NCBI GenBank assembly: GCA_035506875.1
Contig: DATJOR010000162.1
Span: forward strand, 3,956-67,955
Source: Mycobacterium sp.
GTDB taxonomy: Bacteria; Actinomycetota; Actinomycetes; Mycobacteriales; Mycobacteriaceae
Length of the DNA stretch: 64,000 nt
Direction: 5' to 3'
The notes below the pieces were generated by a model. That model was given only the letters and a program-made list of their open reading frames with translations. It had not been told where the DNA came from and did not search any database. Numbering within the stretch: the stretch's first letter is position 1; each line of letters opens with the position of its first letter. The translations under genes and the position numbers were made by a program. Shown here piece after piece: positions 1 to 64,000 of the stretch.

Positions 1-404
1 GTGCGGCGCTCGTCGGCAGGGGTGGGCTGGCGCTCCTCGATCGCCCAGCGGAGCGCGCCGATGGTCCGCCGGGTGATCCAGTACGTCCCCAGCGCCAGCG
101 CCACGGCAAGGTAAGCCGGGGTGACGCCGAAGGTGATCCACAGTGGTGCATCGCTGAAGACGCTGGGGGAAGGGAAGGCGATGGTCAGCAGCAGGCTCGC
201 GACGCCGATACCGATGAGATTGGTCGCGAGGATGAAGACGGTGGTGATGATCTGAATGCGAACCCGCCGACGGGCCTGACTTTCCGAGACCCGCCCGAGC
301 AGCCACGAGCCATACGCCGGGGTTTCCGGCAGCCGAGCGCTCTGTCGGGTGACTATCTCCAGAAGCCGGCCCAGCCGTTGCGCGACCGTTCGTGTGGCCA
401 TCAT
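1..404 (-). CDS. Membrane adenylate cyclase (Rv1318c-Rv1320c family), N-terminal part, runs off the window
   Basis: Manual translation from ATG 404 gives MMATRTVAQRLGRLLEIVTRQSARLPETPAYGSWLLGRVSESQARRRVRIQII. The ETPAYGSWLLGRVSES motif is typical of this family, and the gene lies next to nucS. Confidence 0.85.
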   Translation of the reverse strand, partial: MMATRTVAQRLGRLLEIVTRQSARLPETPAYGSWLLGRVSESQARRRVRIQIITTVFILATNLIGIGVASLLLTIAFPSPSVFSDAPLWITFGVTPAYLAVALALGTYWITRRTIGALRWAIEERQPTPADERR

Positions 405-453
405 CGTGGCGTCAGCCTAATTGCCTCGGCGGTTCGCGCTTAAGGTGAGTCGC

Positions 454-1125
454 GTGCGTCTCGTCATCGCCCAGTGCACGGTCGACTATCTCGGCCGACT
501 CACCGCCCACCTGCCGTCGGCCCGCCGACTACTGCTGGTCAAGGCCGATGGCTCGGTCAGCGTGCACGCCGACGACCGTGCGTACAAGCCGCTGAACTGG
601 ATGAGCCCACCATGCTGGCTGACCGAAGTGCTCGACGGCGAGCTGCCGGTCTGGGTGGTGCAGAACAAGGCCGGCGAACAACTGCGCATCACCATCGAGG
701 ACGTCGAGCACGACTCCAGCCATGAATTGGGAGTCGACCCGGGGCTGGTCAAGGACGGCGTCGAAGCACACCTGCAGGCATTACTCGCCGAGCATGTCGA
801 ACTGCTCGGCCCCGGCTATACCCTGGTGCGCCGCGAGTACATGACCGCGATCGGGCCGGTCGACCTGCTGTGCCGCGACGAGCAGGGCGGCTCGGTCGCG
901 GTGGAGATCAAGCGCCGCGGGGAGATCGACGGCGTTGAGCAGCTGACCCGCTACCTCGAGTTGCTCAATCGCGACAGCGTGCTCGCACCGGTGCGCGGGG
1001 TGTTCGCCGCGCAGCAGATCAAGCCGCAGGCCAAAACCTTGGCGGTCGATCGCGGAATCCGTTGTCTGACATTGGATTACGACAAGATGCGCGGCATGGA
1101 TTCTGACGAATTCCGGCTGTTCTGA
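454..1125 (+). CDS. nucS: Mismatch-repair endonuclease NucS/EndoMS
   Basis: [12 protein letters not shown]...DGVEAHLQ...[18 protein letters not shown]. Start is GTG 454 (7 nt after TAAGGT) or GTG 445. Confidence 0.95.
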
Positions 1126-1147
1126 GGTGTCTCACTAAACTGGTGCC

Positions 1148-1444
1148 ATGCCTCGGCGCCGCACTCCACCGCGCAGGCAGCCGCCGCTGCGGCCGCTGCC
1201 GACGCAACGCCGCGTGGAAACCGGGCCGGACGGCCACGATTACGAGGTGCGACCTGTCGCCGCCGCGCAAGCGCTCAAAACGTATCGCTGCCCCGGTTGC
1301 GATCACGAAATCCGTTCGGGTACAGCGCACGTGGTGGTGTGGTTAGCAGATTCCGGTGAGGTTGCCCTCGATGACCGGCGGCACTGGCACACGCCCTGCT
1401 GGCTAAATCGTGCTACGCGCGCGCCGACCCGAAAATGGTCGTGA
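1148..1444 (+). CDS. Conserved actinobacterial protein (Rv1322-like) with probable Zn-binding motif
   Basis: KTYRCPGCDHEI...RRHWHTPCW; synteny with Rv1322. Confidence 0.85.
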   Translation: MPRRRTPPRRQPPLRPLPTQRRVETGPDGHDYEVRPVAAAQALKTYRCPGCDHEIRSGTAHVVVWLADSGEVALDDRRHWHTPCWLNRATRAPTRKWS

Positions 1445-1450
1445 CGAAAA

Positions 1451-1933
1451 CTAGTGCGCTTTCTGCGCGTCGTCGGCGGGCTCAACCAACTCGATCAGAA
1501 CGCCACCGGCGTCCTTGGGGTGGATGAAGTTGATCCGCGAGTTCGCTGTGCCGCGCCGGGGCGCCTCGTAGAGCAGCCGGACTCCCTGCTCACGCAGGCG
1601 GTCGGTGAGGCTCTCGAGGTCGCTGACCCGGTAAGCCAACTGCTGGATGCCGGGCCCGCGCTTGTCGATGAATTTCGCGATTGTCGACGACTCGTCGAGC
1701 GGGGCCATCAGCTGAACCTGAGCGCTGCCGACCGGAGCGCCGCGCACCGACAGCATCGCCTCGCGAATGCCCTGGTCTTCGTTGATTTCCTCGTGCAACA
1801 CGATCATGCCGAGGTGGTCGTGGTACCACGCGATTGCGTCGTCGAGGTCAGGGACCGCAATACCGACATGGTCGACCGCCGTCACCAACGCGGTGGCGAG
1901 TACTTGACGGACGTCAACTTGATCGGTGGTCAT
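1451..1933 (-). CDS. mce: Methylmalonyl-CoA epimerase (VOC family)
   Basis: C-terminal part of ORF 1451..3178, starting at MTTDQ; DHVGIAV and FIHPKDAGGVLIELVE motifs. Confidence 0.93.
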   Translation of the reverse strand: MTTDQVDVRQVLATALVTAVDHVGIAVPDLDDAIAWYHDHLGMIVLHEEINEDQGIREAMLSVRGAPVGSAQVQLMAPLDESSTIAKFIDKRGPGIQQLAYRVSDLESLTDRLREQGVRLLYEAPRRGTANSRINFIHPKDAGGVLIELVEPADDAQKAH

Positions 1934-2014
1934 CACGTAACGGTAACCTGACGGGAACGATTCTGCTTCTGCGATGCGCAGAATCGGCCGCTGACCCCGC
2001 CCCTGGAGGTAGTT

Positions 2015-3208
2015 ATGACGACGTCGGTGATCGTTGCTGGAGCCCGTACCCCGGTCGGCAAATTGATGGGTTCGCTGAAGGACTTCTCCGGCAGTGATCT
2101 GGGCGCCGTCGCGATCGCCGGCGCGCTGGAGAAGGCTTTTCCAAATGCCGAAGTGCCGGGTCGACTGGTCGAGTACGTGATCATGGGCCAGGTACTGACC
2201 GCCGGGGCCGGTCAGTTGCCCGCCCGGCAAGCGGCGGTTGCGGCCGGTATCGGTTGGGACGTCCCGGCGATGACCATCAACAAGATGTGTCTGTCCGGCA
2301 TCGACGCCATCGCACTGGCTGACCAGCTCATTCGGGCCGGTGAGTTCGACGTGGTGGTGGCCGGCGGCCAGGAGTCGATGACCAAAGCGCCGCACCTGCT
2401 GATGGATAGCCGGTCGGGCTACAAGTACGGCGACGTGACGGTTCTGGACCACATGGCCTACGACGGCCTGCACGATGTCTTCACCGACCAGCCGATGGGC
2501 GCGCTGACCGAGCAGCGCAACGAAGTCGACAAGTTCACCCGCCTCGAGCAGGACGAATTCGCTGCGCGGTCGCACCAGAAGGCTGCTGCGGCGTGGAAGG
2601 ACGGCATCTTCGCCGACGAAGTCGTGCCGGTGAGCATTCCGCAGCGCAAGGGCGATCCCCTGCAGTTCAACGAGGATGAGGGCATTCGCGCCAACACCAC
2701 CGCCGAATCGCTGGGCGGACTCAAGCCGGCGTTCCGTCGCGACGGCACGATCACCGCCGGGTCGGCTTCGCAGATTTCCGACGGCGCCGCCGCGGTGGTC
2801 GTGATGAACAAAGACAAGGCCACCGAGTTGGGCCTGTCCTGGCTGGTCGAGATCGGTGCACACGGCGTGGTTGCCGGCCCGGATTCGACGCTGCAGTCGC
2901 AGCCGGCCAACGCGATCAAAAAAGCGCTTAGCCGGGAAGGCATCTCCGTCGACCAACTGGACGTCGTGGAGATCAACGAGGCATTCTCCGCGGTGGCACT
3001 GGCCTCGACGCGGGAACTGGGCGTCGACCCCGACATCGTCAACGTCAACGGCGGTGCGATCGCCATCGGGCATCCAATCGGCATGTCGGGCGCGCGGATC
3101 GCGCTGCACGCGGCTCTCGAGCTGTCCCGCCGGGGTTCGGGATACGGCGTCGCGGCGCTGTGCGGAGCGGGCGGCCAAGGCGACGCGCTGATTCTGCGGG
3201 CTGGCTAG
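2015..3208 (+). CDS. Acetyl-CoA acetyltransferase (thiolase, FadA4-like)
   Basis: [21 protein letters not shown] and LCGAGGQG thiolase motifs. Confidence 0.95.
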
Positions 3209-3390
3209 TTACTGGCTGGTAGGGGGGCGTGCGCCGGGCCCATTTGCTGCGGGCGTGAATGGTTGCTGGCAGCGTGTGCGCACGCAAAATTGACGGTTCG
3301 TGTGATTTTGGTCATACGGCTGCCCGAAGCGGGCCGGGGCGCCCTAACCGGGTGAATAGTCCCACACCGCGACGTGCCAAACTTAACGAC

Positions 3391-4290
3391 GTGACCCGTC
3401 CTCGACCTCCGATTGGTCCTGCGATGGCCGGCGCGGTCGACTTGTCCGGTCTCAAGCAAAGCGCGCCGTCCAGCGGCGATACCGCCGCGGGGGAGTCGGC
3501 GCCCATCGGCATCGAGATCAACGAAGCCAACTTCGAAGAACAGGTGCTGCTGCGGTCCAACGAGGTGCCGGTAGTGGTGCTGCTGTGGTCGCCGCGCAGC
3601 GATGTCTGCCTGCAACTAGCCGACATACTTTCCGGCCTGGCCGCCGCCGACAACGGCAAGTGGTCGCTGGCAAGCGTCAACGTCGACGTGGTTCCCCGAG
3701 TGGCCCAGATCTTCGGTGTCGAAGTGGTCCCCACCGTCGTGGCTTTGGCTGGGGGGCAGCCACTTTCGAGCTTTCAGGGCATGCAGCCGCCCGAACAGTT
3801 GCGCCGCTGGGTGGACTCACTACTGTCGGCGACTGCGGGAAAGCTCAGCGGTGCAACGGATTCCGACGAACCTGAGGCAGTCGCCCCAGCGCTCGCGCAG
3901 GCGCGCCAGCAGCTGCAGGACGGCGACTTCGCCGCCGCCTCCGACTCGTATCAGGCCATCCTGGACGACGATCCGAACCACGCCGAAGCCAAGGGCGCGA
4001 TACGCCAACTCGCCTTCTTGATGCGCGCTACCGCACAGGGGCCAGAGGCTGTGGCCGCCGCCGATGCGGATCCTTCGGACATCGAAGCCGCGTTCGCCGC
4101 TGCCGACGTGCAGATCCTCAACCAGGACGTGCAGGGCGCCTTCGACCGGCTGGTCGCGTTGGTGCGGCGGACGTCCGGTGACGAGCGGACCTCGGTGCGC
4201 ACGCGGCTGATCGAGTTGTTCGAGCTCTTCGACCCCGCCGACCCCGACGTCATCACCGGGCGGCGCAACCTCGCCAACGCGCTGTACTAG
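3391..4290 (+). CDS. Thioredoxin-like/TPR co-chaperone (Rv1324/YbbN-CnoX type)
   Basis: [19 protein letters not shown]-terminal [10 protein letters not shown]. Confidence 0.9.
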
Positions 4291-6488
4291 TTGCCTTCAG
4301 GCTCCAGCCACAGCGCCGACGTCGGCGGCAACACCAACACCGCGGATGCCGGACGACCGTGCCACGGCTCATCGTTGGCGTCCACGCCGCCAAGGTTGCC
4401 GATCCCGGTGCCGTTGTAGATGGTCGCGTCGGTGTTGAGCACTTCGCGCCACCGCCCCGCGCTGGGCAGGCCCAGACGATAGCCGCTGTGCTCGGCGCCC
4501 GAGAAATTGAACACGCAGGCCATCACCGAGCCGTCGCTGCCGTACCGCAGGAAGCTCAGCACATTGTTGGCGGAGTCGTTGGCATCGATCCAGGAATACC
4601 CGTCCGGCGTGGTGTCCCGACTCCACAGCGCCGGGCAGCCGCGATAGATCTTGTTGATGTCGTTGACCAGCCGCGAGATCCCGTTGGAGAAGCTGTTCTC
4701 GTCGAGCTGGAACCAGTCCAGGCCACGTTCCTCGGACCATTCGGCGCGCTGCCCGAATTCCTGACCCATGAACAACAGTTGCTTGCCCGGGTGCGCCCAC
4801 TGGTAGGCCAGCAGGCTGCGCAAACCCGCCGCCTTGACATGGTCGTCGCCCGGCATCCGCGACCACAGCGTGCCCTTGCCGTGCACCACCTCGTCGTGAC
4901 TGATCGGGAGCACGAAATTCTCACTGAATGCGTAGAGCATCGAGAAGGTGATCTCGTGGTGGTGATAGCTACGGTGCACCGGATCATGGCCGATGTAGTC
5001 CAGGGTGTCGTGCATCCAGCCCATGTTCCACTTCATCGAAAAGCCAAGGCCGCCAACGCTGGTCGGCCTCGACACGCCCGGCCACGACGTCGACTCCTCG
5101 GCAATGGTGACGATTCCCGGCGCCGCCTTGTGCGCGGTGGCATTCATCTCCTGAAGGAACTGCACGGCTTCCAGGTTCTCCCGCCCGCCGTACGCATTCG
5201 GTGTCCAGCCGCCGGCGGGCCGCGAATAGTCGAGGTACAGCATCGAAGCGACGGCGTCGACGCGCAGGCCGTCGACGTGGAACTCCTGCAGCCAGTACAG
5301 CGCATTGGCCACCAGGAAGTTGCGCACCTCCGCACGGCCGAAGTCGAACACGTAAGTACCCCAGTCGAGTTGCTCGCCGCGACGGGGATCGGAGTGCTCG
5401 TAGAGCGGTGTGCCGTCGAAACGGCCCAGCGCCCAGGCGTCCTTTGGGAAGTGGGCCGGGACCCAGTCCACGATGACGCCGATTCCGGCCTGGTGTAGCG
5501 CGTCGACGAGCGCCCGGAATTCGTCCGGGGTGCCGAAGCGGGAGGTCGGCGCATAGTAGGACGTAACCTGGTATCCCCAGGATCCGCCGAACGGGTGCTC
5601 GGCGACAGGTAGGAGTTCGATATGGGTAAACCCTTGGGCCACAACGTATTCTGTTAGCTCGCGGGCAAGGTCGAGGTAGGACAGCCCAGGCCGCCACGAG
5701 CCCAGGTGGACTTCGTAGGTGCTCATCGGCTCGAACACCGGATTGCGCTGAGCGCGCGCTGTCATCCAGTCGCCATCGGACCAGCGGTAATCACTCACGT
5801 TCACCCGCGACGCCGTGTGCGGTGGCACCTCGGTGGCGAACGCGAAGGGGTCAGCCCGGTCCGTGACGGAGCCGTCGGCGCCGTGCACCCGAAACTTGTA
5901 CAGGCCATCGGTGGGGAACTCCGGCCAGAACAGCTCCCACACGCCCGACGAGCCCAGTACTCGTAGCGGCGCATCGTTGCCGTTCCAACCGTTGAACTCC
6001 GCGATCAGGCTGACGCCCTTGGCGTTGGGGGCCCACACGGCGAACGACACACCCTCGACCACACCGTCGGCGGTTTTGAACGAGCGCGGGTGGGCGCCCA
6101 GCACCTCCCAGAGGCGTTCGTGGCGTCCCTCGCCGAACAGGTGCAGATCGACTTCGCCCAGCGTCGGCAGGAAGCGGTAGGCGTCGGCAGCCGTGTGCGG
6201 GTCGGAGCCGTGGTAACTGACTTCCAGGCGATAGTCGATCAGGTTGATGAACGGCAGTGCCACCGCAAACAGCCCAGAGTCGATGTGCTGCAGCGGAAAC
6301 CGATCGTCGCCGACCAGTGCGACCACGTCAGTGGCGTGCGGCCGGAGGGCCCGGATGACGGTGTGGTCGCCGTACTCGTGCGCGCCCAACACGCTGTGCG
6401 GGTCGTGGTGCTCCCCGGCCAGCAGGCGAGCCAGGTCGCGGGGTTCGGGCGCCAGGTGGGTCCTGGCGAGTTGGTCGGTGGGCTTCAT
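4287..6488 (-). CDS. glgB: 1,4-alpha-glucan branching enzyme
   Basis: GH13 motifs [36 protein letters not shown]. Confidence 0.97.
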
Positions 6489-6495
6489 CGCGGCG

Positions 6496-8598
6496 TCACC
6501 TCCGGCGCAGCAGCGTCATTCGTGATTCGGACGGTATGAGCGGCATGTTGAGGATGTGGGCCGGCGCGCGACCAGGGTCGATACGCACGTAGTTGGCTTG
6601 TCCCCATTGGTATTCCTCGCCGGTGATCTCGTCCCGCACCCAGAACCGCTCGTAGGGCTCCATACCCAATGCGGCCATGTCCAACCACAACGTCGCCTCT
6701 TCCGGCCCGAACGCGTTGAGCGTCACGACGACCAGCACGCAGTCGCCGGTGATCGGGTCGAACTTGCTGTAGGCCAGCAGAGCATCGTTGTCGAGAGAGT
6801 GAAACTTGATGGTCCGCAGTTGCTGCAGAGCTGGGTGGAGCCGGCGAATGTTGTTCAGCTGTGCGATAAATGGCTCCAGCGATCGTCCTGCCTTCAGCGC
6901 GCCCTCGAAGTCGCGCGGCCGGAGCTCGTACTTCTCGGAGTCGAGATACTCCTCGCTGCCCTCCCATACGGCCTCGTGCTCGAAGAGCTCGTAGCCCGAG
7001 TACACGCCCCAGGCCGGGCTCATCGTCGCCGCCAGCACCGCGCGTATCGCGAACATGCCCGGGCCGTTGTGCTGCAGGACGGCATGCAGGATGTCTGGGG
7101 TGTTGACGAACAGATTGGGACGACGGAAGTCGGCGACGTACGGGATCTCCTCGCCGAATTGGGTGAGCTCCCACTTGGACGTGCGCCAGGTGAAGTAGGT
7201 GTAGGACTGGGTGAAGCCCAGCTTGGCGAGCCCGAATTGACGGGCCGGCGGGGTGAACGCCTCGGACAAAAATAGCACGTCGGGATCAATTGATTTCACC
7301 TGGCCGATCAGCCAGGCCCAGAAGTCAGGCGGCTTGGTGTGCGGGTTGTCGACCCGAAACACCTTGACCCCGTGGTCGATCCAGTGCAGCACGACGCGCA
7401 GCACCTCGTCGTAGAGTCCGGCGGGATCGTTGTCGAAGTTGATCGGGTAGATGTCCTGGTATTTCTTCGGCGGGTTCTCCGCATAGGCGATGGTGCCGTC
7501 GGGCAGCTCGGTGAACCATTCCCGATGTTGTTTGGCCCACGGGTGATCGGGCGCGCATTGCAGCGCCAGGTCCAGGGCGACCTCCATGCCCAAGTCGTGC
7601 GCCGCCGCGACGAATTTGTCGAAGTCGTCGATCGTGCCCAGCTGCGGATGCACCGCGTCGTGGCCGCCTTCGTCGCTCCCGATCGCCCACGGCGAACCGA
7701 CGTCACCGGGGGCCGCGGTCGCGGTGTTGTTGCGGCCCTTGCGGTGCACCTTGCCGATCGGGTGGATCGGCGGCAGGTAGACCACGTCGAAGCCCATCTT
7801 GGCGATACGGGGCAACGCCGCTGCGGCGGTGGCGAAGGTGCCGTGCACCGGGTTGCCGTTGGCGTCCCAGCCACCGGTCGAGCGCGGGAACATCTCGTAC
7901 CACGAGCCGAAGCTGGCCAGCGGCCGGTCCACCCACACCCCGTACTGCTCGCCACGGGTGATCAGCTCACGCAGCGGGTACTGCGACAAAAGCTCGTCGA
8001 TCTCGGGACTTAGCGCCAGCGCAGCCCGCGAGACCGGATCGCCCGGTGCCCGCAGGGCCTCGGCCGCGGCACGCAGCGGATCGCGCTGATTACGGGGAAC
8101 ACCGGTGGCGGCGCGTTCGAGTAGCTGTGCACCCAGCAGCAGGTCGTTGGACAGTTCGGTCTCGCCCTGGCCGGCCTCCAGCTTGGCCTCCAAACCGTGC
8201 CGCCAGGTGTGGATGGGGTCACCCCAGCCGTCCACCCGAAACGTCCACAACCCGACGCTGTCGGGAGTGAACTGACCGTGGAAAACGTACGGCTCCACGC
8301 CCATCTGCATTGCCAGGAGTAGCGGCTTGACCCGGGGGAGCGGATCGACGGGGCTTTCGGCGACTGACGGAGCCTTTAAAGGGGCCTGCACCGCCTTGAG
8401 CCGTCGGGCTTCGCCGGCGAGCGGGTAGCGCGGCCCGAGGTAACGCACCACCAGCGTCGCGGCGACGGCGTCATGGCCTTCCCGCCACACCGCGGCGCGG
8501 ACCGGAACCACCTCGCCGACCACAGCTTTTGCCGGATACGCACCGCACGATATGACGGGCGCGACGTCATCGATCTCGACACGACCGGGCACCGCCAC
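6496..8598 (-). CDS. glgE: Maltosyltransferase GlgE
   Basis: [38 protein letters not shown]. Confidence 0.97.
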
Positions 8599-8741
8599 TT
8601 CCTTCCGGTTTGCGAGTTGCTCCTCAGGCGTAGGACTCTTTGCGCCCCATACCCACCGTAGTGTCGGACCACACGCGGAGGCAGGATGCGCTCTCGGTTA
8701 GGCGAGCGAACCCCGGTCTGATGTCAGTAAGGTAGTGATGC

Positions 8742-11345
8742 GTGAAAGCCCTCCGTAGGTTCACGGTCCGTGCTCACCTTCCGGAACGCCTGGGGGCGCT
8801 CGAACAGCTGTCGATCAACTTGCGCTGGTCGTGGGACAAGCCGACGCAGGACCTCTTCGGCGCGATAGACCCGGCGCTGTGGGCGCAATGCGGTCAAGAT
8901 CCCGTTGCGCTGTTGGGCGCGGTGAGCCCGGCCCGGCTCGACGAGCTGGCGGTCGACGGCGGCTTCCTGGACTGGCTCGATCACCTGGCGGCCGATCTGA
9001 CCGACTATCTGAGCCGCCCGCTGTGGTATCAGCAGCAACAAGACAACGGCGAGGCGATGCCCAACGGCATCGCGTACTTCTCGATGGAGTTCGGGGTCGC
9101 GAAGGTGTTGCCGAACTACTCGGGTGGCCTGGGAATCCTGGCCGGCGACCATTTGAAGTCCGCGTCGGATCTCGGACTCCCGCTGGTCGCGGTGGGCCTG
9201 TATTACCGTTCCGGCTACTTCCGGCAGTCGCTGACGGCCGATGGCTGGCAGCACGAAACCTATCCGGCGCTCGACCCGCAGGGGCTGCCGCTGCGACTGC
9301 TCACCGACAGTACCGGCGCTCCTGCACTGGTTGAGCTGGCGCTGCCGGATGCGGCCCGGCTGCACGCGCAGGTCTGGGTGGCCCAGGTCGGTCGCGTTCC
9401 GCTGCTGCTGCTGGACTCCGACATTTCGGAGAACGAGCACGAACTGCGTGGGGTCACCGACCGCCTCTACGGCGGCGATCAAGAGCATCGGATGCAGCAA
9501 GAGATCCTGGCCGGCATCGGCGGTGTCCGAGCCATCCGCGCCTTCACGGCGATCGAGGGTTTGCCGGCGCCCGAGGTGTTCCACATGAACGAAGGTCACG
9601 CCGGATTTCTCGGCGCCGAACGCATCCGCGAACTCGTCGATGCCGGGCTGGATTTCGACACCGCACTGACCGTGGTCCGCTCCAGTACGGTGTTCACCAC
9701 CCACACGCCGGTCCCGGCCGGCATCGACCGGTTTCCGATGGAGATGGTGGAGCAATACTTCGCGGATGCTGATGGCCGGGCGCTGCTGCCCGGCGTGCCG
9801 CTGGCCCGGATCCAGGCGCTGGGCGCCGAGGACGACCCGGAGAAATTCAACATGGCCCACATGGGCCTGCGGCTGGCCCAGCGCGCCAACGGCGTTTCGC
9901 TGCTGCACGGCCGAGTGAGTCGCGCGATGTTCAACGAGCTGTGGCCGGACTTCGATCCCGAGGAAGTGCCGATCGGCTCGATCACCAACGGTGTCCATGC
10001 GCGCACGTGGGCGGCGTCGCAATGGTTGGAGCTGGGTCGTGAACTGGCGGGACCGGACGACGCGGCGTTCAGCGACCCCGGCGTCTGGCTACGACTGAAC
10101 CAGGTCGACGCCGGGCGCCTGTGGTGGATCCGCTCGCAGCTGCGCACGCTGCTGGTCGAGGACGTCCGGGCGCGGCTGCGTCGCTCGTGGCTCGAACGTG
10201 GCGCACCCGAAGCCGAATTAGGTTGGATCGAAACGGCATTCGATCCCGACGTGCTGACCATCGGGTTCGCCCGACGGGTCCCGACCTACAAGCGGCTGAC
10301 GCTGATGCTGCGCGATCCCGACCGGCTGGAACAGCTGCTGCTCGACGAAAACCGGCCGATCCAGCTGATCGTTGCCGGCAAGTCGCACCCCGCTGATGAC
10401 GGCGGCAAGGCGCTCATCCAGCAGGTCGTGCAGTTCGCCGACCGGCCCGAGGTGCGCCACCGCATCGCGTTCCTGCCCGACTACGACATGTCGATGGCAC
10501 GGCTGCTGTATTGGGGCTGCGATGTCTGGTTGAACAACCCGCTGCGTCCGCTGGAGGCGTGCGGCACGTCGGGGATGAAGAGCGCGCTCAACGGCGGGCT
10601 GAACCTGTCCATCCGCGACGGGTGGTGGGACGAGTGGTACGACGGCGAGAACGGCTGGGCGATACCGTCGGCCTCCGGGGTGGCCGACGAGGGCCGTCGC
10701 GACGACCTGGAAGCGGCGGCGCTTTACGACCTGCTGCAGAAGTCGGTGGCGCCGACATTTTACGAGCGCGACGAGCAAGGCGTACCCCGCCGGTGGATCG
10801 AGATGGTCCGCCACACCATTCAGACGCTCGGCCCGAAAGTCCTGGCCTCCAGGATGGTTCGCGATTACACCGAGCGCTACTACGTGCCGGCGGCAGAGTC
10901 GCTGCGCCGCACCGTGACGTTCGACGACGACGGGCGGGCGGCGTTCGACCCGGCCCGCGACCTGGCCGACTACCGCCGGCGTGTGTTCGAGGCGTGGCCA
11001 CACATCGAGGTCACCGACGTCGACAGCACCGGGCTGCCCGACATCCCCGTCCTCGGATCGAAGCTGACGCTGACCGCGACCGTCCAGCTGGCCGGCCTGC
11101 GGCCCGACGAGGTCACCGTGCAGGCGGTGGTCGGCAGGGTGGACACCAGCGACGCGCTGGTGGACCCGATCACCGTCGAGATGCCATACACCGGCACCGC
11201 GTCCGGCGGTGACCACGTTTTCTCGACGACGACGACTTTGCCGGTCGCAGGCGCGGTCGGTTACACCGTGCGGGTGCTGCCGAATCATCCAATGCTGGCT
11301 TCCCCGGCCGAACTCGGCCTGGTCGCCCTGGCTTCACCCCGCTGA
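8742..11345 (+). CDS. glgP: Alpha-glucan phosphorylase
   Basis: YFSMEFG, YSGGLGILAGD, EACGTSGMK (PLP lysine). Confidence 0.97.
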   Translation: MKALRRFTVRAHLPERLGALEQLSINLRWSWDKPTQDLFGAIDPALWAQCGQDPVALLGAVSPARLDELAVDGGFLDWLDHLAADLTDYLSRPLWYQQQQDNGEAMPNGIAYFSMEFGVAKVLPNYSGGLGILAGDHLKSASDLGLPLVAVGLYYRSGYFRQSLTADGWQHETYPALDPQGLPLRLLTDSTGAPALVELALPDAARLHAQVWVAQVGRVPLLLLDSDISENEHELRGVTDRLYGGDQEHRMQQEILAGIGGVRAIRAFTAIEGLPAPEVFHMNEGHAGFLGAERIRELVDAGLDFDTALTVVRSSTVFTTHTPVPAGIDRFPMEMVEQYFADADGRALLPGVPLARIQALGAEDDPEKFNMAHMGLRLAQRANGVSLLHGRVSRAMFNELWPDFDPEEVPIGSITNGVHARTWAASQWLELGRELAGPDDAAFSDPGVWLRLNQVDAGRLWWIRSQLRTLLVEDVRARLRRSWLERGAPEAELGWIETAFDPDVLTIGFARRVPTYKRLTLMLRDPDRLEQLLLDENRPIQLIVAGKSHPADDGGKALIQQVVQFADRPEVRHRIAFLPDYDMSMARLLYWGCDVWLNNPLRPLEACGTSGMKSALNGGLNLSIRDGWWDEWYDGENGWAIPSASGVADEGRRDDLEAAALYDLLQKSVAPTFYERDEQGVPRRWIEMVRHTIQTLGPKVLASRMVRDYTERYYVPAAESLRRTVTFDDDGRAAFDPARDLADYRRRVFEAWPHIEVTDVDSTGLPDIPVLGSKLTLTATVQLAGLRPDEVTVQAVVGRVDTSDALVDPITVEMPYTGTASGGDHVFSTTTTLPVAGAVGYTVRVLPNHPMLASPAELGLVALASPR

Positions 11346-13322
11346 GCGGGCCTCCTGGGCTGCTCGCAATCGCTCCAGCGCCTGGCGCACTGCGGTGCCA
11401 TCGGTTGTCGACCAGAACGGCGGCAGGGAGGCTCGCAGGTAGCCGCCATAGCGGGCGGTCACCATCCGGGAGTCCAGCACCGCGACCACGCCGCGGTCGT
11501 CGACGCCGCGCAGCAGCCGCCCAGCACCCTGGGCCAGCAGCAGCGCGGCGTGGCTGGCGGCGACGGCCATGAATCCGTTGCCGCCGCGTGCGGCTACCGC
11601 GCGCTGCCGGGCGCCCAGCAGCGGATCGTCCGGCCGTGGGAACGGGATGCGGTCGATGATGACCAACGACAACGACGGGCCGGGCACGTCGACGCCCTGC
11701 CACAACGACAGCGTGCCGAACAGTGACGTCGCTGCGTCGGCGGAGAACTGTTCGACGAGTGCGGCGGTGCTGTCATCGCCTTGGCACAACACCGGCGTCG
11801 AAAGTCGTTCGGCCATCGCCTCGGCGGCGGCGCGTGCCGCCCGCATCGACGAGAACAACCCGAGCGTCCGCCCGCCGGCCGCGTTGACGAGGTCGGCGAT
11901 CTCATTCAGCTGCTCGGCCGAGCCGGTCCCGTCGCGACCGGGCGGAGGCAAATGGGCTGCGACGTAGAGAATCCCGGCTTTGGCATGCTGGAACGGTGAC
12001 CCGACATCGATTCCACGCCAACGTTTTTCAGTGTCATCCTGTGCGTCGGCGAGGCCCCAGGCGGTCGCCATCGCGTCGAACGAGCCGCCGACGGTCAGCG
12101 TCGCCGACGTCAATATCGCTGTGGCGTCGGCGAATAGCCGGTTGCGCAGCAGCCCGGCCACTGAGAGCGGCGCCACCCGCAGCACCGCACGCGTCGAACC
12201 GCGGTTGTCCTCGTGATCCAGCCAGACCACGTCGGTGCGATCGGGGATCGCCGGCGCGAACGACATCAACATGCGCGACGCGGTGTCACCGATTTCGGTG
12301 AGGCTTGCGACGGCCTCCGCACGCGCCGACGCTGCCTTGGTATCGGCCGGCGATGTGTCGATCACCGAGCGTGCCGCACTGGCCGTATCGCGCAGCGCGG
12401 TGAGGTGAGTGGCCAGTTCGTCGTCGAGGTGATCGATGCGGCCGGCCGTGGCGTTCTGGATCGCCATGGTGAAGTTGGTCGAGGCCCGTTCCCACCGCTG
12501 CATGAGCTCGGGTTCGATCAGCCTGGTGATGCGCCGCGAGGCGATTCCCAGTGCGGTCGCGGTCAATTCGCCGGTGGCCACCGCGGTCACCCGGTCGGCC
12601 AGTTCGTGCGCCTCGTCGACGATGAGCAGCTGGTGTTCGGGCAGTACGGCCGAGTCGGCGACGGCGTCGATGGCCAGCAGCGCGTGGTTGGTCACGACAA
12701 TATCGGCCTGGCCTGCCCGGCTTCGGGCGCGTTCGGCGAAGCATTCGGTGCCGAACGGGCAACGTGCCATGCCGAGGCATTCCCGCGAGGACACGCTGAC
12801 CTGTGACCAGGAACGGTCGGCGACACCCGGTTTGAGGTCGTCGCGGTCACCCGAGTCTGTCGTCGAGGCCCACGCGGTGAGCCGTTGCACGTCGCGCCCC
12901 AATGCCGTGGCCGCCTGCGGCTCGAAAAGCTCCTCCGGTGGCTCGTCATCTGTACTCGAAGCCGATCCGTTGTGAATCTTGTTCAGGCACAGGTAATTCT
13001 GGCGACCCTTCAGCAGGGCGAATTGCGGCGCGCGGGGCAGCGTGTCGGTGAGTGCGTCGACCAGTTGTGGCAGATCGCGGTTGACCAGCTGGCGCTGCAG
13101 GGCAATCGTCGCTGTCGACACCACGACGGGCGTGTCGTCGGACACCGCGCGGGCAATCGCCGGAACAAGGTAGGCCAACGACTTTCCGGTCCCGGTTCCC
13201 GCCTGCACCGCCAGGTGCTCGCCGGTTTCGAACGCGTCGGCAACCGCGGCGGCCATCTGCACTTGGCCGCTGCGTTCACTGCCCCCGAGTGCTGCGACCG
13301 CGGTGGCCAGCAGTTCGGGCAC
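11334..13322 (-). CDS. dinG: ATP-dependent helicase DinG
   Basis: QAGTGTGKS, LKGRQNYLC, DEAH, LWQGVDVPG, QGAGRLLR. Start uncertain: GTG 13322, or ACG 13346. Confidence 0.93.
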   Translation of the reverse strand: MPELLATAVAALGGSERSGQVQMAAAVADAFETGEHLAVQAGTGTGKSLAYLVPAIARAVSDDTPVVVSTATIALQRQLVNRDLPQLVDALTDTLPRAPQFALLKGRQNYLCLNKIHNGSASSTDDEPPEELFEPQAATALGRDVQRLTAWASTTDSGDRDDLKPGVADRSWSQVSVSSRECLGMARCPFGTECFAERARSRAGQADIVVTNHALLAIDAVADSAVLPEHQLLIVDEAHELADRVTAVATGELTATALGIASRRITRLIEPELMQRWERASTNFTMAIQNATAGRIDHLDDELATHLTALRDTASAARSVIDTSPADTKAASARAEAVASLTEIGDTASRMLMSFAPAIPDRTDVVWLDHEDNRGSTRAVLRVAPLSVAGLLRNRLFADATAILTSATLTVGGSFDAMATAWGLADAQDDTEKRWRGIDVGSPFQHAKAGILYVAAHLPPPGRDGTGSAEQLNEIADLVNAAGGRTLGLFSSMRAARAAAEAMAERLSTPVLCQGDDSTAALVEQFSADAATSLFGTLSLWQGVDVPGPSLSLVIIDRIPFPRPDDPLLGARQRAVAARGGNGFMAVAASHAALLLAQGAGRLLRGVDDRGVVAVLDSRMVTARYGGYLRASLPPFWSTTDGTAVRQALERLRAAQEARSAG

Positions 13323-13348
13323 GGACGCCGGTAGCTCGTTGGGCGTGG

Positions 13349-14668
13349 CTACTCCTGGTGGTCGATGCGTCGCGCGGGGATCTGCGTCGTGGGAATCGCC
13401 GGATCGCCGTGCGACAACATCAGACCCTCCCACGGCAAGCTTCGCAAGCCCGAGGCCACCAGGTCGCGCGCCACGCCCAGGTCTACGTCGACCACCGCCT
13501 TGCCGTCGCGCACCAGCGGGATCGTCACCACCCGGGACGGCTCACTGGTCTGCGGCGGATGCCCCGCCGGATGCACGATCTCCTCGGTGATCGTGCCGGT
13601 CGGACGGCACAGCCGCAGCGCCTCCTTGCGGCCGCCGTGCGTCTCTTTGCGGACGCTGCGCTTCTCGACCGGGATGCCGTCCACTTCGACCAGCTTGTAG
13701 ACCATGCTCGCGGTCGGCGCTCCGGACCCGGTGACCAGTGAGGTGCCCACGCCGTAGCTGTCGACGGGTTCGGCCCGCAACCCGGCGATGGCGAATTCGT
13801 CCAGGTCGCCGGAGACGACGATGCGGGTCTCCGTCGCTCCGAGTCGGTCGAGTTGCGCTCGGACCTGACGCGCCAACACGCCCAGATCCCCGGAGTCGAT
13901 GCGCACCGCACCGAGGCCGGTGCCGGCGGCGGCGACGGCGCTGGTCACACCGGTCGTCACGTCGTAGGTGTCGATCAGCAGCGTCGTGCCTACACCGAGC
14001 GCGTCGACCTGCGCCGCGAACGCGGCCGGCTCGTCGGGTCCGTCGGGGCCGGTGTGCAACAGGGTGAACGCGTGCGCACTGGTGCCTTCGGTCGGCACGC
14101 CGTAGCGGCGGCGCGCCTCCAGGTTGGATGACCCGGCGAAGCCGGCGATGTAGGCGGCGCGGGCCGCAGCGACGGCGGCGCGCTCGTGGGTGCGTCGCGA
14201 GCCCATCTCGATCAGCGGCCGCCCCTCGGCCGCGCTGACCATCCGGGCGGCCGCCGACGCAACGGCGGTGTCGTGGTTGAAGATCGACAACGCCAGCGTC
14301 TCGAGCACCACACATTCAGCAAAGCTGCCGTGTACCGACAACACCGGCGACCCAGGGAAGTACAGCTCGCCCTCGGCATAGCCGTCGACGTCGCCGGCGA
14401 AGCGAAAGTCGCGCAGATATGCCAACGTGTCAGGAGAGAGAAATTCCGCCAGCGACTCACACGCCACGTCATCGAACGTGAACTCGGGCAAGGCCTCCAC
14501 AAACCGGCCCGTCCCGGCGACCACGCCGTAGCGGCGTCCGTCGGGCAACCGGCGCGCGAACAACTCGAACGTGGTCCGGCGATCCGCGGTGCCATCGCGC
14601 AGCGCCGCCGCCAGCATCGTCAATTCGTATCGGTCGGTCAGCAGCCCGGCGCACACCGAGTCGTTCAC
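13349..14668 (-). CDS. pncB: Nicotinate phosphoribosyltransferase
   Basis: [33 protein letters not shown]. Confidence 0.95.
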
Positions 14669-14716
14669 AACGCAACCGTATCGGGTGAATGGCCGCGGCT
14701 CGCTATCCTAGAACCC

Positions 14717-15019
14717 ATGGTTGCGTCAGCCCCGACCAAACCGGGTACCACCGGGCAACGGGAAGCCGGCTCCGTCGAAGCCACGGCCGCGCCCTGGGTG
14801 ACCATTGTCTGGGACGATCCGGTCAACCTGATGAACTACGTGACGTACGTCTTCCAGAAGCTGTTCGGTTACAGCGAGCCGCACGCCACCAAGTTGATGC
14901 TGCAGGTGCACAACGAAGGCAAAGCCGTGGTGTCGTCGGGCAGCCGGGAATCCATGGAGACCGACGTGTCCAAGCTGCATGCGGCCGGGTTGTGGGCCAC
15001 CATGCAGCAGGACCGCTGA
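14717..15019 (+). CDS. clpS: Clp protease adaptor ClpS
   Basis: [11 protein letters not shown]...[13 protein letters not shown]. Confidence 0.95.
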
Positions 15020-15039
15020 AAGGGCATCCGGGTTCGGAC

Positions 15040-15612
15040 GTGCGCAAGTGGAAGCGGGTTGAGACCGCCGACGGTCCCCGTTTCCGGTCCGCTCTGGACG
15101 CGAACGAGGCCGCCTTGCTCAAGAATCTGGTCGGCTCGATGATCGGGCTGCTCGACGAGCGCGAATCATCCTCGCCGCCAGACGAACTCGAGGAAATCAC
15201 CGGCATGAAAACCGGTAACTCCAAACCTCCCGATAATTCGACACTGCAGCGGCTGCTGCCGGACTTCTCCAAGCCTGGCGACGATGCTGCGGACACTACG
15301 GACCAGCTGAATGCCGCGCTGCGCAGCCTGCACGAGCCGGAGATAATCGAGGCCAAACGCGTTGCCGCACAACAGCTATTGGCGACCGTCCCGGACGACG
15401 GCGGCCGCTTCGAGCTCACTGAGGACGCCGCGAACGCGTGGATCGCAGCCGTCAACGACATCCGCCTGGCGCTGGGCACCATGCTCGACATCCGTCCCGG
15501 CGGTCCCGATCGACTGCCCGACGACCATCCGATGGCCTCGCACCTCGACGTCTATCAGTGGCTTACCTTCCTGCAGGAATATCTGGTGCTGGCGCTGATG
15601 GGATCCCGATGA
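15040..15612 (+). CDS. aosR: DUF2017 protein (Rv1332/AosR-like)
   Basis: MRKWKR..., LQRLLPDF, NDIRLALG, YQWLTFLQE; follows clpS. Confidence 0.85.
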   Translation: MRKWKRVETADGPRFRSALDANEAALLKNLVGSMIGLLDERESSSPPDELEEITGMKTGNSKPPDNSTLQRLLPDFSKPGDDAADTTDQLNAALRSLHEPEIIEAKRVAAQQLLATVPDDGGRFELTEDAANAWIAAVNDIRLALGTMLDIRPGGPDRLPDDHPMASHLDVYQWLTFLQEYLVLALMGSR

Positions 15613-16628
15613 GCTCGATCACCGACGTCGCGGGCATCCTGGTCGGCCACCACCACCGGCTGGACCCCGACGCGACCATGGATACCGGTTGGGCGACCGG
15701 TGTCACCGTCGTGCTGACGCCGCCCGGCACGGTGGGTGCCGTCGACTGCCGCGGCGGAGCGCCGGGCAGCCGGGAGACCGACCTGTTGGACCCGGCGAAC
15801 AGCGTGCGCTACGTCGACGCGGTGCTCCTCGCCGGCGGCAGCGCCTACGGATTGGCGGCCGCCGACGGGATCATGCGCTGGCTCGAGGAGCACGACCGCG
15901 GCGTGGCGATGAGCGGTGGGCTGGTACCGATCGTGCCGGGCGCGGTGATCTTCGATCTGGACGTCGGCGACTGGAGTCACCGGCCGACCGCTGAGTTCGG
16001 GTATGCCGCTTGTCAGACAGCCGGCACCGAAGTCGCGGTGGGCACGGTCGGTGCCGGGGTTGGGGCGGTTGCCGGTGTGCTCAAGGGCGGTGTCGGGACC
16101 GCATCGACGACGCTGTCGTCGGGGGTGACCGTCGGTGCGCTGGTTGCGGTGAACTCCGCGGGCAACGTCATCGACCAAGCCACCGGCCTACCCTGGCTGA
16201 GCTACCTGGTCGACGAACTCGGTCTGACGGCGCCGCCCGATGAACAGATCGCCGCGCTCGGCAAGCTCGAATCCCCATTGAGCTCGCTGAACACCACTAT
16301 CGCGGTCGTCGCTACCGATGCTGCGCTGAGCCCGGCCGCCTGCCAACAGGTCGCGCGCGCGGCCCACGATGGACTCGCCCGCACCATCCGGCCGGTGCAT
16401 ACCCCGGTGGACGGCGACATGGTGTTCGCCCTGGCCACCGGCGCCGTCGAGGTCGCCCCGCCGGCCGATACGCCCGCCGCGTTCTCGCCGGAGACGCCGT
16501 TGGCGACCGCGGTGAGCGCCGCGGCGGCGGACTGTCTGGCCCGGGCGGTGGTCGTCGCCGTGATCGCCGCCGAGTCGGTGGCCGGGATACCGAATTACCG
16601 GGACCTGTTGCCCGGAGCATTCCTGTGA
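15609..16628 (+). CDS. P1/S58 (DmpA-like) peptidase, Rv1333-like
   Basis: SITDVAGILVGH, RGGAPGSRETDLL, GGSAYGL, NTTI, DGDMVF. Confidence 0.9.
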   Translation: MSSITDVAGILVGHHHRLDPDATMDTGWATGVTVVLTPPGTVGAVDCRGGAPGSRETDLLDPANSVRYVDAVLLAGGSAYGLAAADGIMRWLEEHDRGVAMSGGLVPIVPGAVIFDLDVGDWSHRPTAEFGYAACQTAGTEVAVGTVGAGVGAVAGVLKGGVGTASTTLSSGVTVGALVAVNSAGNVIDQATGLPWLSYLVDELGLTAPPDEQIAALGKLESPLSSLNTTIAVVATDAALSPAACQQVARAAHDGLARTIRPVHTPVDGDMVFALATGAVEVAPPADTPAAFSPETPLATAVSAAAADCLARAVVVAVIAAESVAGIPNYRDLLPGAFL

Positions 16629-16641
16629 CGTGCTGGTGACC

Positions 16642-16692
16642 GCTAGTTTGGACGAAGCCGAGGACGCTTTGGATGGCAAGCTATGGGCATGA
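16642..16692 (+). pseudogene. cysM: 3'-terminal remnant of cysM (CysO-dependent cysteine synthase)
   Basis: Reads ASLDEAEDALDGKLWA*, matching the CysM C-terminus as I recall it (..GSLDDAETALEGQLWA) at the syntenic position before the rhomboid gene. Confidence 0.8.
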
Positions 16693-16769
16693 CCCGCGCC
16701 GACGACGATGCAGAGCGCAGCGATGAGGTGGGGGCACCTCCCGCTTGCGGGGGAGAGCGGCGCACATGA
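16689..16769 (+). repeat. MIRU (mycobacterial interspersed repetitive unit, ~77-bp type), copy 1
   Basis: ATGACCCGCGCCGACGACGATGCAGAGCGCAGCGATGAGGTGGGGGCACCTCCCGCTTGCGGGGGAGAGCGGCGCACATGA; near-identical copy at 19892. Confidence 0.9.
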
Positions 16770-17422
16770 GCAGCGCGCCGGTGCAGCGACCGAGGAAACG
16801 CTCCGCGTGGGTCGTCGGCGGGGCCACGATCATCAGCTTCGTGGCGCTGCTCTATGTCGTCGAGGCCTTCGACCAACTCGACCATCACCAACTCGATTAC
16901 AACTACGGCATCAAGCCGTTGGAGGCCGACGGCCTGTGGGGCATCCTGTTCGCTCCGCTGCTGCACGCGAACTGGGGCCACCTCGCGGCCAACACCGGGC
17001 CGGCGCTGGTGCTGGGTTTCCTGGTCACGATGGCCGGGCTGTCCCGATTCCTGTGGGCGACGGCGATCGTGTGGATCGTCGGCGGCTTCGGCACCTGGCT
17101 GATCGGCAAGGTGGGATCTACCTGCGGCCTGGAGCCCGATCACATCGGTGCTTCGGGGGTGATCTTCGGCTGGCTGACGTTCTTGCTGGTGTTCGGATTC
17201 TTCACGCGCTCAGCCTGGCAGATCGCCATCGGAGTCGTGGTATTGATCGCCTATGGCGGCATTCTGTGGGGGGCGGTGCCGGTGCTCGATGTCTGCGGAG
17301 GAGTGTCCTGGCAGGGACATCTCTGCGGGGGCATTGCCGGCGTCCTGGCCGCCTACCTGTTGTCCAGCCCGGAGCGTAAAGCCCGAGAACATCGCCGGAC
17401 CGCACGGCGGTCGGCGACATGA
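16766..17422 (+). CDS. Rhomboid intramembrane serine protease (Rv1337-like)
   Basis: [24 protein letters not shown]. Confidence 0.93.
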
Positions 17423-18252
17423 GTGACGCACTGGCGCCCATCGGAGTGTTCGACTCCGGAGTGGGCGGGTTGACGGTGGCGCGCGCCATCATCGATCAGC
17501 TGCCTGACGAGAACATCATCTATGTCGGTGACACCGGCAACGGTCCGTACGGTCCGCTGACGATCCCCGAGATCCGCGGGCACGCGCTGGCCATCGGTGA
17601 CGACCTCGTCGACCGCGGCGTCAAGGCATTGGTGATCGCCTGCAACTCGGCATCCTCGGCCTGTCTGCACGACGCGCGGGAACGCTACGCCGTGCCGGTC
17701 GTCGAAGTGATCCTGCCCGCGGTACGGCGCGCGGTCGCCGCGACCCGCAACGGGCGCATCGGCGTGATCGGCACCCAGGCCACCGTCGCCTCGGGCGCCT
17801 ACCAGGACGCGTTCGCCGCCGCCCGCGACACCCAGATCACCGCGGTGGCCTGCCCACGGTTCGTCGATTTCGTCGAGCGCGGCATCACCAGCGGCCGCCA
17901 GGTGCTCGGACTGGCCGAGGGCTATCTCGAGCCGCTGCAGCGCGCCGATGTCGACACGCTGGTGCTGGGCTGCACCCACTATCCGCTGCTCTCCGGACTG
18001 ATCCAGCTCGCAATGGGCGATAGTGTCACGCTGGTCTCCAGCGCCGAGGAAACGGCGAAGGAGCTGGTCCGGGTGCTCACCGAGCTCGATCTACTGCATC
18101 CGCACCCCGATCGTCCCGTCGCTGCCGCGCCAAGTCGGGTGTTCGAAGCCACCGGGGACCCCGAGGCGTTTCTCGCGCTTGCGGCGCGGTTTTTGGGACC
18201 GGTGATCACCGGCGTACACCCCATCCATCGTCAGGTTGCAACCCCCGGCTGA
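17419..18252 (+). CDS. murI: Glutamate racemase
   Basis: [24 protein letters not shown]. Confidence 0.97.
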
Positions 18253-18311
18253 GTTCCTCGCTAACGAAACGGGGATGTTTTCGCCAACATGGTCCCGGGC
18301 ATGGCACAGTA

Positions 18312-19085
18312 GTGACCGTGCGAATCACCGTGCTGGGCTGCTCCGGGAGCGTCGTCGGCCCGGATTCGCCGGCATCGGGTTATCTGCTCAGGGCGCCGGA
18401 CTGCCCGCCGATGGTCATCGACTTCGGTGGCGGCGTCCTCGGTGCGCTGCAACGTCACGCCGACCCAGGTTCGGTGCACGTGTTGCTGTCGCATCTGCAC
18501 GCCGACCACTGCCTTGACCTACCGGGTCTGTTCGTCTGGCGCCGCTATCACCCGTCGCCGCCGAAGGGTAAGGCCTTGATGTACGGCCCCAGCGACACGT
18601 GGTCGCGGCTCGGCGCGGCATCGTCACCGTACGGGGGCGAGATCGACGACTGCTCCGACATTTTCGACATCCACCATTGGGTCGACGGTCAGGAAGTGGA
18701 AATCGGCACGCTGACGGTACTGCCGAAGGTGGTGTGTCATCCGACCGAGTCCTTCGGCATGCGCTTCACCAACCGCGCCGGGGCGTCGTTTGTGTACAGC
18801 GGCGACACCGGCTACTGCGATACCGTCATCGACCTTGCCCGCGGGGCGGACGTCTTCCTCTGCGAAGCGTCGTGGACGCACGCGCCCGACCGTCCGCCCA
18901 ACCTGCACCTCTCAGGGACCGAGGCCGGGCGGATCGCGGCCGCGGCTGGCGTGGGGGAGTTGCTGCTCACCCACATCCCGCCCTGGACCTCTCGCGAGGA
19001 CGTGATCAGCGAGGCGAAAGCCGAATTCGGCGGCCCGGTACACGCGGTGGTGTGCGGCGAGACGTTCAACGTCGGCCGCGCCTGA
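18312..19085 (+). CDS. MBL-fold cyclic-nucleotide phosphodiesterase (Rv1339-like)
   Basis: SHLHADH, YSGDT, THIPPW; lies between murI and rph. Confidence 0.9.
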   Translation: MTVRITVLGCSGSVVGPDSPASGYLLRAPDCPPMVIDFGGGVLGALQRHADPGSVHVLLSHLHADHCLDLPGLFVWRRYHPSPPKGKALMYGPSDTWSRLGAASSPYGGEIDDCSDIFDIHHWVDGQEVEIGTLTVLPKVVCHPTESFGMRFTNRAGASFVYSGDTGYCDTVIDLARGADVFLCEASWTHAPDRPPNLHLSGTEAGRIAAAAGVGELLLTHIPPWTSREDVISEAKAEFGGPVHAVVCGETFNVGRA

Positions 19086-19114
19086 CCGGCTAACCGCACG
19101 CTAGGGTTGGCGGC

Positions 19115-19894
19115 GTGTCCAAACGAGAAGACGGCCGCCTCGACGACGAGCTTCGACCAGTTGTCATCACCCGCGGGTTCACCTCCCACCCGGCGGGTTC
19201 GGTAGTGATCGAATTCGGCCAGACCAAAGTCCTGTGCACGGCAAGCGTCACCGAAGGCGTGCCGCGCTGGCGCAAGGGATCAGGCTTGGGCTGGCTCACC
19301 GCCGAATACGCGATGCTGCCGTCGGCCACCCACACCCGCGGCGACCGCGAATCGGTGAAAGGTCGCCTCAGCGGTCGCACGCAAGAGATCAGCCGGTTGG
19401 TCGGCAGGTCGCTGCGTGCCTGCATCGACCTTGCGGCGTTGGGGGAGAACACCATTGCCGTCGATTGCGATGTGCTGCAGGCCGACGGCGGAACTCGCAC
19501 CGCGGCGATCACAGGCGCCTATGTTGCGCTGGCCGATGCGGTGACCTACCTGTCGGCAGCCGGCAAGTTGTCCGACCCGCGGCCGCTGTCGTGTGCGATC
19601 GCGGCGGTCAGCGTCGGCGTGGTCGACGGCCGGGTTCGTGTCGACCTGCCTTACGAGGAAGACTCCCGCGCCGAGGTCGACATGAACGTCGTGGCCACCG
19701 ACACCGGGACGCTGGTCGAAGTCCAAGGGACCGGGGAGGGTGCGACGTTCCCGCGGTCGACGCTCGACAAACTGCTCGATGCCGCGCAGGGAGCTTGCGA
19801 GAAGCTGTTTGTAGCGCAGCAGGAAGCGTTGGCTTTGCCGTATCCGAGTGTGCTGCCGGAAGGGCCCCCGCGTGAGAAGGCGTTCGGAAGCTGA
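19115..19894 (+). CDS. rph: Ribonuclease PH
   Basis: [31 protein letters not shown]. Confidence 0.97.
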
Positions 19895-19967
19895 CGCGCC
19901 GCGACGATGCAGAGCGCAGCGATGAGGTGGGGGCACCTCCCGCTTGCGGGGGAGAGCAGCGCTGATG
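19892..19967 (+). repeat. MIRU copy 2, between rph and rdgB
   Basis: CGACGATGCAGAGCGCAGCGATGAGGTGGGGGCACCTCCCGCTTGCGGGGGAGAGC is identical to the core of copy 1. Confidence 0.9.
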
Positions 19968-20576
19968 GCCGAGCTTTTGGTCGCCAGCCGCAACCGGAAG
20001 AAATTGGCCGAGCTACGCCGGGTGTTGGATGCCGCCGCGCTGACCGGCTTGACATTGGTGTCACTCGACGACGTGCCACCGTTCGACGAAGCGCCGGAAA
20101 CCGGTGCCACTTTTGAAGATAACGCGTTAGCGAAGGCTCGCGACGGGTTCGCGGCGACGGGACTGCCGACCGTCGCCGACGACTCCGGGTTGGAGGTCGC
20201 CGCGCTGAACGGCATGCCCGGTGTGCTGTCGGCGCGATGGGCGGGTGTGCATGGCCAGGACGCCGCCAACACCGCGCTGTTGTTGGCGCAGTTGCGTGAT
20301 GTGCCCGACGAGCGACGTGGCGCGGCGTTCGTGTCGGCGTGCGCGCTGGTGTCGGAGTCGGGCGAAGTTGTCGTCCGCGGCGAGTGGCCGGGTGCCATCG
20401 CGCGAGAGCCGCGCGGCGACGCCGGCTTCGGCTACGACCCGGTGTTTATACCGGATGGCGCGGATCGCACTGCAGCACAGCTGGCTTCAGCGGAAAAAGA
20501 CGCGATCTCGCACCGCGGTCGTGCGCTCGCGTTACTGCTGCCGGCGCTGCGAGCGCTTGCCGCTCAAGCACATTGA
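19965..20576 (+). CDS. rdgB: dITP/XTP pyrophosphatase (Ham1)
   Basis: ASRNRKK, ADDSGL, GFGYDP, ISHR. Confidence 0.95.
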   Translation: MAELLVASRNRKKLAELRRVLDAAALTGLTLVSLDDVPPFDEAPETGATFEDNALAKARDGFAATGLPTVADDSGLEVAALNGMPGVLSARWAGVHGQDAANTALLLAQLRDVPDERRGAAFVSACALVSESGEVVVRGEWPGAIAREPRGDAGFGYDPVFIPDGADRTAAQLASAEKDAISHRGRALALLLPALRALAAQAH

Positions 20577-20577
20577 A

Positions 20578-20931
20578 CTAGAGGGCGAAACGAGCCTTGA
20601 TGTCTCTGGTCTGGAAGTGCTCGACGATGATCCCGACCAGCGGGATGGTCCCGGCCAACAGCACGCCGATCGTCTTCAGGATCGGCCAGCGAACCTTGAC
20701 CGCGAGGTTGAAAGCTGCCAATACATAAGTGAAATAGACCCAGCCGTGTACCACGCCGATCCAGGTCGGTGGATTCGGCACCTTGATGATGTAGTGGACC
20801 ACGATCTCGTAGCACAGCGCGATGAGCCAGATACCCGTCGTCCATGCCATCACGCGATAGCCCAACAGCGCGGTGCGGATCTTTTCGACAGGGGTAACCG
20901 GCCGCGTGTCGGGCGTCTCGGGTCTGGTCAT
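20578..20931 (-). CDS. DUF3817 membrane protein (Rv1342c-like)
   Basis: YRVMAWTTG...VHGWVYFTY...AGTIP. Confidence 0.88.
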   Translation of the reverse strand: MTRPETPDTRPVTPVEKIRTALLGYRVMAWTTGIWLIALCYEIVVHYIIKVPNPPTWIGVVHGWVYFTYVLAAFNLAVKVRWPILKTIGVLLAGTIPLVGIIVEHFQTRDIKARFAL

Positions 20932-21317
20932 GCGATGGTCCTGTTCTGTCCTCGATGTATTTCGTTGTCTGCCTTGGCAAGCTCGGCCAGATAGGCGTTG
21001 TACTGCTGCAGCGCGGGATCGTCCGGCTTTTGCTCCATGGGTTTGGGCCGCTCGGGCAGCAGTCCATCCGGCAGTTCGGTCATTGCGTGGTTCTTGCGCG
21101 GCTCCGGAGGGGCCTCCTCGTAGCGGACGAACTTGCGGTAGGCGTACACGCAGAAGCCGGCGAACAGCGGCCACTGCATCGCATAGCCGAGATTCTGGAA
21201 CGTGCCGGACGTCGACTGAAACCTTGCCCACTGCCACCAGCCCAAAGCCAGGCACCCGCCGGCCGCAAGGATCACCAGCACAATCAGTGCGGGTCTCCGA
21301 CGGCGTGTAGTGGACAC
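20928..21317 (-). CDS. lprD: LprD-like protein (Rv1343c)
   Basis: LGWWQW, FQNLGYAMQWP, YNAYLAEL. Confidence 0.88.
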   Translation of the reverse strand: MSTTRRRRPALIVLVILAAGGCLALGWWQWARFQSTSGTFQNLGYAMQWPLFAGFCVYAYRKFVRYEEAPPEPRKNHAMTELPDGLLPERPKPMEQKPDDPALQQYNAYLAELAKADNEIHRGQNRTIA

Positions 21318-21390
21318 GCCTAGACGCTACTCCGCGACTGTCCGTGCGTACTCATTCGCCGCTTGGTCTGAGCGGTACGATCGGCAGCGC

Positions 21391-21473
21391 GCGGGCGTGG
21401 CGAAATGGCATACGCGCCGGCTTTAGGTGCCGGTGCTCGAAAGAGCGTGAGGGTTCGAGTCCCTCCGCCCGCA
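21391..21473 (+). tRNA. tRNA-Leu (anticodon TAG)
   Basis: Acceptor stem GCGGGCG/CGCCCGC-A, anticodon arm CCGGC-TTTAGGT-GCCGG, long variable arm, GGTTCGAGTCC T-arm; CCA not encoded. Confidence 0.97.
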
Positions 21474-21512
21474 CCGACTACTGGGGAGTGTTACCGCTGG
21501 TGAGAGGCCATT

Positions 21513-22195
21513 TCAGGCTCCAGCCGTGCCGACTGGGCGACGTTTGGGCACAGAATGGGCACACTTCAAATCAAGCGTGGTCGCGACGGCATCGAGATCG
21601 GAGTCGAACAAATCGCTGTAAGTGTCCAGGGTGATCTTGGCTGACTTGTGGCCGAGCATGCGGGAGAGCGCGAGGACATTCACCCCGAGGCTAATTGAGA
21701 TCGAGGCGCAGGTGTGCCTCAAATTGTGCGGCGTGATGGCCTGTACGTCAGCAGCTTTGACCGCTCTGTTAAACCACCCGTTGGAAGACTTCGGCCGCGG
21801 CTGATAGCCGCCATCCGGCCCGGCGAACACCAGATCGCCAGGTTCCTTGCCTGCGCACTGCACCGACAGCTCGTCGAGCACGAACGCCGGCACCGGCACC
21901 GAGCGGGCGTCGCCGCCTTTAGTCGGGCCGACAGGCATGCCGAGCGCCGATCTGTACCGCGTTGTCATGGACGCTCAGCCGACGACGTAGGAACTGGACA
22001 TCGCGCACCCGCAGCCCGATCGCTTCACCCCAGCGAATGCCGGTGTAAGCCAGCGTCAGCAGCAACGCCCCATGCTGCCCTGACTCGGCCGCCAGCCGGG
22101 CGACATCATCAACTGTGAGGTACACGCGGCGCTTAGCTGCCTTGCGGGTTAGGTTCTCCACGCCCCGGCTCGGGTTCGCGGCCAGGCGCCGACAA
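21513..22195 (-). pseudogene. Tyrosine integrase, frameshifted and 5'-truncated
   Basis: AYTGIRWGEAIGLR (ORF 21919-22161) and HNLRHT..MLGH..ITLDTY (ORF 21513-21968) are in different frames, shift near 21935; N-terminal domains missing. Confidence 0.92.
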
Positions 22196-22761
22196 CGCCA
22201 CGTTCAACGGTTGGCTGAATACCAGCTCGACATTGACCAAGGACAGCGCCGGCCTCAATGGCCTGGATGCGATCATTCAGGCCGCGGCGGCAATGCGTTC
22301 GTCGAGCAGTTCGTTCGCCTCGCCTGACCTGTTGATCACGTCGCCCAACACGGTGGCCGCGATCTTGCAGGAGTAAGGACAACCGGGGCCGGTACCTCAA
22401 TGACATCATCTATTCCGCGGGGCCTGGTGGCTTCACGTGGAATGGTGGCCCGAACGAGTCGGTCTCGCCGGAAATGCTGAAGTTCGGTGTCACGCCGCAG
22501 GGCATGGAGGGTGGCAATTTGCACCTCGCCGGCATCCCGGTGGTTCAGACCACGCAGATCGACGACTACACCGCGGTGATGCTATCCACCCGTAACGGTG
22601 GCGGTGTGTTCTGGATCCGCCGAAACATGTTCGTGCTGTACGACCCCTACACATTGGCCAGCACCAACGAGTACCGTTATGTCGCGGAAGAACGTGTGGC
22701 ACTTAGTGTTCCACGTCCGGCGGCTGTCTCGCTGATCAGCGACTTGGCTGGCACATCCTAA
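22193..22761 (+). pseudogene. Phage major capsid protein (HK97 fold), C-terminal fragment
   Basis: ..PDLLITSPNTVAAILQE/KDNRGRYL..LAGIPVVQT..YVAEERVALSVPRPAAV; an extra T at 22374 shifts the frame; 5' part missing. Confidence 0.8.
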
Positions 22762-22765
22762 TGAT

Positions 22766-22885
22766 GCCGGAAGGGTTCGCGACCGGCAGCGCCAGCGCCG
22801 AATACACCGAATACGCCTTGCAGTGTTGGTATGAGGACCGCTGGCCATTCGGAGTGCTGCAGCCCCGGCGCGAACCCGATCCGGT
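22766..22885 (+). ncRNA. Candidate structured RNA (long irregular hairpin) after the capsid stop
   Basis: CCGGA/TCCGG, GGGTTCGCG/CGCGAACCC and GCCAGCG/CGCTGGC nested pairings. Confidence 0.4.
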
Positions 22886-22924
22886 GCTATTCCTTTGCAC
22901 AGAGAACGAAGAAGGTAAGTAACG

Positions 22925-23194
22925 ATGGCTATTAGCACTGGCCAGACGTCGGTGACGACGTCGGCTGTCAAATTGTTCCAACCATCGGGGGATGCGCCCA
23001 TTCAGCACGCACTGGTGTACTCCAGCGCCGCGGCCTACATCGGCCCTTCGGGCGTGACGACGTCGACCGGGTTTCCCATTCCGGCGACAACCGTTGTGCA
23101 AATCCCGCTGACCGGCGCCGAGACGGGCACCGCGGAGGCCGTCTACGCGATCACCAGCTCGAGCGCCACCGTCTCGTATTTCCTGGTGAGCTAA
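22925..23194 (+). CDS. Small Thr/Ser-rich beta-type phage protein, possibly virion-associated
   Basis: Intact 89-aa ORF, RBS GAAGGT, directly downstream of the capsid gene. Confidence 0.6.
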   Translation: MAISTGQTSVTTSAVKLFQPSGDAPIQHALVYSSAAAYIGPSGVTTSTGFPIPATTVVQIPLTGAETGTAEAVYAITSSSATVSYFLVS

Positions 23195-23542
23195 CTAGGT
23201 TTCCCCGCTGCGCCGGGTTTGCTTGGGAAGGTTGGCCGGGCGCGCGGGGGAGATGCAGCGGTCCGAGACTCCGCTGCCAGGGCTGGCCTGGCGGTTCCCG
23301 CCCTCACTCGGGGATCGCCGGGTCACCCCACCCACATGAGCGTGCCGGGTGGGGTGACCGGCCCCCGTCCCCTGATCCAGCGCGGACCGGGTTCACGACT
23401 GGGGATGCCGATCGGCCACCAAAGCATCCGGTAGTGATGGGCACAACGGAGCTTTGTGGCCCCACAGCATCAAGACCTCTAGTGAGTGTCGGTTGGGCGG
23501 CGAACCATCAAAAACATGAATCGTTGCGGACAGGAGTAACTA

Positions 23543-23800
23543 ATGACCACAACGATATGGACGTTGCTCTCTATCTTCGTCATCGCTCCCCTCGGTGCTC
23601 TTGCCTGTGACAGGTCCCTCTTCGGCAACTGGATCTGGCACATCGCCCCTGAGAAGTTGAGGGACTACGAGGAGCATTCCGGCGTCACTGGCAAGACCCC
23701 ACACCAAGTAGCTCGGGCCGGTTCGCTGCGCGGGATCACCGACGCCGATATGGCGGGACATGATGTTTCCAACGCTGTGGCGATGTCGAGCGCGGCCTAG
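23543..23800 (+). CDS. Small membrane protein
   Basis: RBS AGGAG, hydrophobic N-terminus. Confidence 0.55.
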   Translation: MTTTIWTLLSIFVIAPLGALACDRSLFGNWIWHIAPEKLRDYEEHSGVTGKTPHQVARAGSLRGITDADMAGHDVSNAVAMSSAA

Positions 23801-24035
23801 CGTAGTCGGCTACTCGATAGCCGTACTTCCACTTAGTAATTGACTAGCCAAATGCTGGTGCCGGGCGATTCCGCCCCTCGTCGCCCGGCCTCACCCGAAA
23901 CATCCTGCGCGCCAGCGTGTTTCACTTCACGATTCCACGCTCGGCGCGCAGGACAGTGGCGCCGGGACGGGCGGGAGTTACCCCATTTCGCCCGTCCAGG
24001 TTCTCCACCAGAGGGTGTCAGCCAGCGTTGGCGCA

Positions 24036-24353
24036 TCAGTCCCGCCAGGTCGCCTTGTCGGGGCACAGCGCGTTGACCGCGTCGTGCCGGGCCTGCTTTT
24101 CCTGCGCGCCGCTAAGGCCCTGGGCGGCGTACTCGGCCTCCGACTTCAACAGTGCCATGCCGACCGCCGCCCACGGCTGACCCAGCGCCCAGCATGCATC
24201 GTGGCCGGCGTCGATCAATGCCGGCGGGTCGCCGGTGATGCCGTGGCGGGAAAGCGCGGCCAGGTAGGTGTCCTCGGGCGTGGAAGCGGTTGCCGGCGCA
24301 GCGAAAGCGAGCGACGCGATGGCCAGAGAGGCAAGCGCGATGCGCGGTTTCAC
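24036..24353 (-). CDS. Secreted DUF732-like protein
   Basis: Signal peptide ending APATA, then EDTYLAAL..GI..LIDAGHDAC..AVNALCP. Confidence 0.75.
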   Translation of the reverse strand: MKPRIALASLAIASLAFAAPATASTPEDTYLAALSRHGITGDPPALIDAGHDACWALGQPWAAVGMALLKSEAEYAAQGLSGAQEKQARHDAVNALCPDKATWRD

Positions 24354-24567
24354 GTCAGCATGTTGCGTGTCCCGTTTGGCCCGTGGCAACGCAACAGGGC
24401 AAACTCACAGCGAGACGTCTAGTAATTACCTTTGTACCAACGACGGGGCGCCGCTACCTGCCGACCGCGGCATGCTCGCTGGGCAGGGGCCGCGGTGCGC
24501 AAAGCGCTCGTCGAGCAACTTGTCGACCTGCCGGCTCGGCGTGAATGCCCAGCCGGCGCGGCGCAAT

Positions 24568-24879
24568 TCACTCGGTTCCAGCCTCCAGCGCCTCGGCTCG
24601 CTCTCTAGCAGCTTCTTCGGAAGGGAAGGGCGACGCCAGCGTGGTTAGCTTGGCGTCGACTTCCACGGCGAGCCACCAGCCGTCTTCGAGTGCCCCGATC
24701 AGATACTCGCGGTTGTCGCTCTGGGCATGTTCGAGAGGACTCAACGAGGCCGCGACAGAGCCTGTGCCTTTCGTGACGACTAGCGACCAATGACCTTCGG
24801 TGAGCGCGCTCCACGTCAACGCCACAGGGCGCGGGAGAGGCGACTGCTGCGGCTGTAGAGGATGCGAAAACTGAGGCAT
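24568..24879 (-). CDS. Hypothetical protein
   Basis: Open frame with protein-like composition; start uncertain. Confidence 0.35.
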   Translation of the reverse strand: MPQFSHPLQPQQSPLPRPVALTWSALTEGHWSLVVTKGTGSVAASLSPLEHAQSDNREYLIGALEDGWWLAVEVDAKLTTLASPFPSEEAARERAEALEAGTE

Positions 24880-24964
24880 GTCAAACATTAAACGCCGCCA
24901 CAGGGCTCGACTACCAGCGCGGCGAACATGCCTACATGGCCCCGATGACGGTGTGAATGAGTTG

Positions 24965-25231
24965 CTACCTGACGATGATCGCTGCAACCGCAGCAGCAGC
25001 CGCGACGCCCGCGACGATGAAACTAGCCAGGGCTAGCCAGTATGCGCGCCGCGCCAGGTTATGGCTTTCAGTCGCCAGTGCGTAGCTCGCCGCCTCTGCG
25101 CGTACAGCCTCCCGTCGACGTAGCTCGTCAAGCCAGAAGCTGCCGCCTTCGCCCACGTTCCACTTCGCGTCGTGGGCTGCGACTACGTGCTCATCGGTCA
25201 TTGCGCGGATTGCCGCAACTTGTGGTGGCAT
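24965..25231 (-). CDS. Small protein with a C-terminal TM helix
   Basis: ..FWLDELRRREA..RRAYWLALASFIVAGVAAAAAVAAIIVR. Confidence 0.55.
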   Translation of the reverse strand: MPPQVAAIRAMTDEHVVAAHDAKWNVGEGGSFWLDELRRREAVRAEAASYALATESHNLARRAYWLALASFIVAGVAAAAAVAAIIVR

Positions 25232-25510
25232 AGATCGATGATCGCCTATCGCAACCAGCGATGGCGGCCAGGGGAACCGTGCGCTTGCCGCAACGTCCAA
25301 CACAGCGTGGATGATGACGCAGCTCAAGCCCTGCGGGCTGAAGGGCTCGACCCTGACGACCCGGCCGTCGTCAGGCCGGCGCGCTGGGTGGCCATGAGAC
25401 AGGCAATGACCGTTCCCACGATAGGTTCGGCCCGCCACGAGAAGAGAGCGTGGCAGGCCGATAACTGTTCAGACGTGGACTAGGGCGATTCGTTCCCCGC
25501 TTAACCCTGG

Positions 25511-25867
25511 TCAGACCGCCCCTTCGATCAGTTTCTGGTACCAACCGATAAATTGGGCGAGTCCCTCGTCAACGTAAGCCCTGGCGACGCTGACGTGAGA
25601 CGCGACGAGCTGTCCACGGGCGACGTATTGCTGAAACTCCTGGCTACGGCGCACTGAGGCGATCTGCTCCGCGGTGCCGCGCACGACAAGGAATCCGGCC
25701 ACATCTCCACCGGAGAACGCGAGAACGGTCACGTCAAAGCGCTCGATTTTTCCTTCTTGCTGAAGACGTGCCCAGTACTGCATCGCTTCGTTGTAGATAT
25801 TGAGGGCTTGCTTCTCCCGCCCAGGTATGGGGTCTCCCCAAACTGTGCATAGAGCAGCTTCAGCCAT
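25511..25867 (-). CDS. Conserved hypothetical protein, possibly dimeric alpha/beta barrel
   Basis: Purine-rich RBS; WGDPIPGRE..QQEGKIERF..GGDVAGFLVVRG. Confidence 0.7.
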   Translation of the reverse strand: MAEAALCTVWGDPIPGREKQALNIYNEAMQYWARLQQEGKIERFDVTVLAFSGGDVAGFLVVRGTAEQIASVRRSQEFQQYVARGQLVASHVSVARAYVDEGLAQFIGWYQKLIEGAV

Positions 25868-26276
25868 TGGACTTCTTCTCTCCCTCGGCCCCTATGCGGA
25901 TCCTTCTTGCGGACCGCCGCCAGGCACACGCGTAGTTCGGTACTCGATTTCCAGCTTCCAATCGTCGCGTCGGCCTGTTTCGTCGTCGTTGTTATGGGGA
26001 CCAATGTTGGTGCGTCGTCCCTGTGACGGCGAATATCGTGCCGGGTTCTGCACGGTTCTGACGCGGTGCGGTGACTCAGGAACCGAGCGAGAGTTCCCAT
26101 CGGACAAGTTCTATCGCCGCGATGACCGCGGGATCGTCGGGGTCGAGCCCTTCAGCCCGCACAGCTTGGGCACATTCTGGGCACACTTGGGCACAAACCC
26201 AGGCAATTCCAGAGAATTGAAACGCGTGTCATTTCGCAGGTCACAGCCATTTCGACGCCCGGACCTGGACCCTGCG

Positions 26277-26305
26277 GAGGGTTCGAGTCCCTCCGCCCGC
26301 ACCGA
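26277..26305 (+). repeat. att core repeat (duplicated tRNA-Leu 3' end)
   Basis: Exact 29-bp match to 21449-21477. Confidence 0.93.
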
Positions 26306-26768
26306 TCCCGTGGCCGTATTTGCGCAGTAGATGGTGATTTTCACGTTGCTGCGACGCCTCTTGGGCACCAACGGCGGGTTGGAAACTGGAGGACTTCTGT
26401 CGGGCGGGTGCGGTGACTCAAATGCCGAGCGAGAGTTCCCATCGGACAAGGTCTATCGCCGCGTTGACCGCGGAATCGTCAGGGTCGAGTTCCGCAGCCC
26501 GCGGGCTTTGCGTTCGTCGTCATCCAAACCAGTGTTGGACGCGCGGCCTGTCGTTACGCTTCCTAGCCGTCACCGATGGCTGGCCCCAGGAAAGCGAACT
26601 GGTTCCTGTGGTCGCGGGTTCAGCGTGTCTCGGTAAACGCGAACAAGGTAAGTAGTGGACTACTCGTGACAGTTGCACCGCTTCGCCCCACGATCTAAGA
26701 GCAGCCAGTGGCCCACGCCGAGGGGTCATTCATTCAAAGGGGTCATTCATTCAAAAGGAGAAAAAATC

Positions 26769-27218
26769 ATGGCAGACCCTCCCGGCATGGTGGTAGGGAT
26801 CTCCGGGCATTTCGGTGACGTCCTGTTCTCACTGTGGAACTACACCGACGCAGAGATCGAAGTGAACGTGGGAGCCGAGGCCGTACCGCCGACCGAGCCA
26901 CTAAACGATTTCTTTCAGGGCACCAACATTGTGGTCCCGTCCAACGCAACCCGCTCGTTTGGGGGCCACGTCGACTTGGGCATGCCGACTTATTACCCGT
27001 ATTGGCTGCCCGTAGGCGTGTACAACCTGAAGGTCCAACTAAATACTGACGGAATTTGGTACGAAGTGGCGACCGGCATCGAGGTTTCGGCGCCCCAACC
27101 CGTTGTTCGCGGTGGTAATCCCGTCTTTTCCCCTCGGGCACCGTCCAGTGCGGAAGCTCTGAACAGTCTCAGCGGCGGGGTGGGCATGCTTACCACGCCT
27201 GCGATTGTGTGTTGGTAA
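26769..27218 (+). CDS. Hypothetical beta-rich (Ig-like?) protein
   Basis: RBS AAGGAG; YWLPVGVYNLKVQL pattern. Confidence 0.55.
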   Translation: MADPPGMVVGISGHFGDVLFSLWNYTDAEIEVNVGAEAVPPTEPLNDFFQGTNIVVPSNATRSFGGHVDLGMPTYYPYWLPVGVYNLKVQLNTDGIWYEVATGIEVSAPQPVVRGGNPVFSPRAPSSAEALNSLSGGVGMLTTPAIVCW

Positions 27219-27349
27219 GTCTGCCGGTCGGGCGACGGGCGCCTGACCCTAAAGTTTGTCAGGATTTTCACATAGTCTACTCATGTCGAGTTACGCTCGA
27301 TGCCGCCGCGTCATGTGAGCCGGGTCGCAACGTGAGAATGGAGCCCTTG

Positions 27350-27502
27350 ATGGACCATCGCCGAATCACGGTTGCCCTCGGCGCGGCTGTCGGCACCGCT
27401 TTCGCGGCCGGGCTGATCGGACTGGCTAACGCTCCCGCGGCCAGAGCCGATATGGGTCTTTTGTACCTCCCCTTCCTTCCCGTAATTTTGGCCGGCACGT
27501 AG
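27350..27502 (+). pseudogene. Signal-peptide-only fragment of a secreted protein
   Basis: MDHRRITVALGAAVGTAFAAGLIGLANAPAARAD, then ends after 16 aa. Confidence 0.5.
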
Positions 27503-27520
27503 GGATTCACCATCGGATCG

Positions 27521-28603
27521 ATGAATTCCCGGCAGCGGTTCGAGGCCCTAGCTCGTTGGATAAACGCGCATCGGGCCTTCGAGGGTCGGCAGATTCATGC
27601 AGATGTTCTCGAGCAGCGGGATCAGACCGCCCTGCGCCGCGCCGAACACTTCCAAACCCTGGTGAACTCGCTCGACTACGGGGTCGCGGTCGTCGGCAGC
27701 GACGGTCGCGTGCAATCCGCGAACCCCGCGGCCGACCGAATATTTGGCACCAGGCCCGAGGTTCTGAGAAATCGGCCAGCCAACAGAGCCCTCGACTCTC
27801 CCATCTACGACACCGACGGCCGCCTTGTCGATGCAGACCGGCATCCGCTCACCCAGATCCGGCAGACCGGAACCCCAATCAGTGATTACGTGTTCGGCGT
27901 CGATCGCTCCGACGGACAGCGGGTATGGCTGTGCGCAAGCTATCGCCTGCTGAACCCGGACGATCTCCAACATTCAGCGGTGCTCATCTCATTGACCGAC
28001 ATCACCGCACAACGCACCGCCAGCGAACGGCTCGCCTACGAGGCCACACACGACTCGCTGACCGGGCTGCCCAACCGCGCCCACGTGGTCACCCGGGTCA
28101 CCGAAGCACTCGAATCGGGTGGCCACCACGCCTTGGCGGCGGTCCTATTCATCGATCTGGACAATCTCAAGACCATCAACGATTCGCTCGGCCACGACGC
28201 CGGGGATGAAGTGCTACGGTGCGCGGCGCAACGTCTCTGCCGGTCTGTCCGACCCGCCGACGTGGTCGCCCGGCTTGGGGGTGACGAATTCCTCGCCCTG
28301 CTCATCGGCCAGATCGCGCGCGCCGATCTCGACGCACTCGACGACAGACTCCACGCGACCCTGTCAGATCCGATCGTCATCGAGGGCGTGACACTCCGCG
28401 TTACGGCCAGCATCGGAATCGTTGTGATCGACAACAGCGACCCGCGCGGCACGGCAGAGATTCTGCGCGACGCCGACACCGCTATGTACGAGGCCAAAAC
28501 CACAGGCCGAGGCAAAAGCCACTACTTCACCGAGCAGCTGCGAGGGCTCACCTCTGAAGGGCGGGGTCAATTCCGAGAGTGTTCGACGCCATGGTGGTCT
28601 TGA
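27521..28603 (+). CDS. PAS-GGDEF diguanylate cyclase
   Basis: PAS (SANPAADRIFG), HDSLTGLPNR, FIDLDNLK, RPAD I-site, RLGGDEF, ADTAMYEAK. Confidence 0.92.
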   Translation: MNSRQRFEALARWINAHRAFEGRQIHADVLEQRDQTALRRAEHFQTLVNSLDYGVAVVGSDGRVQSANPAADRIFGTRPEVLRNRPANRALDSPIYDTDGRLVDADRHPLTQIRQTGTPISDYVFGVDRSDGQRVWLCASYRLLNPDDLQHSAVLISLTDITAQRTASERLAYEATHDSLTGLPNRAHVVTRVTEALESGGHHALAAVLFIDLDNLKTINDSLGHDAGDEVLRCAAQRLCRSVRPADVVARLGGDEFLALLIGQIARADLDALDDRLHATLSDPIVIEGVTLRVTASIGIVVIDNSDPRGTAEILRDADTAMYEAKTTGRGKSHYFTEQLRGLTSEGRGQFRECSTPWWS

Positions 28604-28892
28604 AACAAACCGTCACCGTGCTAAAGGTAGAAGCGCAGATCTGAAGGCAGCAAAACCTCTGCCACTCTGCTGCGTTTGCGGTCACGTGGACGCTCGGCGA
28701 CTGGTTTGCCAAGTCGGCCTGGTGCCCCCGGACGCGGAGGCACGGCAAGCAACCGAACAAGCGTGCGCCGTTACAGATGTTTAGAACCTTTTGTGCAAAG
28801 CTGTTGGTCTGCCTCGGCCACAAGCCGAACTTGTACCGCTGCAAGGACACGACGGCTACTGCGGCGCCTTCGCTGAATGAACGATCAATGCC

Positions 28893-29378
28893 ATGAACAT
28901 TTCAACTAACACCAACATCCTTGGCACGGGAATCGGATTCCCGCGCAACACCACGGCCCGCGCATTGCTGGCCATGGCGATCACCGCGACCGCCGTCGGC
29001 CTTGCTGCAACGAGCTACGCCGACGAAGGACCGGCACCGCAGCTGCAACCGCTGATGCCCACACCAGCGAACACTCAGCTCACCGACGGCCCCGCAGCCA
29101 TTCCAGACGACGGCATCCATATCCACTTTCTGGTCAACGGATCCGCGACCGACGTTCTCGGCGCGTACAAGACCGCGCTCGAACGCACGGGCTGGGCGGT
29201 TACCGTCGTGAGTTCAGAGGGCTGGGGAGGCGCCGGCAGCGCAACCTACACCGCGACCCGGGGCACTACCTACGGCGTGTTCAGCGGAGGAGGCGCCGGT
29301 GACAGAACCGACCTCAACGCGTGCGCATGGCCGTCAAAGCCTTCGAACCCCAACTGCGGCGGTGGCAAACGAGGCTAG
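28893..29378 (+). CDS. Secreted hypothetical protein
   Basis: Signal-like segment ending SYA; AYKTALERTGW; C-terminal cysteine pair. Confidence 0.7.
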   Translation: MNISTNTNILGTGIGFPRNTTARALLAMAITATAVGLAATSYADEGPAPQLQPLMPTPANTQLTDGPAAIPDDGIHIHFLVNGSATDVLGAYKTALERTGWAVTVVSSEGWGGAGSATYTATRGTTYGVFSGGGAGDRTDLNACAWPSKPSNPNCGGGKRG

Positions 29379-29453
29379 CGGCCGCTGAACTCCTGTCAAC
29401 GCAAAACTTCCCGCGTCACATCATCGTGGCGCGGGAAGCTATTTGCGGCCGAA

Positions 29454-30032
29454 TTAGGTTGCGGCCGGGGCCGGAAGCGTACCCGGTGCGGGCGCTCCGT
29501 TCTGCGGTGCACCCGGTGAGTTGGGCGTCGCGCCTGGCGCCGAGGTGCCCGGCACGTTCGACGTCCACATCAGGATGTCCTGCGTGCCGTCGTTGTACAC
29601 CACGCCGTTCGGCGGCGCGCCGGTCACGTCGAAGTACAGCTTGCCGGTCGACTCGCTGCCCTGCGGGATAGGCGCCGGGTTAAGGCCTTCCGGGGCCGCC
29701 ACCTTGTCGATCACGCGGTAGTTCTGGCCGTTCGGCCCGCGGGCAATGAAGTCATTGACCTGAGGGGTGACGAGCCCGCCGTCTGACCTGGCGGTCACGT
29801 CTGCCTGGTAGAGCGTTCCCTTAGGGGTGTAACCCGGAATCGCGACGTTGCTCGGTTGCAGATTGCTGACCGTGTAGTCGGTGACCAGAGGTCCGTCAAT
29901 CAGCGGTTCGCTTGTACCGAATCCCTGAATGTTTGGCGGCGCTGCGGATGCGGTTGCTGCGGCGACGATGCTCGCAGCAGCTATCCCAGCGGCACCGATG
30001 GCCGTCTTAGCAGTCGTCGTTGTGAACTTCAC
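29454..30032 (-). CDS. MPT63-like (DUF1942) secreted protein
   Basis: Signal peptide; YTVSNLQPS, ARGPNGQNY, GKLYFDVTG..GVVYNDG..LMW. Confidence 0.88.
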   Translation of the reverse strand: MKFTTTTAKTAIGAAGIAAASIVAAATASAAPPNIQGFGTSEPLIDGPLVTDYTVSNLQPSNVAIPGYTPKGTLYQADVTARSDGGLVTPQVNDFIARGPNGQNYRVIDKVAAPEGLNPAPIPQGSESTGKLYFDVTGAPPNGVVYNDGTQDILMWTSNVPGTSAPGATPNSPGAPQNGAPAPGTLPAPAAT

Positions 30033-30451
30033 TACGGGCTCCTTCTTCGCTCCTTGTCGTGTTGAGCGGTCACCAAACTATTCAGGCGAACCGCACTGGA
30101 TTGGCGTAGCCCAGCGACGGCAAGATCAAACGTAACCGCGCCGCGAATTGCGCTGTCCGGGCCGGCTACCTGCATAAACGGCGTCGAATTCATTTCGCGC
30201 CAAAGCTCGTTTTAAATAACTTCTTTAACATTGGCATCACGCTTTCTCGGTAGCACTTGCGACCAATTCGCCACAGCGGAGGCCCTAATCCGCAATTTCT
30301 CGCCGTCTGTGATTGCGGCGCCCTGACAGAAAGGGCTGTGAAATGGGTAACCATCACGTCGGACCGGGCAGCAATCGCATCGCGCGGGCGTTGGTAGACC
30401 GCAACGGCTACTAAGCCCGGAACGACGAACCCAATAGCTAGCGAGGCTGAC

Positions 30452-30922
30452 ATGCGGCAGACCATCACAACCGAGCACCGTGGAACCCGCTACCCGATCG
30501 CTGAGACGCTCTGGGTCGCTGCCGGCATCATTTTAATGCTCGCCTTCGGGGACGCCTTGGCCCTGATAGTCATCGTTTTGGCAGTCGCGGGCATTGCTGT
30601 GGCTTGGTGGGTCCACCGGACAATCGAGCATCGCCTGGGCAGCAAGGGCCAGGCCGTGATCGCCCCATTCGTCCTCGCCGTCGCGGCCGTGGGTGCGGTA
30701 TTGACGCTCGCTACGCCGGCGCAGGCCGCGACCATCAACAACCGTTTCGACATCTGCGGGGCGCTGCGGAGCGGCACGAGCCTGGCCACCATCGAAACCA
30801 CCCTTGAGGACCGCGGCTACAGCGCAACTAACGCCGGTGCGCTCACCGGCACCACCATTCGCCAGCTGTGCCCGGATCAGGCCGCCGGTGTGATGGCGCA
30901 GTTATCCCCACAACGCGGTTAG
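30452..30922 (+). CDS. Membrane protein with C-terminal DUF732-like domain
   Basis: Two TM segments, an internal signal-like segment (TPAQA), ICGAL..LCP. Confidence 0.6.
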   Translation: MRQTITTEHRGTRYPIAETLWVAAGIILMLAFGDALALIVIVLAVAGIAVAWWVHRTIEHRLGSKGQAVIAPFVLAVAAVGAVLTLATPAQAATINNRFDICGALRSGTSLATIETTLEDRGYSATNAGALTGTTIRQLCPDQAAGVMAQLSPQRG

Positions 30923-30952
30923 ACGGACCTTTGACCTGTCACCATTGAGATC

Positions 30953-31093
30953 GTGAGCGCCGCGATTTGGGTGGTACTGATTCTCCTGGCCATTGGCATC
31001 GTGGTCGAGAGCCTTCTCCGGCTGAGGAAGTACTTGAATAGTGCGCCCCCAGGCCACGACATCAAACCACCGGCCGACGGCGGTGCTGAGTAA
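30953..31093 (+). CDS. 46-aa single-TM small protein (not in the ORF track)
   Basis: MSAAIWVVLILLAIGIVVESLLRLRKYLNSAPPGHDIKPPADGGAE*. Confidence 0.55.
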   Translation: MSAAIWVVLILLAIGIVVESLLRLRKYLNSAPPGHDIKPPADGGAE

Positions 31094-31102
31094 GCGATAC
31101 GC

Positions 31103-31519
31103 TCAGCAGCCCACTTCGATCTTGAACGGTGCCGTCACTGAGACGCGTGGATCGTTGAGCTGGGATCCTTCGGCCGTGCCGGTGATGGTGTATCGGCCGT
31201 CGGCGAAAACGGCTTTCGCATCACCGGCTCCGACGTCGGCGACACCGGTGAAGCCCGCGAAGTTGTCGATGTTGACCGATTGAATTTTCGGCTTTTCGGA
31301 ATCGAGCTTTAGCAACACCCGGACATTTGCCGGCGCGGCGGCGATGTTCGCGGTCAACAACCACTGCACCTGACTGCACGTAATGGCGTGCGAGGTGCGG
31401 GTGTTGTTGTCGACGGTGATGCGCGCGGTCTTCTCCGTCGCCTTGTCCGAACCGAAGCATCCCGCGCAGGACGCCACCACTAGAACCGTCACCGCCGCGG
31501 TGACGAACCGACCTCCCAC
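31103..31519 (-). CDS. LpqH (19-kDa)-family lipoprotein
   Basis: RBS GGAGG, lipobox-like VASCAGC, YTITGTAEG, PFKIEVGC. Confidence 0.85.
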   Translation of the reverse strand: MGGRFVTAAVTVLVVASCAGCFGSDKATEKTARITVDNNTRTSHAITCSQVQWLLTANIAAAPANVRVLLKLDSEKPKIQSVNIDNFAGFTGVADVGAGDAKAVFADGRYTITGTAEGSQLNDPRVSVTAPFKIEVGC

Positions 31520-31616
31520 CGCGCACCTCCATTCCGACAGCCGCTTATGCGCGCCTCGTCGCACGCTTTTTCTATCAGCCGCGAGGCCGTCTTCGGGAGT
31601 AAATGTGCGTGCTCGG

Positions 31617-32459
31617 CTACGTGAGCGAGATCCGGCCCATGAGCAAGTCGATGATGGGCTTGCCGGCGGCGAAGGTCCCGGTGTTCGACGAATTCACGTG
31701 TCCGTAGTCGACAAGAAGGGTGACGCCGTTGATGCCGGCGGCGGCGTCGCTGTTGAGAAACGCCATCACATTACCCATCTGCTCCGGCGTGTGGGTGGCG
31801 ACGCCGGTGGCCTCTCGGTAGTCCTGCGCGAAGGTCAGCCACAGATCGGCGTTGGCCCGTGCCAGGGGAGTATCCGTCGGGCCCGGGCAGATCGCGTTGA
31901 TGCGCACGCCCCTTGCCAGGAAAGGAAATGCGTGCGTCGCGACATACGCGTTGATGGCCTGCTTGCTGGTGCCGTAATGGCCGAAGTTGTCCGCCTCATG
32001 GGCCTTTGACCAGGCGTCCGCGGACTCGAAGTCAGGCGTGGCCAAGAACTCCTGCAGCCGCGGCAAATCGCTCTCCCAGCCGATGCCGGCCACCGAGGAG
32101 ATAAAGCAGATCGCCGAACCGCGGTTCAGTTGACCGCCGTTCATCAGCCGGTCGATCACGTGCCGATGCCCGATGAAGTTGATCTTCATCAGGTCCGGGC
32201 CGTCGGCAATACCCGCGGCGGAGAACAACGCGTCGACGGGCCCGCCGACCTGCTCGAGTGCGCTGTCGATCGATGCGGGGTCCCGCAGGTCAACCTGGAT
32301 CCCGCGACCGAGGTCTGAGGAGACTGGCGCGTAGTCCAGGTTGATGACCTCAGCCCCGAGAGCGCCGACGATCTTGGCCGCCGCGGCGCCCATACCGGTT
32401 GCACCTCCGACTACCAACGCCCGCTTGCCGTCGTAGCGGAACTGCTCGATACCAGTCAT
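31617..32459 (-). CDS. SDR oxidoreductase (3-alpha-HSD/coniferyl-alcohol dehydrogenase-like)
   Basis: GGATGMG, YGTSK, ICPGPTDTP. Confidence 0.88.
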   Translation of the reverse strand: MTGIEQFRYDGKRALVVGGATGMGAAAAKIVGALGAEVINLDYAPVSSDLGRGIQVDLRDPASIDSALEQVGGPVDALFSAAGIADGPDLMKINFIGHRHVIDRLMNGGQLNRGSAICFISSVAGIGWESDLPRLQEFLATPDFESADAWSKAHEADNFGHYGTSKQAINAYVATHAFPFLARGVRINAICPGPTDTPLARANADLWLTFAQDYREATGVATHTPEQMGNVMAFLNSDAAAGINGVTLLVDYGHVNSSNTGTFAAGKPIIDLLMGRISLT

Positions 32460-32511
32460 TTCAATCCTCTCTTGGGACGCCAACTGTAAGGCTCACGAGT
32501 ACTGTACTCAG

Positions 32512-32525
32512 AACAGATATTTGGT
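32512..32525. promoter_or_regulatory. Putative operator, site 1
   Basis: AACAGATATTTGGT, close to palindrome ACCAAATATTTGGT. Confidence 0.7.
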
Positions 32526-32555
32526 ATGCGGCAGCGGTCGTTTCGTCGGATACCT

Positions 32556-33839
32556 TCACTTCCGTGCGCCGCGGTCGACGACGCCGCGTATCACGGTGTC
32601 ACGGGCGTTGACCAGCGCAGCATGCTTGCCCTCAGCCCGCACGATGTTCTCTGGCATCCACAGAATGTCCATCACACAGCGGGCCAGCATTGCCAGCGAC
32701 GGTGGATCCTCGATCCGGATGTCGCCGGACTGGATCCCCTCCGACAACAACGTCCGCAGCTGGCGCAGTCGCATGGTGAACGCCAGCCCCGGATTGGGCG
32801 TGTCGGGCGGCGACTGACGCATCCACGCGAGTTGGATCTTCCACTCGTCGGGAAACTGGTCCAAGGCGTTGATGTTGACCCAGCTGAGCGCATCAAGCTT
32901 TTCGATGGGTGTCGCGTCTGAGCGCAGCACGCTGGCGAATCCACCACCGGCTTTTATGCCGAACGACTCCATGATCGAGGCGAGCAATTCGTCTTTCGAC
33001 CCGATCAGCCGATAGACGGTCCCGGTACCCATGCCCGCCGCCGACGCGATGTCCCGGATGGTGGTGACTTCGTAGCCTTTCCTGCCGAACTCGGCTCGTG
33101 CCACCGCTCGGACGTGCGCCGCCTTGTCGTTGGCACCGGACTCACTTTCGTCGCTCCACGTCTTGATAGCCGCCTCGGCGGCCGCGAAAGCAGGGGAGCC
33201 GTCCAAATCCCGATCGGTGGGCGGTCGAGCGGCCAGACCATGCAACATGATGCGGCACAACACAAGTGCGGTCTGATCGGCCGGGGCGGTGTGCCGAACG
33301 ACATCGAGTCCGACGTGCATCATGGTCTGGCAGATGCGGTCGGCGAGCGTTGGAAGATCGATGTCGGATCTGATGTAGCCGCTCCACTTACCGGCGCGCA
33401 GTGTTTGCAGCATTGCGTCCTGGACCGCGGTGGGCGGCTTTTGAAGCAGCTCAACAAGCTCCGGATTGGCACTCGGCGCTTCATAGAACGACATCTGCAG
33501 TGCGGCGCGATGCTGCACCGCGCAACGCGCGATCGCCGCCCCCAACTCGAAGATCTCGTTGGCGGCCGAACGCGAGTCGGGCTTGTCCAATCTTTGGTGA
33601 GCGATCTCGCCGATGCGATCCAAGTCGGCGTAGTACCGATGGACCAGTTCAACGAGGATGGCTTCTTTCGATTCGAAGTGGTGATACAAGCTTCCCGGCA
33701 AAATGCCCGCGGCGTCGGCAATCTCCTGTAGCGAGGTGCGCAGCCCCGATGAGGCGATCAATGACGCCGCCGTTTGTAAGATTTCGGTCCGGCGTGTGCC
33801 GTCGTCATAGGCGCCGCCGCGGCTGTCGGTCGGCGTCAT
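32556..33839 (-). CDS. Tandem double-TetR transcriptional regulator
   Basis: Two HTHs: TSLQEIADAAGILPGSLYHHFESKE and TTIRDIASAAGMGTGTVYRLIGSKD. Confidence 0.92.
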   Translation of the reverse strand: MTPTDSRGGAYDDGTRRTEILQTAASLIASSGLRTSLQEIADAAGILPGSLYHHFESKEAILVELVHRYYADLDRIGEIAHQRLDKPDSRSAANEIFELGAAIARCAVQHRAALQMSFYEAPSANPELVELLQKPPTAVQDAMLQTLRAGKWSGYIRSDIDLPTLADRICQTMMHVGLDVVRHTAPADQTALVLCRIMLHGLAARPPTDRDLDGSPAFAAAEAAIKTWSDESESGANDKAAHVRAVARAEFGRKGYEVTTIRDIASAAGMGTGTVYRLIGSKDELLASIMESFGIKAGGGFASVLRSDATPIEKLDALSWVNINALDQFPDEWKIQLAWMRQSPPDTPNPGLAFTMRLRQLRTLLSEGIQSGDIRIEDPPSLAMLARCVMDILWMPENIVRAEGKHAALVNARDTVIRGVVDRGARK

Positions 33840-33959
33840 GTGCGGACGTCGGGCTCGGCCAGCGCGCGCAGGCGAATCGACATCGGGCAAGTCTAGGCGC
33901 GCGGAGACCCCGGCGGCTGCGGCCTGGGAAGGTTGCTGAAGCCCCACGACACCTCCGTG

Positions 33960-33973
33960 ACCCAATATTTGGT
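33960..33973. promoter_or_regulatory. Putative operator, site 2 (upstream of the TetR gene)
   Basis: ACCCAATATTTGGT. Confidence 0.7.
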
Positions 33974-34006
33974 TCAGACGCTACCAGCTTGCTGTGCAAA
34001 TCGGAT

Positions 34007-34654
34007 CTACCACGACGGGCCGCTCCAGCGATCGACGGTGACAACCTCGTTCAGCGGACGCCTGGGCGCGGGCCTGAAGGTGTGCCCGGCGCGCAGACGG
34101 GCGACCGGCAGCAGGCAGCCTTGCGCATGACCTTCCGGGATCTCCAGCAGCTGTGCGACGGCGTCCTCGTGGTGCAGGTGCAGCGTGGTCACGCAGGTGC
34201 CGTAGCCACGGGCATGCAATGCCAGCTGAAAGTTCCACACCGCCGGGAAGATCGAGCCGTACAGAGTCGCCTGATAGAAGGATTCGTCGCCGTCGATGCG
34301 CGGCAAATATGGCTGGTAGCAGGGGATTACGAGTAAAGGCACATCCGCTAAGTTCTCGACCAGCCATTCGGTCGACGACATGAGCCGGCCCTCCGGGCTG
34401 CCCGCCGGTAGCAGATCGCCGAGCAGATGGCCGCCGACTCGGAGCAGATAGGCGGCCCGATAGACCTCCGCAATTTTTTGCCGCAGCGCGGGATCGGCGA
34501 TGACCAACCATCGCCACGACTGCTGGTTGGAGCCATTCGCTGCCTGCAAACCGATCCGAAGGCATTCGCGGATGTCATCGATGTCGACGTCGGCATCCAG
34601 GTCGAGCGATCTTCGGGCCGACCTGGTAGTGGTAAGAAGTTGCTCAATGTCCAT
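34007..34654 (-). CDS. Nitroreductase-family flavoprotein
   Basis: TTRSARR, QAANGSNQQSWRW, SIFPAVWNFQLAL. Confidence 0.92.
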   Translation of the reverse strand: MDIEQLLTTTRSARRSLDLDADVDIDDIRECLRIGLQAANGSNQQSWRWLVIADPALRQKIAEVYRAAYLLRVGGHLLGDLLPAGSPEGRLMSSTEWLVENLADVPLLVIPCYQPYLPRIDGDESFYQATLYGSIFPAVWNFQLALHARGYGTCVTTLHLHHEDAVAQLLEIPEGHAQGCLLPVARLRAGHTFRPAPRRPLNEVVTVDRWSGPSW

Positions 34655-34674
34655 GATGTCTCATTGGGCTTAGC

Positions 34675-35613
34675 TCATTGCCCGAAGACATTCACGCCAA
34701 GCCTTTCGCACACCGCGAAGACCTCCTCGAAGATCGAGCCGGGGACCGTGAACGGCTCGGTGGCAGAGACTTCGGCGAGATGCGCAGCGACATCGTCGGC
34801 GGACGGGTTGCTGTCCGCTTCGGCGAGCCAACCTTCGCCGAGGCCGACGAAGACCCGCGCGAAGCGTCCGGCACATGCCGAATAGTTCTGGTGGGTGAAT
34901 TCGCAAGCGCGGCTGGCCAAAAACGCAACGATCGGGACGACCAACTCGGGCTGGATAATCTTCAGAAATCCGGTCTCCTCAAGCGCTTTGGGATCCCCGA
35001 CAGTTTCAGTCACCATGCGTGAAAAGCCGAACGGCAACACGGTATTCGCGAGGATACCGTGTTGGGCGCCTTCAATCGCGATGACATTGGCCAGCCCGAC
35101 CAGACCCGCTTTGGCGGCCGCGTAATGGGCCTCCATCGGCTGCCCGAACATGCCACCGGAGGAGGAGATGAACACGAACCGCCCGTAGCCGGCGGCCTTC
35201 ATCTCCCGGTATGCCGGTTGGCTCAAATAGAACCCACCGTCGAGGTGCACGCTGAGCATCCGCCGCCAGTGGGCTTGTGACATGTCCTCGAAGGCCACGC
35301 TGTTGAAAATGCCCGCGTTACTCACCACCGCATCGAGGCGACCGAATCGGTCGATCGCGGTGCGGACGATCGCTTCGCCGCCCTCCGGGCTGTCCACCGA
35401 ATCATGTGACGCCGCGGCGACACCACCGGCGCGCTCGATCTCCTCGACGACGGCGTCCGCGACGCTGGTGTCCGCACCATCCCCGTGCATGGATCCGCCC
35501 AGGTCGTTGACCACCACTGCGGCGCCGCGGTGTGCTAACTCGATCGCATACAGGCGTCCGAGCCCGCGGCCGGCACCGGTGACGATCGCCACCTGCCCGG
35601 TGAAGTCGATCAT
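34675..35613 (-). CDS. SDR (MFE-2/3-hydroxyacyl-CoA dehydrogenase-like)
   Basis: TGAGRGLG, VVVNDLGG, NAGI, YAAAK. Confidence 0.9.
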   Translation of the reverse strand: MIDFTGQVAIVTGAGRGLGRLYAIELAHRGAAVVVNDLGGSMHGDGADTSVADAVVEEIERAGGVAAASHDSVDSPEGGEAIVRTAIDRFGRLDAVVSNAGIFNSVAFEDMSQAHWRRMLSVHLDGGFYLSQPAYREMKAAGYGRFVFISSSGGMFGQPMEAHYAAAKAGLVGLANVIAIEGAQHGILANTVLPFGFSRMVTETVGDPKALEETGFLKIIQPELVVPIVAFLASRACEFTHQNYSACAGRFARVFVGLGEGWLAEADSNPSADDVAAHLAEVSATEPFTVPGSIFEEVFAVCERLGVNVFGQ

Positions 35614-35632
35614 CGCTACTCCTCCCAAGGGG

Positions 35633-36733
35633 TTAGCGCAGGACGGATTCGACGAACTGCGCGCCGACGTCGACGAGATAGCGGTCGGGTCCGCCCAGAA
35701 ACGCGTTCCAGCTGAGCAGCCGCTTGAAATACAGATGCGCGTCGTGCTCCCAGGTGTAGCCGATGCCACCGAATACCTGGATGGCGTTATCGGCAACGCC
35801 TGCCAGCCGGCCGGCGAACGCCTTGGCGCGCACCGCCGCCAGGTGCCGCTCGTCACGATCGGCGGCGTCGGCAGCCCATAAGGCGTGGATCACGCCGCTG
35901 CGTGCGAGTTCTACCGTCTCGTACATGTCGACGCAGAGGTGCTGTACTGCCTGGAACGCGCCGATCGGCTGCCCGAATTGCCGCCGAACTTTCGCGTATT
36001 CGACGGCAAGGTGCAGCACTGCCCGCGCGGCACCGAGCGCGTCCGCGGCCCACGCGATGACCACGTCATCGACGAGCGCCTCGACGGTCTCCGCCGAGGC
36101 GGTGGCCAGATGTTGTGCGGGCGTGTCGTCGAGACCGACGCGAAAGTGCTTGCGGGTCTGGTTGATTCCGCTTTGCGGCGTGATGTCGATGCCCGGCGCC
36201 GAGGTCTGGACTGCGAAGAGCCCGGTGCCGTCCTGTCCGTCGGCCAGCACGAGCAGGACGTCAGCGGCGGCGATGTCGAAGACGCCGTCGAGCGCCCCGC
36301 GCAGCACAAAACCACCGCCCTGTTGGACGGCAGCTGGGCGAGCGCCGTCCAGCGGGCCTACCGTGGCAGTGGTGGAACCGTCCGCGATACCGCTGAAAAG
36401 CGGCGCAGCCGTGGCGCTTTCCACGCCGAACCGCGTCAATGCGCGAGGCGCGGCGACCGCGGTGGACAGCCACGGTCCGGGGTGTAGCCCGGCGCCGAGC
36501 TCCTCGAGGACGATGCCGGCCTCGATCATCGTCATGCCGGCGCCGTCGTATTCCGGTGGCACCAGCAGCCCAGTCGTGCCCAACTCGACAAGCCCCCGCC
36601 AGACCGCTTCGGTGGAGCCTCTCGGATCCTCGAGCATCGGACGGACATGCTCGGCAATCGACGCCTTTTCGGCAAGAAAGCTCCGCACGGTGTCGCGCAG
36701 CGCGATCTGCTCGTCGCTCAGTTCCAGGTTCAT
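35633..36733 (-). CDS. Acyl-CoA dehydrogenase, beta-type subunit
   Basis: RRQFGQPIGAFQAVQH, QVFGGIGYTWEH. Confidence 0.9.
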   Translation of the reverse strand: MNLELSDEQIALRDTVRSFLAEKASIAEHVRPMLEDPRGSTEAVWRGLVELGTTGLLVPPEYDGAGMTMIEAGIVLEELGAGLHPGPWLSTAVAAPRALTRFGVESATAAPLFSGIADGSTTATVGPLDGARPAAVQQGGGFVLRGALDGVFDIAAADVLLVLADGQDGTGLFAVQTSAPGIDITPQSGINQTRKHFRVGLDDTPAQHLATASAETVEALVDDVVIAWAADALGAARAVLHLAVEYAKVRRQFGQPIGAFQAVQHLCVDMYETVELARSGVIHALWAADAADRDERHLAAVRAKAFAGRLAGVADNAIQVFGGIGYTWEHDAHLYFKRLLSWNAFLGGPDRYLVDVGAQFVESVLR

Positions 36734-37887
36734 GAGCGCGGCAGCCCGAGGACTCGCTGCGCGGTGATGTTCTTGTTGATCTGCGTTGTGCCGCCCGCGA
36801 TGGTGAGTGAGCGTGACGTCAAGCGATAGTCGGCCCACCGGCGGGCGCCGGGGCGCGAGCCGATCAGGTCGAATGCGAGCGCCGCGATCTCCTGCCCGAC
36901 TTCGCCCCAGATCGTCTTGGCAAGGCTTGCCGACCCGAAGGCGTCGCCGCCGTGCAGAATCGCCGAGATCGAGCGCTGGCACAGCACTTCGAGATATTTG
37001 ATGCGCAAGGCGATTTCGCCGAGGCGCCGCAATGTCGTGGCGTCGTCGAGCACGGGTCGACCATCGATGCGGATGTCTGCGAGGTCGGCGACCAGTTCCG
37101 TCAGCCGCATCTGCATCTCGGTGTACAGGCGCGCCGCGCCGGCACGCTCGTGGCTCAGCGTCGTTGTGGCGATCCGCCAGCCTCCGTTCTCCGGGCCGAG
37201 CAACGCATCCGCGGGCACCCGCACGTCGTTGAGGAAAACTTCCGCGAAGTCGGCCTCACCGCTGAGCGTGACGAGCGGTCGGACCTTGATGCCGGGCAAC
37301 GACATATCAACAATCAGGCAGGAGATGCCCTTGTGCTTCGGTGCGTCGGGGTCCGTACGCACATAAAGCTGACACCAGTCGGCAAGGTAGCCCAACGAGG
37401 TCCAGATCTTCTGGCCGTTGACCACGAAATGATCGCCGTCACGCACCGCGCGCGTGCGCAGTGACGCAAGATCCGAGCCCGCTTCGGGCTCCGACATTCC
37501 CTGGCACCAGATATCGTCGGCGCGCATCATCCGGGGGAGCAGTGTGCGCTTTTGGGCTTCGGTGCCGTATTGCATGAGCGCGGGCGCGATGTTGTTCATC
37601 CCGATCACGTTGAGCGGCATCGGCACCCGAGCGCGGGTGGTCTCCTCGGCGTACACCAGTTGCTCGAGCACCGTTGCGCCGCGGCCGCCGTACTCCTGCG
37701 GCCAGGACACCGCGGCCCACCCGGCGTCGGCCATCGTCGCGTTCCACGCTCGAAGTTTTTCGAACGCGGCGTCATCCTTGCCGCGCTGGCGGCCGGCGGC
37801 CACCACGTCGTCTGTCAGGTTCGCGGCCAACCACGCGCGCAGTTCCTTGCGGACCTGTTCCACCTCTGGTGGGTACGAGAAATCCAC
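36730..37887 (-). CDS. Acyl-CoA dehydrogenase, alpha-type subunit
   Basis: WCQGMSEPEAGSDL, NGQKIWTS, TIAGGT; ATGA overlap with its partner. Confidence 0.92.
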   Translation of the reverse strand: MDFSYPPEVEQVRKELRAWLAANLTDDVVAAGRQRGKDDAAFEKLRAWNATMADAGWAAVSWPQEYGGRGATVLEQLVYAEETTRARVPMPLNVIGMNNIAPALMQYGTEAQKRTLLPRMMRADDIWCQGMSEPEAGSDLASLRTRAVRDGDHFVVNGQKIWTSLGYLADWCQLYVRTDPDAPKHKGISCLIVDMSLPGIKVRPLVTLSGEADFAEVFLNDVRVPADALLGPENGGWRIATTTLSHERAGAARLYTEMQMRLTELVADLADIRIDGRPVLDDATTLRRLGEIALRIKYLEVLCQRSISAILHGGDAFGSASLAKTIWGEVGQEIAALAFDLIGSRPGARRWADYRLTSRSLTIAGGTTQINKNITAQRVLGLPRS

Positions 37888-37941
37888 GTTGTCTTGTTTA
37901 CCTCGCGTGATTGACGGCGGCCAAGCCGGACTTTACGTTGG

Positions 37942-37955
37942 AACAGATATTTGGT
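37942..37955. promoter_or_regulatory. Putative operator, site 3 (divergent fadE/VWA promoter)
   Basis: AACAGATATTTGGT, identical to site 1. Confidence 0.72.
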
Positions 37956-37979
37956 CAACGAGGTCCTGGGAGGTCGGCC

Positions 37980-39671
37980 GTGACAGGCGATCGGTTGCCG
38001 GCCCTGGGCATGCTCGCATCCGCGCTTGCGGGCCGACCCGTGGCGGTGGCCGAATTGCCACCGGGAGAGCCCTCGTGGACGGACGGCCGGACGATTTATG
38101 TCGACCCCTCCGCGAAGCTCGCGACGATTGCCGTACACGCGTCGATGCTCGCCGCCGGCAGCCTGCACCCTGACGTGGTCCGTCCCCTGGTCCACCACCC
38201 GCGACTGGCCAGGCGCTTTCTGGCCATCGAGGGTCACCGCGCGCTGATCGCCAACAGTGCGCTGTTACCAGGCGTTTTGGCGTCGGTGGGCGACCGTGAA
38301 ATCGCGGGCCGCACCGACTCGCCTGCCGCTTCGCTCAGCATCGCCGCCGAACGGGCGGTAATTGATGGCCCGCCGCCGGAGTTCGGCGTGATCCGCGCGG
38401 CGAAGGTATTGGCTGCGTCATCGGGCAAAGAACAGGATCAGGAAACCCCCGGCCACGTTCCGCGGGGCGGCGGTAAGAAGGAGCTTGAAGAGCTCCCGGA
38501 TTTTCAAGACGCCGACATCGACGACGCCGACGACCCGGACCTGTTCACCAGCCCGGTCGGCGGGGGCGGCTTCATCGGTAAGTGGTTGAAGAAGATGTTG
38601 TCTTCAAAAAGGAAGAAGTCGCGCAGCAGCGGCGGCGGGCCGCCCGGTGCGGACAATCCCACCCACCGCACCAACTCGGCGAACCGCGGGTTATACGCCG
38701 TCTCGTCGCTGGCCGTCACGTCGAGCGGGGACGGTGACGACGACAAAATACTCAGGGCCGCCGACGGCGTGCAGTATCCGGAATGGGACGTCACCCGCAA
38801 GAGCTACCGGCCCGCGTGGTGCACGGTGCGTGAGGTCGAGCCGAAGATCAGCGCCCACTTTTTTAAGGCGACCCCGCCACTCGACGAAGCCATCAGCGTG
38901 CGCCGCCCGCTGTCGCGACTGGGCATGGGTCTGCACCGCCGCCACCGCCAATCGCAGGGCGACGACATCGATATCGACGCGGCAGTGGAAGCCCGGGTCG
39001 AGGTATTGGCCGGGTCGGTGCCCGACGAGGCGGTCTACCTCGACAGCCTGCGGCGCCGACGTGACCTGTCGGTGCTGCTGCTTCTTGATGTGTCGGGCTC
39101 GGCAGCGGAGCCCGGGACGGTGGGCCGCACCGTGCACGAACAACAGCTTGCGGCCGTCGCCAGCCTGACCGTCGCGCTGCACGACCTAGGCGATCGAGTT
39201 GCGTTGTACGCCTACTACTCTCAGGGCCGGGGCGCGGTCAGCATGGTGCCCGTCAAACGATTTAACGACCACCTCGACTCGCAAGTCATGAAGCGGCTGA
39301 ACAGCCTCCAGCCCGGCGCATTCTCCCGCCTCGGAGCGGCCATCCGCCACGGCTCGGCGGTTCTGGAGGCACGCGGAGGCACATCGCGGCGGCTGTTGGT
39401 GGTGTTGTCCGACGGACTCGCGTATGACCACGGGTATGAGCGGGCCTACGGAGCCGCCGACGCGCGCCGGGCGTTGACCGAGGCCCGCCGCCGGGGTACA
39501 GGTTGTGTGGGCCTGACTATCGGCGCGGGAACCGACGTGCAATCCCTTCGCCGAGTATTCGGCAGCGCGGCGCATGCCACGATCGCACGCCCTGATCAAC
39601 TCGCCGGTGTGATCGGACCACTGTTCCAATCGGCACTGCGCTCGGCGGAAGTTCGCCGGAGGACGTTATGA
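37980..39671 (+). CDS. NorD/CbbO-like VWA-domain protein
   Basis: YPEWD, GDDIDIDAAVE, MIDAS DVSGS, RLGAAIRH, LSDG; RBS GGAGG before GTG 37980. Confidence 0.9.
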   Translation: MTGDRLPALGMLASALAGRPVAVAELPPGEPSWTDGRTIYVDPSAKLATIAVHASMLAAGSLHPDVVRPLVHHPRLARRFLAIEGHRALIANSALLPGVLASVGDREIAGRTDSPAASLSIAAERAVIDGPPPEFGVIRAAKVLAASSGKEQDQETPGHVPRGGGKKELEELPDFQDADIDDADDPDLFTSPVGGGGFIGKWLKKMLSSKRKKSRSSGGGPPGADNPTHRTNSANRGLYAVSSLAVTSSGDGDDDKILRAADGVQYPEWDVTRKSYRPAWCTVREVEPKISAHFFKATPPLDEAISVRRPLSRLGMGLHRRHRQSQGDDIDIDAAVEARVEVLAGSVPDEAVYLDSLRRRRDLSVLLLLDVSGSAAEPGTVGRTVHEQQLAAVASLTVALHDLGDRVALYAYYSQGRGAVSMVPVKRFNDHLDSQVMKRLNSLQPGAFSRLGAAIRHGSAVLEARGGTSRRLLVVLSDGLAYDHGYERAYGAADARRALTEARRRGTGCVGLTIGAGTDVQSLRRVFGSAAHATIARPDQLAGVIGPLFQSALRSAEVRRRTL

Positions 39672-39805
39672 CGGGCGCGCTGATGCCATGTCCCAGAACG
39701 CAGTTGGCACAGCACCGCGTAACACCCGCTCGGGTGGCACTTGAAACAAACATCTGTTCCGATTAGGCTCCAGGCACCGCAGTGCGGCGGGGCAGAAGGG
39801 AAGCT

Positions 39806-40648
39806 ATGGCTAACGAGTCCGGGCTCGCCAGTCGAAACGGCGCTACCACCGAGGCGGAGAGCATGCGACCCTATTACACGACGATCGGCAGCGAAGACGC
39901 CGTGTTCAAGGCGGCATACCGCCAGGGTCTGGCAGTCGTTCTGAAAGGGCCGACGGGCTGTGGCAAGACCCGCTTCGTCGAGGCGATGGCCTACGACCTC
40001 GGTCGGCCGCTGATCACCGTCGCCTGCCATGACGACCTCACCACCGCGGACCTGGTCGGCCGCTACCTGCTGAAGGGCGACGAGACCGTCTGGGTGGACG
40101 GTCCGTTGACGCGGGCGGTGCGCGAGGGAGCGATCTGCTATCTCGACGAGGTGGTGGAAGCCCGACAGGACACCACCGTCGTGCTGCATCCTCTCGCTGA
40201 CCACCGTCGCCAGCTGCCGATTGAGCGTCTCGGTGTCACGCTGGACGCGGCGCCCGGATTCGCCCTGGTGGTGTCCTACAACCCCGGCTATCAAAGCGTG
40301 CTCAAGGACTTGAAGGATTCGACCCGCCAGCGCATGGTCGCCATCGAATTCGGTTTTCCCGCAGCCGATGTCGAAGAGGGGATCGTTGCACACGAGGCGG
40401 GCGTGGACAGTGCCACCGCGGCCGAGCTCGTGCGGGTGGGGCAGGCCATCCGGCGGCTGGAGACCGGGGGATTGCGTGAGGTTGCGTCAACCCGGGTGCT
40501 GATCGCGGCGGGCCGGCTTGTCGCGGAGGGTCTGACCATGCCCGACGCGGCGAGGGCCGCGATCGCTGGTCCGCTCACTGACGACGTGGCGGTGAGCAAG
40601 GCGCTGGGCGAGATGATTCAGATCTATCTGGGCCGAGCAGAGGTCTGA
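39806..40648 (+). CDS. CbbQ/NirQ/NorQ-type MoxR AAA+ ATPase
   Basis: [51 protein letters not shown]. Confidence 0.95.
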
Positions 40649-40683
40649 TGATTGACGCTGCATACCACCACAGCTAGGGTCTG

Positions 40684-40697
40684 AACAAATATTAGGT
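40684..40697. promoter_or_regulatory. Putative operator, site 4
   Basis: AACAAATATTAGGT just after TTGACG..TAGGGT promoter-like hexamers. Confidence 0.65.
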
Positions 40698-40736
40698 TTG
40701 CGGATGGGCGCGTGAATTTGCCACCCGGGAGGTCAG

Positions 40737-41855
40737 ATGTCCTACGAGAGCAGCGCAGAGCCGATCAAGGTCGGCTACCTGATGGACTTCACGCTCCCGC
40801 CCGGGTTTCCCGAGGAGCTGAAGGCGTCCTTCACCCGATGCTTTGACCTCGTCTTCGAAGAGGCGCGCGAGCAGGGCCTGATGGATCGCGCCGTGCAGAT
40901 GGTCTACCGCGAGGTCGAGGGGCTGCCCAAGGGCTCGGTGAAGTCGGTGATCGACGCGTTCGGCGAACTCGTCGACGAAGGTTGCCTGGTGGTGTTCGGG
41001 CCGCACATCACCGACAATTGTGTGCCGACGCGGGAGGCGATCGAAGAGCGATTCAAGGTCCCGGCCATCGCCGTCACCGGTACCGACGATTGGCTCGGCG
41101 AGTGGACATTCGCCTTTCCGCAGGGGTCGATGACCGACGAACCGATCTTCATCGCCGACCTGGTCGCCAAGCGAGGCCTGAACAGTATCGGGGTTCTCGT
41201 GGAGCAGAACCTGATCGGTGATAGCTACCTGAAGAACTTACGAAGCGCATGCGCGCGCAAGGGAATTCGCATCGTCGCTGAGGCGGCGATAGCCCAAACC
41301 GCGCAGGACATCAATGAAGCGGTGCGCACCCTGCATGATGCGAAGGCGGAAGCGATCGTGCATCTGGGTTTCGGTTTCGGGATCGTGTTCATCAACCCGG
41401 CGCTCGAAGCGGTTGACTGGGACCCGCCGCGGTTCACCACCACGGCTTTCCAGAACGCCTGGGTGAACCCGATCATGTGGAACGCGTTCCTGGGCTGGGT
41501 TGGAGTCGACCAGTACGACGAGGGCAACGCGATCGGTCAAGATTTCCTGGACCGCTACGCGAAGAGATACAACGGCAGCCGCCCGGAATACTGCGTGCCG
41601 GTGGTGAACCGCGACGTCGCCGCGACACTGGTACGCGCCTTCACCGACTCACACCCGCTGAGCCCGCGCGGCGTCAAGGAGGCGTTGGAACGCGTCAAGA
41701 TGATGCCCGCTGCATCCGGTGCACCCGGCACCCGGGTGTCGTTCGGTAAGTGGACGCGGCGGGCCTGGATGGGCGCCGGTTATCTGGTGGCCCGGACTCT
41801 CGATGCCGACGGTGTCAACTCGAAATTGGTCGACCGCTTCGGAGAGGAAGGCTGA
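40737..41855 (+). CDS. Type I periplasmic-binding-fold (LivJ/AmiC-like) protein without signal peptide
   Basis: PIKVGYL..LVVFGP..IGVLVEQNLIG; no hydrophobic N-terminus or lipobox. Confidence 0.8.
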   Translation: MSYESSAEPIKVGYLMDFTLPPGFPEELKASFTRCFDLVFEEAREQGLMDRAVQMVYREVEGLPKGSVKSVIDAFGELVDEGCLVVFGPHITDNCVPTREAIEERFKVPAIAVTGTDDWLGEWTFAFPQGSMTDEPIFIADLVAKRGLNSIGVLVEQNLIGDSYLKNLRSACARKGIRIVAEAAIAQTAQDINEAVRTLHDAKAEAIVHLGFGFGIVFINPALEAVDWDPPRFTTTAFQNAWVNPIMWNAFLGWVGVDQYDEGNAIGQDFLDRYAKRYNGSRPEYCVPVVNRDVAATLVRAFTDSHPLSPRGVKEALERVKMMPAASGAPGTRVSFGKWTRRAWMGAGYLVARTLDADGVNSKLVDRFGEEG

Positions 41856-41859
41856 CTCG

Positions 41860-43002
41860 ATGTCTACGGAACAGTCCACACCAATCCAGGCTGACGACAA
41901 GCCCATCCGGCCGCAAGGTAGCGAAAAGCGCGGCTGGGGCGGCTGGATCGCCGGTGCCGCGCTGGCGGCCTTCGCGCTGTTTTTCATCGCGAACTGTCGG
42001 GTCGCGCTCGATCCGCGCGTCGCCAACCCGAATGTGCACGGCCGGCCGCGGCCGGTGAGGTTCCTGTTCGGGTTGGACTACATCACTTTCCTGCACATCT
42101 CCACGTGCATCATGCTGCTGGTGCTGCTGGTGGTGTTCATCCGCGGCTGGCGCCGCAATCCGGGCAGCCCGGTGATGCTGATGTTCCTGTGCACCACGCT
42201 GATCGTGTGGCAGGACCCGATCATGAACTGGTCTCCGTTCGCGGTCTACAACCCCGACCTCATCCACTGGCCGGAGTCGTGGCCGCTGGTGTCGCTGTCG
42301 CCGACCGTCGAGCCGTTCGTCGTATTCGGCTATGTCACTTTCTATTTCGGCCCCTACTTCCCGGCGGTCTGGATACTGCGCAAACTGCAGGCCAAGTATG
42401 GGCCCGAGCATTTCGTGTCGCGACACCCGCTGGTCAGCCTGGGTGGCCTGGTCCTGGTGATCGGTTTCGTCTTCGACGCCTGGCTGGAGAACCAGCTCAT
42501 TCACATGGGCATGTACATCTACTCGCAGGTCATTCCGTGGGGTTCGGTGTTCACCGGCACCACGTTCCAGTTCCCGCTGATCTGGGAGTCGTTCGCGGTC
42601 ACGTTCGTGATGATTCCCGCGGCGATCCTCTGCTACCGCGACGACACCGGGAAGTCGGTGGCCGAGAAGCTCGCCGCGAAAGCCAAGATCTTCCCGCGCC
42701 GCCCGGTGCTGGGCACGTTCCTGGTGATGTTCGCCATCATCAATGTGTCCTACTTCGCGTACGGCGCGTGGTTCTGGACCATCAAGGTGAGTCACGCCGC
42801 GACTTCGGTCGCCTGCCCGTGGCCGTATCCGGAAGCCAAAGTCTATGACCCGCAGAGCTATTACGAGAAGTCGGGTGCGCAAGGCCCGTTCTCGGTCGGC
42901 ATCTGGTCGACGTGGGCGAGTGGCGAGCCGAACGGACGGCCGCATGTCGAGCCGCCGGCGCCGGGTCAAGGCCGTTGTGAACCCGCGAGATCGAATGGGT
43001 GA
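41860..43002 (+). CDS. AveC (spirocyclase)-family membrane protein
   Basis: Multi-TM; WQDPIMNW..YNP, YIYSQ, FQFPLIWE. Confidence 0.75.
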   Translation: MSTEQSTPIQADDKPIRPQGSEKRGWGGWIAGAALAAFALFFIANCRVALDPRVANPNVHGRPRPVRFLFGLDYITFLHISTCIMLLVLLVVFIRGWRRNPGSPVMLMFLCTTLIVWQDPIMNWSPFAVYNPDLIHWPESWPLVSLSPTVEPFVVFGYVTFYFGPYFPAVWILRKLQAKYGPEHFVSRHPLVSLGGLVLVIGFVFDAWLENQLIHMGMYIYSQVIPWGSVFTGTTFQFPLIWESFAVTFVMIPAAILCYRDDTGKSVAEKLAAKAKIFPRRPVLGTFLVMFAIINVSYFAYGAWFWTIKVSHAATSVACPWPYPEAKVYDPQSYYEKSGAQGPFSVGIWSTWASGEPNGRPHVEPPAPGQGRCEPARSNG

Positions 43003-43984
43003 ACCGCGCACCGTAGTCATCACCGGTGCGTCTCGCGGACTGGGGTTCGCATCGACCGTGCGCCTGTATCGCGAGGGGTGGCGGGTGCTCGCGGCCATGC
43101 GCACGCCCGAGCGAGGGATGGCGCTGCTGCGCGAGGCGACGGGTGCACGAGAAGACGACGACCGGCTGATCGGCGTCCAACTCGATCTATTGGATTTGGC
43201 CTCGGTCGCAGCTGCGGCCAAGGCCATCGAGGAAGCGGTTGGCACCCCGTATGCGCTGGTTCACAACGCGGGTATTTCTGCGGCCGGGATGCTCGAAGAG
43301 ACCGATATGCAGTTGTGGCAGAACATGTTGGCGACGTCGGTCTTGGGCCCGGTGGCACTGACCAAGGCGCTGTTGCCGTCCATGCGTTCGGCGGGTGAGG
43401 GCCGCATCGTCCTGGTATCCAGTGCGGCCGGTGTGCGCGGCCAGCCCGCCACTGCGCCCTACTCGGCGGCCAAAGGCGCGCTGGAGCGTTGGGGCGAGTC
43501 GTTGGCGAATGAGATCGCGCCGTTCGGGCTTGGTATCACTATCTTGGTCGCCGGCACTTACGACACCGAAATCATCACCGATGCCGGCACCACCGATGAT
43601 CGCAATTTCGGCGGCCCGTACGCGCGGCTGCACAACACGATGAACACTCGCGGACGCTTCGCGGTCAGTTTCGCCAGGCCGGCCGAACGATTCACCGACG
43701 GATTGGTCAAGGCGCTGAACGACAGCGGGCCGTTTCGGCGTCGAGGGGTGGGGCCGGATGCATCAATGCTCTTGGCGTTCAACAGGATCCTGCCGACTTC
43801 TGGTATGCACCACATGTCGCGGATCGTGCTGGGCATACCCCGGCAGGGATCGATGCGCGACGGGGCCTGGCCGTTGACAACCGGCCAACGAGCGATGGTG
43901 TTGGTCGCAAAAGTCCTTCCGCAACCGGTGTTGCAACGGTTGGCAGCGTTGGCGGCGAAGCGCCGAAAAGGAAATGGGGAGTAG
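42995..43984 (+). CDS. SDR oxidoreductase (17-beta-HSD-like)
   Basis: TGASRGLG, HNAG, YSAAK. Confidence 0.88.
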   Translation: MGEPRTVVITGASRGLGFASTVRLYREGWRVLAAMRTPERGMALLREATGAREDDDRLIGVQLDLLDLASVAAAAKAIEEAVGTPYALVHNAGISAAGMLEETDMQLWQNMLATSVLGPVALTKALLPSMRSAGEGRIVLVSSAAGVRGQPATAPYSAAKGALERWGESLANEIAPFGLGITILVAGTYDTEIITDAGTTDDRNFGGPYARLHNTMNTRGRFAVSFARPAERFTDGLVKALNDSGPFRRRGVGPDASMLLAFNRILPTSGMHHMSRIVLGIPRQGSMRDGAWPLTTGQRAMVLVAKVLPQPVLQRLAALAAKRRKGNGE

Positions 43985-43986
43985 CT

Positions 43987-45204
43987 ATGGAGCAGCTTTT
44001 TGACGACCTGGAGGATTTCGGCTCGTTCGACGACGCGATCTCCGGTGACGTGCGTGACCCGTACACCGAGCTGGCGCGGTTGCGCCGCGAGGAACCGGTC
44101 CAGCGACTCGAGACGTCGGGCGCGCTGCCGCACGAGGAATCACTGCCGATGTTCATCGTGTATCGCCATGAGGATGTCCAGCAGATGCTGCGCGACAACG
44201 AGACGTTTTCGTCGTCGGCCGTCATCGCAGCTTTCGGTCCTGTGTTGGGTGAAGGCGTGATGCTGGGCATGGACGAGCCGATCCACGGCCGGCTGCGCTC
44301 ATTGGTGTCAAAGGCGTTCTCGCAGAAGTCATTGGCGCGCTGGCAGGACCAATTAGTCGGCCGCGTGGCGAACAGCCTGATCGACAACTTCGCACCCAAC
44401 GGCAAGGCGGACTTGGTCAAGGAGTTCACCTTCGACTATCCGAGCCAGATCATTGCGGGCCTATTGGGCTTGCCGGAAAAGGACTACCCGCAGTTCCAGC
44501 GGTGGTCGATTTCGCTGCTGAGCTGGTTGATGAACCCGGAACGCGGGCTCGCGGCGTCGGCCGCCCTCTGCGACTATTTCGCTCCGATTCTCGAGGCCCG
44601 CCGCGCAGCGCCGAAGGACGACCTGATCAGCGCGCTTGGTGCCGCTGAGATCGACGGGGAGAAGCTCGCCGACGAGGAGATCTTCTCGTTCCTGCGGCTG
44701 CTGTTGCCCGCCGGCGTGGAGACGACCTACCGGGCGTTGGGCAGCCTGCTGTTCGGGCTGTTGTCCGATCCGCCGCAATTGGAGGCGATCCGTGCCGACC
44801 GGTCGCTGCTGCCGCAGGCCATTGAGGAGGGCGTGCGGTGGGAGCCCCCGCTATTGACCATCACCCGGGTGGCGACCCGCGACACCGAGCTGGGTGGGGT
44901 GTCGATCCCGGCCGGGGCGACGGTGATGCCGATGCTGGGTTCGGCCAACCGGCAAGAAGATCGCTACCCCGACCCGGACACGTTCGACATTCACCGGCAG
45001 GCCAAGGCCAATCTGGGCTGGGGACACGGCGTGCACGTGTGCCTCGGCATGCATCTCGCACGGCTCGAAATGCGCACCGCCATCAACCTTCTACTCGACC
45101 GGCTGCCCAATCTTCGGCTGGACCCCGACGGGGACGACCCGCACATCCGCGGGCAAGTCTTCCGGTCACCGACGTCGCTACCAGTGCTCTTCGACGCCCA
45201 GTAG
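43987..45204 (+). CDS. Cytochrome P450
   Basis: AGVETT, EGVR (ExxR), WGHGVHVCLG haem motif. Confidence 0.96.
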   Translation: MEQLFDDLEDFGSFDDAISGDVRDPYTELARLRREEPVQRLETSGALPHEESLPMFIVYRHEDVQQMLRDNETFSSSAVIAAFGPVLGEGVMLGMDEPIHGRLRSLVSKAFSQKSLARWQDQLVGRVANSLIDNFAPNGKADLVKEFTFDYPSQIIAGLLGLPEKDYPQFQRWSISLLSWLMNPERGLAASAALCDYFAPILEARRAAPKDDLISALGAAEIDGEKLADEEIFSFLRLLLPAGVETTYRALGSLLFGLLSDPPQLEAIRADRSLLPQAIEEGVRWEPPLLTITRVATRDTELGGVSIPAGATVMPMLGSANRQEDRYPDPDTFDIHRQAKANLGWGHGVHVCLGMHLARLEMRTAINLLLDRLPNLRLDPDGDDPHIRGQVFRSPTSLPVLFDAQ

Positions 45205-45294
45205 CCAACCCCGCGACGGTTGCATCTTGTCAATCGGCTAGTTTCCAGTAAGGCTCTCCGTAGGGGTCTACCGAGTCAAAAGAGAGTGACAGAC

Positions 45295-46779
45295 ATGACT
45301 GAGGCTGTAAAGGTCCGCTTCGAGCCGAAGATGATGATCGACGGCAAGCTCGTCGACGGCCAGGCCGGGACGTTCACCAACATCAATCCGGCGACCGAGG
45401 AATCGATCGGCGAAGTCGCCGACGCGTCGAAAGAGGACATGCACCGGGCCATCGACGCTGCTCGGCGGGCCTTCGACGAGACCGACTGGTCGACCAACCG
45501 TGAGCTGCGCAAGCGTTGTCTCTTGCAACTGCACGACGCGATCGAGGAGGAGAAGGAAGAGCTTCGGGAGGAGCTCATCCTCGAGGTCGGCTCCCCGCGG
45601 GCGATCACCTTCGGCCCCCAATTGGACGCCCCGCTGCAGGATGGCCTGAAGTACCCGGCCCGGCTGATCGACGAGTACGCCTGGGAAACCGACCTCGGCG
45701 ACCGGGTCATCAGCCTCACCGGTGCGAACACCACCATCAAGGTCTGGCGGGAGCCGGTGGGTGTGGTCGGCGCGATCGTGCCGTGGAACTTCCCGTTCGA
45801 GGTCACCATCAACAAGCTCGGCCAAGCACTGGGAACTGGCAATACGGTCGTCCTCAAGCCCGCGCCCAACACCCCGTTCAACGCGACCCGGCTGGGTCGG
45901 CTGATCGTCGAGAAGACCGACATTCCCGCCGGGGTCGTCAACGTGGTCACCGCTTCGGATCACTTTGTCGGCGAGGAGCTCACACTGTCGCCGAAGGTCG
46001 ACCTGATCTCGTTCACCGGCTCCACGGTGGTCGGCAAGCGGATCATGGAAAAGGGTGCCGCCACGATGAAGCGGCTGTTCCTGGAGCTTGGTGGCAAGTC
46101 GGCCACCATTGTCTTGGAGGACGCCGACTTCGGGCTGGCGTGCGCGATCGGTATCGCGCCGTGCATGCACGCCGGGCAGGGCTGCGCGAACCCGACGCGC
46201 ATGCTGCTGCCGCGGTCGCGCTACGACGAGGGGGTGGCGATCCTCAAGGGCATCTACGAGAACGTCACGTGCGGCGACCCGCAGGATCCGGGAACCCTGT
46301 GCGGCCCGGTGATCTCGCAGCGACAGTTCGACCGCGTAACGAGCTATATCAAGAAGGGCGTCGAGGAAGGCGCCACCGCGCTGGTCGGCGGGCCCGGCGC
46401 GCAGACCGGTTTCGACAAGGGATATTACGTCCGGCCAACGCTTTTCACCGATGTCGACAACAAGATGACGATCGCTCAGGAGGAGATCTTCGGCCCGGTG
46501 CTGTCCGTCATCCCGTTCGACGACGAGGAGGACGCTATTCGGATCGCCAATGACAGCGTCTATGGGTTGGCCGGCAACGTGATGTCGGGTTCGTTGGAGC
46601 ATTCGCTGGCCGTGGCCCGCCGGATCAAGGCCGGCTTCATCGGCGTCAACGGTGGCGCGCCGTACGGCGCCGACACACCCTTCGGCGGATACAAAGACAG
46701 CGGGGTGGGACGCCAGAACGGTATCGCCGGATTCGACCAGTACACCGAGATCAAGTCCGTCGGGTATCCCGCCGGGTAA
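45295..46779 (+). CDS. Aldehyde dehydrogenase
   Basis: PWNFP, FTGST, LELGGKS, GQGC, EEIFGPV. Confidence 0.96.
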   Translation: MTEAVKVRFEPKMMIDGKLVDGQAGTFTNINPATEESIGEVADASKEDMHRAIDAARRAFDETDWSTNRELRKRCLLQLHDAIEEEKEELREELILEVGSPRAITFGPQLDAPLQDGLKYPARLIDEYAWETDLGDRVISLTGANTTIKVWREPVGVVGAIVPWNFPFEVTINKLGQALGTGNTVVLKPAPNTPFNATRLGRLIVEKTDIPAGVVNVVTASDHFVGEELTLSPKVDLISFTGSTVVGKRIMEKGAATMKRLFLELGGKSATIVLEDADFGLACAIGIAPCMHAGQGCANPTRMLLPRSRYDEGVAILKGIYENVTCGDPQDPGTLCGPVISQRQFDRVTSYIKKGVEEGATALVGGPGAQTGFDKGYYVRPTLFTDVDNKMTIAQEEIFGPVLSVIPFDDEEDAIRIANDSVYGLAGNVMSGSLEHSLAVARRIKAGFIGVNGGAPYGADTPFGGYKDSGVGRQNGIAGFDQYTEIKSVGYPAG

Positions 46780-46830
46780 CAGCGGCGCGGGGCACCGCCC
46801 TGCGCGCCCTCGGCGGGCTAGGTTGTTCCC

Positions 46831-48339
46831 GTGACCGAAGCCGGAGCAGCGTCGCGGACGACCGGCCGCAGGATGGCGATTGACTATGCGATCGGCCTCG
46901 CGTGCGGCCACCTGCTCGGTACTGCCGATGCCGCCGCGATCGTCATACCGCTGCACGGTCAGTTCGCCAGGAATGCGCAGGCATATTTCGGTCCGCGAAG
47001 CCTGATCCTCGCGGCCGTCATCGTCGTTCTGGGCACCACCGCTGTTGCCGTCGGCGGCATCGTGAACCTCGTCCCGATCCTGCGGTGGTATGTCCGCAAG
47101 CAGCAACCGGACCCCGATCAACGACGAGCGGCCATGCGCCTGCTCGGCCGCCAGTCGGCAATCCTGGCGGCGGTGTGGGCGGTCAGCGGCCTGAGTTATC
47201 TCGTGCTCAACCTTGACGGATTTGCGGTTCTTTGGATCCCGACTGTGTTGGCCGTGGTCTTCGGCGGAAGCGCGGCGGCAAGCCTGGGTCTTCTGCTCAC
47301 GCAGCGGTCAATTCGCCCGATTCTGCTTGCCGCCACGCAGGGCTCGGAAGGCCTTGTGGTGGCGCCTCGCGTGCTTACCCGCCTTGTGGGCATGTGGCTG
47401 TTGGGTAGTGGACTGCCATGCTTGGCGATCGCGGGCTTGGTTTTAGCTCGCTCGAACGGCTGGATCATCCAGAAGGCCGGGTCGGTCGAGATGCCCATCC
47501 TGGTGGTGACGCTTGTCGCGATACTCATCGGACTCCCGGTGATGATTATGACCTCGCGGTCGATATCGGATCCCATTGGCGAGGTCGTTGATGCGATGGC
47601 AGAGGTCGAGCGAGGCCGAATCAATACCTACGTTGGTGTCTATGAGCGTTCTGAGATCGGCCGCCTGCAAAGCGGATTCAACCGTATGGTGGCTGGAATC
47701 GCCGAACGCGACCGGCTGCGCGACCTTTTCGGTCGCCACGTCGGGGCGGATGTGGCCAGACGCGCCATCGAAGAGGGCACGTCACTGTCCGGGGATGTAC
47801 GAGAGGCGGCAATCCTTTTCATCGACCTGGTCGGCTCGACGACGTTGGCGGCCAGCCGGCCGCCACAAGAGGTCGCGGAAGTACTCAACGACTTTTTTCG
47901 AATTGTGGTCGATGCCGTCGACGAGCGGAACGGTCTGATCAACAAGTTCCAAGGAGACGCCGCGCTCGCTGTCTTCGGGGCACCGCTGCCCGCTGACGAC
48001 GCCGCATCGGCGGCGCTGGCTACCGCGCGTAGCCTGCGCAGCCAACTGCGCCGGCTCCCCGTCGTCGACTTCGGAATAGGCGTGTCTGCGGGGCCGGTCT
48101 TCGCCGGAAACATCGGCGCCGAAAACCGCTACGAATACACCGTTGTCGGCGACGCGGTCAATGAGGCCGCGCGGCTGGCTGATTTCGCAAAGGCTTTGGA
48201 CCGCCGGATCGTTTGTTCAGCTGCTGCGATCGACCGTGCCGACGCGGCTGAGCGTCAACACTGGGTCGCACATGGTGACACCGTGCTGCGGGGCCGCTCC
48301 GAGTCCACCCGTATCTGGACACCCGCCGCGGACAGCTGA
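46831..48339 (+). CDS. Membrane HAMP-class III adenylate cyclase
   Basis: TM region, HAMP (EIGRLQSGFNRM), FIDLVGST, KFQGD, TVVGDAVNEAARL. Confidence 0.93.
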   Translation: MTEAGAASRTTGRRMAIDYAIGLACGHLLGTADAAAIVIPLHGQFARNAQAYFGPRSLILAAVIVVLGTTAVAVGGIVNLVPILRWYVRKQQPDPDQRRAAMRLLGRQSAILAAVWAVSGLSYLVLNLDGFAVLWIPTVLAVVFGGSAAASLGLLLTQRSIRPILLAATQGSEGLVVAPRVLTRLVGMWLLGSGLPCLAIAGLVLARSNGWIIQKAGSVEMPILVVTLVAILIGLPVMIMTSRSISDPIGEVVDAMAEVERGRINTYVGVYERSEIGRLQSGFNRMVAGIAERDRLRDLFGRHVGADVARRAIEEGTSLSGDVREAAILFIDLVGSTTLAASRPPQEVAEVLNDFFRIVVDAVDERNGLINKFQGDAALAVFGAPLPADDAASAALATARSLRSQLRRLPVVDFGIGVSAGPVFAGNIGAENRYEYTVVGDAVNEAARLADFAKALDRRIVCSAAAIDRADAAERQHWVAHGDTVLRGRSESTRIWTPAADS

Positions 48340-48430
48340 GGGCATTGGGAGCCAAGTCGACCGCAACTCATGCCGTATGGCTTACAGTTGTCGGGCCCGG
48401 GCCTGCGCGGACGAAGGAGTGAGCATCGCC

Positions 48431-49510
48431 ATGTCAATTCCCCGATACCCGGGCGACGTCACCCGCGAGTGGCTCTCGGCGGTGCTGAGCAGCGGCGGCA
48501 CCCCGGCGTCGGTCTCCGACGTGGACGTGGCCGCCATCGGTACCGGCCAGACCGGGGCGACGTATCGGGTGTCGGTCGCGTATGCGACGGAAGTGGGTGG
48601 CTTGCCGACCACATTCGTGATCAAACTGCCTGCCACCGACGACACGGTGCGGGAGCGAGTGACGATCGGCTACCGCAGTGAATGCGCCTTCTACAACGCC
48701 GTTGCCGACCGGGTAGGGGTGCCGACGCCGGAGTGCTTCTACTGCGAGATCAGCGACGACGCCCTTGATTACGCCCTGCTGCTCGCCGATCAAGCACCCG
48801 CTGAGCAGGGCGATCAGCTCGCCGGCTGCGGCGAGCAGCAGGCGCGGCTGGCCGTCACGGCACTAGCCGGACTGCACGGGCCCAGCTGGTGTGATCCGGT
48901 GTGGCTGGACTTCCCTGGGATCGCCTTCGCACGACCCGACGCAGCGTCGGCCAAAGGGCTCGGCGACGTCGCGCGGATGAGCGCCGACATCACCCTGGAA
49001 AAGCTCGGCGATCGCATGAGCGCGGCCGATCGAGAGACTTTCACCGCCGCAATGAATTTGGTGACCCCATGGCTGCTTGCCGAGCAAGATCGATTCGCCC
49101 TGCTGCACGGCGACTACCGCCTCGACAACATGCTGTTCTACCCCGACGCCACCCGGGTCACGGTGGTCGACTGGCAGACGCTCGGGGTGGGGCTGCCCGC
49201 AAGGGATCTGGCCTACTTCACTGCGACCAGCCTCAAGCCGGAACTGCGCTCAGGAATCGAGCAGGACCTTGTCGACGCGTACCACCGGGCTCTGTCCGGC
49301 TACGGTGTCACCGGCTACGACCGCGAAATCTGTTGGCGTGATTACCGCCTCGGAATGCCGCAGGCGCTGCTGATTTCGGCATTGGGATTTGCGTTCGCCA
49401 CCGCCACCGACCGTGGCGACGACATGGTGCTCACCATGTTGGCCCGTGGCTGCCAGGCAATCCGCGACCTTGGCACCTTGGAGCTCATCGGCGAGCACAC
49501 TGCGCTATAG
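48431..49510 (+). CDS. APH/EcKinase-like phosphotransferase
   Basis: IGTGQ, LHGDYRLDN, VVDWQ, DLAYF. Confidence 0.88.
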   Translation: MSIPRYPGDVTREWLSAVLSSGGTPASVSDVDVAAIGTGQTGATYRVSVAYATEVGGLPTTFVIKLPATDDTVRERVTIGYRSECAFYNAVADRVGVPTPECFYCEISDDALDYALLLADQAPAEQGDQLAGCGEQQARLAVTALAGLHGPSWCDPVWLDFPGIAFARPDAASAKGLGDVARMSADITLEKLGDRMSAADRETFTAAMNLVTPWLLAEQDRFALLHGDYRLDNMLFYPDATRVTVVDWQTLGVGLPARDLAYFTATSLKPELRSGIEQDLVDAYHRALSGYGVTGYDREICWRDYRLGMPQALLISALGFAFATATDRGDDMVLTMLARGCQAIRDLGTLELIGEHTAL

Positions 49511-49513
49511 CAA

Positions 49514-50335
49514 TCAGTATTGCGTGGAGCCCTGGTCGACGGGGATCGCCGCGGCGGTGATGTTTCGCGACTCATCGCTGGCCAGCCAGCAGACCGCGTC
49601 GGCGATATCCTCAGGCTCGGCAACCCAATTCGGCAGAAACGGCGTGAGCGTGTTCGCCAGGTGCGGACTGGTCTGGGTGAAGTGTGCTAAGGCGCCGACC
49701 ATGTCGCCGCCGCCCATTGCAGTGTTGACTGGCCCGGGGTGCACACTGTTGACCCGGATCGAATGCATACCCAACTCGGCGGCGAACGCGCGCGCCATGC
49801 CGGTGACGGCGTGCTTGCTGGCGGTGTAGTGCACCATGAACGGCTGTAGTTTGATGCCGGCTGCCGAGCTGATCAAGATGATCGACCCGCCGCGGCCACC
49901 GTCGATGATTTTTTGCGCTCCGGCCATTACCGTGTTCCACGTTCCCGTGACGTTGACGTCCATCACGTCCCGGAACGATTCGGGTGTGATCTCGTTCCAG
50001 GCCTGCGGGGCGGTGATACCGGCGTTGGCGACGATGATGTCCAGTCGTCCGAGCGCGGCCACGCCGTCCTCCACGACCTCACAAAGGCCGTCGAAGTCGC
50101 GAATATCGATGGCCGACGCAATGATTCGACGGTCAAGAGCTTCGACGAGCCGGGTAGTTTCGGCGAGGTCCTCCGGGGTTGCCGAGTCGTAGCGGACACA
50201 GGACGGGAGCTTGCCGGCGATGTCTACGGCGATGACATCGGCGCCTTCGCGGGCCATCCGGACGGCGTGCGCACGGCCCTGGCCGCGTGCCGCTCCGGTG
50301 ATGAATGCCACCTTGCCCGTCAACCGACCGCTCAT
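49514..50335 (-). CDS. Mycofactocin-coupled SDR
   Basis: TGAARGQGRAHA, insertion after VDI (..YDSATPEDL), YTASK, VHPGPV. Confidence 0.9.
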   Translation of the reverse strand: MSGRLTGKVAFITGAARGQGRAHAVRMAREGADVIAVDIAGKLPSCVRYDSATPEDLAETTRLVEALDRRIIASAIDIRDFDGLCEVVEDGVAALGRLDIIVANAGITAPQAWNEITPESFRDVMDVNVTGTWNTVMAGAQKIIDGGRGGSIILISSAAGIKLQPFMVHYTASKHAVTGMARAFAAELGMHSIRVNSVHPGPVNTAMGGGDMVGALAHFTQTSPHLANTLTPFLPNWVAEPEDIADAVCWLASDESRNITAAAIPVDQGSTQY

Positions 50336-50381
50336 CTGCGCTCCATATCGTAAACGTCACTGTAACGCAGACGATAATACG

Positions 50382-51551
50382 TCACTGCATGCGCTGCGCC
50401 GCCTTGACGAGGTTGGAACCGATGATCAGCCGCTGAATCTCACTGGTGCCCTCGTAGAGCCGCAACAGCCGGACGTCGCGATAGATGCGTTCCACAGGCA
50501 CCTCGCGCATGTAGCCGCTGCCGCCGTGAATCTGAACGGCGAGATCGGCGACCTTACCGGCCATTTCGGTGCAGAACACTTTCGCCGCTGATGGCGCGAT
50601 TCGCCGGTCCTGGTCGGTCAGCCACAGCCGGGCCGCGTCACGGACGAGGGCGCGGCCGGCCATCACTCCGGTCTGCTGGTCGGCCAGCATCGCCTGCACG
50701 AGCTGGAAGTTCCCGATCGGCGTACCGCCCTGCGTGGCGGTGGCCGCGTAAGTCACGGATTCGTCGAGTGCCCGCTGCGCGGCACCCACCGCCAACGCGG
50801 CGATGTGGATCCGGCCCCGTGCCAGGGAGGTCATCGCTGCCCGATAGCCGATGTCCTCACTGCCGCCGACCAGCGCGGCGGCCGGGACACGCACATCGGT
50901 GAACCGTACGTCGGCGGTCCAGGCGCCTTCTTGCCCCATCTTGGCGTCCTTGGTCCCGACCTCAACGCCGGACGCGTCCGCGGGGACAAGGAAAACCGCA
51001 ATGCCCGGTCCGGCGTCGTCGGCGGGACGGGTCCGAGCGAAGACCACGAACAGGTCCGCGACCGGGGCGTTGGTGATGAACCGCTTTTCGCCGGAAATCA
51101 CCCAATCCCCGTCCGCACCGTCACGAATGGCCTTGGTGCGCAACCCTGCCGGGTTCGATCCTGCCCCGGGCTCGGTCAGCGCGAACGAGGCGACTTTCCC
51201 GGATGCCAGCGCTTCCAGCCAGGCGCCCTTCTGCTCGTCGGTACCGAATCCGACCAGGACCTGACCGGCGATCCCGTTGTTGGTGCCGAACATCGAGCGA
51301 AGCGCAAGCGAGGTGTAGCCCAACTCCATCGCCAGCTCGACGTCTTGGGTGATGTCGAGCCCGAGTCCGCCCCATTCCTGGGGGATGGCGTACCCGAACA
51401 AGCCCATGTCCTTGGCCTGGTTCCGCAGGTCGTCCGGCACCCGATCGGTGGCCAGGATTTCCTGCTCGCGCGGAACGACGACGGTCCGGACGAACTGCCG
51501 GGTCTGGGCAAGAATCTGCTGAAAGTCTTCGTCATCGACGACGGCGGTCAT
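50382..51551 (-). CDS. Acyl-CoA dehydrogenase
   Basis: FALTEPGAGS, QIHGGSGY, YEGTSEIQR; start at 51551 or 51563. Confidence 0.93.
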   Translation of the reverse strand: MTAVVDDEDFQQILAQTRQFVRTVVVPREQEILATDRVPDDLRNQAKDMGLFGYAIPQEWGGLGLDITQDVELAMELGYTSLALRSMFGTNNGIAGQVLVGFGTDEQKGAWLEALASGKVASFALTEPGAGSNPAGLRTKAIRDGADGDWVISGEKRFITNAPVADLFVVFARTRPADDAGPGIAVFLVPADASGVEVGTKDAKMGQEGAWTADVRFTDVRVPAAALVGGSEDIGYRAAMTSLARGRIHIAALAVGAAQRALDESVTYAATATQGGTPIGNFQLVQAMLADQQTGVMAGRALVRDAARLWLTDQDRRIAPSAAKVFCTEMAGKVADLAVQIHGGSGYMREVPVERIYRDVRLLRLYEGTSEIQRLIIGSNLVKAAQRMQ

Positions 51552-51558
51552 GGGCGTG

Positions 51559-51577
51559 ATCATATATGAAATATGAT
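51559..51577. promoter_or_regulatory. Palindromic operator in divergent promoter (likely GntR site)
   Basis: ATCATAT-ATGAA-ATATGAT. Confidence 0.6.
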
Positions 51578-51625
51578 GTGCGATGATGGGCCGGGTTCGG
51601 GACGCAGACAGAGGACGGTGATCAG

Positions 51626-52366
51626 GTGTCGTTGTTGACCGATCAGACCGCGGTTATTACCGGCGGTGCTCAGGGACTGGGTTTCGCCATAGCGCAGCTG
51701 TTCGTGGCCGAGGGGGCGCGGGTCGTGCTCGGTGACGTGAATCTCGAGGCAACGGAGTCGGCGGCGAAACAGCTCGGCGGCGCGGACATCGCCGCGGCGG
51801 TGCGCTGCGACGTGACTTCCGGGGAGGATGTCGACGCGCTGGTCGCGGCCGCGGTCGACCGGTTCGGCGGGCTGGACATCATGGTCAACAACGCCGGGAT
51901 CACCCGGGACGCGACGATGCGCAAGATGACCGAGGAGCAGTTCGATCAGGTGATCGCCGTACACCTGAAAGGAACCTGGAACGGGTTGCGGAAAGCCGCA
52001 GCGATCATGCGGGAGAACAAACGCGGCACGATCGTGAACATGTCGTCGATCTCCGGGAAGGTCGGCATGGTCGGCCAGACCAACTATTCGGCGGCAAAGG
52101 CCGGCATCGTGGGAATGACCAAGGCGGCTTCCAAGGAACTCGCGCATCTCGGTGTGCGAGTCAACGCGATCCAGCCTGGGCTGATCAGGTCGGCGATGAC
52201 GGAGGCCATGCCGCAACGGATCTGGGACGAGAAGCTGGCTGAGATACCGATGGGACGGGCCGGCGAGCCAGAAGAGGTCGCCAAGGTTGCGCTGTTCCTC
52301 GCGAGCGATCTGTCGTCATACATGACGGGAACCGTTCTCGAGGTGACCGGCGGGAGACACCTGTGA
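51626..52366 (+). CDS. fabG: 3-oxoacyl reductase (FabG2-like SDR)
   Basis: [22 protein letters not shown]. Confidence 0.88.
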
Positions 52367-53586
52367 GCATTCGCGAAGCAGTGATCTGCGAACCAGTCCG
52401 CACACCCATCGGTCGCTACGGGGGAATGTTCAAATCGCAGACCGCTGTCGACCTCGGCGTTGCCGCCCTGCGTGGGCTGCTCGAAAGGACCGGCATCCCA
52501 ACCGAATTGGTGCAGGACGTTATCCTCGGGCACTGCTACCCCAGCAGCGAGGCGCCGGCCATCGGGCGCGTCGTCGCACTCGATGCAGGACTGCCCGTGA
52601 CGGTGCCCGGCATGCAGGTCGATCGCCGCTGCGGATCGGGTTTGCAGGCGGTCATCCAGGCCTGTTTGCAAGTCAGCGCCGGTGACAACGATCTGGTCGT
52701 CGCCGGTGGCGCGGAAAGCATGAGCAACGTCGCCTTCTACTCCACCGATATGCGCTGGGGCGGTGCCCGTGGGGGTGTTCGGGTGCACGACGGGCTGGCC
52801 CGCGGACGTAGCACCGCCGGTGGCCGGCACTATCCGGTGCCCGGCGGGATGCTGGAAACCGCGGAGAATCTGCGGCGGGAGTACCACATCTCGCGGCAAG
52901 AACAGGACGAGCTCGCGGTGACGTCGCACCAGCGGGCGGTTGCCGCGCAGAAGGACGGCATTCTCGCCGAGGAAATCATTCCGGTTGAGGTGCGCAGTCG
53001 CAAGGGCGAGGAGCTGATCGACACCGACGAGCACCCGCGCGCCGACACCACCGTCGAATCGCTGAGCAAACTCAAACCCGTTCTACTGAAGGATGATCCA
53101 GAGGCGACGGTGACCGCGGGAAACGCGAGCGGTCAAAACGATGCCGCGTCGATGTGTCTGGTGACGACACCGGAGAAGGCCGACGAACTCGGTCTGAGGC
53201 CGTTGGTCCGGTTGGTGTCGTGGGGTGTTGCTGCGGTGGCGCCCAACGTGATGGGCATCGGCCCGGTGCCGGCCACCGAGGTTGCACTGGCCAAGGCGGG
53301 TTTGCAGTTGAGCGACATCGACCTCATCGAACTTAACGAGGCGTTTGCCGCGCAGGCTCTTGCGGTCATGCGAGAGTGGGGTTTTGGCAGCGCCGACCGC
53401 GAGCGGACGAACGTATACGGCTCGGGCATATCGCTGGGGCATCCGGTCGGCGCGACCGGCGGCCGGATGCTGGCCACGCTGGCTCGCGCGCTGCAGCGGC
53501 GAGACGCACGCTACGGGCTGGAAACCATGTGCATCGGCGGGGGGCAAGGTCTGGCAGCGGTTTTCGAACGAGTCGGGTCGCAGTGA
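52363..53586 (+). CDS. Acetyl-CoA acyltransferase (thiolase)
   Basis: [29 protein letters not shown]. Confidence 0.95.
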
Positions 53587-54776
53587 CCTTGCCGTTGGCG
53601 GGACTGACCGTCGTCGAAGTGTCCAGCTTCGTGGCGGCGCCGCTGTGCGGCTTGACGTTGAGTCAACTGGGCGCGGAGGTGATACGCATCGACCCGGTTG
53701 GCGGCGCATCCGACGTTCGGCGCTGGCCACTGGCCGCAAACGGGACTTCGATTTACTGGACCGGCCTGAACAAGGGAAAGCGTTCGGCCACTATCGATTT
53801 GCGGTCACCAGAAGGCCAGGAGCTGATCCAGCGGCTGGTGGTCGAGGGTGACGGCGTCGTGGTGACCAACGCAGCGGGCATGTCCTGGTTGTCGTTTGAA
53901 CAGCTCGCCGCGATGCGCGCCGACGTGATCCACGTCCAACTGCTCGGCCGCCACGACGGTTCCACCGGCGTCGACTACACGGTGAACGCGGCGACCGGGT
54001 TTCCGTTGGTCACCGGCCCGGCGAACCAGGCCGGTCCGATCAACCATGTGCTGCCGGCCTGGGATGTGTGCTGTGGCCTGTATGCCGCGCTCAGTGTTGT
54101 CGCCGCGGTGCGTCGCCGTGATCAATCCGGAGTCGGCGCGAAAGTCAGCATCGCGCTGGAAGATGTCGCGCTGGCCACCGCAGGCAACTTGGGATGGCTG
54201 ACCGAGCCTCAGGTCAACGGCACCGAACGCCAACGTCTGGGCAACGCGATCTACGGTCAGTACGGTCAGGATTTTACCAGCAGCGACGGTGTCGCGTTCA
54301 TGGTTGTCACGTTGACACGACGTCACTTTCAGGATCTCGTCGAGGTATCGGGGACCGGTGCAGCCGTCTCAGCGCTGGCCGAGTCGCTCGGCGCCGACTT
54401 CAGCGACGAGGGCGAGCGCTACCGATACCGCGACGTGCTCAGCGGTTTGTTCGCGACCTGGTTCGCCGCCCACACCGCCGAGGAGATCAACGAGGCGCTG
54501 TCGGCCACCAGCGTATTGTTCGAGCGCTACCGGACGTTCGCGCAAGTCGCCGAAGACGAACGGGTTACCGCGAATCCGCTGTTCTCCCCGCTGCACCAAG
54601 ACGGCCTCGGCGACTATCTCGCGCCGGCGATGCCGGCTGTCCTCGACGGCGGCTATCTCGCGAGCCAACCGGCGCCCAGACTCGGCGGCGACACAGCCGA
54701 CCTGCTTACCGCGCGACTGGGCTTGAGCGCAGCCGACCTCGCGCGACTGACCGATGCCAAAACGATCGCCTGCTGA
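53583..54776 (+). CDS. Family III CoA-transferase, mesaconyl-CoA isomerase (Mct)-like
   Basis: SSFVAAP, WTGLNKGKRS, VDYTVN, INHVLPAWD, ALEDV. Confidence 0.82.
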   Translation: MTLPLAGLTVVEVSSFVAAPLCGLTLSQLGAEVIRIDPVGGASDVRRWPLAANGTSIYWTGLNKGKRSATIDLRSPEGQELIQRLVVEGDGVVVTNAAGMSWLSFEQLAAMRADVIHVQLLGRHDGSTGVDYTVNAATGFPLVTGPANQAGPINHVLPAWDVCCGLYAALSVVAAVRRRDQSGVGAKVSIALEDVALATAGNLGWLTEPQVNGTERQRLGNAIYGQYGQDFTSSDGVAFMVVTLTRRHFQDLVEVSGTGAAVSALAESLGADFSDEGERYRYRDVLSGLFATWFAAHTAEEINEALSATSVLFERYRTFAQVAEDERVTANPLFSPLHQDGLGDYLAPAMPAVLDGGYLASQPAPRLGGDTADLLTARLGLSAADLARLTDAKTIAC

Positions 54777-54795
54777 GTAAGGAGATAGGCGCCGT

Positions 54796-55989
54796 ATGAC
54801 CAAACTCGCCGAGACTTTCGGCCTCACTGACTTCCAAACCGAGATCATCGCCACGGTACGGCAATTCGTCGAGAAGGAAGTCATTCCCAACGCGCCGGAG
54901 CTCGAACACACCGACACGTACCCGCAAGCCATCGTCGACAAAATGAAGGAGATGGGGCTATTCGGCCTGATGATTCCGGAGGAGTACGGCGGCGTTGGTG
55001 AGTCGCTGTTGACCTACGCCTTGTGCGTCGAAGAATTGGCCCGCGGCTGGATGAGTATCTCGGGAGTGCTGAATACTCACTTCATCGTCGCCTACATGCT
55101 GCGTCAGCACGGCACCGATGCGCAGAAGCAGCGCCTGTTGCCGCGGATGGCAACCGGGGAGGTTCGCGGCGCCTTCTCGATGTCCGAGCCGGAGTTGGGC
55201 TCCGACGTCGCCGCGATCCGCACCCGTGCCGTGCGCGGCGGTGACGGCAACTACACCATCGACGGCCAGAAGATGTGGCTGACCAACGGCGGCAGCTCCA
55301 CATTGGTGGCGGCGTTGGTTCGCACCGACGAGGGCGCGGAATCGCCGCACCGCAACCTGACCGCCTTCCTCATCGAGAAGCCGACCGGATTCGGCGAGGT
55401 GGCCCCCGGTCTGCTCATCCCGGGCAAGATCGACAAGCTGGGCTACAAGGGCATAGACACCACGGAGCTGATCTTTGACGGATACCAGGCCAGCGCCGAC
55501 GACGTCCTGGGTGGTACCCCGGGTCAGGGTTTCTACCAGATGATGGACGGTATCGAGGTTGGCCGGGTCAACGTGTCGGCCAGAGCTTGCGGAGTGGCTG
55601 TCCGCGCGTTCGAGCTCGCCGTGCGCTACGCCCAGCAGCGCCACACCTTCGGCAAACCGATCGCCGAACACCAGGCCATCGCCTTCCAAATCGCGGAAAT
55701 GGCAACCAAAGTCGAAGCCGCGCACCTGATGATGGTCAACGCCGCCCGGCTGAAGGATTCCGGCGAGCGCAACGACGTCGCCGCAGGCATGGCCAAGTAT
55801 CTCGCCAGCGAATTCTGCTCAGAGGTCACCCAACAGAGCTTCCGCATCCACGGCGGCTACGGGTATTCCAAGGAGTATGAAATCGAGCGGCTGATGCGCG
55901 ACGCCCCGTTTCTGCTCATCGGCGAGGGGACCAGCGAGATACAGAAGAACATCATCAGCAAGCGGTTGCTCGCCGAGTATCGGATTTGA
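54796..55989 (+). CDS. Acyl-CoA dehydrogenase
   Basis: FSMSEPELGSD, RIHGGYGY, GEGTSEIQ. Confidence 0.93.
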   Translation: MTKLAETFGLTDFQTEIIATVRQFVEKEVIPNAPELEHTDTYPQAIVDKMKEMGLFGLMIPEEYGGVGESLLTYALCVEELARGWMSISGVLNTHFIVAYMLRQHGTDAQKQRLLPRMATGEVRGAFSMSEPELGSDVAAIRTRAVRGGDGNYTIDGQKMWLTNGGSSTLVAALVRTDEGAESPHRNLTAFLIEKPTGFGEVAPGLLIPGKIDKLGYKGIDTTELIFDGYQASADDVLGGTPGQGFYQMMDGIEVGRVNVSARACGVAVRAFELAVRYAQQRHTFGKPIAEHQAIAFQIAEMATKVEAAHLMMVNAARLKDSGERNDVAAGMAKYLASEFCSEVTQQSFRIHGGYGYSKEYEIERLMRDAPFLLIGEGTSEIQKNIISKRLLAEYRI

Positions 55990-56672
55990 TCGTGAGCGTC
56001 CCGGATTTCGTCACGAGACCGCAGCTGTCGGAAGACGTTGCGCGCTATGTCCGTAAGCGGATCTTCGATGGCACTTACTCGGCGGGTGAATACGTCCGCC
56101 TTGATCAGTTGGCCGCCGAGTTAGGGATCAGCGTGACGCCGGTGCGGGAGGCGTTGTTCGAACTCCGGGCCGAAGGGCTGCTGGCTCAGCAGCCGCGCCG
56201 CGGGTTCGTGGTGCTGCCGGTGACCGGACGTGACCTGACTGACGTGGCCAATGTGCAGGCGCACGTCGGCGGCGAGCTCGCCGCGCGGGCCGCCGTCAAC
56301 ATCAACGACGACCAACTGCGCCAGCTCAAGCAGATCCAGGCCGAGTTGGAAGAAGCGTATGCCGGCGGCGACGACGAGCGAACAGTCCGGCTGAATCACG
56401 AGTTTCACCGGGCTATCAACGTCGCGGCCGAGTCGCCGAAGCTCGCTCAGTTGATGTCGCAAATCACCCGTTACGCACCGGAATCAGTGTTTCCCACCAT
56501 CGCCGGCTGGCCACACCAGTCGATCAAAGACCATCGCCGGGTGTTGACGGCGCTGGCCAAACACGACAGCGAGCTGGCCCGCAAAGCGATGTCGGAGCAC
56601 CTGGCCGCCGGCGCGGCGCCGCTGATCGACCACCTTGTCGAGCACGGCGTTGTCGAGGCGGGCGACGGTTAG
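55986..56672 (+). CDS. GntR (FCD) transcriptional regulator
   Basis: LAAELGISVTPVREAL, NHEFH, DH..MSEH. Confidence 0.93.
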   Translation: MIVSVPDFVTRPQLSEDVARYVRKRIFDGTYSAGEYVRLDQLAAELGISVTPVREALFELRAEGLLAQQPRRGFVVLPVTGRDLTDVANVQAHVGGELAARAAVNINDDQLRQLKQIQAELEEAYAGGDDERTVRLNHEFHRAINVAAESPKLAQLMSQITRYAPESVFPTIAGWPHQSIKDHRRVLTALAKHDSELARKAMSEHLAAGAAPLIDHLVEHGVVEAGDG

Positions 56673-57605
56673 TCACGGCAGAAAGACGATGCGCTTGTCG
56701 CCGTCGAGCGGTCGTGTCCACGCGGTGGCGACGTCGGTCAGCGGGACCGTTTGAGTGCGGACGTCGAACGCGCCCTTGGTGACCGCCTTGGCAATGTCAC
56801 CGATTTCTGCGCGAAAGTCCCGACCGTCCACCGAGCCGATGCCGCTGCCGACGATCTGTGTGCGGCTGGCTCGTAGTACGGCGGAAAGGATTTCGGCGCT
56901 CGGTCCGGCCATGGCACCGATCTGGATCCAGGTGAGCTCTTTGCCGCGGTCACGTCGGTGCGTGATCAGGTCGACCATGCCTTTGGCGGTGGGTTCGCCC
57001 CACACGTAGTCGATGACGACATCGACGTCGGCGGCCTGGTCGAGTTGGTCGAGGGTGAGCACCCGGTCGGCACCGAGCGCACTGAGTTCGATGAGTCGCT
57101 GTGGATTGCGACCGGCGCCGATGACTTCCTTGGCACCAAATTGTTTGGCGACCTGTACTGCCATGCGACCGGCGCTGCCGGTTGCGCCGAGGATCAGCAC
57201 ACTGGATCCGCGCTTGAAGGTAATGCGGTGCCGCAGCGCGACCCAGGACGACATCACGGGGTTGATTGCTGCTGCCAGCGTCACCGGGTCGGCGTCTTTG
57301 GGCAGCCTGACGCTGCGGTCCTGCTCGATGATCGTGCGCTGAGCCATGGTGCCCAACGTGGTGTCGTCTAGAAGCGCGTAGTAGAGCTTGCCTTTCGCGT
57401 CGCGGACGACCGCGTCGATGCCGGGCACCAGCGGGAGCTCACCGGTGCTGGTGTAGTGCGACCCATCGGCCTGGGAACGTACGCGCGGATGTAGTGCCGT
57501 GGCGACGACCTCGACGACGAGTTCATCGTCGTGTGCCGCGAGCGGGTCGGGGAAGTCGTCGTAGTGCGGCGGCTCATCGAACGTGGTTACAACAGCGGCT
57601 TTCAT
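56673..57605 (-). CDS. MDR-family (quinone oxidoreductase-like) dehydrogenase
   Basis: LPLVPGID, LILGATGSAG, VIDYVWG. Confidence 0.88.
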   Translation of the reverse strand: MKAAVVTTFDEPPHYDDFPDPLAAHDDELVVEVVATALHPRVRSQADGSHYTSTGELPLVPGIDAVVRDAKGKLYYALLDDTTLGTMAQRTIIEQDRSVRLPKDADPVTLAAAINPVMSSWVALRHRITFKRGSSVLILGATGSAGRMAVQVAKQFGAKEVIGAGRNPQRLIELSALGADRVLTLDQLDQAADVDVVIDYVWGEPTAKGMVDLITHRRDRGKELTWIQIGAMAGPSAEILSAVLRASRTQIVGSGIGSVDGRDFRAEIGDIAKAVTKGAFDVRTQTVPLTDVATAWTRPLDGDKRIVFLP

Positions 57606-57634
57606 CTAGGTTCTCCATCTCCGCGTCATCGAAT

Positions 57635-57655
57635 ATAGATCGTAGTACGAACTAT
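57635..57655. promoter_or_regulatory. Probable MarR operator
   Basis: Inverted repeat ATAGATCGTA-G-TACGAACTAT between the divergent genes. Confidence 0.6.
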
Positions 57656-57695
57656 TGTAGTTGGCAATACGAAACGTCTGCGGTATCGTTCTGCT

Positions 57696-58109
57696 ATGAC
57701 TTCAGACCTCGATGAGCTCCGAGATGCGTTGGTGCAGATTTCTTTTGCGTTGATGGCGGCGCTCACCGAAGTGGCGGCCGCGCATGATCTGTCGCTGACG
57801 CAACTACGGATGTTGGGCATCCTGCGCGATCGCGAGCCGACGATGGCCGACCTGGCGGCCTTTACCGGACTGGAGCGCTCCACCATCAGCGGACTCATCG
57901 ACCGAGCGGCCCAGCGTGGGTTGGTCGTCCGAACCGCCGACCCGCGCGACGGCCGCTCGGTGCGGGTGAGTCTCACCAAGCAGGCGCGTGGTCTGGTGCC
58001 CGAGGTGACAGCGGCGATCGGTGACCGGATCAAGCCGTTGACAACTCGGTTGAGTGGCAGCGAGCAGAAGCGCCTCACGGCGCTACTCACCAAAGCGTTG
58101 GGCATGTGA
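57696..58109 (+). CDS. MarR-family regulator
   Basis: LSLTQLRML, ERSTISGLIDR, DPRDGRS. Confidence 0.93.
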   Translation: MTSDLDELRDALVQISFALMAALTEVAAAHDLSLTQLRMLGILRDREPTMADLAAFTGLERSTISGLIDRAAQRGLVVRTADPRDGRSVRVSLTKQARGLVPEVTAAIGDRIKPLTTRLSGSEQKRLTALLTKALGM

Positions 58110-58234
58110 CGCAACGCTTCTCCCCACATGCCTCAGAAGCCTCATCAGACCCCCGCTGAGGCAACAGTGCTTTGTTCAGTTTGAGTGCCTATGCGATATC
58201 ACTGGGTAGGGGGCCAGGCTCGAGCCCCGGTTCG

Positions 58235-58563
58235 ATGAATCTTGCGGTCGGCGCGGGTCTACTTCCAGTGACGGCACCGTTGTGGCGGCACCGTGGTAGC
58301 AACCCCCGCCGCGATACTTGATCGGTTTCGCGCCGTCGTCAATCTTCGCGCGATGCGACCTCGCGGTTGCGAGTCATACCCACGTTGCAGAGCTCCATTT
58401 GCATGCAGACGACGGGCTGTTTGCGGCGGGTAGCGCTGCCCTGGTAACCGGATCAACCATGGCCATGGTCATGAGAATGGCTGGTCGCGTACCCTACGTC
58501 GACGAGCTCGATGGCCCAGGTGTGCAACTCTTTCGGTCACGATTACAAGCCACCACAACCTGA
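58235..58563 (+). pseudogene. Degenerate MDMPI-superfamily (mycothiol-dependent) gene remnant
   Basis: Fragments TPAAILDRFRAVV and ADDGLFAAG..VTGSTMAMVMRMAGRVPYVDELDGPG lie in different frames. Confidence 0.55.
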
Positions 58564-60105
58564 ACCGCCGCTTGGTGCGGTGCCGGTGCCGCTGTTGCCG
58601 CTGTTGCTTAGTAATTCCCGCAGTCGCCGGGCATCGACCTTGCCGGTCGCGCCGCGCGGAATGGCGTCATCGGAGTCGACCAGCAGCCATACCGTCGGCA
58701 CCTTGAACGAGCTGAGTAGCTTGCGAGCGGCCGTGCGCAGCTGCTCGGCGGTGTTCGCCGCGGTGTCGCACACCACCACCGCGCCCGCCTGATCGCCCCG
58801 CGCGCCGGTCACATTGGTGACGAAGGCGCTCTGCACACCGTCGATGTCCCGCAGCGCCTGCTCGACCTCGGTGGGATAGACGGTGGCGCCGCTGACTTTG
58901 AACATGTCGTCGGATCGGCCGTGGTAGAACAAAAAGCCGTCGTCGTCGAGTCGGCCAAGATCACCGGTGGGATAAAAGCCGTCGGTGGTGAACAGCTCCT
59001 CACGGCTGCGCCGGCAAATTCCGCGTAGGGTGTGCGGTCCCCGTAGCTCAATCATCCCGATGGTTTCCGCCGCGACCGGCTCTCCGGTGTCGGGGTCGGT
59101 GATCCGGACTTCCATCCCGGGGAAGGGCTTGCCGCAGCTTCCCCAGGCGGACTGCGGCATATCGGTATCCGCGGGATACCCGCAGTACGGGCCGAAAGCT
59201 TCGGTCATGCCGAACAGTGTTGCCCGGGCACCGGGTTTCGCGCGATGCTCGGGCGCAAGCAGCGCATCCAAACTGCCGGGACCCAGCGCCGACAAATCCA
59301 CTTCGGCGCGGTACGGATGACGCGCCAGGGCCTCGGCCTGGTCCGGCCAGCCGCGAAACAGCGTCACGCGCTCCCGCTCGAGCAGTCGCAGGGTTGCCTC
59401 GGGTTGGGGAATGTCTTCTGTCACCAGGGTGGCACCGGCCAGCAGCGCCGAGAGCACACCGCTGCCGAAGCCGCCCACCCAGAAAAACGGCATCGGCAGG
59501 TACAGGCGGGTGTCGGAATCGATGCAGCGGCTGGCCAATCCGGATGCGACGGCGCCCAGCGCATTGCCGTGCGAGTGTATGACGCCTTTGGGCGTGCCGC
59601 TGCTGCCCGACGTGAACATGACGACCATCGTGTCGCTCGGTGTGACCGTCGCCGCCAGCGCGTCGACGATACTGCCGGTCGTCTCGCTTGCCGTGACTAG
59701 GTGGTCGGCCACCCAGACCTGGCGTAGCGCAGGAAGCTGCTCGCGTTGCAAGTCATCGAGGTACCGGCGGCCACGGAATTCCTCCACGCTGATCAGGAAC
59801 TGCACTGCGGCGGTCTGTAGTTGCGCCGTCAGTTCCCGTGTCTGCAACAGCGTGCTCAATGGCACCAGCACCGCGCCGATCCGCGTGACGGCGATCGCGA
59901 TCTGCACCCAGCGAACACCATTGGGCATGATCAGCCCCACCCGGGTGCCCTTGACGATCCCGGCTTCGATGAGCGCCGCCGCCAATTCTTGTGTAGTTGC
60001 GTCAAGCTCGTCGTAGCTCAGCTGTGACGTCTGGTCGATGACCATCGGTTTGGCCCCATGCTCGGCGGCGCGGAGCCGCATCAGTCGGTCGATCGTGTCA
60101 GGCAT
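58543..60105 (-). CDS. Acyl-CoA synthetase (AMP-binding)
   Basis: FTSGSSGTPKG, FGMTE, PTGDLG, GRSDDMFK. Confidence 0.93.
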   Translation of the reverse strand: MPDTIDRLMRLRAAEHGAKPMVIDQTSQLSYDELDATTQELAAALIEAGIVKGTRVGLIMPNGVRWVQIAIAVTRIGAVLVPLSTLLQTRELTAQLQTAAVQFLISVEEFRGRRYLDDLQREQLPALRQVWVADHLVTASETTGSIVDALAATVTPSDTMVVMFTSGSSGTPKGVIHSHGNALGAVASGLASRCIDSDTRLYLPMPFFWVGGFGSGVLSALLAGATLVTEDIPQPEATLRLLERERVTLFRGWPDQAEALARHPYRAEVDLSALGPGSLDALLAPEHRAKPGARATLFGMTEAFGPYCGYPADTDMPQSAWGSCGKPFPGMEVRITDPDTGEPVAAETIGMIELRGPHTLRGICRRSREELFTTDGFYPTGDLGRLDDDGFLFYHGRSDDMFKVSGATVYPTEVEQALRDIDGVQSAFVTNVTGARGDQAGAVVVCDTAANTAEQLRTAARKLLSSFKVPTVWLLVDSDDAIPRGATGKVDARRLRELLSNSGNSGTGTAPSGGSGCGGL

Positions 60106-61675
60106 CGAAAATCAGCTTCAATTGCTGCATGTCGACTTTGCCGCTTGGCAACAGCGGAACTTCCGTAGCCGCTATGGCGGCGAACCGTTTCGGGATCTTG
60201 TACGCCGAGAGTTCGGCGGCGAGTTTGCGCTGCAGTCCGATTTCGTCGAACTGCGCGCCGCTGGCATCCCCGTCCAGTGTGATGACGGCAGCGACGATCT
60301 GGCCACGCTCGGCGTCCGGGATGCCGAGCACATGCGCCACCGCACCACCGGTGACCTTGGCGATCGCTTGCTCCACCTCGGCGGGAGACACGTTCGCGCC
60401 TGCCGTCTTGATCATCGAACCCTGACGGCGGATGAAGTAGACGAACCCGTCGCGATCGGTGGCCACCAGGTCCCCGGTGTGGAACCAGCCATCGGCGTCG
60501 AAACATTGCTCCCGACTGCGTTTGTAATAGCGCTGCATCAGGCAGGGCCCGCGGATGCACAGCTCACCGAGGGTGCCGTCCTCGACCAGTGCCCCGACCT
60601 CGGTATCGACGACCTTGGTCTCCACGCCCGGTGCGGGTTTGCCGAACGACCCACGTCGATGTTCGGGTTGGTCGCTGTCGTCGCCGCTGATCAGAACCAC
60701 ACTGCCGGCTTCGGTCAAGCCGAGCATGTTGTGCCGCAACTCAGGATCGGCCGGCCGCACCTCGGCCGCCATGATCGGATACAGGTTGCCGCGTCGCATC
60801 GACGACAGGTCGCGTCTGCCGAAACTCGGGTGCCGCGCGAGGTGCGTGATCCCGGCGGCGAATCCATTGGTGATCGTTGGTTTTTCGGCCTCGAGCAGAT
60901 CGAGCATTTGGCCGGCATCTTCGGCGTTCGAGCACACCAGCGTCGATCCGGCGAGCAAGGTGGCAAGCAGCGCGAACCCGAGTCCTCCGATCCAGAAGAA
61001 CGGCGAGTTGCAGAACAGTTTGTCCGCGGCAGTCAGACCCCGGACGGAGTTGAGATTTCGCTGGTGGTTGAGCAGCGCGGCGTGGGTGTGCACGACCCCC
61101 TTGGGGCTGCTGGTTGTGCCCGAGGTGTACACGATCGTCAGCGGATCCGAGCCGTCGACATCATCTTGCATCGCCACCAATTGCCGAGCGTCGACGGTGT
61201 CGGCGAGTTGATGCAGGCGCTCCACGTCGAAGATGGCATGCCGCAATTGCGGTGCCGCGGGATCGAATAACCGTCCGTCATCGAGACTCGAGGCGGACAG
61301 CACGTCGGTCAACTGCCGCACGTAGTCGTGGGAGCGGTAGGACGCCGTCCCAAGGAGAATCTGGGTATCGCTGCCAACCAGCTGCTCGCCAAGCTCCCGT
61401 GTGGTCGCGAACGTGGAGAATGGGACGACGACGGCGCCGATTCGTGCCGCTGCCAACATGCCGACCACAAACGCTGCGCCGTTGGGGTAACGCAAACCGA
61501 CATGGCTGCCCTTACCGGTGCCCAGGGCGATCAGCCCGCGAGCCAATTGCGCGGAGCGACGGTCGGCGTCGGCGTAGCTGATGCGTTCGGTGTCGCACAC
61601 CAGCAGCGGATGACCACCTCTGCTGTGCGCCTGCTCGCGCAGGATCTGGCCAACGGTGGGCGATTCACTCGGCAT
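60098..61675 (-). CDS. Acyl-CoA synthetase (AMP-binding)
   Basis: YTSGTTSSPKG, LGLTE, WFHTGD, SGKVD. Confidence 0.93.
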   Translation of the reverse strand: MPSESPTVGQILREQAHSRGGHPLLVCDTERISYADADRRSAQLARGLIALGTGKGSHVGLRYPNGAAFVVGMLAAARIGAVVVPFSTFATTRELGEQLVGSDTQILLGTASYRSHDYVRQLTDVLSASSLDDGRLFDPAAPQLRHAIFDVERLHQLADTVDARQLVAMQDDVDGSDPLTIVYTSGTTSSPKGVVHTHAALLNHQRNLNSVRGLTAADKLFCNSPFFWIGGLGFALLATLLAGSTLVCSNAEDAGQMLDLLEAEKPTITNGFAAGITHLARHPSFGRRDLSSMRRGNLYPIMAAEVRPADPELRHNMLGLTEAGSVVLISGDDSDQPEHRRGSFGKPAPGVETKVVDTEVGALVEDGTLGELCIRGPCLMQRYYKRSREQCFDADGWFHTGDLVATDRDGFVYFIRRQGSMIKTAGANVSPAEVEQAIAKVTGGAVAHVLGIPDAERGQIVAAVITLDGDASGAQFDEIGLQRKLAAELSAYKIPKRFAAIAATEVPLLPSGKVDMQQLKLIFDA

Positions 61676-63161
61676 GGTCGCCTGGGGCGGCGGAGACGGT
61701 GTCGGTGAAGAAGCGCCGCACCGCGGTCAGATCGGGCTTACCCGACGGCGTTCTCGGGAGCTCAGCGACGAAGGCGATGTCGGTGGGAATCTCGTAGCGC
61801 GCCAACAGTGTTCGCAGAAAGTCGGTGAGTGCACCGGCATCGACAGCTGCCGGCTCGCGCAGTTCGACCATGGCGGCCGGGGTCTCGCCGAGGCGGTCGT
61901 CGCGCCGCCCGACGACCGCGGCACCCGCGACCGCGGGATGGCTCTCCAACGCGGCGCGGACGTCGTCGGGCAGCACTTTGAAGCCGCCGCGGATGATGGC
62001 CTGGTCGGCTCGACCGATGATCCACAGAAAGCCGTCGGCGTCGATGCGTGCCATGTCTGTGGTGCGCATCCAGTCGGCCGAGGGCCCGAGCTGTCCCGGT
62101 TTGACCTCGAGCAGCCCGACCTGGTCGGGCCCGAGCGGGCTGCCGTCGTCATCGACCACCCGCAACTGGGCCCCGGGGTTGGCCCGTCCCACGCTGCCAC
62201 GTTTGGCCCGCCAGTATTTCTGGTGATCGGACAACGTCCAGCCCGCGACGCCGCCACCGAATTCCGTTGCCGCGTAGGATGTCAGGACAGGGATGCCGTA
62301 TTTCTCGGCGAACGCGTCGGCGTCCTCCGCCGACAGCGGCGCGGTACCGGAAGTGACGGCACGGATGCTCGCCAGATCCTTCCGAGGCAGGCCGGAATGC
62401 AGCACCATCCGCAGCGCGGTCGGCACCAGCGATACCGCGCGCGGCCGATGCGTACGCACGGCTTCGGCCCACCGGTCGAGCTCGAATCGTTCCAGCAACA
62501 CGAAGGACCGCGCCTCGGCGACACATTGCAGTATCCGGAACACCCCGCCGATATGCACCAGCGGCGAGTTGACGATCGCCACACCGCGACGCAGCTGTCT
62601 GGGTGTCGGTGGCCGGTCATCCGCCGGGCCCATCACACTGTGCGCCAGCATGTCGTAGGTGAGGTCGACTCGTTTGGGTGGTCCGGTTGTTCCGCTGGTC
62701 AACATTCGCACCGCGACGCCGGGCCGCACATCGTGATCGGTCTGAACCCGATCAGCGGCAACCACTTTCGGCTCGGCGGCAACATCCGAAATCGATGCCA
62801 CGGTCGTGGCAGGGGACTTGCCGAGTATCGCCAGGTCGTCGGGCTCGCCGACGATCAGTGGCAGGTCCAACTCTGCGATGTCTGCTTTGGTGCGCTGATC
62901 GCCGCGGGCCGGGTTGATCACAACCACAGTTGCGCCGCACCGGAGTACGCCGAGCAGCGCGGCAACCTGGGCCGGGCGATTGCGTAACAGGATCCCGACC
63001 TGTGGTTGCTGGTTGCCACCACTAACGAGACCACCGATCCGGTCGGCTATTTCGGCGAGCTCGCTCCACGACACCCAGTTGCCCTCATATTCCAGGGCAG
63101 GCGCATCAGGCTGCAATGCCAGGACATGGGCGATGCGCTGACTGAGCGGATGCGCCATCAT
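61665..63161 (-). CDS. Acyl-CoA synthetase (AMP-binding)
   Basis: LTSGTTGPPK, YAATE, GRAD..IIRGG, PRTPSGK. Confidence 0.92.
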   Translation of the reverse strand: MMAHPLSQRIAHVLALQPDAPALEYEGNWVSWSELAEIADRIGGLVSGGNQQPQVGILLRNRPAQVAALLGVLRCGATVVVINPARGDQRTKADIAELDLPLIVGEPDDLAILGKSPATTVASISDVAAEPKVVAADRVQTDHDVRPGVAVRMLTSGTTGPPKRVDLTYDMLAHSVMGPADDRPPTPRQLRRGVAIVNSPLVHIGGVFRILQCVAEARSFVLLERFELDRWAEAVRTHRPRAVSLVPTALRMVLHSGLPRKDLASIRAVTSGTAPLSAEDADAFAEKYGIPVLTSYAATEFGGGVAGWTLSDHQKYWRAKRGSVGRANPGAQLRVVDDDGSPLGPDQVGLLEVKPGQLGPSADWMRTTDMARIDADGFLWIIGRADQAIIRGGFKVLPDDVRAALESHPAVAGAAVVGRRDDRLGETPAAMVELREPAAVDAGALTDFLRTLLARYEIPTDIAFVAELPRTPSGKPDLTAVRRFFTDTVSAAPGDHAE

Positions 63162-63940
63162 CGGATCCTCGGATCCGGCGTATGACGGTCGCCGCGCGCC
63201 GCCAGCTCAGCAGTGCCGATTGGATTTCCGAGCCTCGTGTAGATCAGCCCCTGATCCAGCGCCGCCCGGTAAGGCTTGTCCAGTGACTCCCAGATCGCCT
63301 TGACGGTGCCCTGGGTGGCCGACGGCGGCTTGGCCGCGATGGTTGCCGCGATCTCATGGGCACGGGTCCACAACCGCTCGGGGGAGACTACTTCGGATAC
63401 CAACCCGACACGCAGGGCGGTTTCGGCACTGACCCGTTCGTCGTTACCCATCAGCGCGATCCGCAATGCTTCGCCGAGACCGATCTTGCGCATCAGCCCG
63501 ATCGGCTCCAGCGCGCAGACCAGTCCCGCCGACACGTGGGAATCGAAAAATGTCGCATCGGCCGAGCAGATCACCACATCGGACTCGTTGATGAAGTAGA
63601 ACGCGCCAGCCGTGCACATTCCTTGCACCGCGCATACCACCGGCTTCCACATCTTCTGCCACTTCGGGCTGAGCGCCTCGCCGGGATCCTCGTGATGCCA
63701 GATATTTTCGGGCTGACCGTAGGGCGTCTTGATGTCGAGACCGGCGCTGAATGCGCGGCTACCGGCTGCGCGCAGCACCACCGCGTTGACCGAGTCGTCC
63801 GCCTTGACGAGCCGCCAGGCCCGGGCCATCTCGTCACACATCGTCCGATTGAACGCGTTGAGCTGGTCGGGCCGGTTCAAGGTGATGGTGGCGACCCGGT
63901 CTGCGTCGTCCACGTCGAGCTGGATGGTCTCAAAGCTCAT
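63158..63940 (-). CDS. Enoyl-CoA hydratase/isomerase
   Basis: TLNRPDQLNA, AFSAGLD, KPVVCAVQG. Confidence 0.92.
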   Translation of the reverse strand: MSFETIQLDVDDADRVATITLNRPDQLNAFNRTMCDEMARAWRLVKADDSVNAVVLRAAGSRAFSAGLDIKTPYGQPENIWHHEDPGEALSPKWQKMWKPVVCAVQGMCTAGAFYFINESDVVICSADATFFDSHVSAGLVCALEPIGLMRKIGLGEALRIALMGNDERVSAETALRVGLVSEVVSPERLWTRAHEIAATIAAKPPSATQGTVKAIWESLDKPYRAALDQGLIYTRLGNPIGTAELAARGDRHTPDPRIR

Positions 63941-64000
63941 CGGCACCGCCACTCCGGTGCTCGCTTTTCGACGAAAGCCGTGGGCCCCTCGAGTGAATCC
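63937..64000 (-). CDS. Enoyl-CoA hydratase C-terminus (partial)
   Basis: DSLEGPTAFVEKRAPEWRCR*, ATGA-coupled to the next gene. Confidence 0.8.
   Translation of the reverse strand, partial: DSLEGPTAFVEKRAPEWRCR

Follow-up and report, generated by a model that had tools for sequence, protein, structure and literature searches.

Background

Which protein does a NorQ/NorD-type chaperone pair serve when neither nitric oxide reductase (NOR) nor Rubisco is encoded beside it? Within the AAA+/VWA subfamily concerned, only NorQ/NorD and CbbQ/CbbO have, to our knowledge, been characterised, and one client is known for each. The question is raised by a stretch of 64,000 nucleotides from a soil Mycobacterium sp., referred to here in its entirety as the window. 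The first-pass annotation had pointed out that no gene for Rubisco, NOR or nitrite reductase is present in the window, which is indeed the case, and had proposed as client a protein other than Rubisco or cNOR, possibly an AveC-like membrane protein, a P450 or a binding protein. The evidence presented below supports this proposal and narrows it to the AveC-like protein, which is likely to be a new, undescribed client of a NorQ/NorD-type machine; our literature search found no description of a link between a NorQ/NorD pair and an AveC-like protein.

Results

Organization of the locus

The seven co-directional genes reported earlier, from the VWA gene to the ALDH gene, proved to be intact and to lie on the plus strand; they are listed here with two genes of the minus strand:

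31617-32492, minus strand: second SDR gene, 20 bp from the palindrome AACAGATATTTGGT
32556..33965, minus strand: double (tandem) TetR-family regulator of 469 aa, with two TetR-type matches per protein (NCBIfam)
37980..39671, plus strand: NorD-like VWA gene (Pfam VWA_2; MIDAS DVSGS)
39782..40648, plus strand: NorQ/CbbQ-type MoxR AAA+ ATPase gene (Pfam AAA_5 and CbbQ_C)
40737..41855, plus strand: Peripla_BP_6 ligand-binding protein gene (Pfam), product signal-less and predicted to be cytoplasmic
41860..43002, plus strand: AveC-like (PF17198/DUF5135) membrane protein gene (Pfam AveC_like, 221 bits)
42995..43984, plus strand: SDR (short-chain dehydrogenase) gene (Pfam), its start overlapping the AveC-like stop
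43987..45204, plus strand: cytochrome P450 gene of the class I bacterial type (Pfam)
45220..46779, plus strand: ALDH (aldehyde dehydrogenase) gene (Pfam)

The plus-strand genes form two transcription units, VWA-NorQ and binding protein-AveC-SDR-P450-ALDH, separated by a gap of 88 bp between the NorQ and binding-protein genes. The first unit is preceded by a divergent promoter region of 92 bp shared with an ACAD gene on the minus strand, and opens with a GTG start codon that has GGAGG 7 nt upstream. Within the second, the ATG of the SDR gene overlaps the stop of the AveC-like gene as ATGGGTGA, an arrangement by which the SDR is, to judge from the sequence, translationally coupled to the AveC-like gene. 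Pfam searches of the neighbouring genes, covering about 27.5-52.4 kb of the window, detected no polyketide synthase.

A bona fide NorQ/NorD-type pair

On profile and motif evidence the ATPase is a member of the NorQ/CbbQ/GvpN (CGN) subfamily of MoxR AAA+ proteins. Its matches to AAA_5 (115.7 bits) and CbbQ_C (93.7 bits) are both far over the Pfam cut-offs, and its closest solved structures are NorQ (9qhd, E 7e-93; 9qh4, 3e-91) and CbbQ (5c3c, 3e-90). It carries a Walker A motif (GPTGCGKT), a Walker B motif (YLDE) and GRYLL in the H2-insert, all of them invariant in 19 clade members, and its C60 and C82 stand at the spacing of the P-loop disulphide pair of NorQ. The GRxLL motif of the helix-2 insert, as defined in PMC13036017, grips the finger of the VWA protein.

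The VWA adaptor comprises a clade-specific N-terminal domain, an acidic/Gly-rich linker and a C-terminal VWA domain, in which the MIDAS reads LLLLDVSGS (DVSGS being residues 370-374); 21 sequences all share D370, S372, S374 and D478. Residues 259-549 align continuously with residues 349-640 of the 646 in solved NorD (9qhd_G, E 2e-38), across the finger insert and the C-terminal tail, and the lengths of the finger region and the tail are likewise retained. With catalytic and adhesion motifs thus intact, the two are identifiable as bona fide NorQ/NorD-type proteins. The N-terminal 250 aa of the adaptor appear distinct in sequence: a search with their profile up to E 1 retrieves no NorD chain. 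This half is conserved inside the clade described below and appears unlike its counterpart in NorD. The N-terminal half of NorD is its proposed target-binding part (PMC13036017).

An AveC-linked clade of NorQ proteins

We mapped gene context onto a tree of 115 CbbQ/NorQ proteins, counting an AveC-like gene as linked when it lay within 10 kb. The present NorQ falls in a single clade (SH-aLRT 99), 58 of whose 61 members are so linked; of the three remaining members at least one (L048) sits near the end of its contig. Outside this clade lie all 6 NorB-linked proteins and a further 40 CbbQ/NorQ proteins. The clade ranges over Mycobacterium, Nocardia, Acidimicrobiales and other Actinomycetota and also occurs on some low-GC contigs labelled Proteobacteria. 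Of the genes downstream of the pair, the AveC-like gene is the sole one found near almost every clade member, and the lack of conserved co-occurrence with the downstream genes that had been named as a possible objection was not encountered in its case. Members of a third NorQ/NorD clade likewise have P450 genes nearby.

The loci of the clade take two principal forms. Type-1 loci (n=26) are orthologous to the present cluster: 22 of them have the SDR adjoining AveC, 25 a P450 within 8 kb and 20 an ALDH, and in 23 an orthologue of the double TetR stands beside the cluster. Type-2 loci (n=31) are paralogous and consist only of AveC-NorQ-NorD, with genes that overlap or abut (median gap 17 bp); the binding protein is missing from them and a P450 is within 8 kb in just 7. 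The P450, ALDH, SDR and binding protein are thus dispensable companions, whereas the AveC-like protein, as the constant gene neighbour across many genomes, is the likely client of the pair. Among 301 Actinomycetes genomes, AveC_like was found in 25 and CbbQ_C in 18; 24 of 36 intact CbbQ_C matches lay within 10 kb of an AveC_like match, and roughly 30 of 61 AveC-like genes had no CbbQ inside that distance, so the AveC-like family does not generally require the pair. The two genomes of family f64 (9-10 Mb) that have AveC-like genes yielded no CbbQ_C match, and the binding-protein/AveC module occurs without NorQ/NorD at L051 (in G273) and L052 (in G106), the latter genome, 96% complete, having no CbbQ_C match. 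A client encoded elsewhere is also compatible with the gene-neighbourhood data.

The AveC-like protein

The candidate client matches the AveC_like profile (Pfam PF17198) over its full length (positions 1-234 of 234), scoring 221 bits where the cut-off is 26.6. At E up to 0.001, 1496 representative clusters of the family were gathered with a profile, and the window protein is about 20-25% identical to most members. Its structure is predicted with seven TM helices (pLDDT 86.5, pTM 0.85). Across 146 diverse homologues E210 is the sole invariant residue, and 90% or more of them retain D119 and D262. The homologue alignments, including these 146, contain no conserved His or Cys, and the family therefore seems to be without an FeB-like metal site; no acceptor site for an analogy with metal insertion is visible in the protein. 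The acidic loop D261/D262 is a possible MIDAS ligand, but it is also kept in AveC-like proteins without the pair and is therefore no specific docking mark. AveC-SDR fusion proteins are present in the databases (P0009, P0035, P0098).

The AveC-like protein has no clear counterpart among solved folds; comparisons of predicted models weakly suggest a mycobacterial Insig homologue as the nearest one. MvINS (PDB 4xu4) is the top match for two independent AveC-like models (Z 6.2 and 6.0), with an rmsd of about 4 A over 135-136 residues, under the Z of 8-13 needed for helical bundles; the next matches, Dispatched, NCR1, NPC1L1, HpnN and MmpL (Z 3.8-4.8), are likewise too low for this class. A shallow AveC-like profile retrieved MvINS at E 0.1-0.25 and a deep one gave no match; the Pfam INSIG model matched none of 41 AveC-like relatives, nor anything in the control genomes.

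Companion proteins and a shared operator

The binding protein, which begins MSYESSAEPIKVG, has no signal peptide and no sequence relative in PDB. It is 63-91% identical across genera and always adjoins the type-1 AveC gene. Peripla_BP_6 proteins accompany AveC-like genes in two guises: the cytoplasmic one seen here, and a 514-aa form, of another family, that comes with a LivF-like ABC ATPase. The best solved relatives of the P450 are a CYP125 ancestral reconstruction (5e-67) and macrolide hydroxylases, and the nearest NCBIfam model of the ALDH is TIGR04284 (aldehy_Rv0768; 653 bits, under the cut-off of 775). From these enzyme types, the substrate may be a cyclic lipid (terpenoid or steroid).

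The 14-bp palindrome ACCAAATATTTGGT has 6 matches in the window at up to 3 mismatches, where 0.25 are expected, a number reached in 0 of 100 shuffles. Operator-like copies lie at these positions:

32512..32525, no strand: AACAGATATTTGGT, upstream of the SDR gene 31617-32492 (minus) at a distance of 20 bp
33960..33973, no strand: ACCCAATATTTGGT, at the start of the double-TetR gene, a putative autoregulation site
37942..37955, no strand: in the ACAD (minus)/VWA (plus) 92-bp divergent promoter region
40684..40697, no strand: AACAAATATTAGGT, between the NorQ and binding-protein genes (gap of 88 bp)

A counterpart of the copy at the TetR gene is conserved in L024 and L021; an identical palindrome precedes the VWA gene in L021, L024, L027, L033 and L034, and the NorQ/binding-protein gap holds the same palindrome in L015, L018, L024, L027 and L029. 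The palindrome is thus kept at both places in orthologous loci and is absent from the paralogous type-2 loci. As it stands before both units and is conserved in this manner, the genes are best viewed as one TetR-type regulon: a single TetR-type repressor appears to control both transcription units via the shared operator, and the double TetR is likely to be that repressor.

Discussion

A proposed mechanism

On balance we favor a NorQ/NorD-type machine with the AveC-like seven-helix protein as its dedicated partner, which would be remodelled in the course of an inducible oxidation pathway. The machine would consist of a NorQ hexamer and one NorD-like adaptor, and its partner would be the AveC-like membrane protein, whose gene is the second one downstream of the pair. 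If the action of NorQD on membrane-bound NorB is taken as a model, the adaptor could approach the AveC-like protein from the cytoplasm and dock on it via its MIDAS and its N-terminal domain, the part specific to the clade. The ring, hydrolysing ATP, would then twist the adaptor and thereby remodel the AveC-like protein to an active, loaded or unblocked state. The genes together would constitute an inducible pathway oxidising a hydrophobic compound, which the P450 would hydroxylate and the SDR and ALDH would then convert to a carboxylate. The adaptor-AveC contact, the outcome of remodelling and the substrate are what we infer here.

Alternative clients and mechanisms

Neither Rubisco nor NOR is linked to the pair. 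The assembly (83% complete) contains no RuBisCO_large and no NorB-grade COX1, its single COX1 match being CtaD-grade; its one CbbQ_C match is the present NorQ gene, and Cytochrom_D1 gives just a marginal partial match (25.8 bits). Orthologues bear the database name 'nitric oxide reductase activation protein NorD', and a conventional pair serving NOR or Rubisco elsewhere, possibly from a contig missing from the assembly, could be imagined, as 2 of 5 complete congeners with the cluster possess a form-I Rubisco large subunit and one a qNOR-like gene. That reading is extremely improbable: the other three (G023, G018, G008) have the cluster without Rubisco, a NOR-like gene is absent in four of the five, and Rubisco, where found, lies 55 kb to >1 Mb from the cluster. 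[quoted passage not shown] This possibility is largely refuted.

Two further readings concern what lies downstream of the motor. In one, the AveC-like protein and the pair would be an ATP-driven membrane device, in which the cytoplasmic motor would work the 7-TM protein in repeated cycles, so that a hydrophobic substrate is extracted or translocated and, in this cluster, delivered via the binding protein to the P450. The tight AveC-NorQ-NorD operon, suggestive of stoichiometric rather than occasional use, speaks for it, as do the recurrence of the Peripla_BP_6 protein with AveC-like genes in two guises and the best, albeit weak, fold matches of the AveC-like protein to lipid- and sterol-handling membrane proteins, with MvINS (Z 6.0) first. 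We nevertheless deem it unlikely, since the founding member AveC is an enzyme, a spirocyclase/dehydratase (PMC13303154). Furthermore, all the fold matches are under the trust level for helical bundles, the pair is missing beside many AveC-like genes, and the known NorQ/NorD and CbbQ/CbbO are maturation or repair factors, not transporter subunits. In its boldest form, a new ATP-powered machine whose AAA+/VWA motor repeatedly drives a possibly Insig-like seven-helix protein to capture, flip or cyclise an isoprenoid- or sterol-like molecule, then passed to the binding protein for P450 oxidation, the idea is similarly doubtful. It is quite improbable that the client is the binding protein, the P450 or another soluble enzyme, with the AveC-like gene merely co-inherited. 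Such a client would accord with the location of the binding-protein gene between NorQ and AveC in type-1 loci, its product being the most conserved of the cluster, with the near-constant P450 of these loci, and with the third NorQ/NorD clade near P450 genes. However, in type-2 loci AveC directly abuts NorQ-NorD with the binding protein missing and a P450 seldom nearby, the binding protein also accompanies AveC where NorQ/NorD is missing, and the operator, which splits the pair from the binding-protein unit and would regulate them equally, favors no single soluble enzyme.

Comparison with known systems

The proposed remodelling of a dedicated AveC-like partner has partial precedents in several systems. 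The pair shares both families with the NorQ/NorD of cNOR, along with the Walker A/B, GRxLL, MIDAS and P-loop cysteine features, and NorB, like the client proposed here, is embedded in the membrane and approached from the cytoplasmic side. It differs in its separate clade, its gene order (D then Q), the N-terminal part of its adaptor, in which no similarity to NorD is detected, and the want of norCB nearby or of NOR in the genome (83% complete); a His-rich metal site is missing from the putative client, and Fe insertion is therefore not implied. CbbQ/CbbO of Acidithiobacillus and Halothiobacillus (PDB 5c3c, 6l1q) likewise combines a CbbQ-type hexameric MoxR ATPase with a VWA/MIDAS adaptor and, as a Rubisco activase, provides a precedent for repair or unblocking rather than metal insertion. 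Its client is a soluble enzyme recognised via an acidic surface residue and the C-terminal tail, whereas here Rubisco is absent or unlinked; CbbO, at about 770 aa, is also larger than the present adaptor.

AveC and MeiC, from the avermectin and meilingmycin systems of Streptomyces, belong to the same Pfam family (PF17198) and are polytopic; AveC/MeiC is a spirocyclase-dehydratase for which no structure has been solved and whose heterologous expression is difficult (PMC13303154). AveC sits in a polyketide cluster, in contrast to the catabolic-type TetR regulon of the window. We know of no NorQ/NorD pair accompanying it there. RavA/ViaA, CobS/CobT-CobN and BchI/BchD-BchH similarly place an AAA+ ring and a VWA/MIDAS adaptor on a dedicated target, in the case of RavA/ViaA membrane respiratory complexes (PMC10585395, PMC3893208), but their AAA+ subfamilies differ from that of NorQ, and the tetrapyrrole-binding third subunit of the two chelatases has no counterpart here. 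The binding protein resembles AmiC-type LivJ-fold cytoplasmic sensors in being a signal-less, cytoplasmic type-I Peripla_BP_6 protein, and departs from AmiC in the missing AmiR-type partner, the lack of a match to solved structures and its constant pairing with an AveC-like membrane protein.

Implications

If the AveC-like protein is indeed the client, the large AveC-linked clade would add a third client class to the subfamily, and as this client appears to be without a metal site, it would provide a test of whether these machines insert metals or act as general remodellers. The AveC_like family, of about 1500 sequence clusters, counts among its members the enzyme determining avermectin product ratios. 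No structure of the family has been solved, and its expression is reported to be difficult; that some members would have a helper dedicated to them suggests a practical route to their production and study. The shared operator and the TetR repressor, in turn, offer a handle for finding the inducing compound.

Organization of the gene cluster

The source assembly of the window, assigned to Mycobacterium as broadly defined in GTDB, comprises 4.8 Mb in 438 contigs and is 83% complete. Seven intact genes run in one direction across 37980-46779, and their frame-specific GC3 values (0.74-0.85) support them as real genes. The first-pass annotation had described this region accurately, including the MIDAS sequence DVSGS of the VWA protein.

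Genes of the cluster at 37980-46779 (+), in order
37980 (+), start GTG preceded by GGAGG: NorD-like VWA gene, first of seven
second of seven: NorQ/CbbQ AAA+ ATPase gene (Pfam AAA_5 and CbbQ_C)
third of seven: Peripla_BP_6 gene, product without a signal peptide
41860 (+), start ATG 5 bp past the binding-protein stop: AveC_like (PF17198/DUF5135) membrane protein gene, fourth of seven
42995 (+), start codon overlapping the AveC stop as ATGGGTGA (42995-43002): SDR gene, fifth of seven
sixth and seventh: P450 and ALDH genes

The ALDH gene is followed by genes for a HAMP-adenylate cyclase and an APH/EcKL-type kinase (46831-49510), neither of which is kept beside the cluster in other genomes; their longest ORFs share about 200 bp, leaving the kinase start uncertain. 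Single proteins of 537-647 residues in public collections (P0009, P0035, P0098) join AveC_like to adh_short. Should these be genuine fusions rather than artefacts of gene calling, they would link the SDR to AveC chemistry.

Phyletic and neighbourhood patterns of the CbbQ/NorQ clade

All nine orthologous loci compared within the genus share the order VWA-NorQ-binding protein-AveC, and the SDR and ALDH were variably present among them. Congeners possess two more classes of NorQ paralogues, one of which (about 65% identity) occurs as AveC-NorQ-NorD with overlapping or abutting genes, no binding protein and, in most loci, no P450 nearby. In an evenly drawn sample of 301 Actinomycetes genomes, 25 genomes contained AveC_like and 18 contained CbbQ_C; an intact CbbQ_C was present in 17, every one of which also had AveC_like, and an intact CbbQ_C lay within 10 kb of an AveC_like match in 24 of 36 cases by our own count.

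A scan of species genomes with a CbbQ alignment recovered 80 loci, which were pooled with those collected earlier and each marked by its neighbours, and a maximum-likelihood tree was computed for 115 CbbQ/NorQ proteins. It contains a clade (SH-aLRT 99, stem length 0.63) in which 58 proteins are AveC-linked and three are not; of these three, at least L048 is near the end of its contig. All six NorB-linked NorQ proteins fall outside this clade, as do 40 other CbbQ/NorQ proteins from Thiobacillus, Pyrinomonadaceae and similar taxa. Companions were counted within the clade:

Companion genes in loci with and without the binding protein
SDR beside AveC: 22/26 with, 2/31 without
P450 within 8 kb: 25/26 with, 7/31 without
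ALDH: 20/26 with, 4/31 without

Among these companions, only the AveC-like gene goes with nearly every member of the clade. It had been suggested beforehand that the client of the pair might be the AveC-like protein, the P450 or the binding protein, and that neighbourhoods be compared to see which partner always co-occurs; the comparison singles out the AveC-like gene.

Outside Actinomycetota, the clade occurs on contigs of 51-59% GC bearing Alpha- and Gammaproteobacteria MAG labels. Two genomes with no CbbQ_C match have the binding-protein/AveC module without the pair, and about one in two AveC-like genes of the class sample has no linked CbbQ; the pair is thus a putative helper of some lineages of the family rather than a universal need.

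Several further contexts of AveC-like genes were observed. A second, shorter form ('type B', about 300 residues) is encoded in the same genome at C423:2906-3808 (+), an 8.7-kb contig on which NorQ/NorD and the binding protein are absent beside it; in several congeners type B lies 7-10 kb downstream of the cluster, and in the locus L051 it is beside a binding protein with the pair absent. In AveC-NorQ-NorD loci of another actinomycete family (L043:10001-11545 (-) and L040:4424-5257 (-)), there is a 514-residue Peripla_BP_6 protein with an N-terminal extension, together with a LivF-like ABC ATPase, and the binding-protein fold thus recurs with AveC-like genes in the guise of a transporter. In one congener, two genes for MpaB/Lcp-type oxygenases, a family of enzymes that cleave rubber and prenyl chains, adjoin the AveC-NorQ-NorD operon (L016:12156-14977 (-)).

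Conserved features of the ATPase and its adaptor

By its domains and motifs, the ATPase of the cluster belongs fully to the CbbQ/NorQ group. It combines AAA_5 with CbbQ_C, matches the solved structures of NorQ (E 7e-93) and CbbQ (E 3e-90), and displays the Walker A GPTGCGKT, the Walker B YLDE and the helix-2-insert motif GRYLL. In NorQ, a GRxLL-type motif of this insert grips the VWA finger, and a cysteine pair makes an inhibitory P-loop disulphide; C60 and C82 of the cluster ATPase have the same spacing as that pair.

An unbroken alignment joins the C-terminal half of the VWA protein to residues 349-640 of the 646 of NorD (E 2e-38), and its MIDAS residues are invariant across 21 relatives. 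Its N-terminal 250 residues are conserved inside the clade, and a profile of this region searched against solved structures matched no NorD. In NorD, the N-terminal half and linker are thought to contact the target. The linker of the cluster adaptor (38470-38760, about residues 165-260) has an acidic run and, after it, a segment with the alignment consensus DPDLFxSPVGGGGxIGKWLKKMLSS, kept in orthologues of loci with the binding protein. This segment has the look of an amphipathic helix and could rest on the membrane surface.

A third clade of NorQ/NorD-like proteins (about 49% identical, SH-aLRT 99) was recovered at L020:6493-11628 and at L017, L023, L026, L028, L031 and L047. Its neighbours are one or two copies of a 233-residue Trp-rich membrane protein with no match in Pfam, NCBIfam or PDB, a 146-residue single-helix protein, TetR genes and P450s. 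A relationship between this membrane protein and the AveC-like family was rejected (profile-profile probability 0.5%), and the clade may be a further orphan AAA+/VWA system with a membrane partner.

Structure of the AveC-like membrane protein

A model of the AveC-like protein from 146 diverse homologues (pLDDT 86.5, pTM 0.85) has seven membrane helices. By the positive-inside rule, we infer an inside N-terminus and an outside C-terminus: loops 100-103, 181-189 and 259-281 contain 3, 4 and 7 Lys/Arg, and loops 123-156 and 216-239 none. E210 is the sole invariant residue among the homologues, and D119, P152, Y158, P190, P239, D262 and G264 are retained in at least 90% of them. No His or Cys in the membrane core is conserved across the 146 homologues, hence an FeB-like site is not evident. 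D261 and D262, in a cytoplasmic loop, could possibly serve as a MIDAS ligand, a reading tempered by their equal conservation in members without the pair. Prediction of a complex between the NorD-like protein (563 residues) and AveC-like residues 20-320 gave a score of 0.10, where the mark is 0.32, which speaks neither for nor against binding.

Foldseek searches of PDB with both AveC-like models gave no match at E up to 0.001. An exhaustive aligner placed the mycobacterial Insig homologue MvINS at the top for both (Z 6.2 and 6.0), followed by sterol- or lipid-handling membrane proteins (Z 4-5), values that are in the noise range for helical bundles. An early sequence-profile hint of an Insig link disappeared with a deeper profile, and the Pfam INSIG model gave this link no support, with control genomes likewise yielding no INSIG match. 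The modelled likeness to Insig is kept as a weak structural lead.

A putative common operator

A 14-bp palindrome near ACCAAATATTTGGT occurs 6 times in the window, where 0.25 occurrences are expected.

Palindrome copies in regulatory positions, and genes between the double TetR and VWA genes
before an SDR gene: palindrome copy
32556-33965 (-), double TetR gene: palindrome copy
34007-34654: nitroreductase gene
35633-37887 (-): two adjoining acyl-CoA dehydrogenase genes
divergent ACAD/VWA promoter: palindrome copy, kept in orthologous loci
88-bp gap from NorQ to the binding-protein gene: palindrome copy, kept in orthologous loci

Two weaker copies inside a GGDEF gene (27735-27748, 2 mismatches) and an SDR gene (52079-52092, 3 mismatches) are probably chance matches. 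The palindrome was not found in the paralogous loci. Its presence at both the VWA promoter and the NorQ-binding protein gap implies that the pair and the AveC unit are transcribed separately and controlled together, which supports a shared function. The regulon further includes the two adjacent acyl-CoA dehydrogenases, the nitroreductase and two more SDRs, a set compatible with oxidation of a bulky hydrophobic acid, without naming the substrate. The dehydrogenases and nitroreductase occupy this position in the closest relatives only (L027, L029); in the other loci a divergent SDR directly abuts the VWA gene.

Potential clients and the novelty of the system

Pairs of this type are best known beside Rubisco or nitric oxide reductase, and the first-pass annotation had held that a norCB or cbbLS locus elsewhere in the genome, grouping with this pair, would speak against a different client. 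The only CbbQ_C gene of the 83% complete source assembly is the NorQ of the cluster; the assembly has no RuBisCO_large match, a single CtaD-grade COX1 (377 bits, on a truncated contig) and a marginal, partial Cytochrom_D1 match. Because it is incomplete, five near-complete congeners (99-100%) with the cluster were also checked. Three of them lack Rubisco, and in the other two the CbbQ gene nearest to it is 55 kb and more than 1 Mb away; a qNOR-like gene is present in one of the five, on a different contig. Taken with the position of NorB-linked NorQ in the tree, these results leave the proposal of a different client standing. Rubisco large-subunit genes of form-I grade (about 456 bits) with no CbbQ beside them are located at G011:C1:2155186-2156109 and G024:C1:3289935-3290858 in two congeners. 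A role in anti-phage defence was also considered and rejected: PADLOC matched the ATPase only at the level of the P-loop and did not match the other three proteins.

The cluster resembles NorQ/NorD in having the same motor and adaptor and, by analogy, a membrane-protein target that would be reached from the cytoplasm. It lacks the defining features of both NorQ proper, the link to norCB, and CbbQ proper, the link to Rubisco. A search of a literature library covering AveC, DUF5135, NorD/NorQ/CbbQ and Mycobacterium found nothing linking AveC-like proteins to a NorQ/NorD-type machine. We rate the cluster as a known machine with an apparently clade-specific adaptor domain and a putative new, uncharacterised client family.
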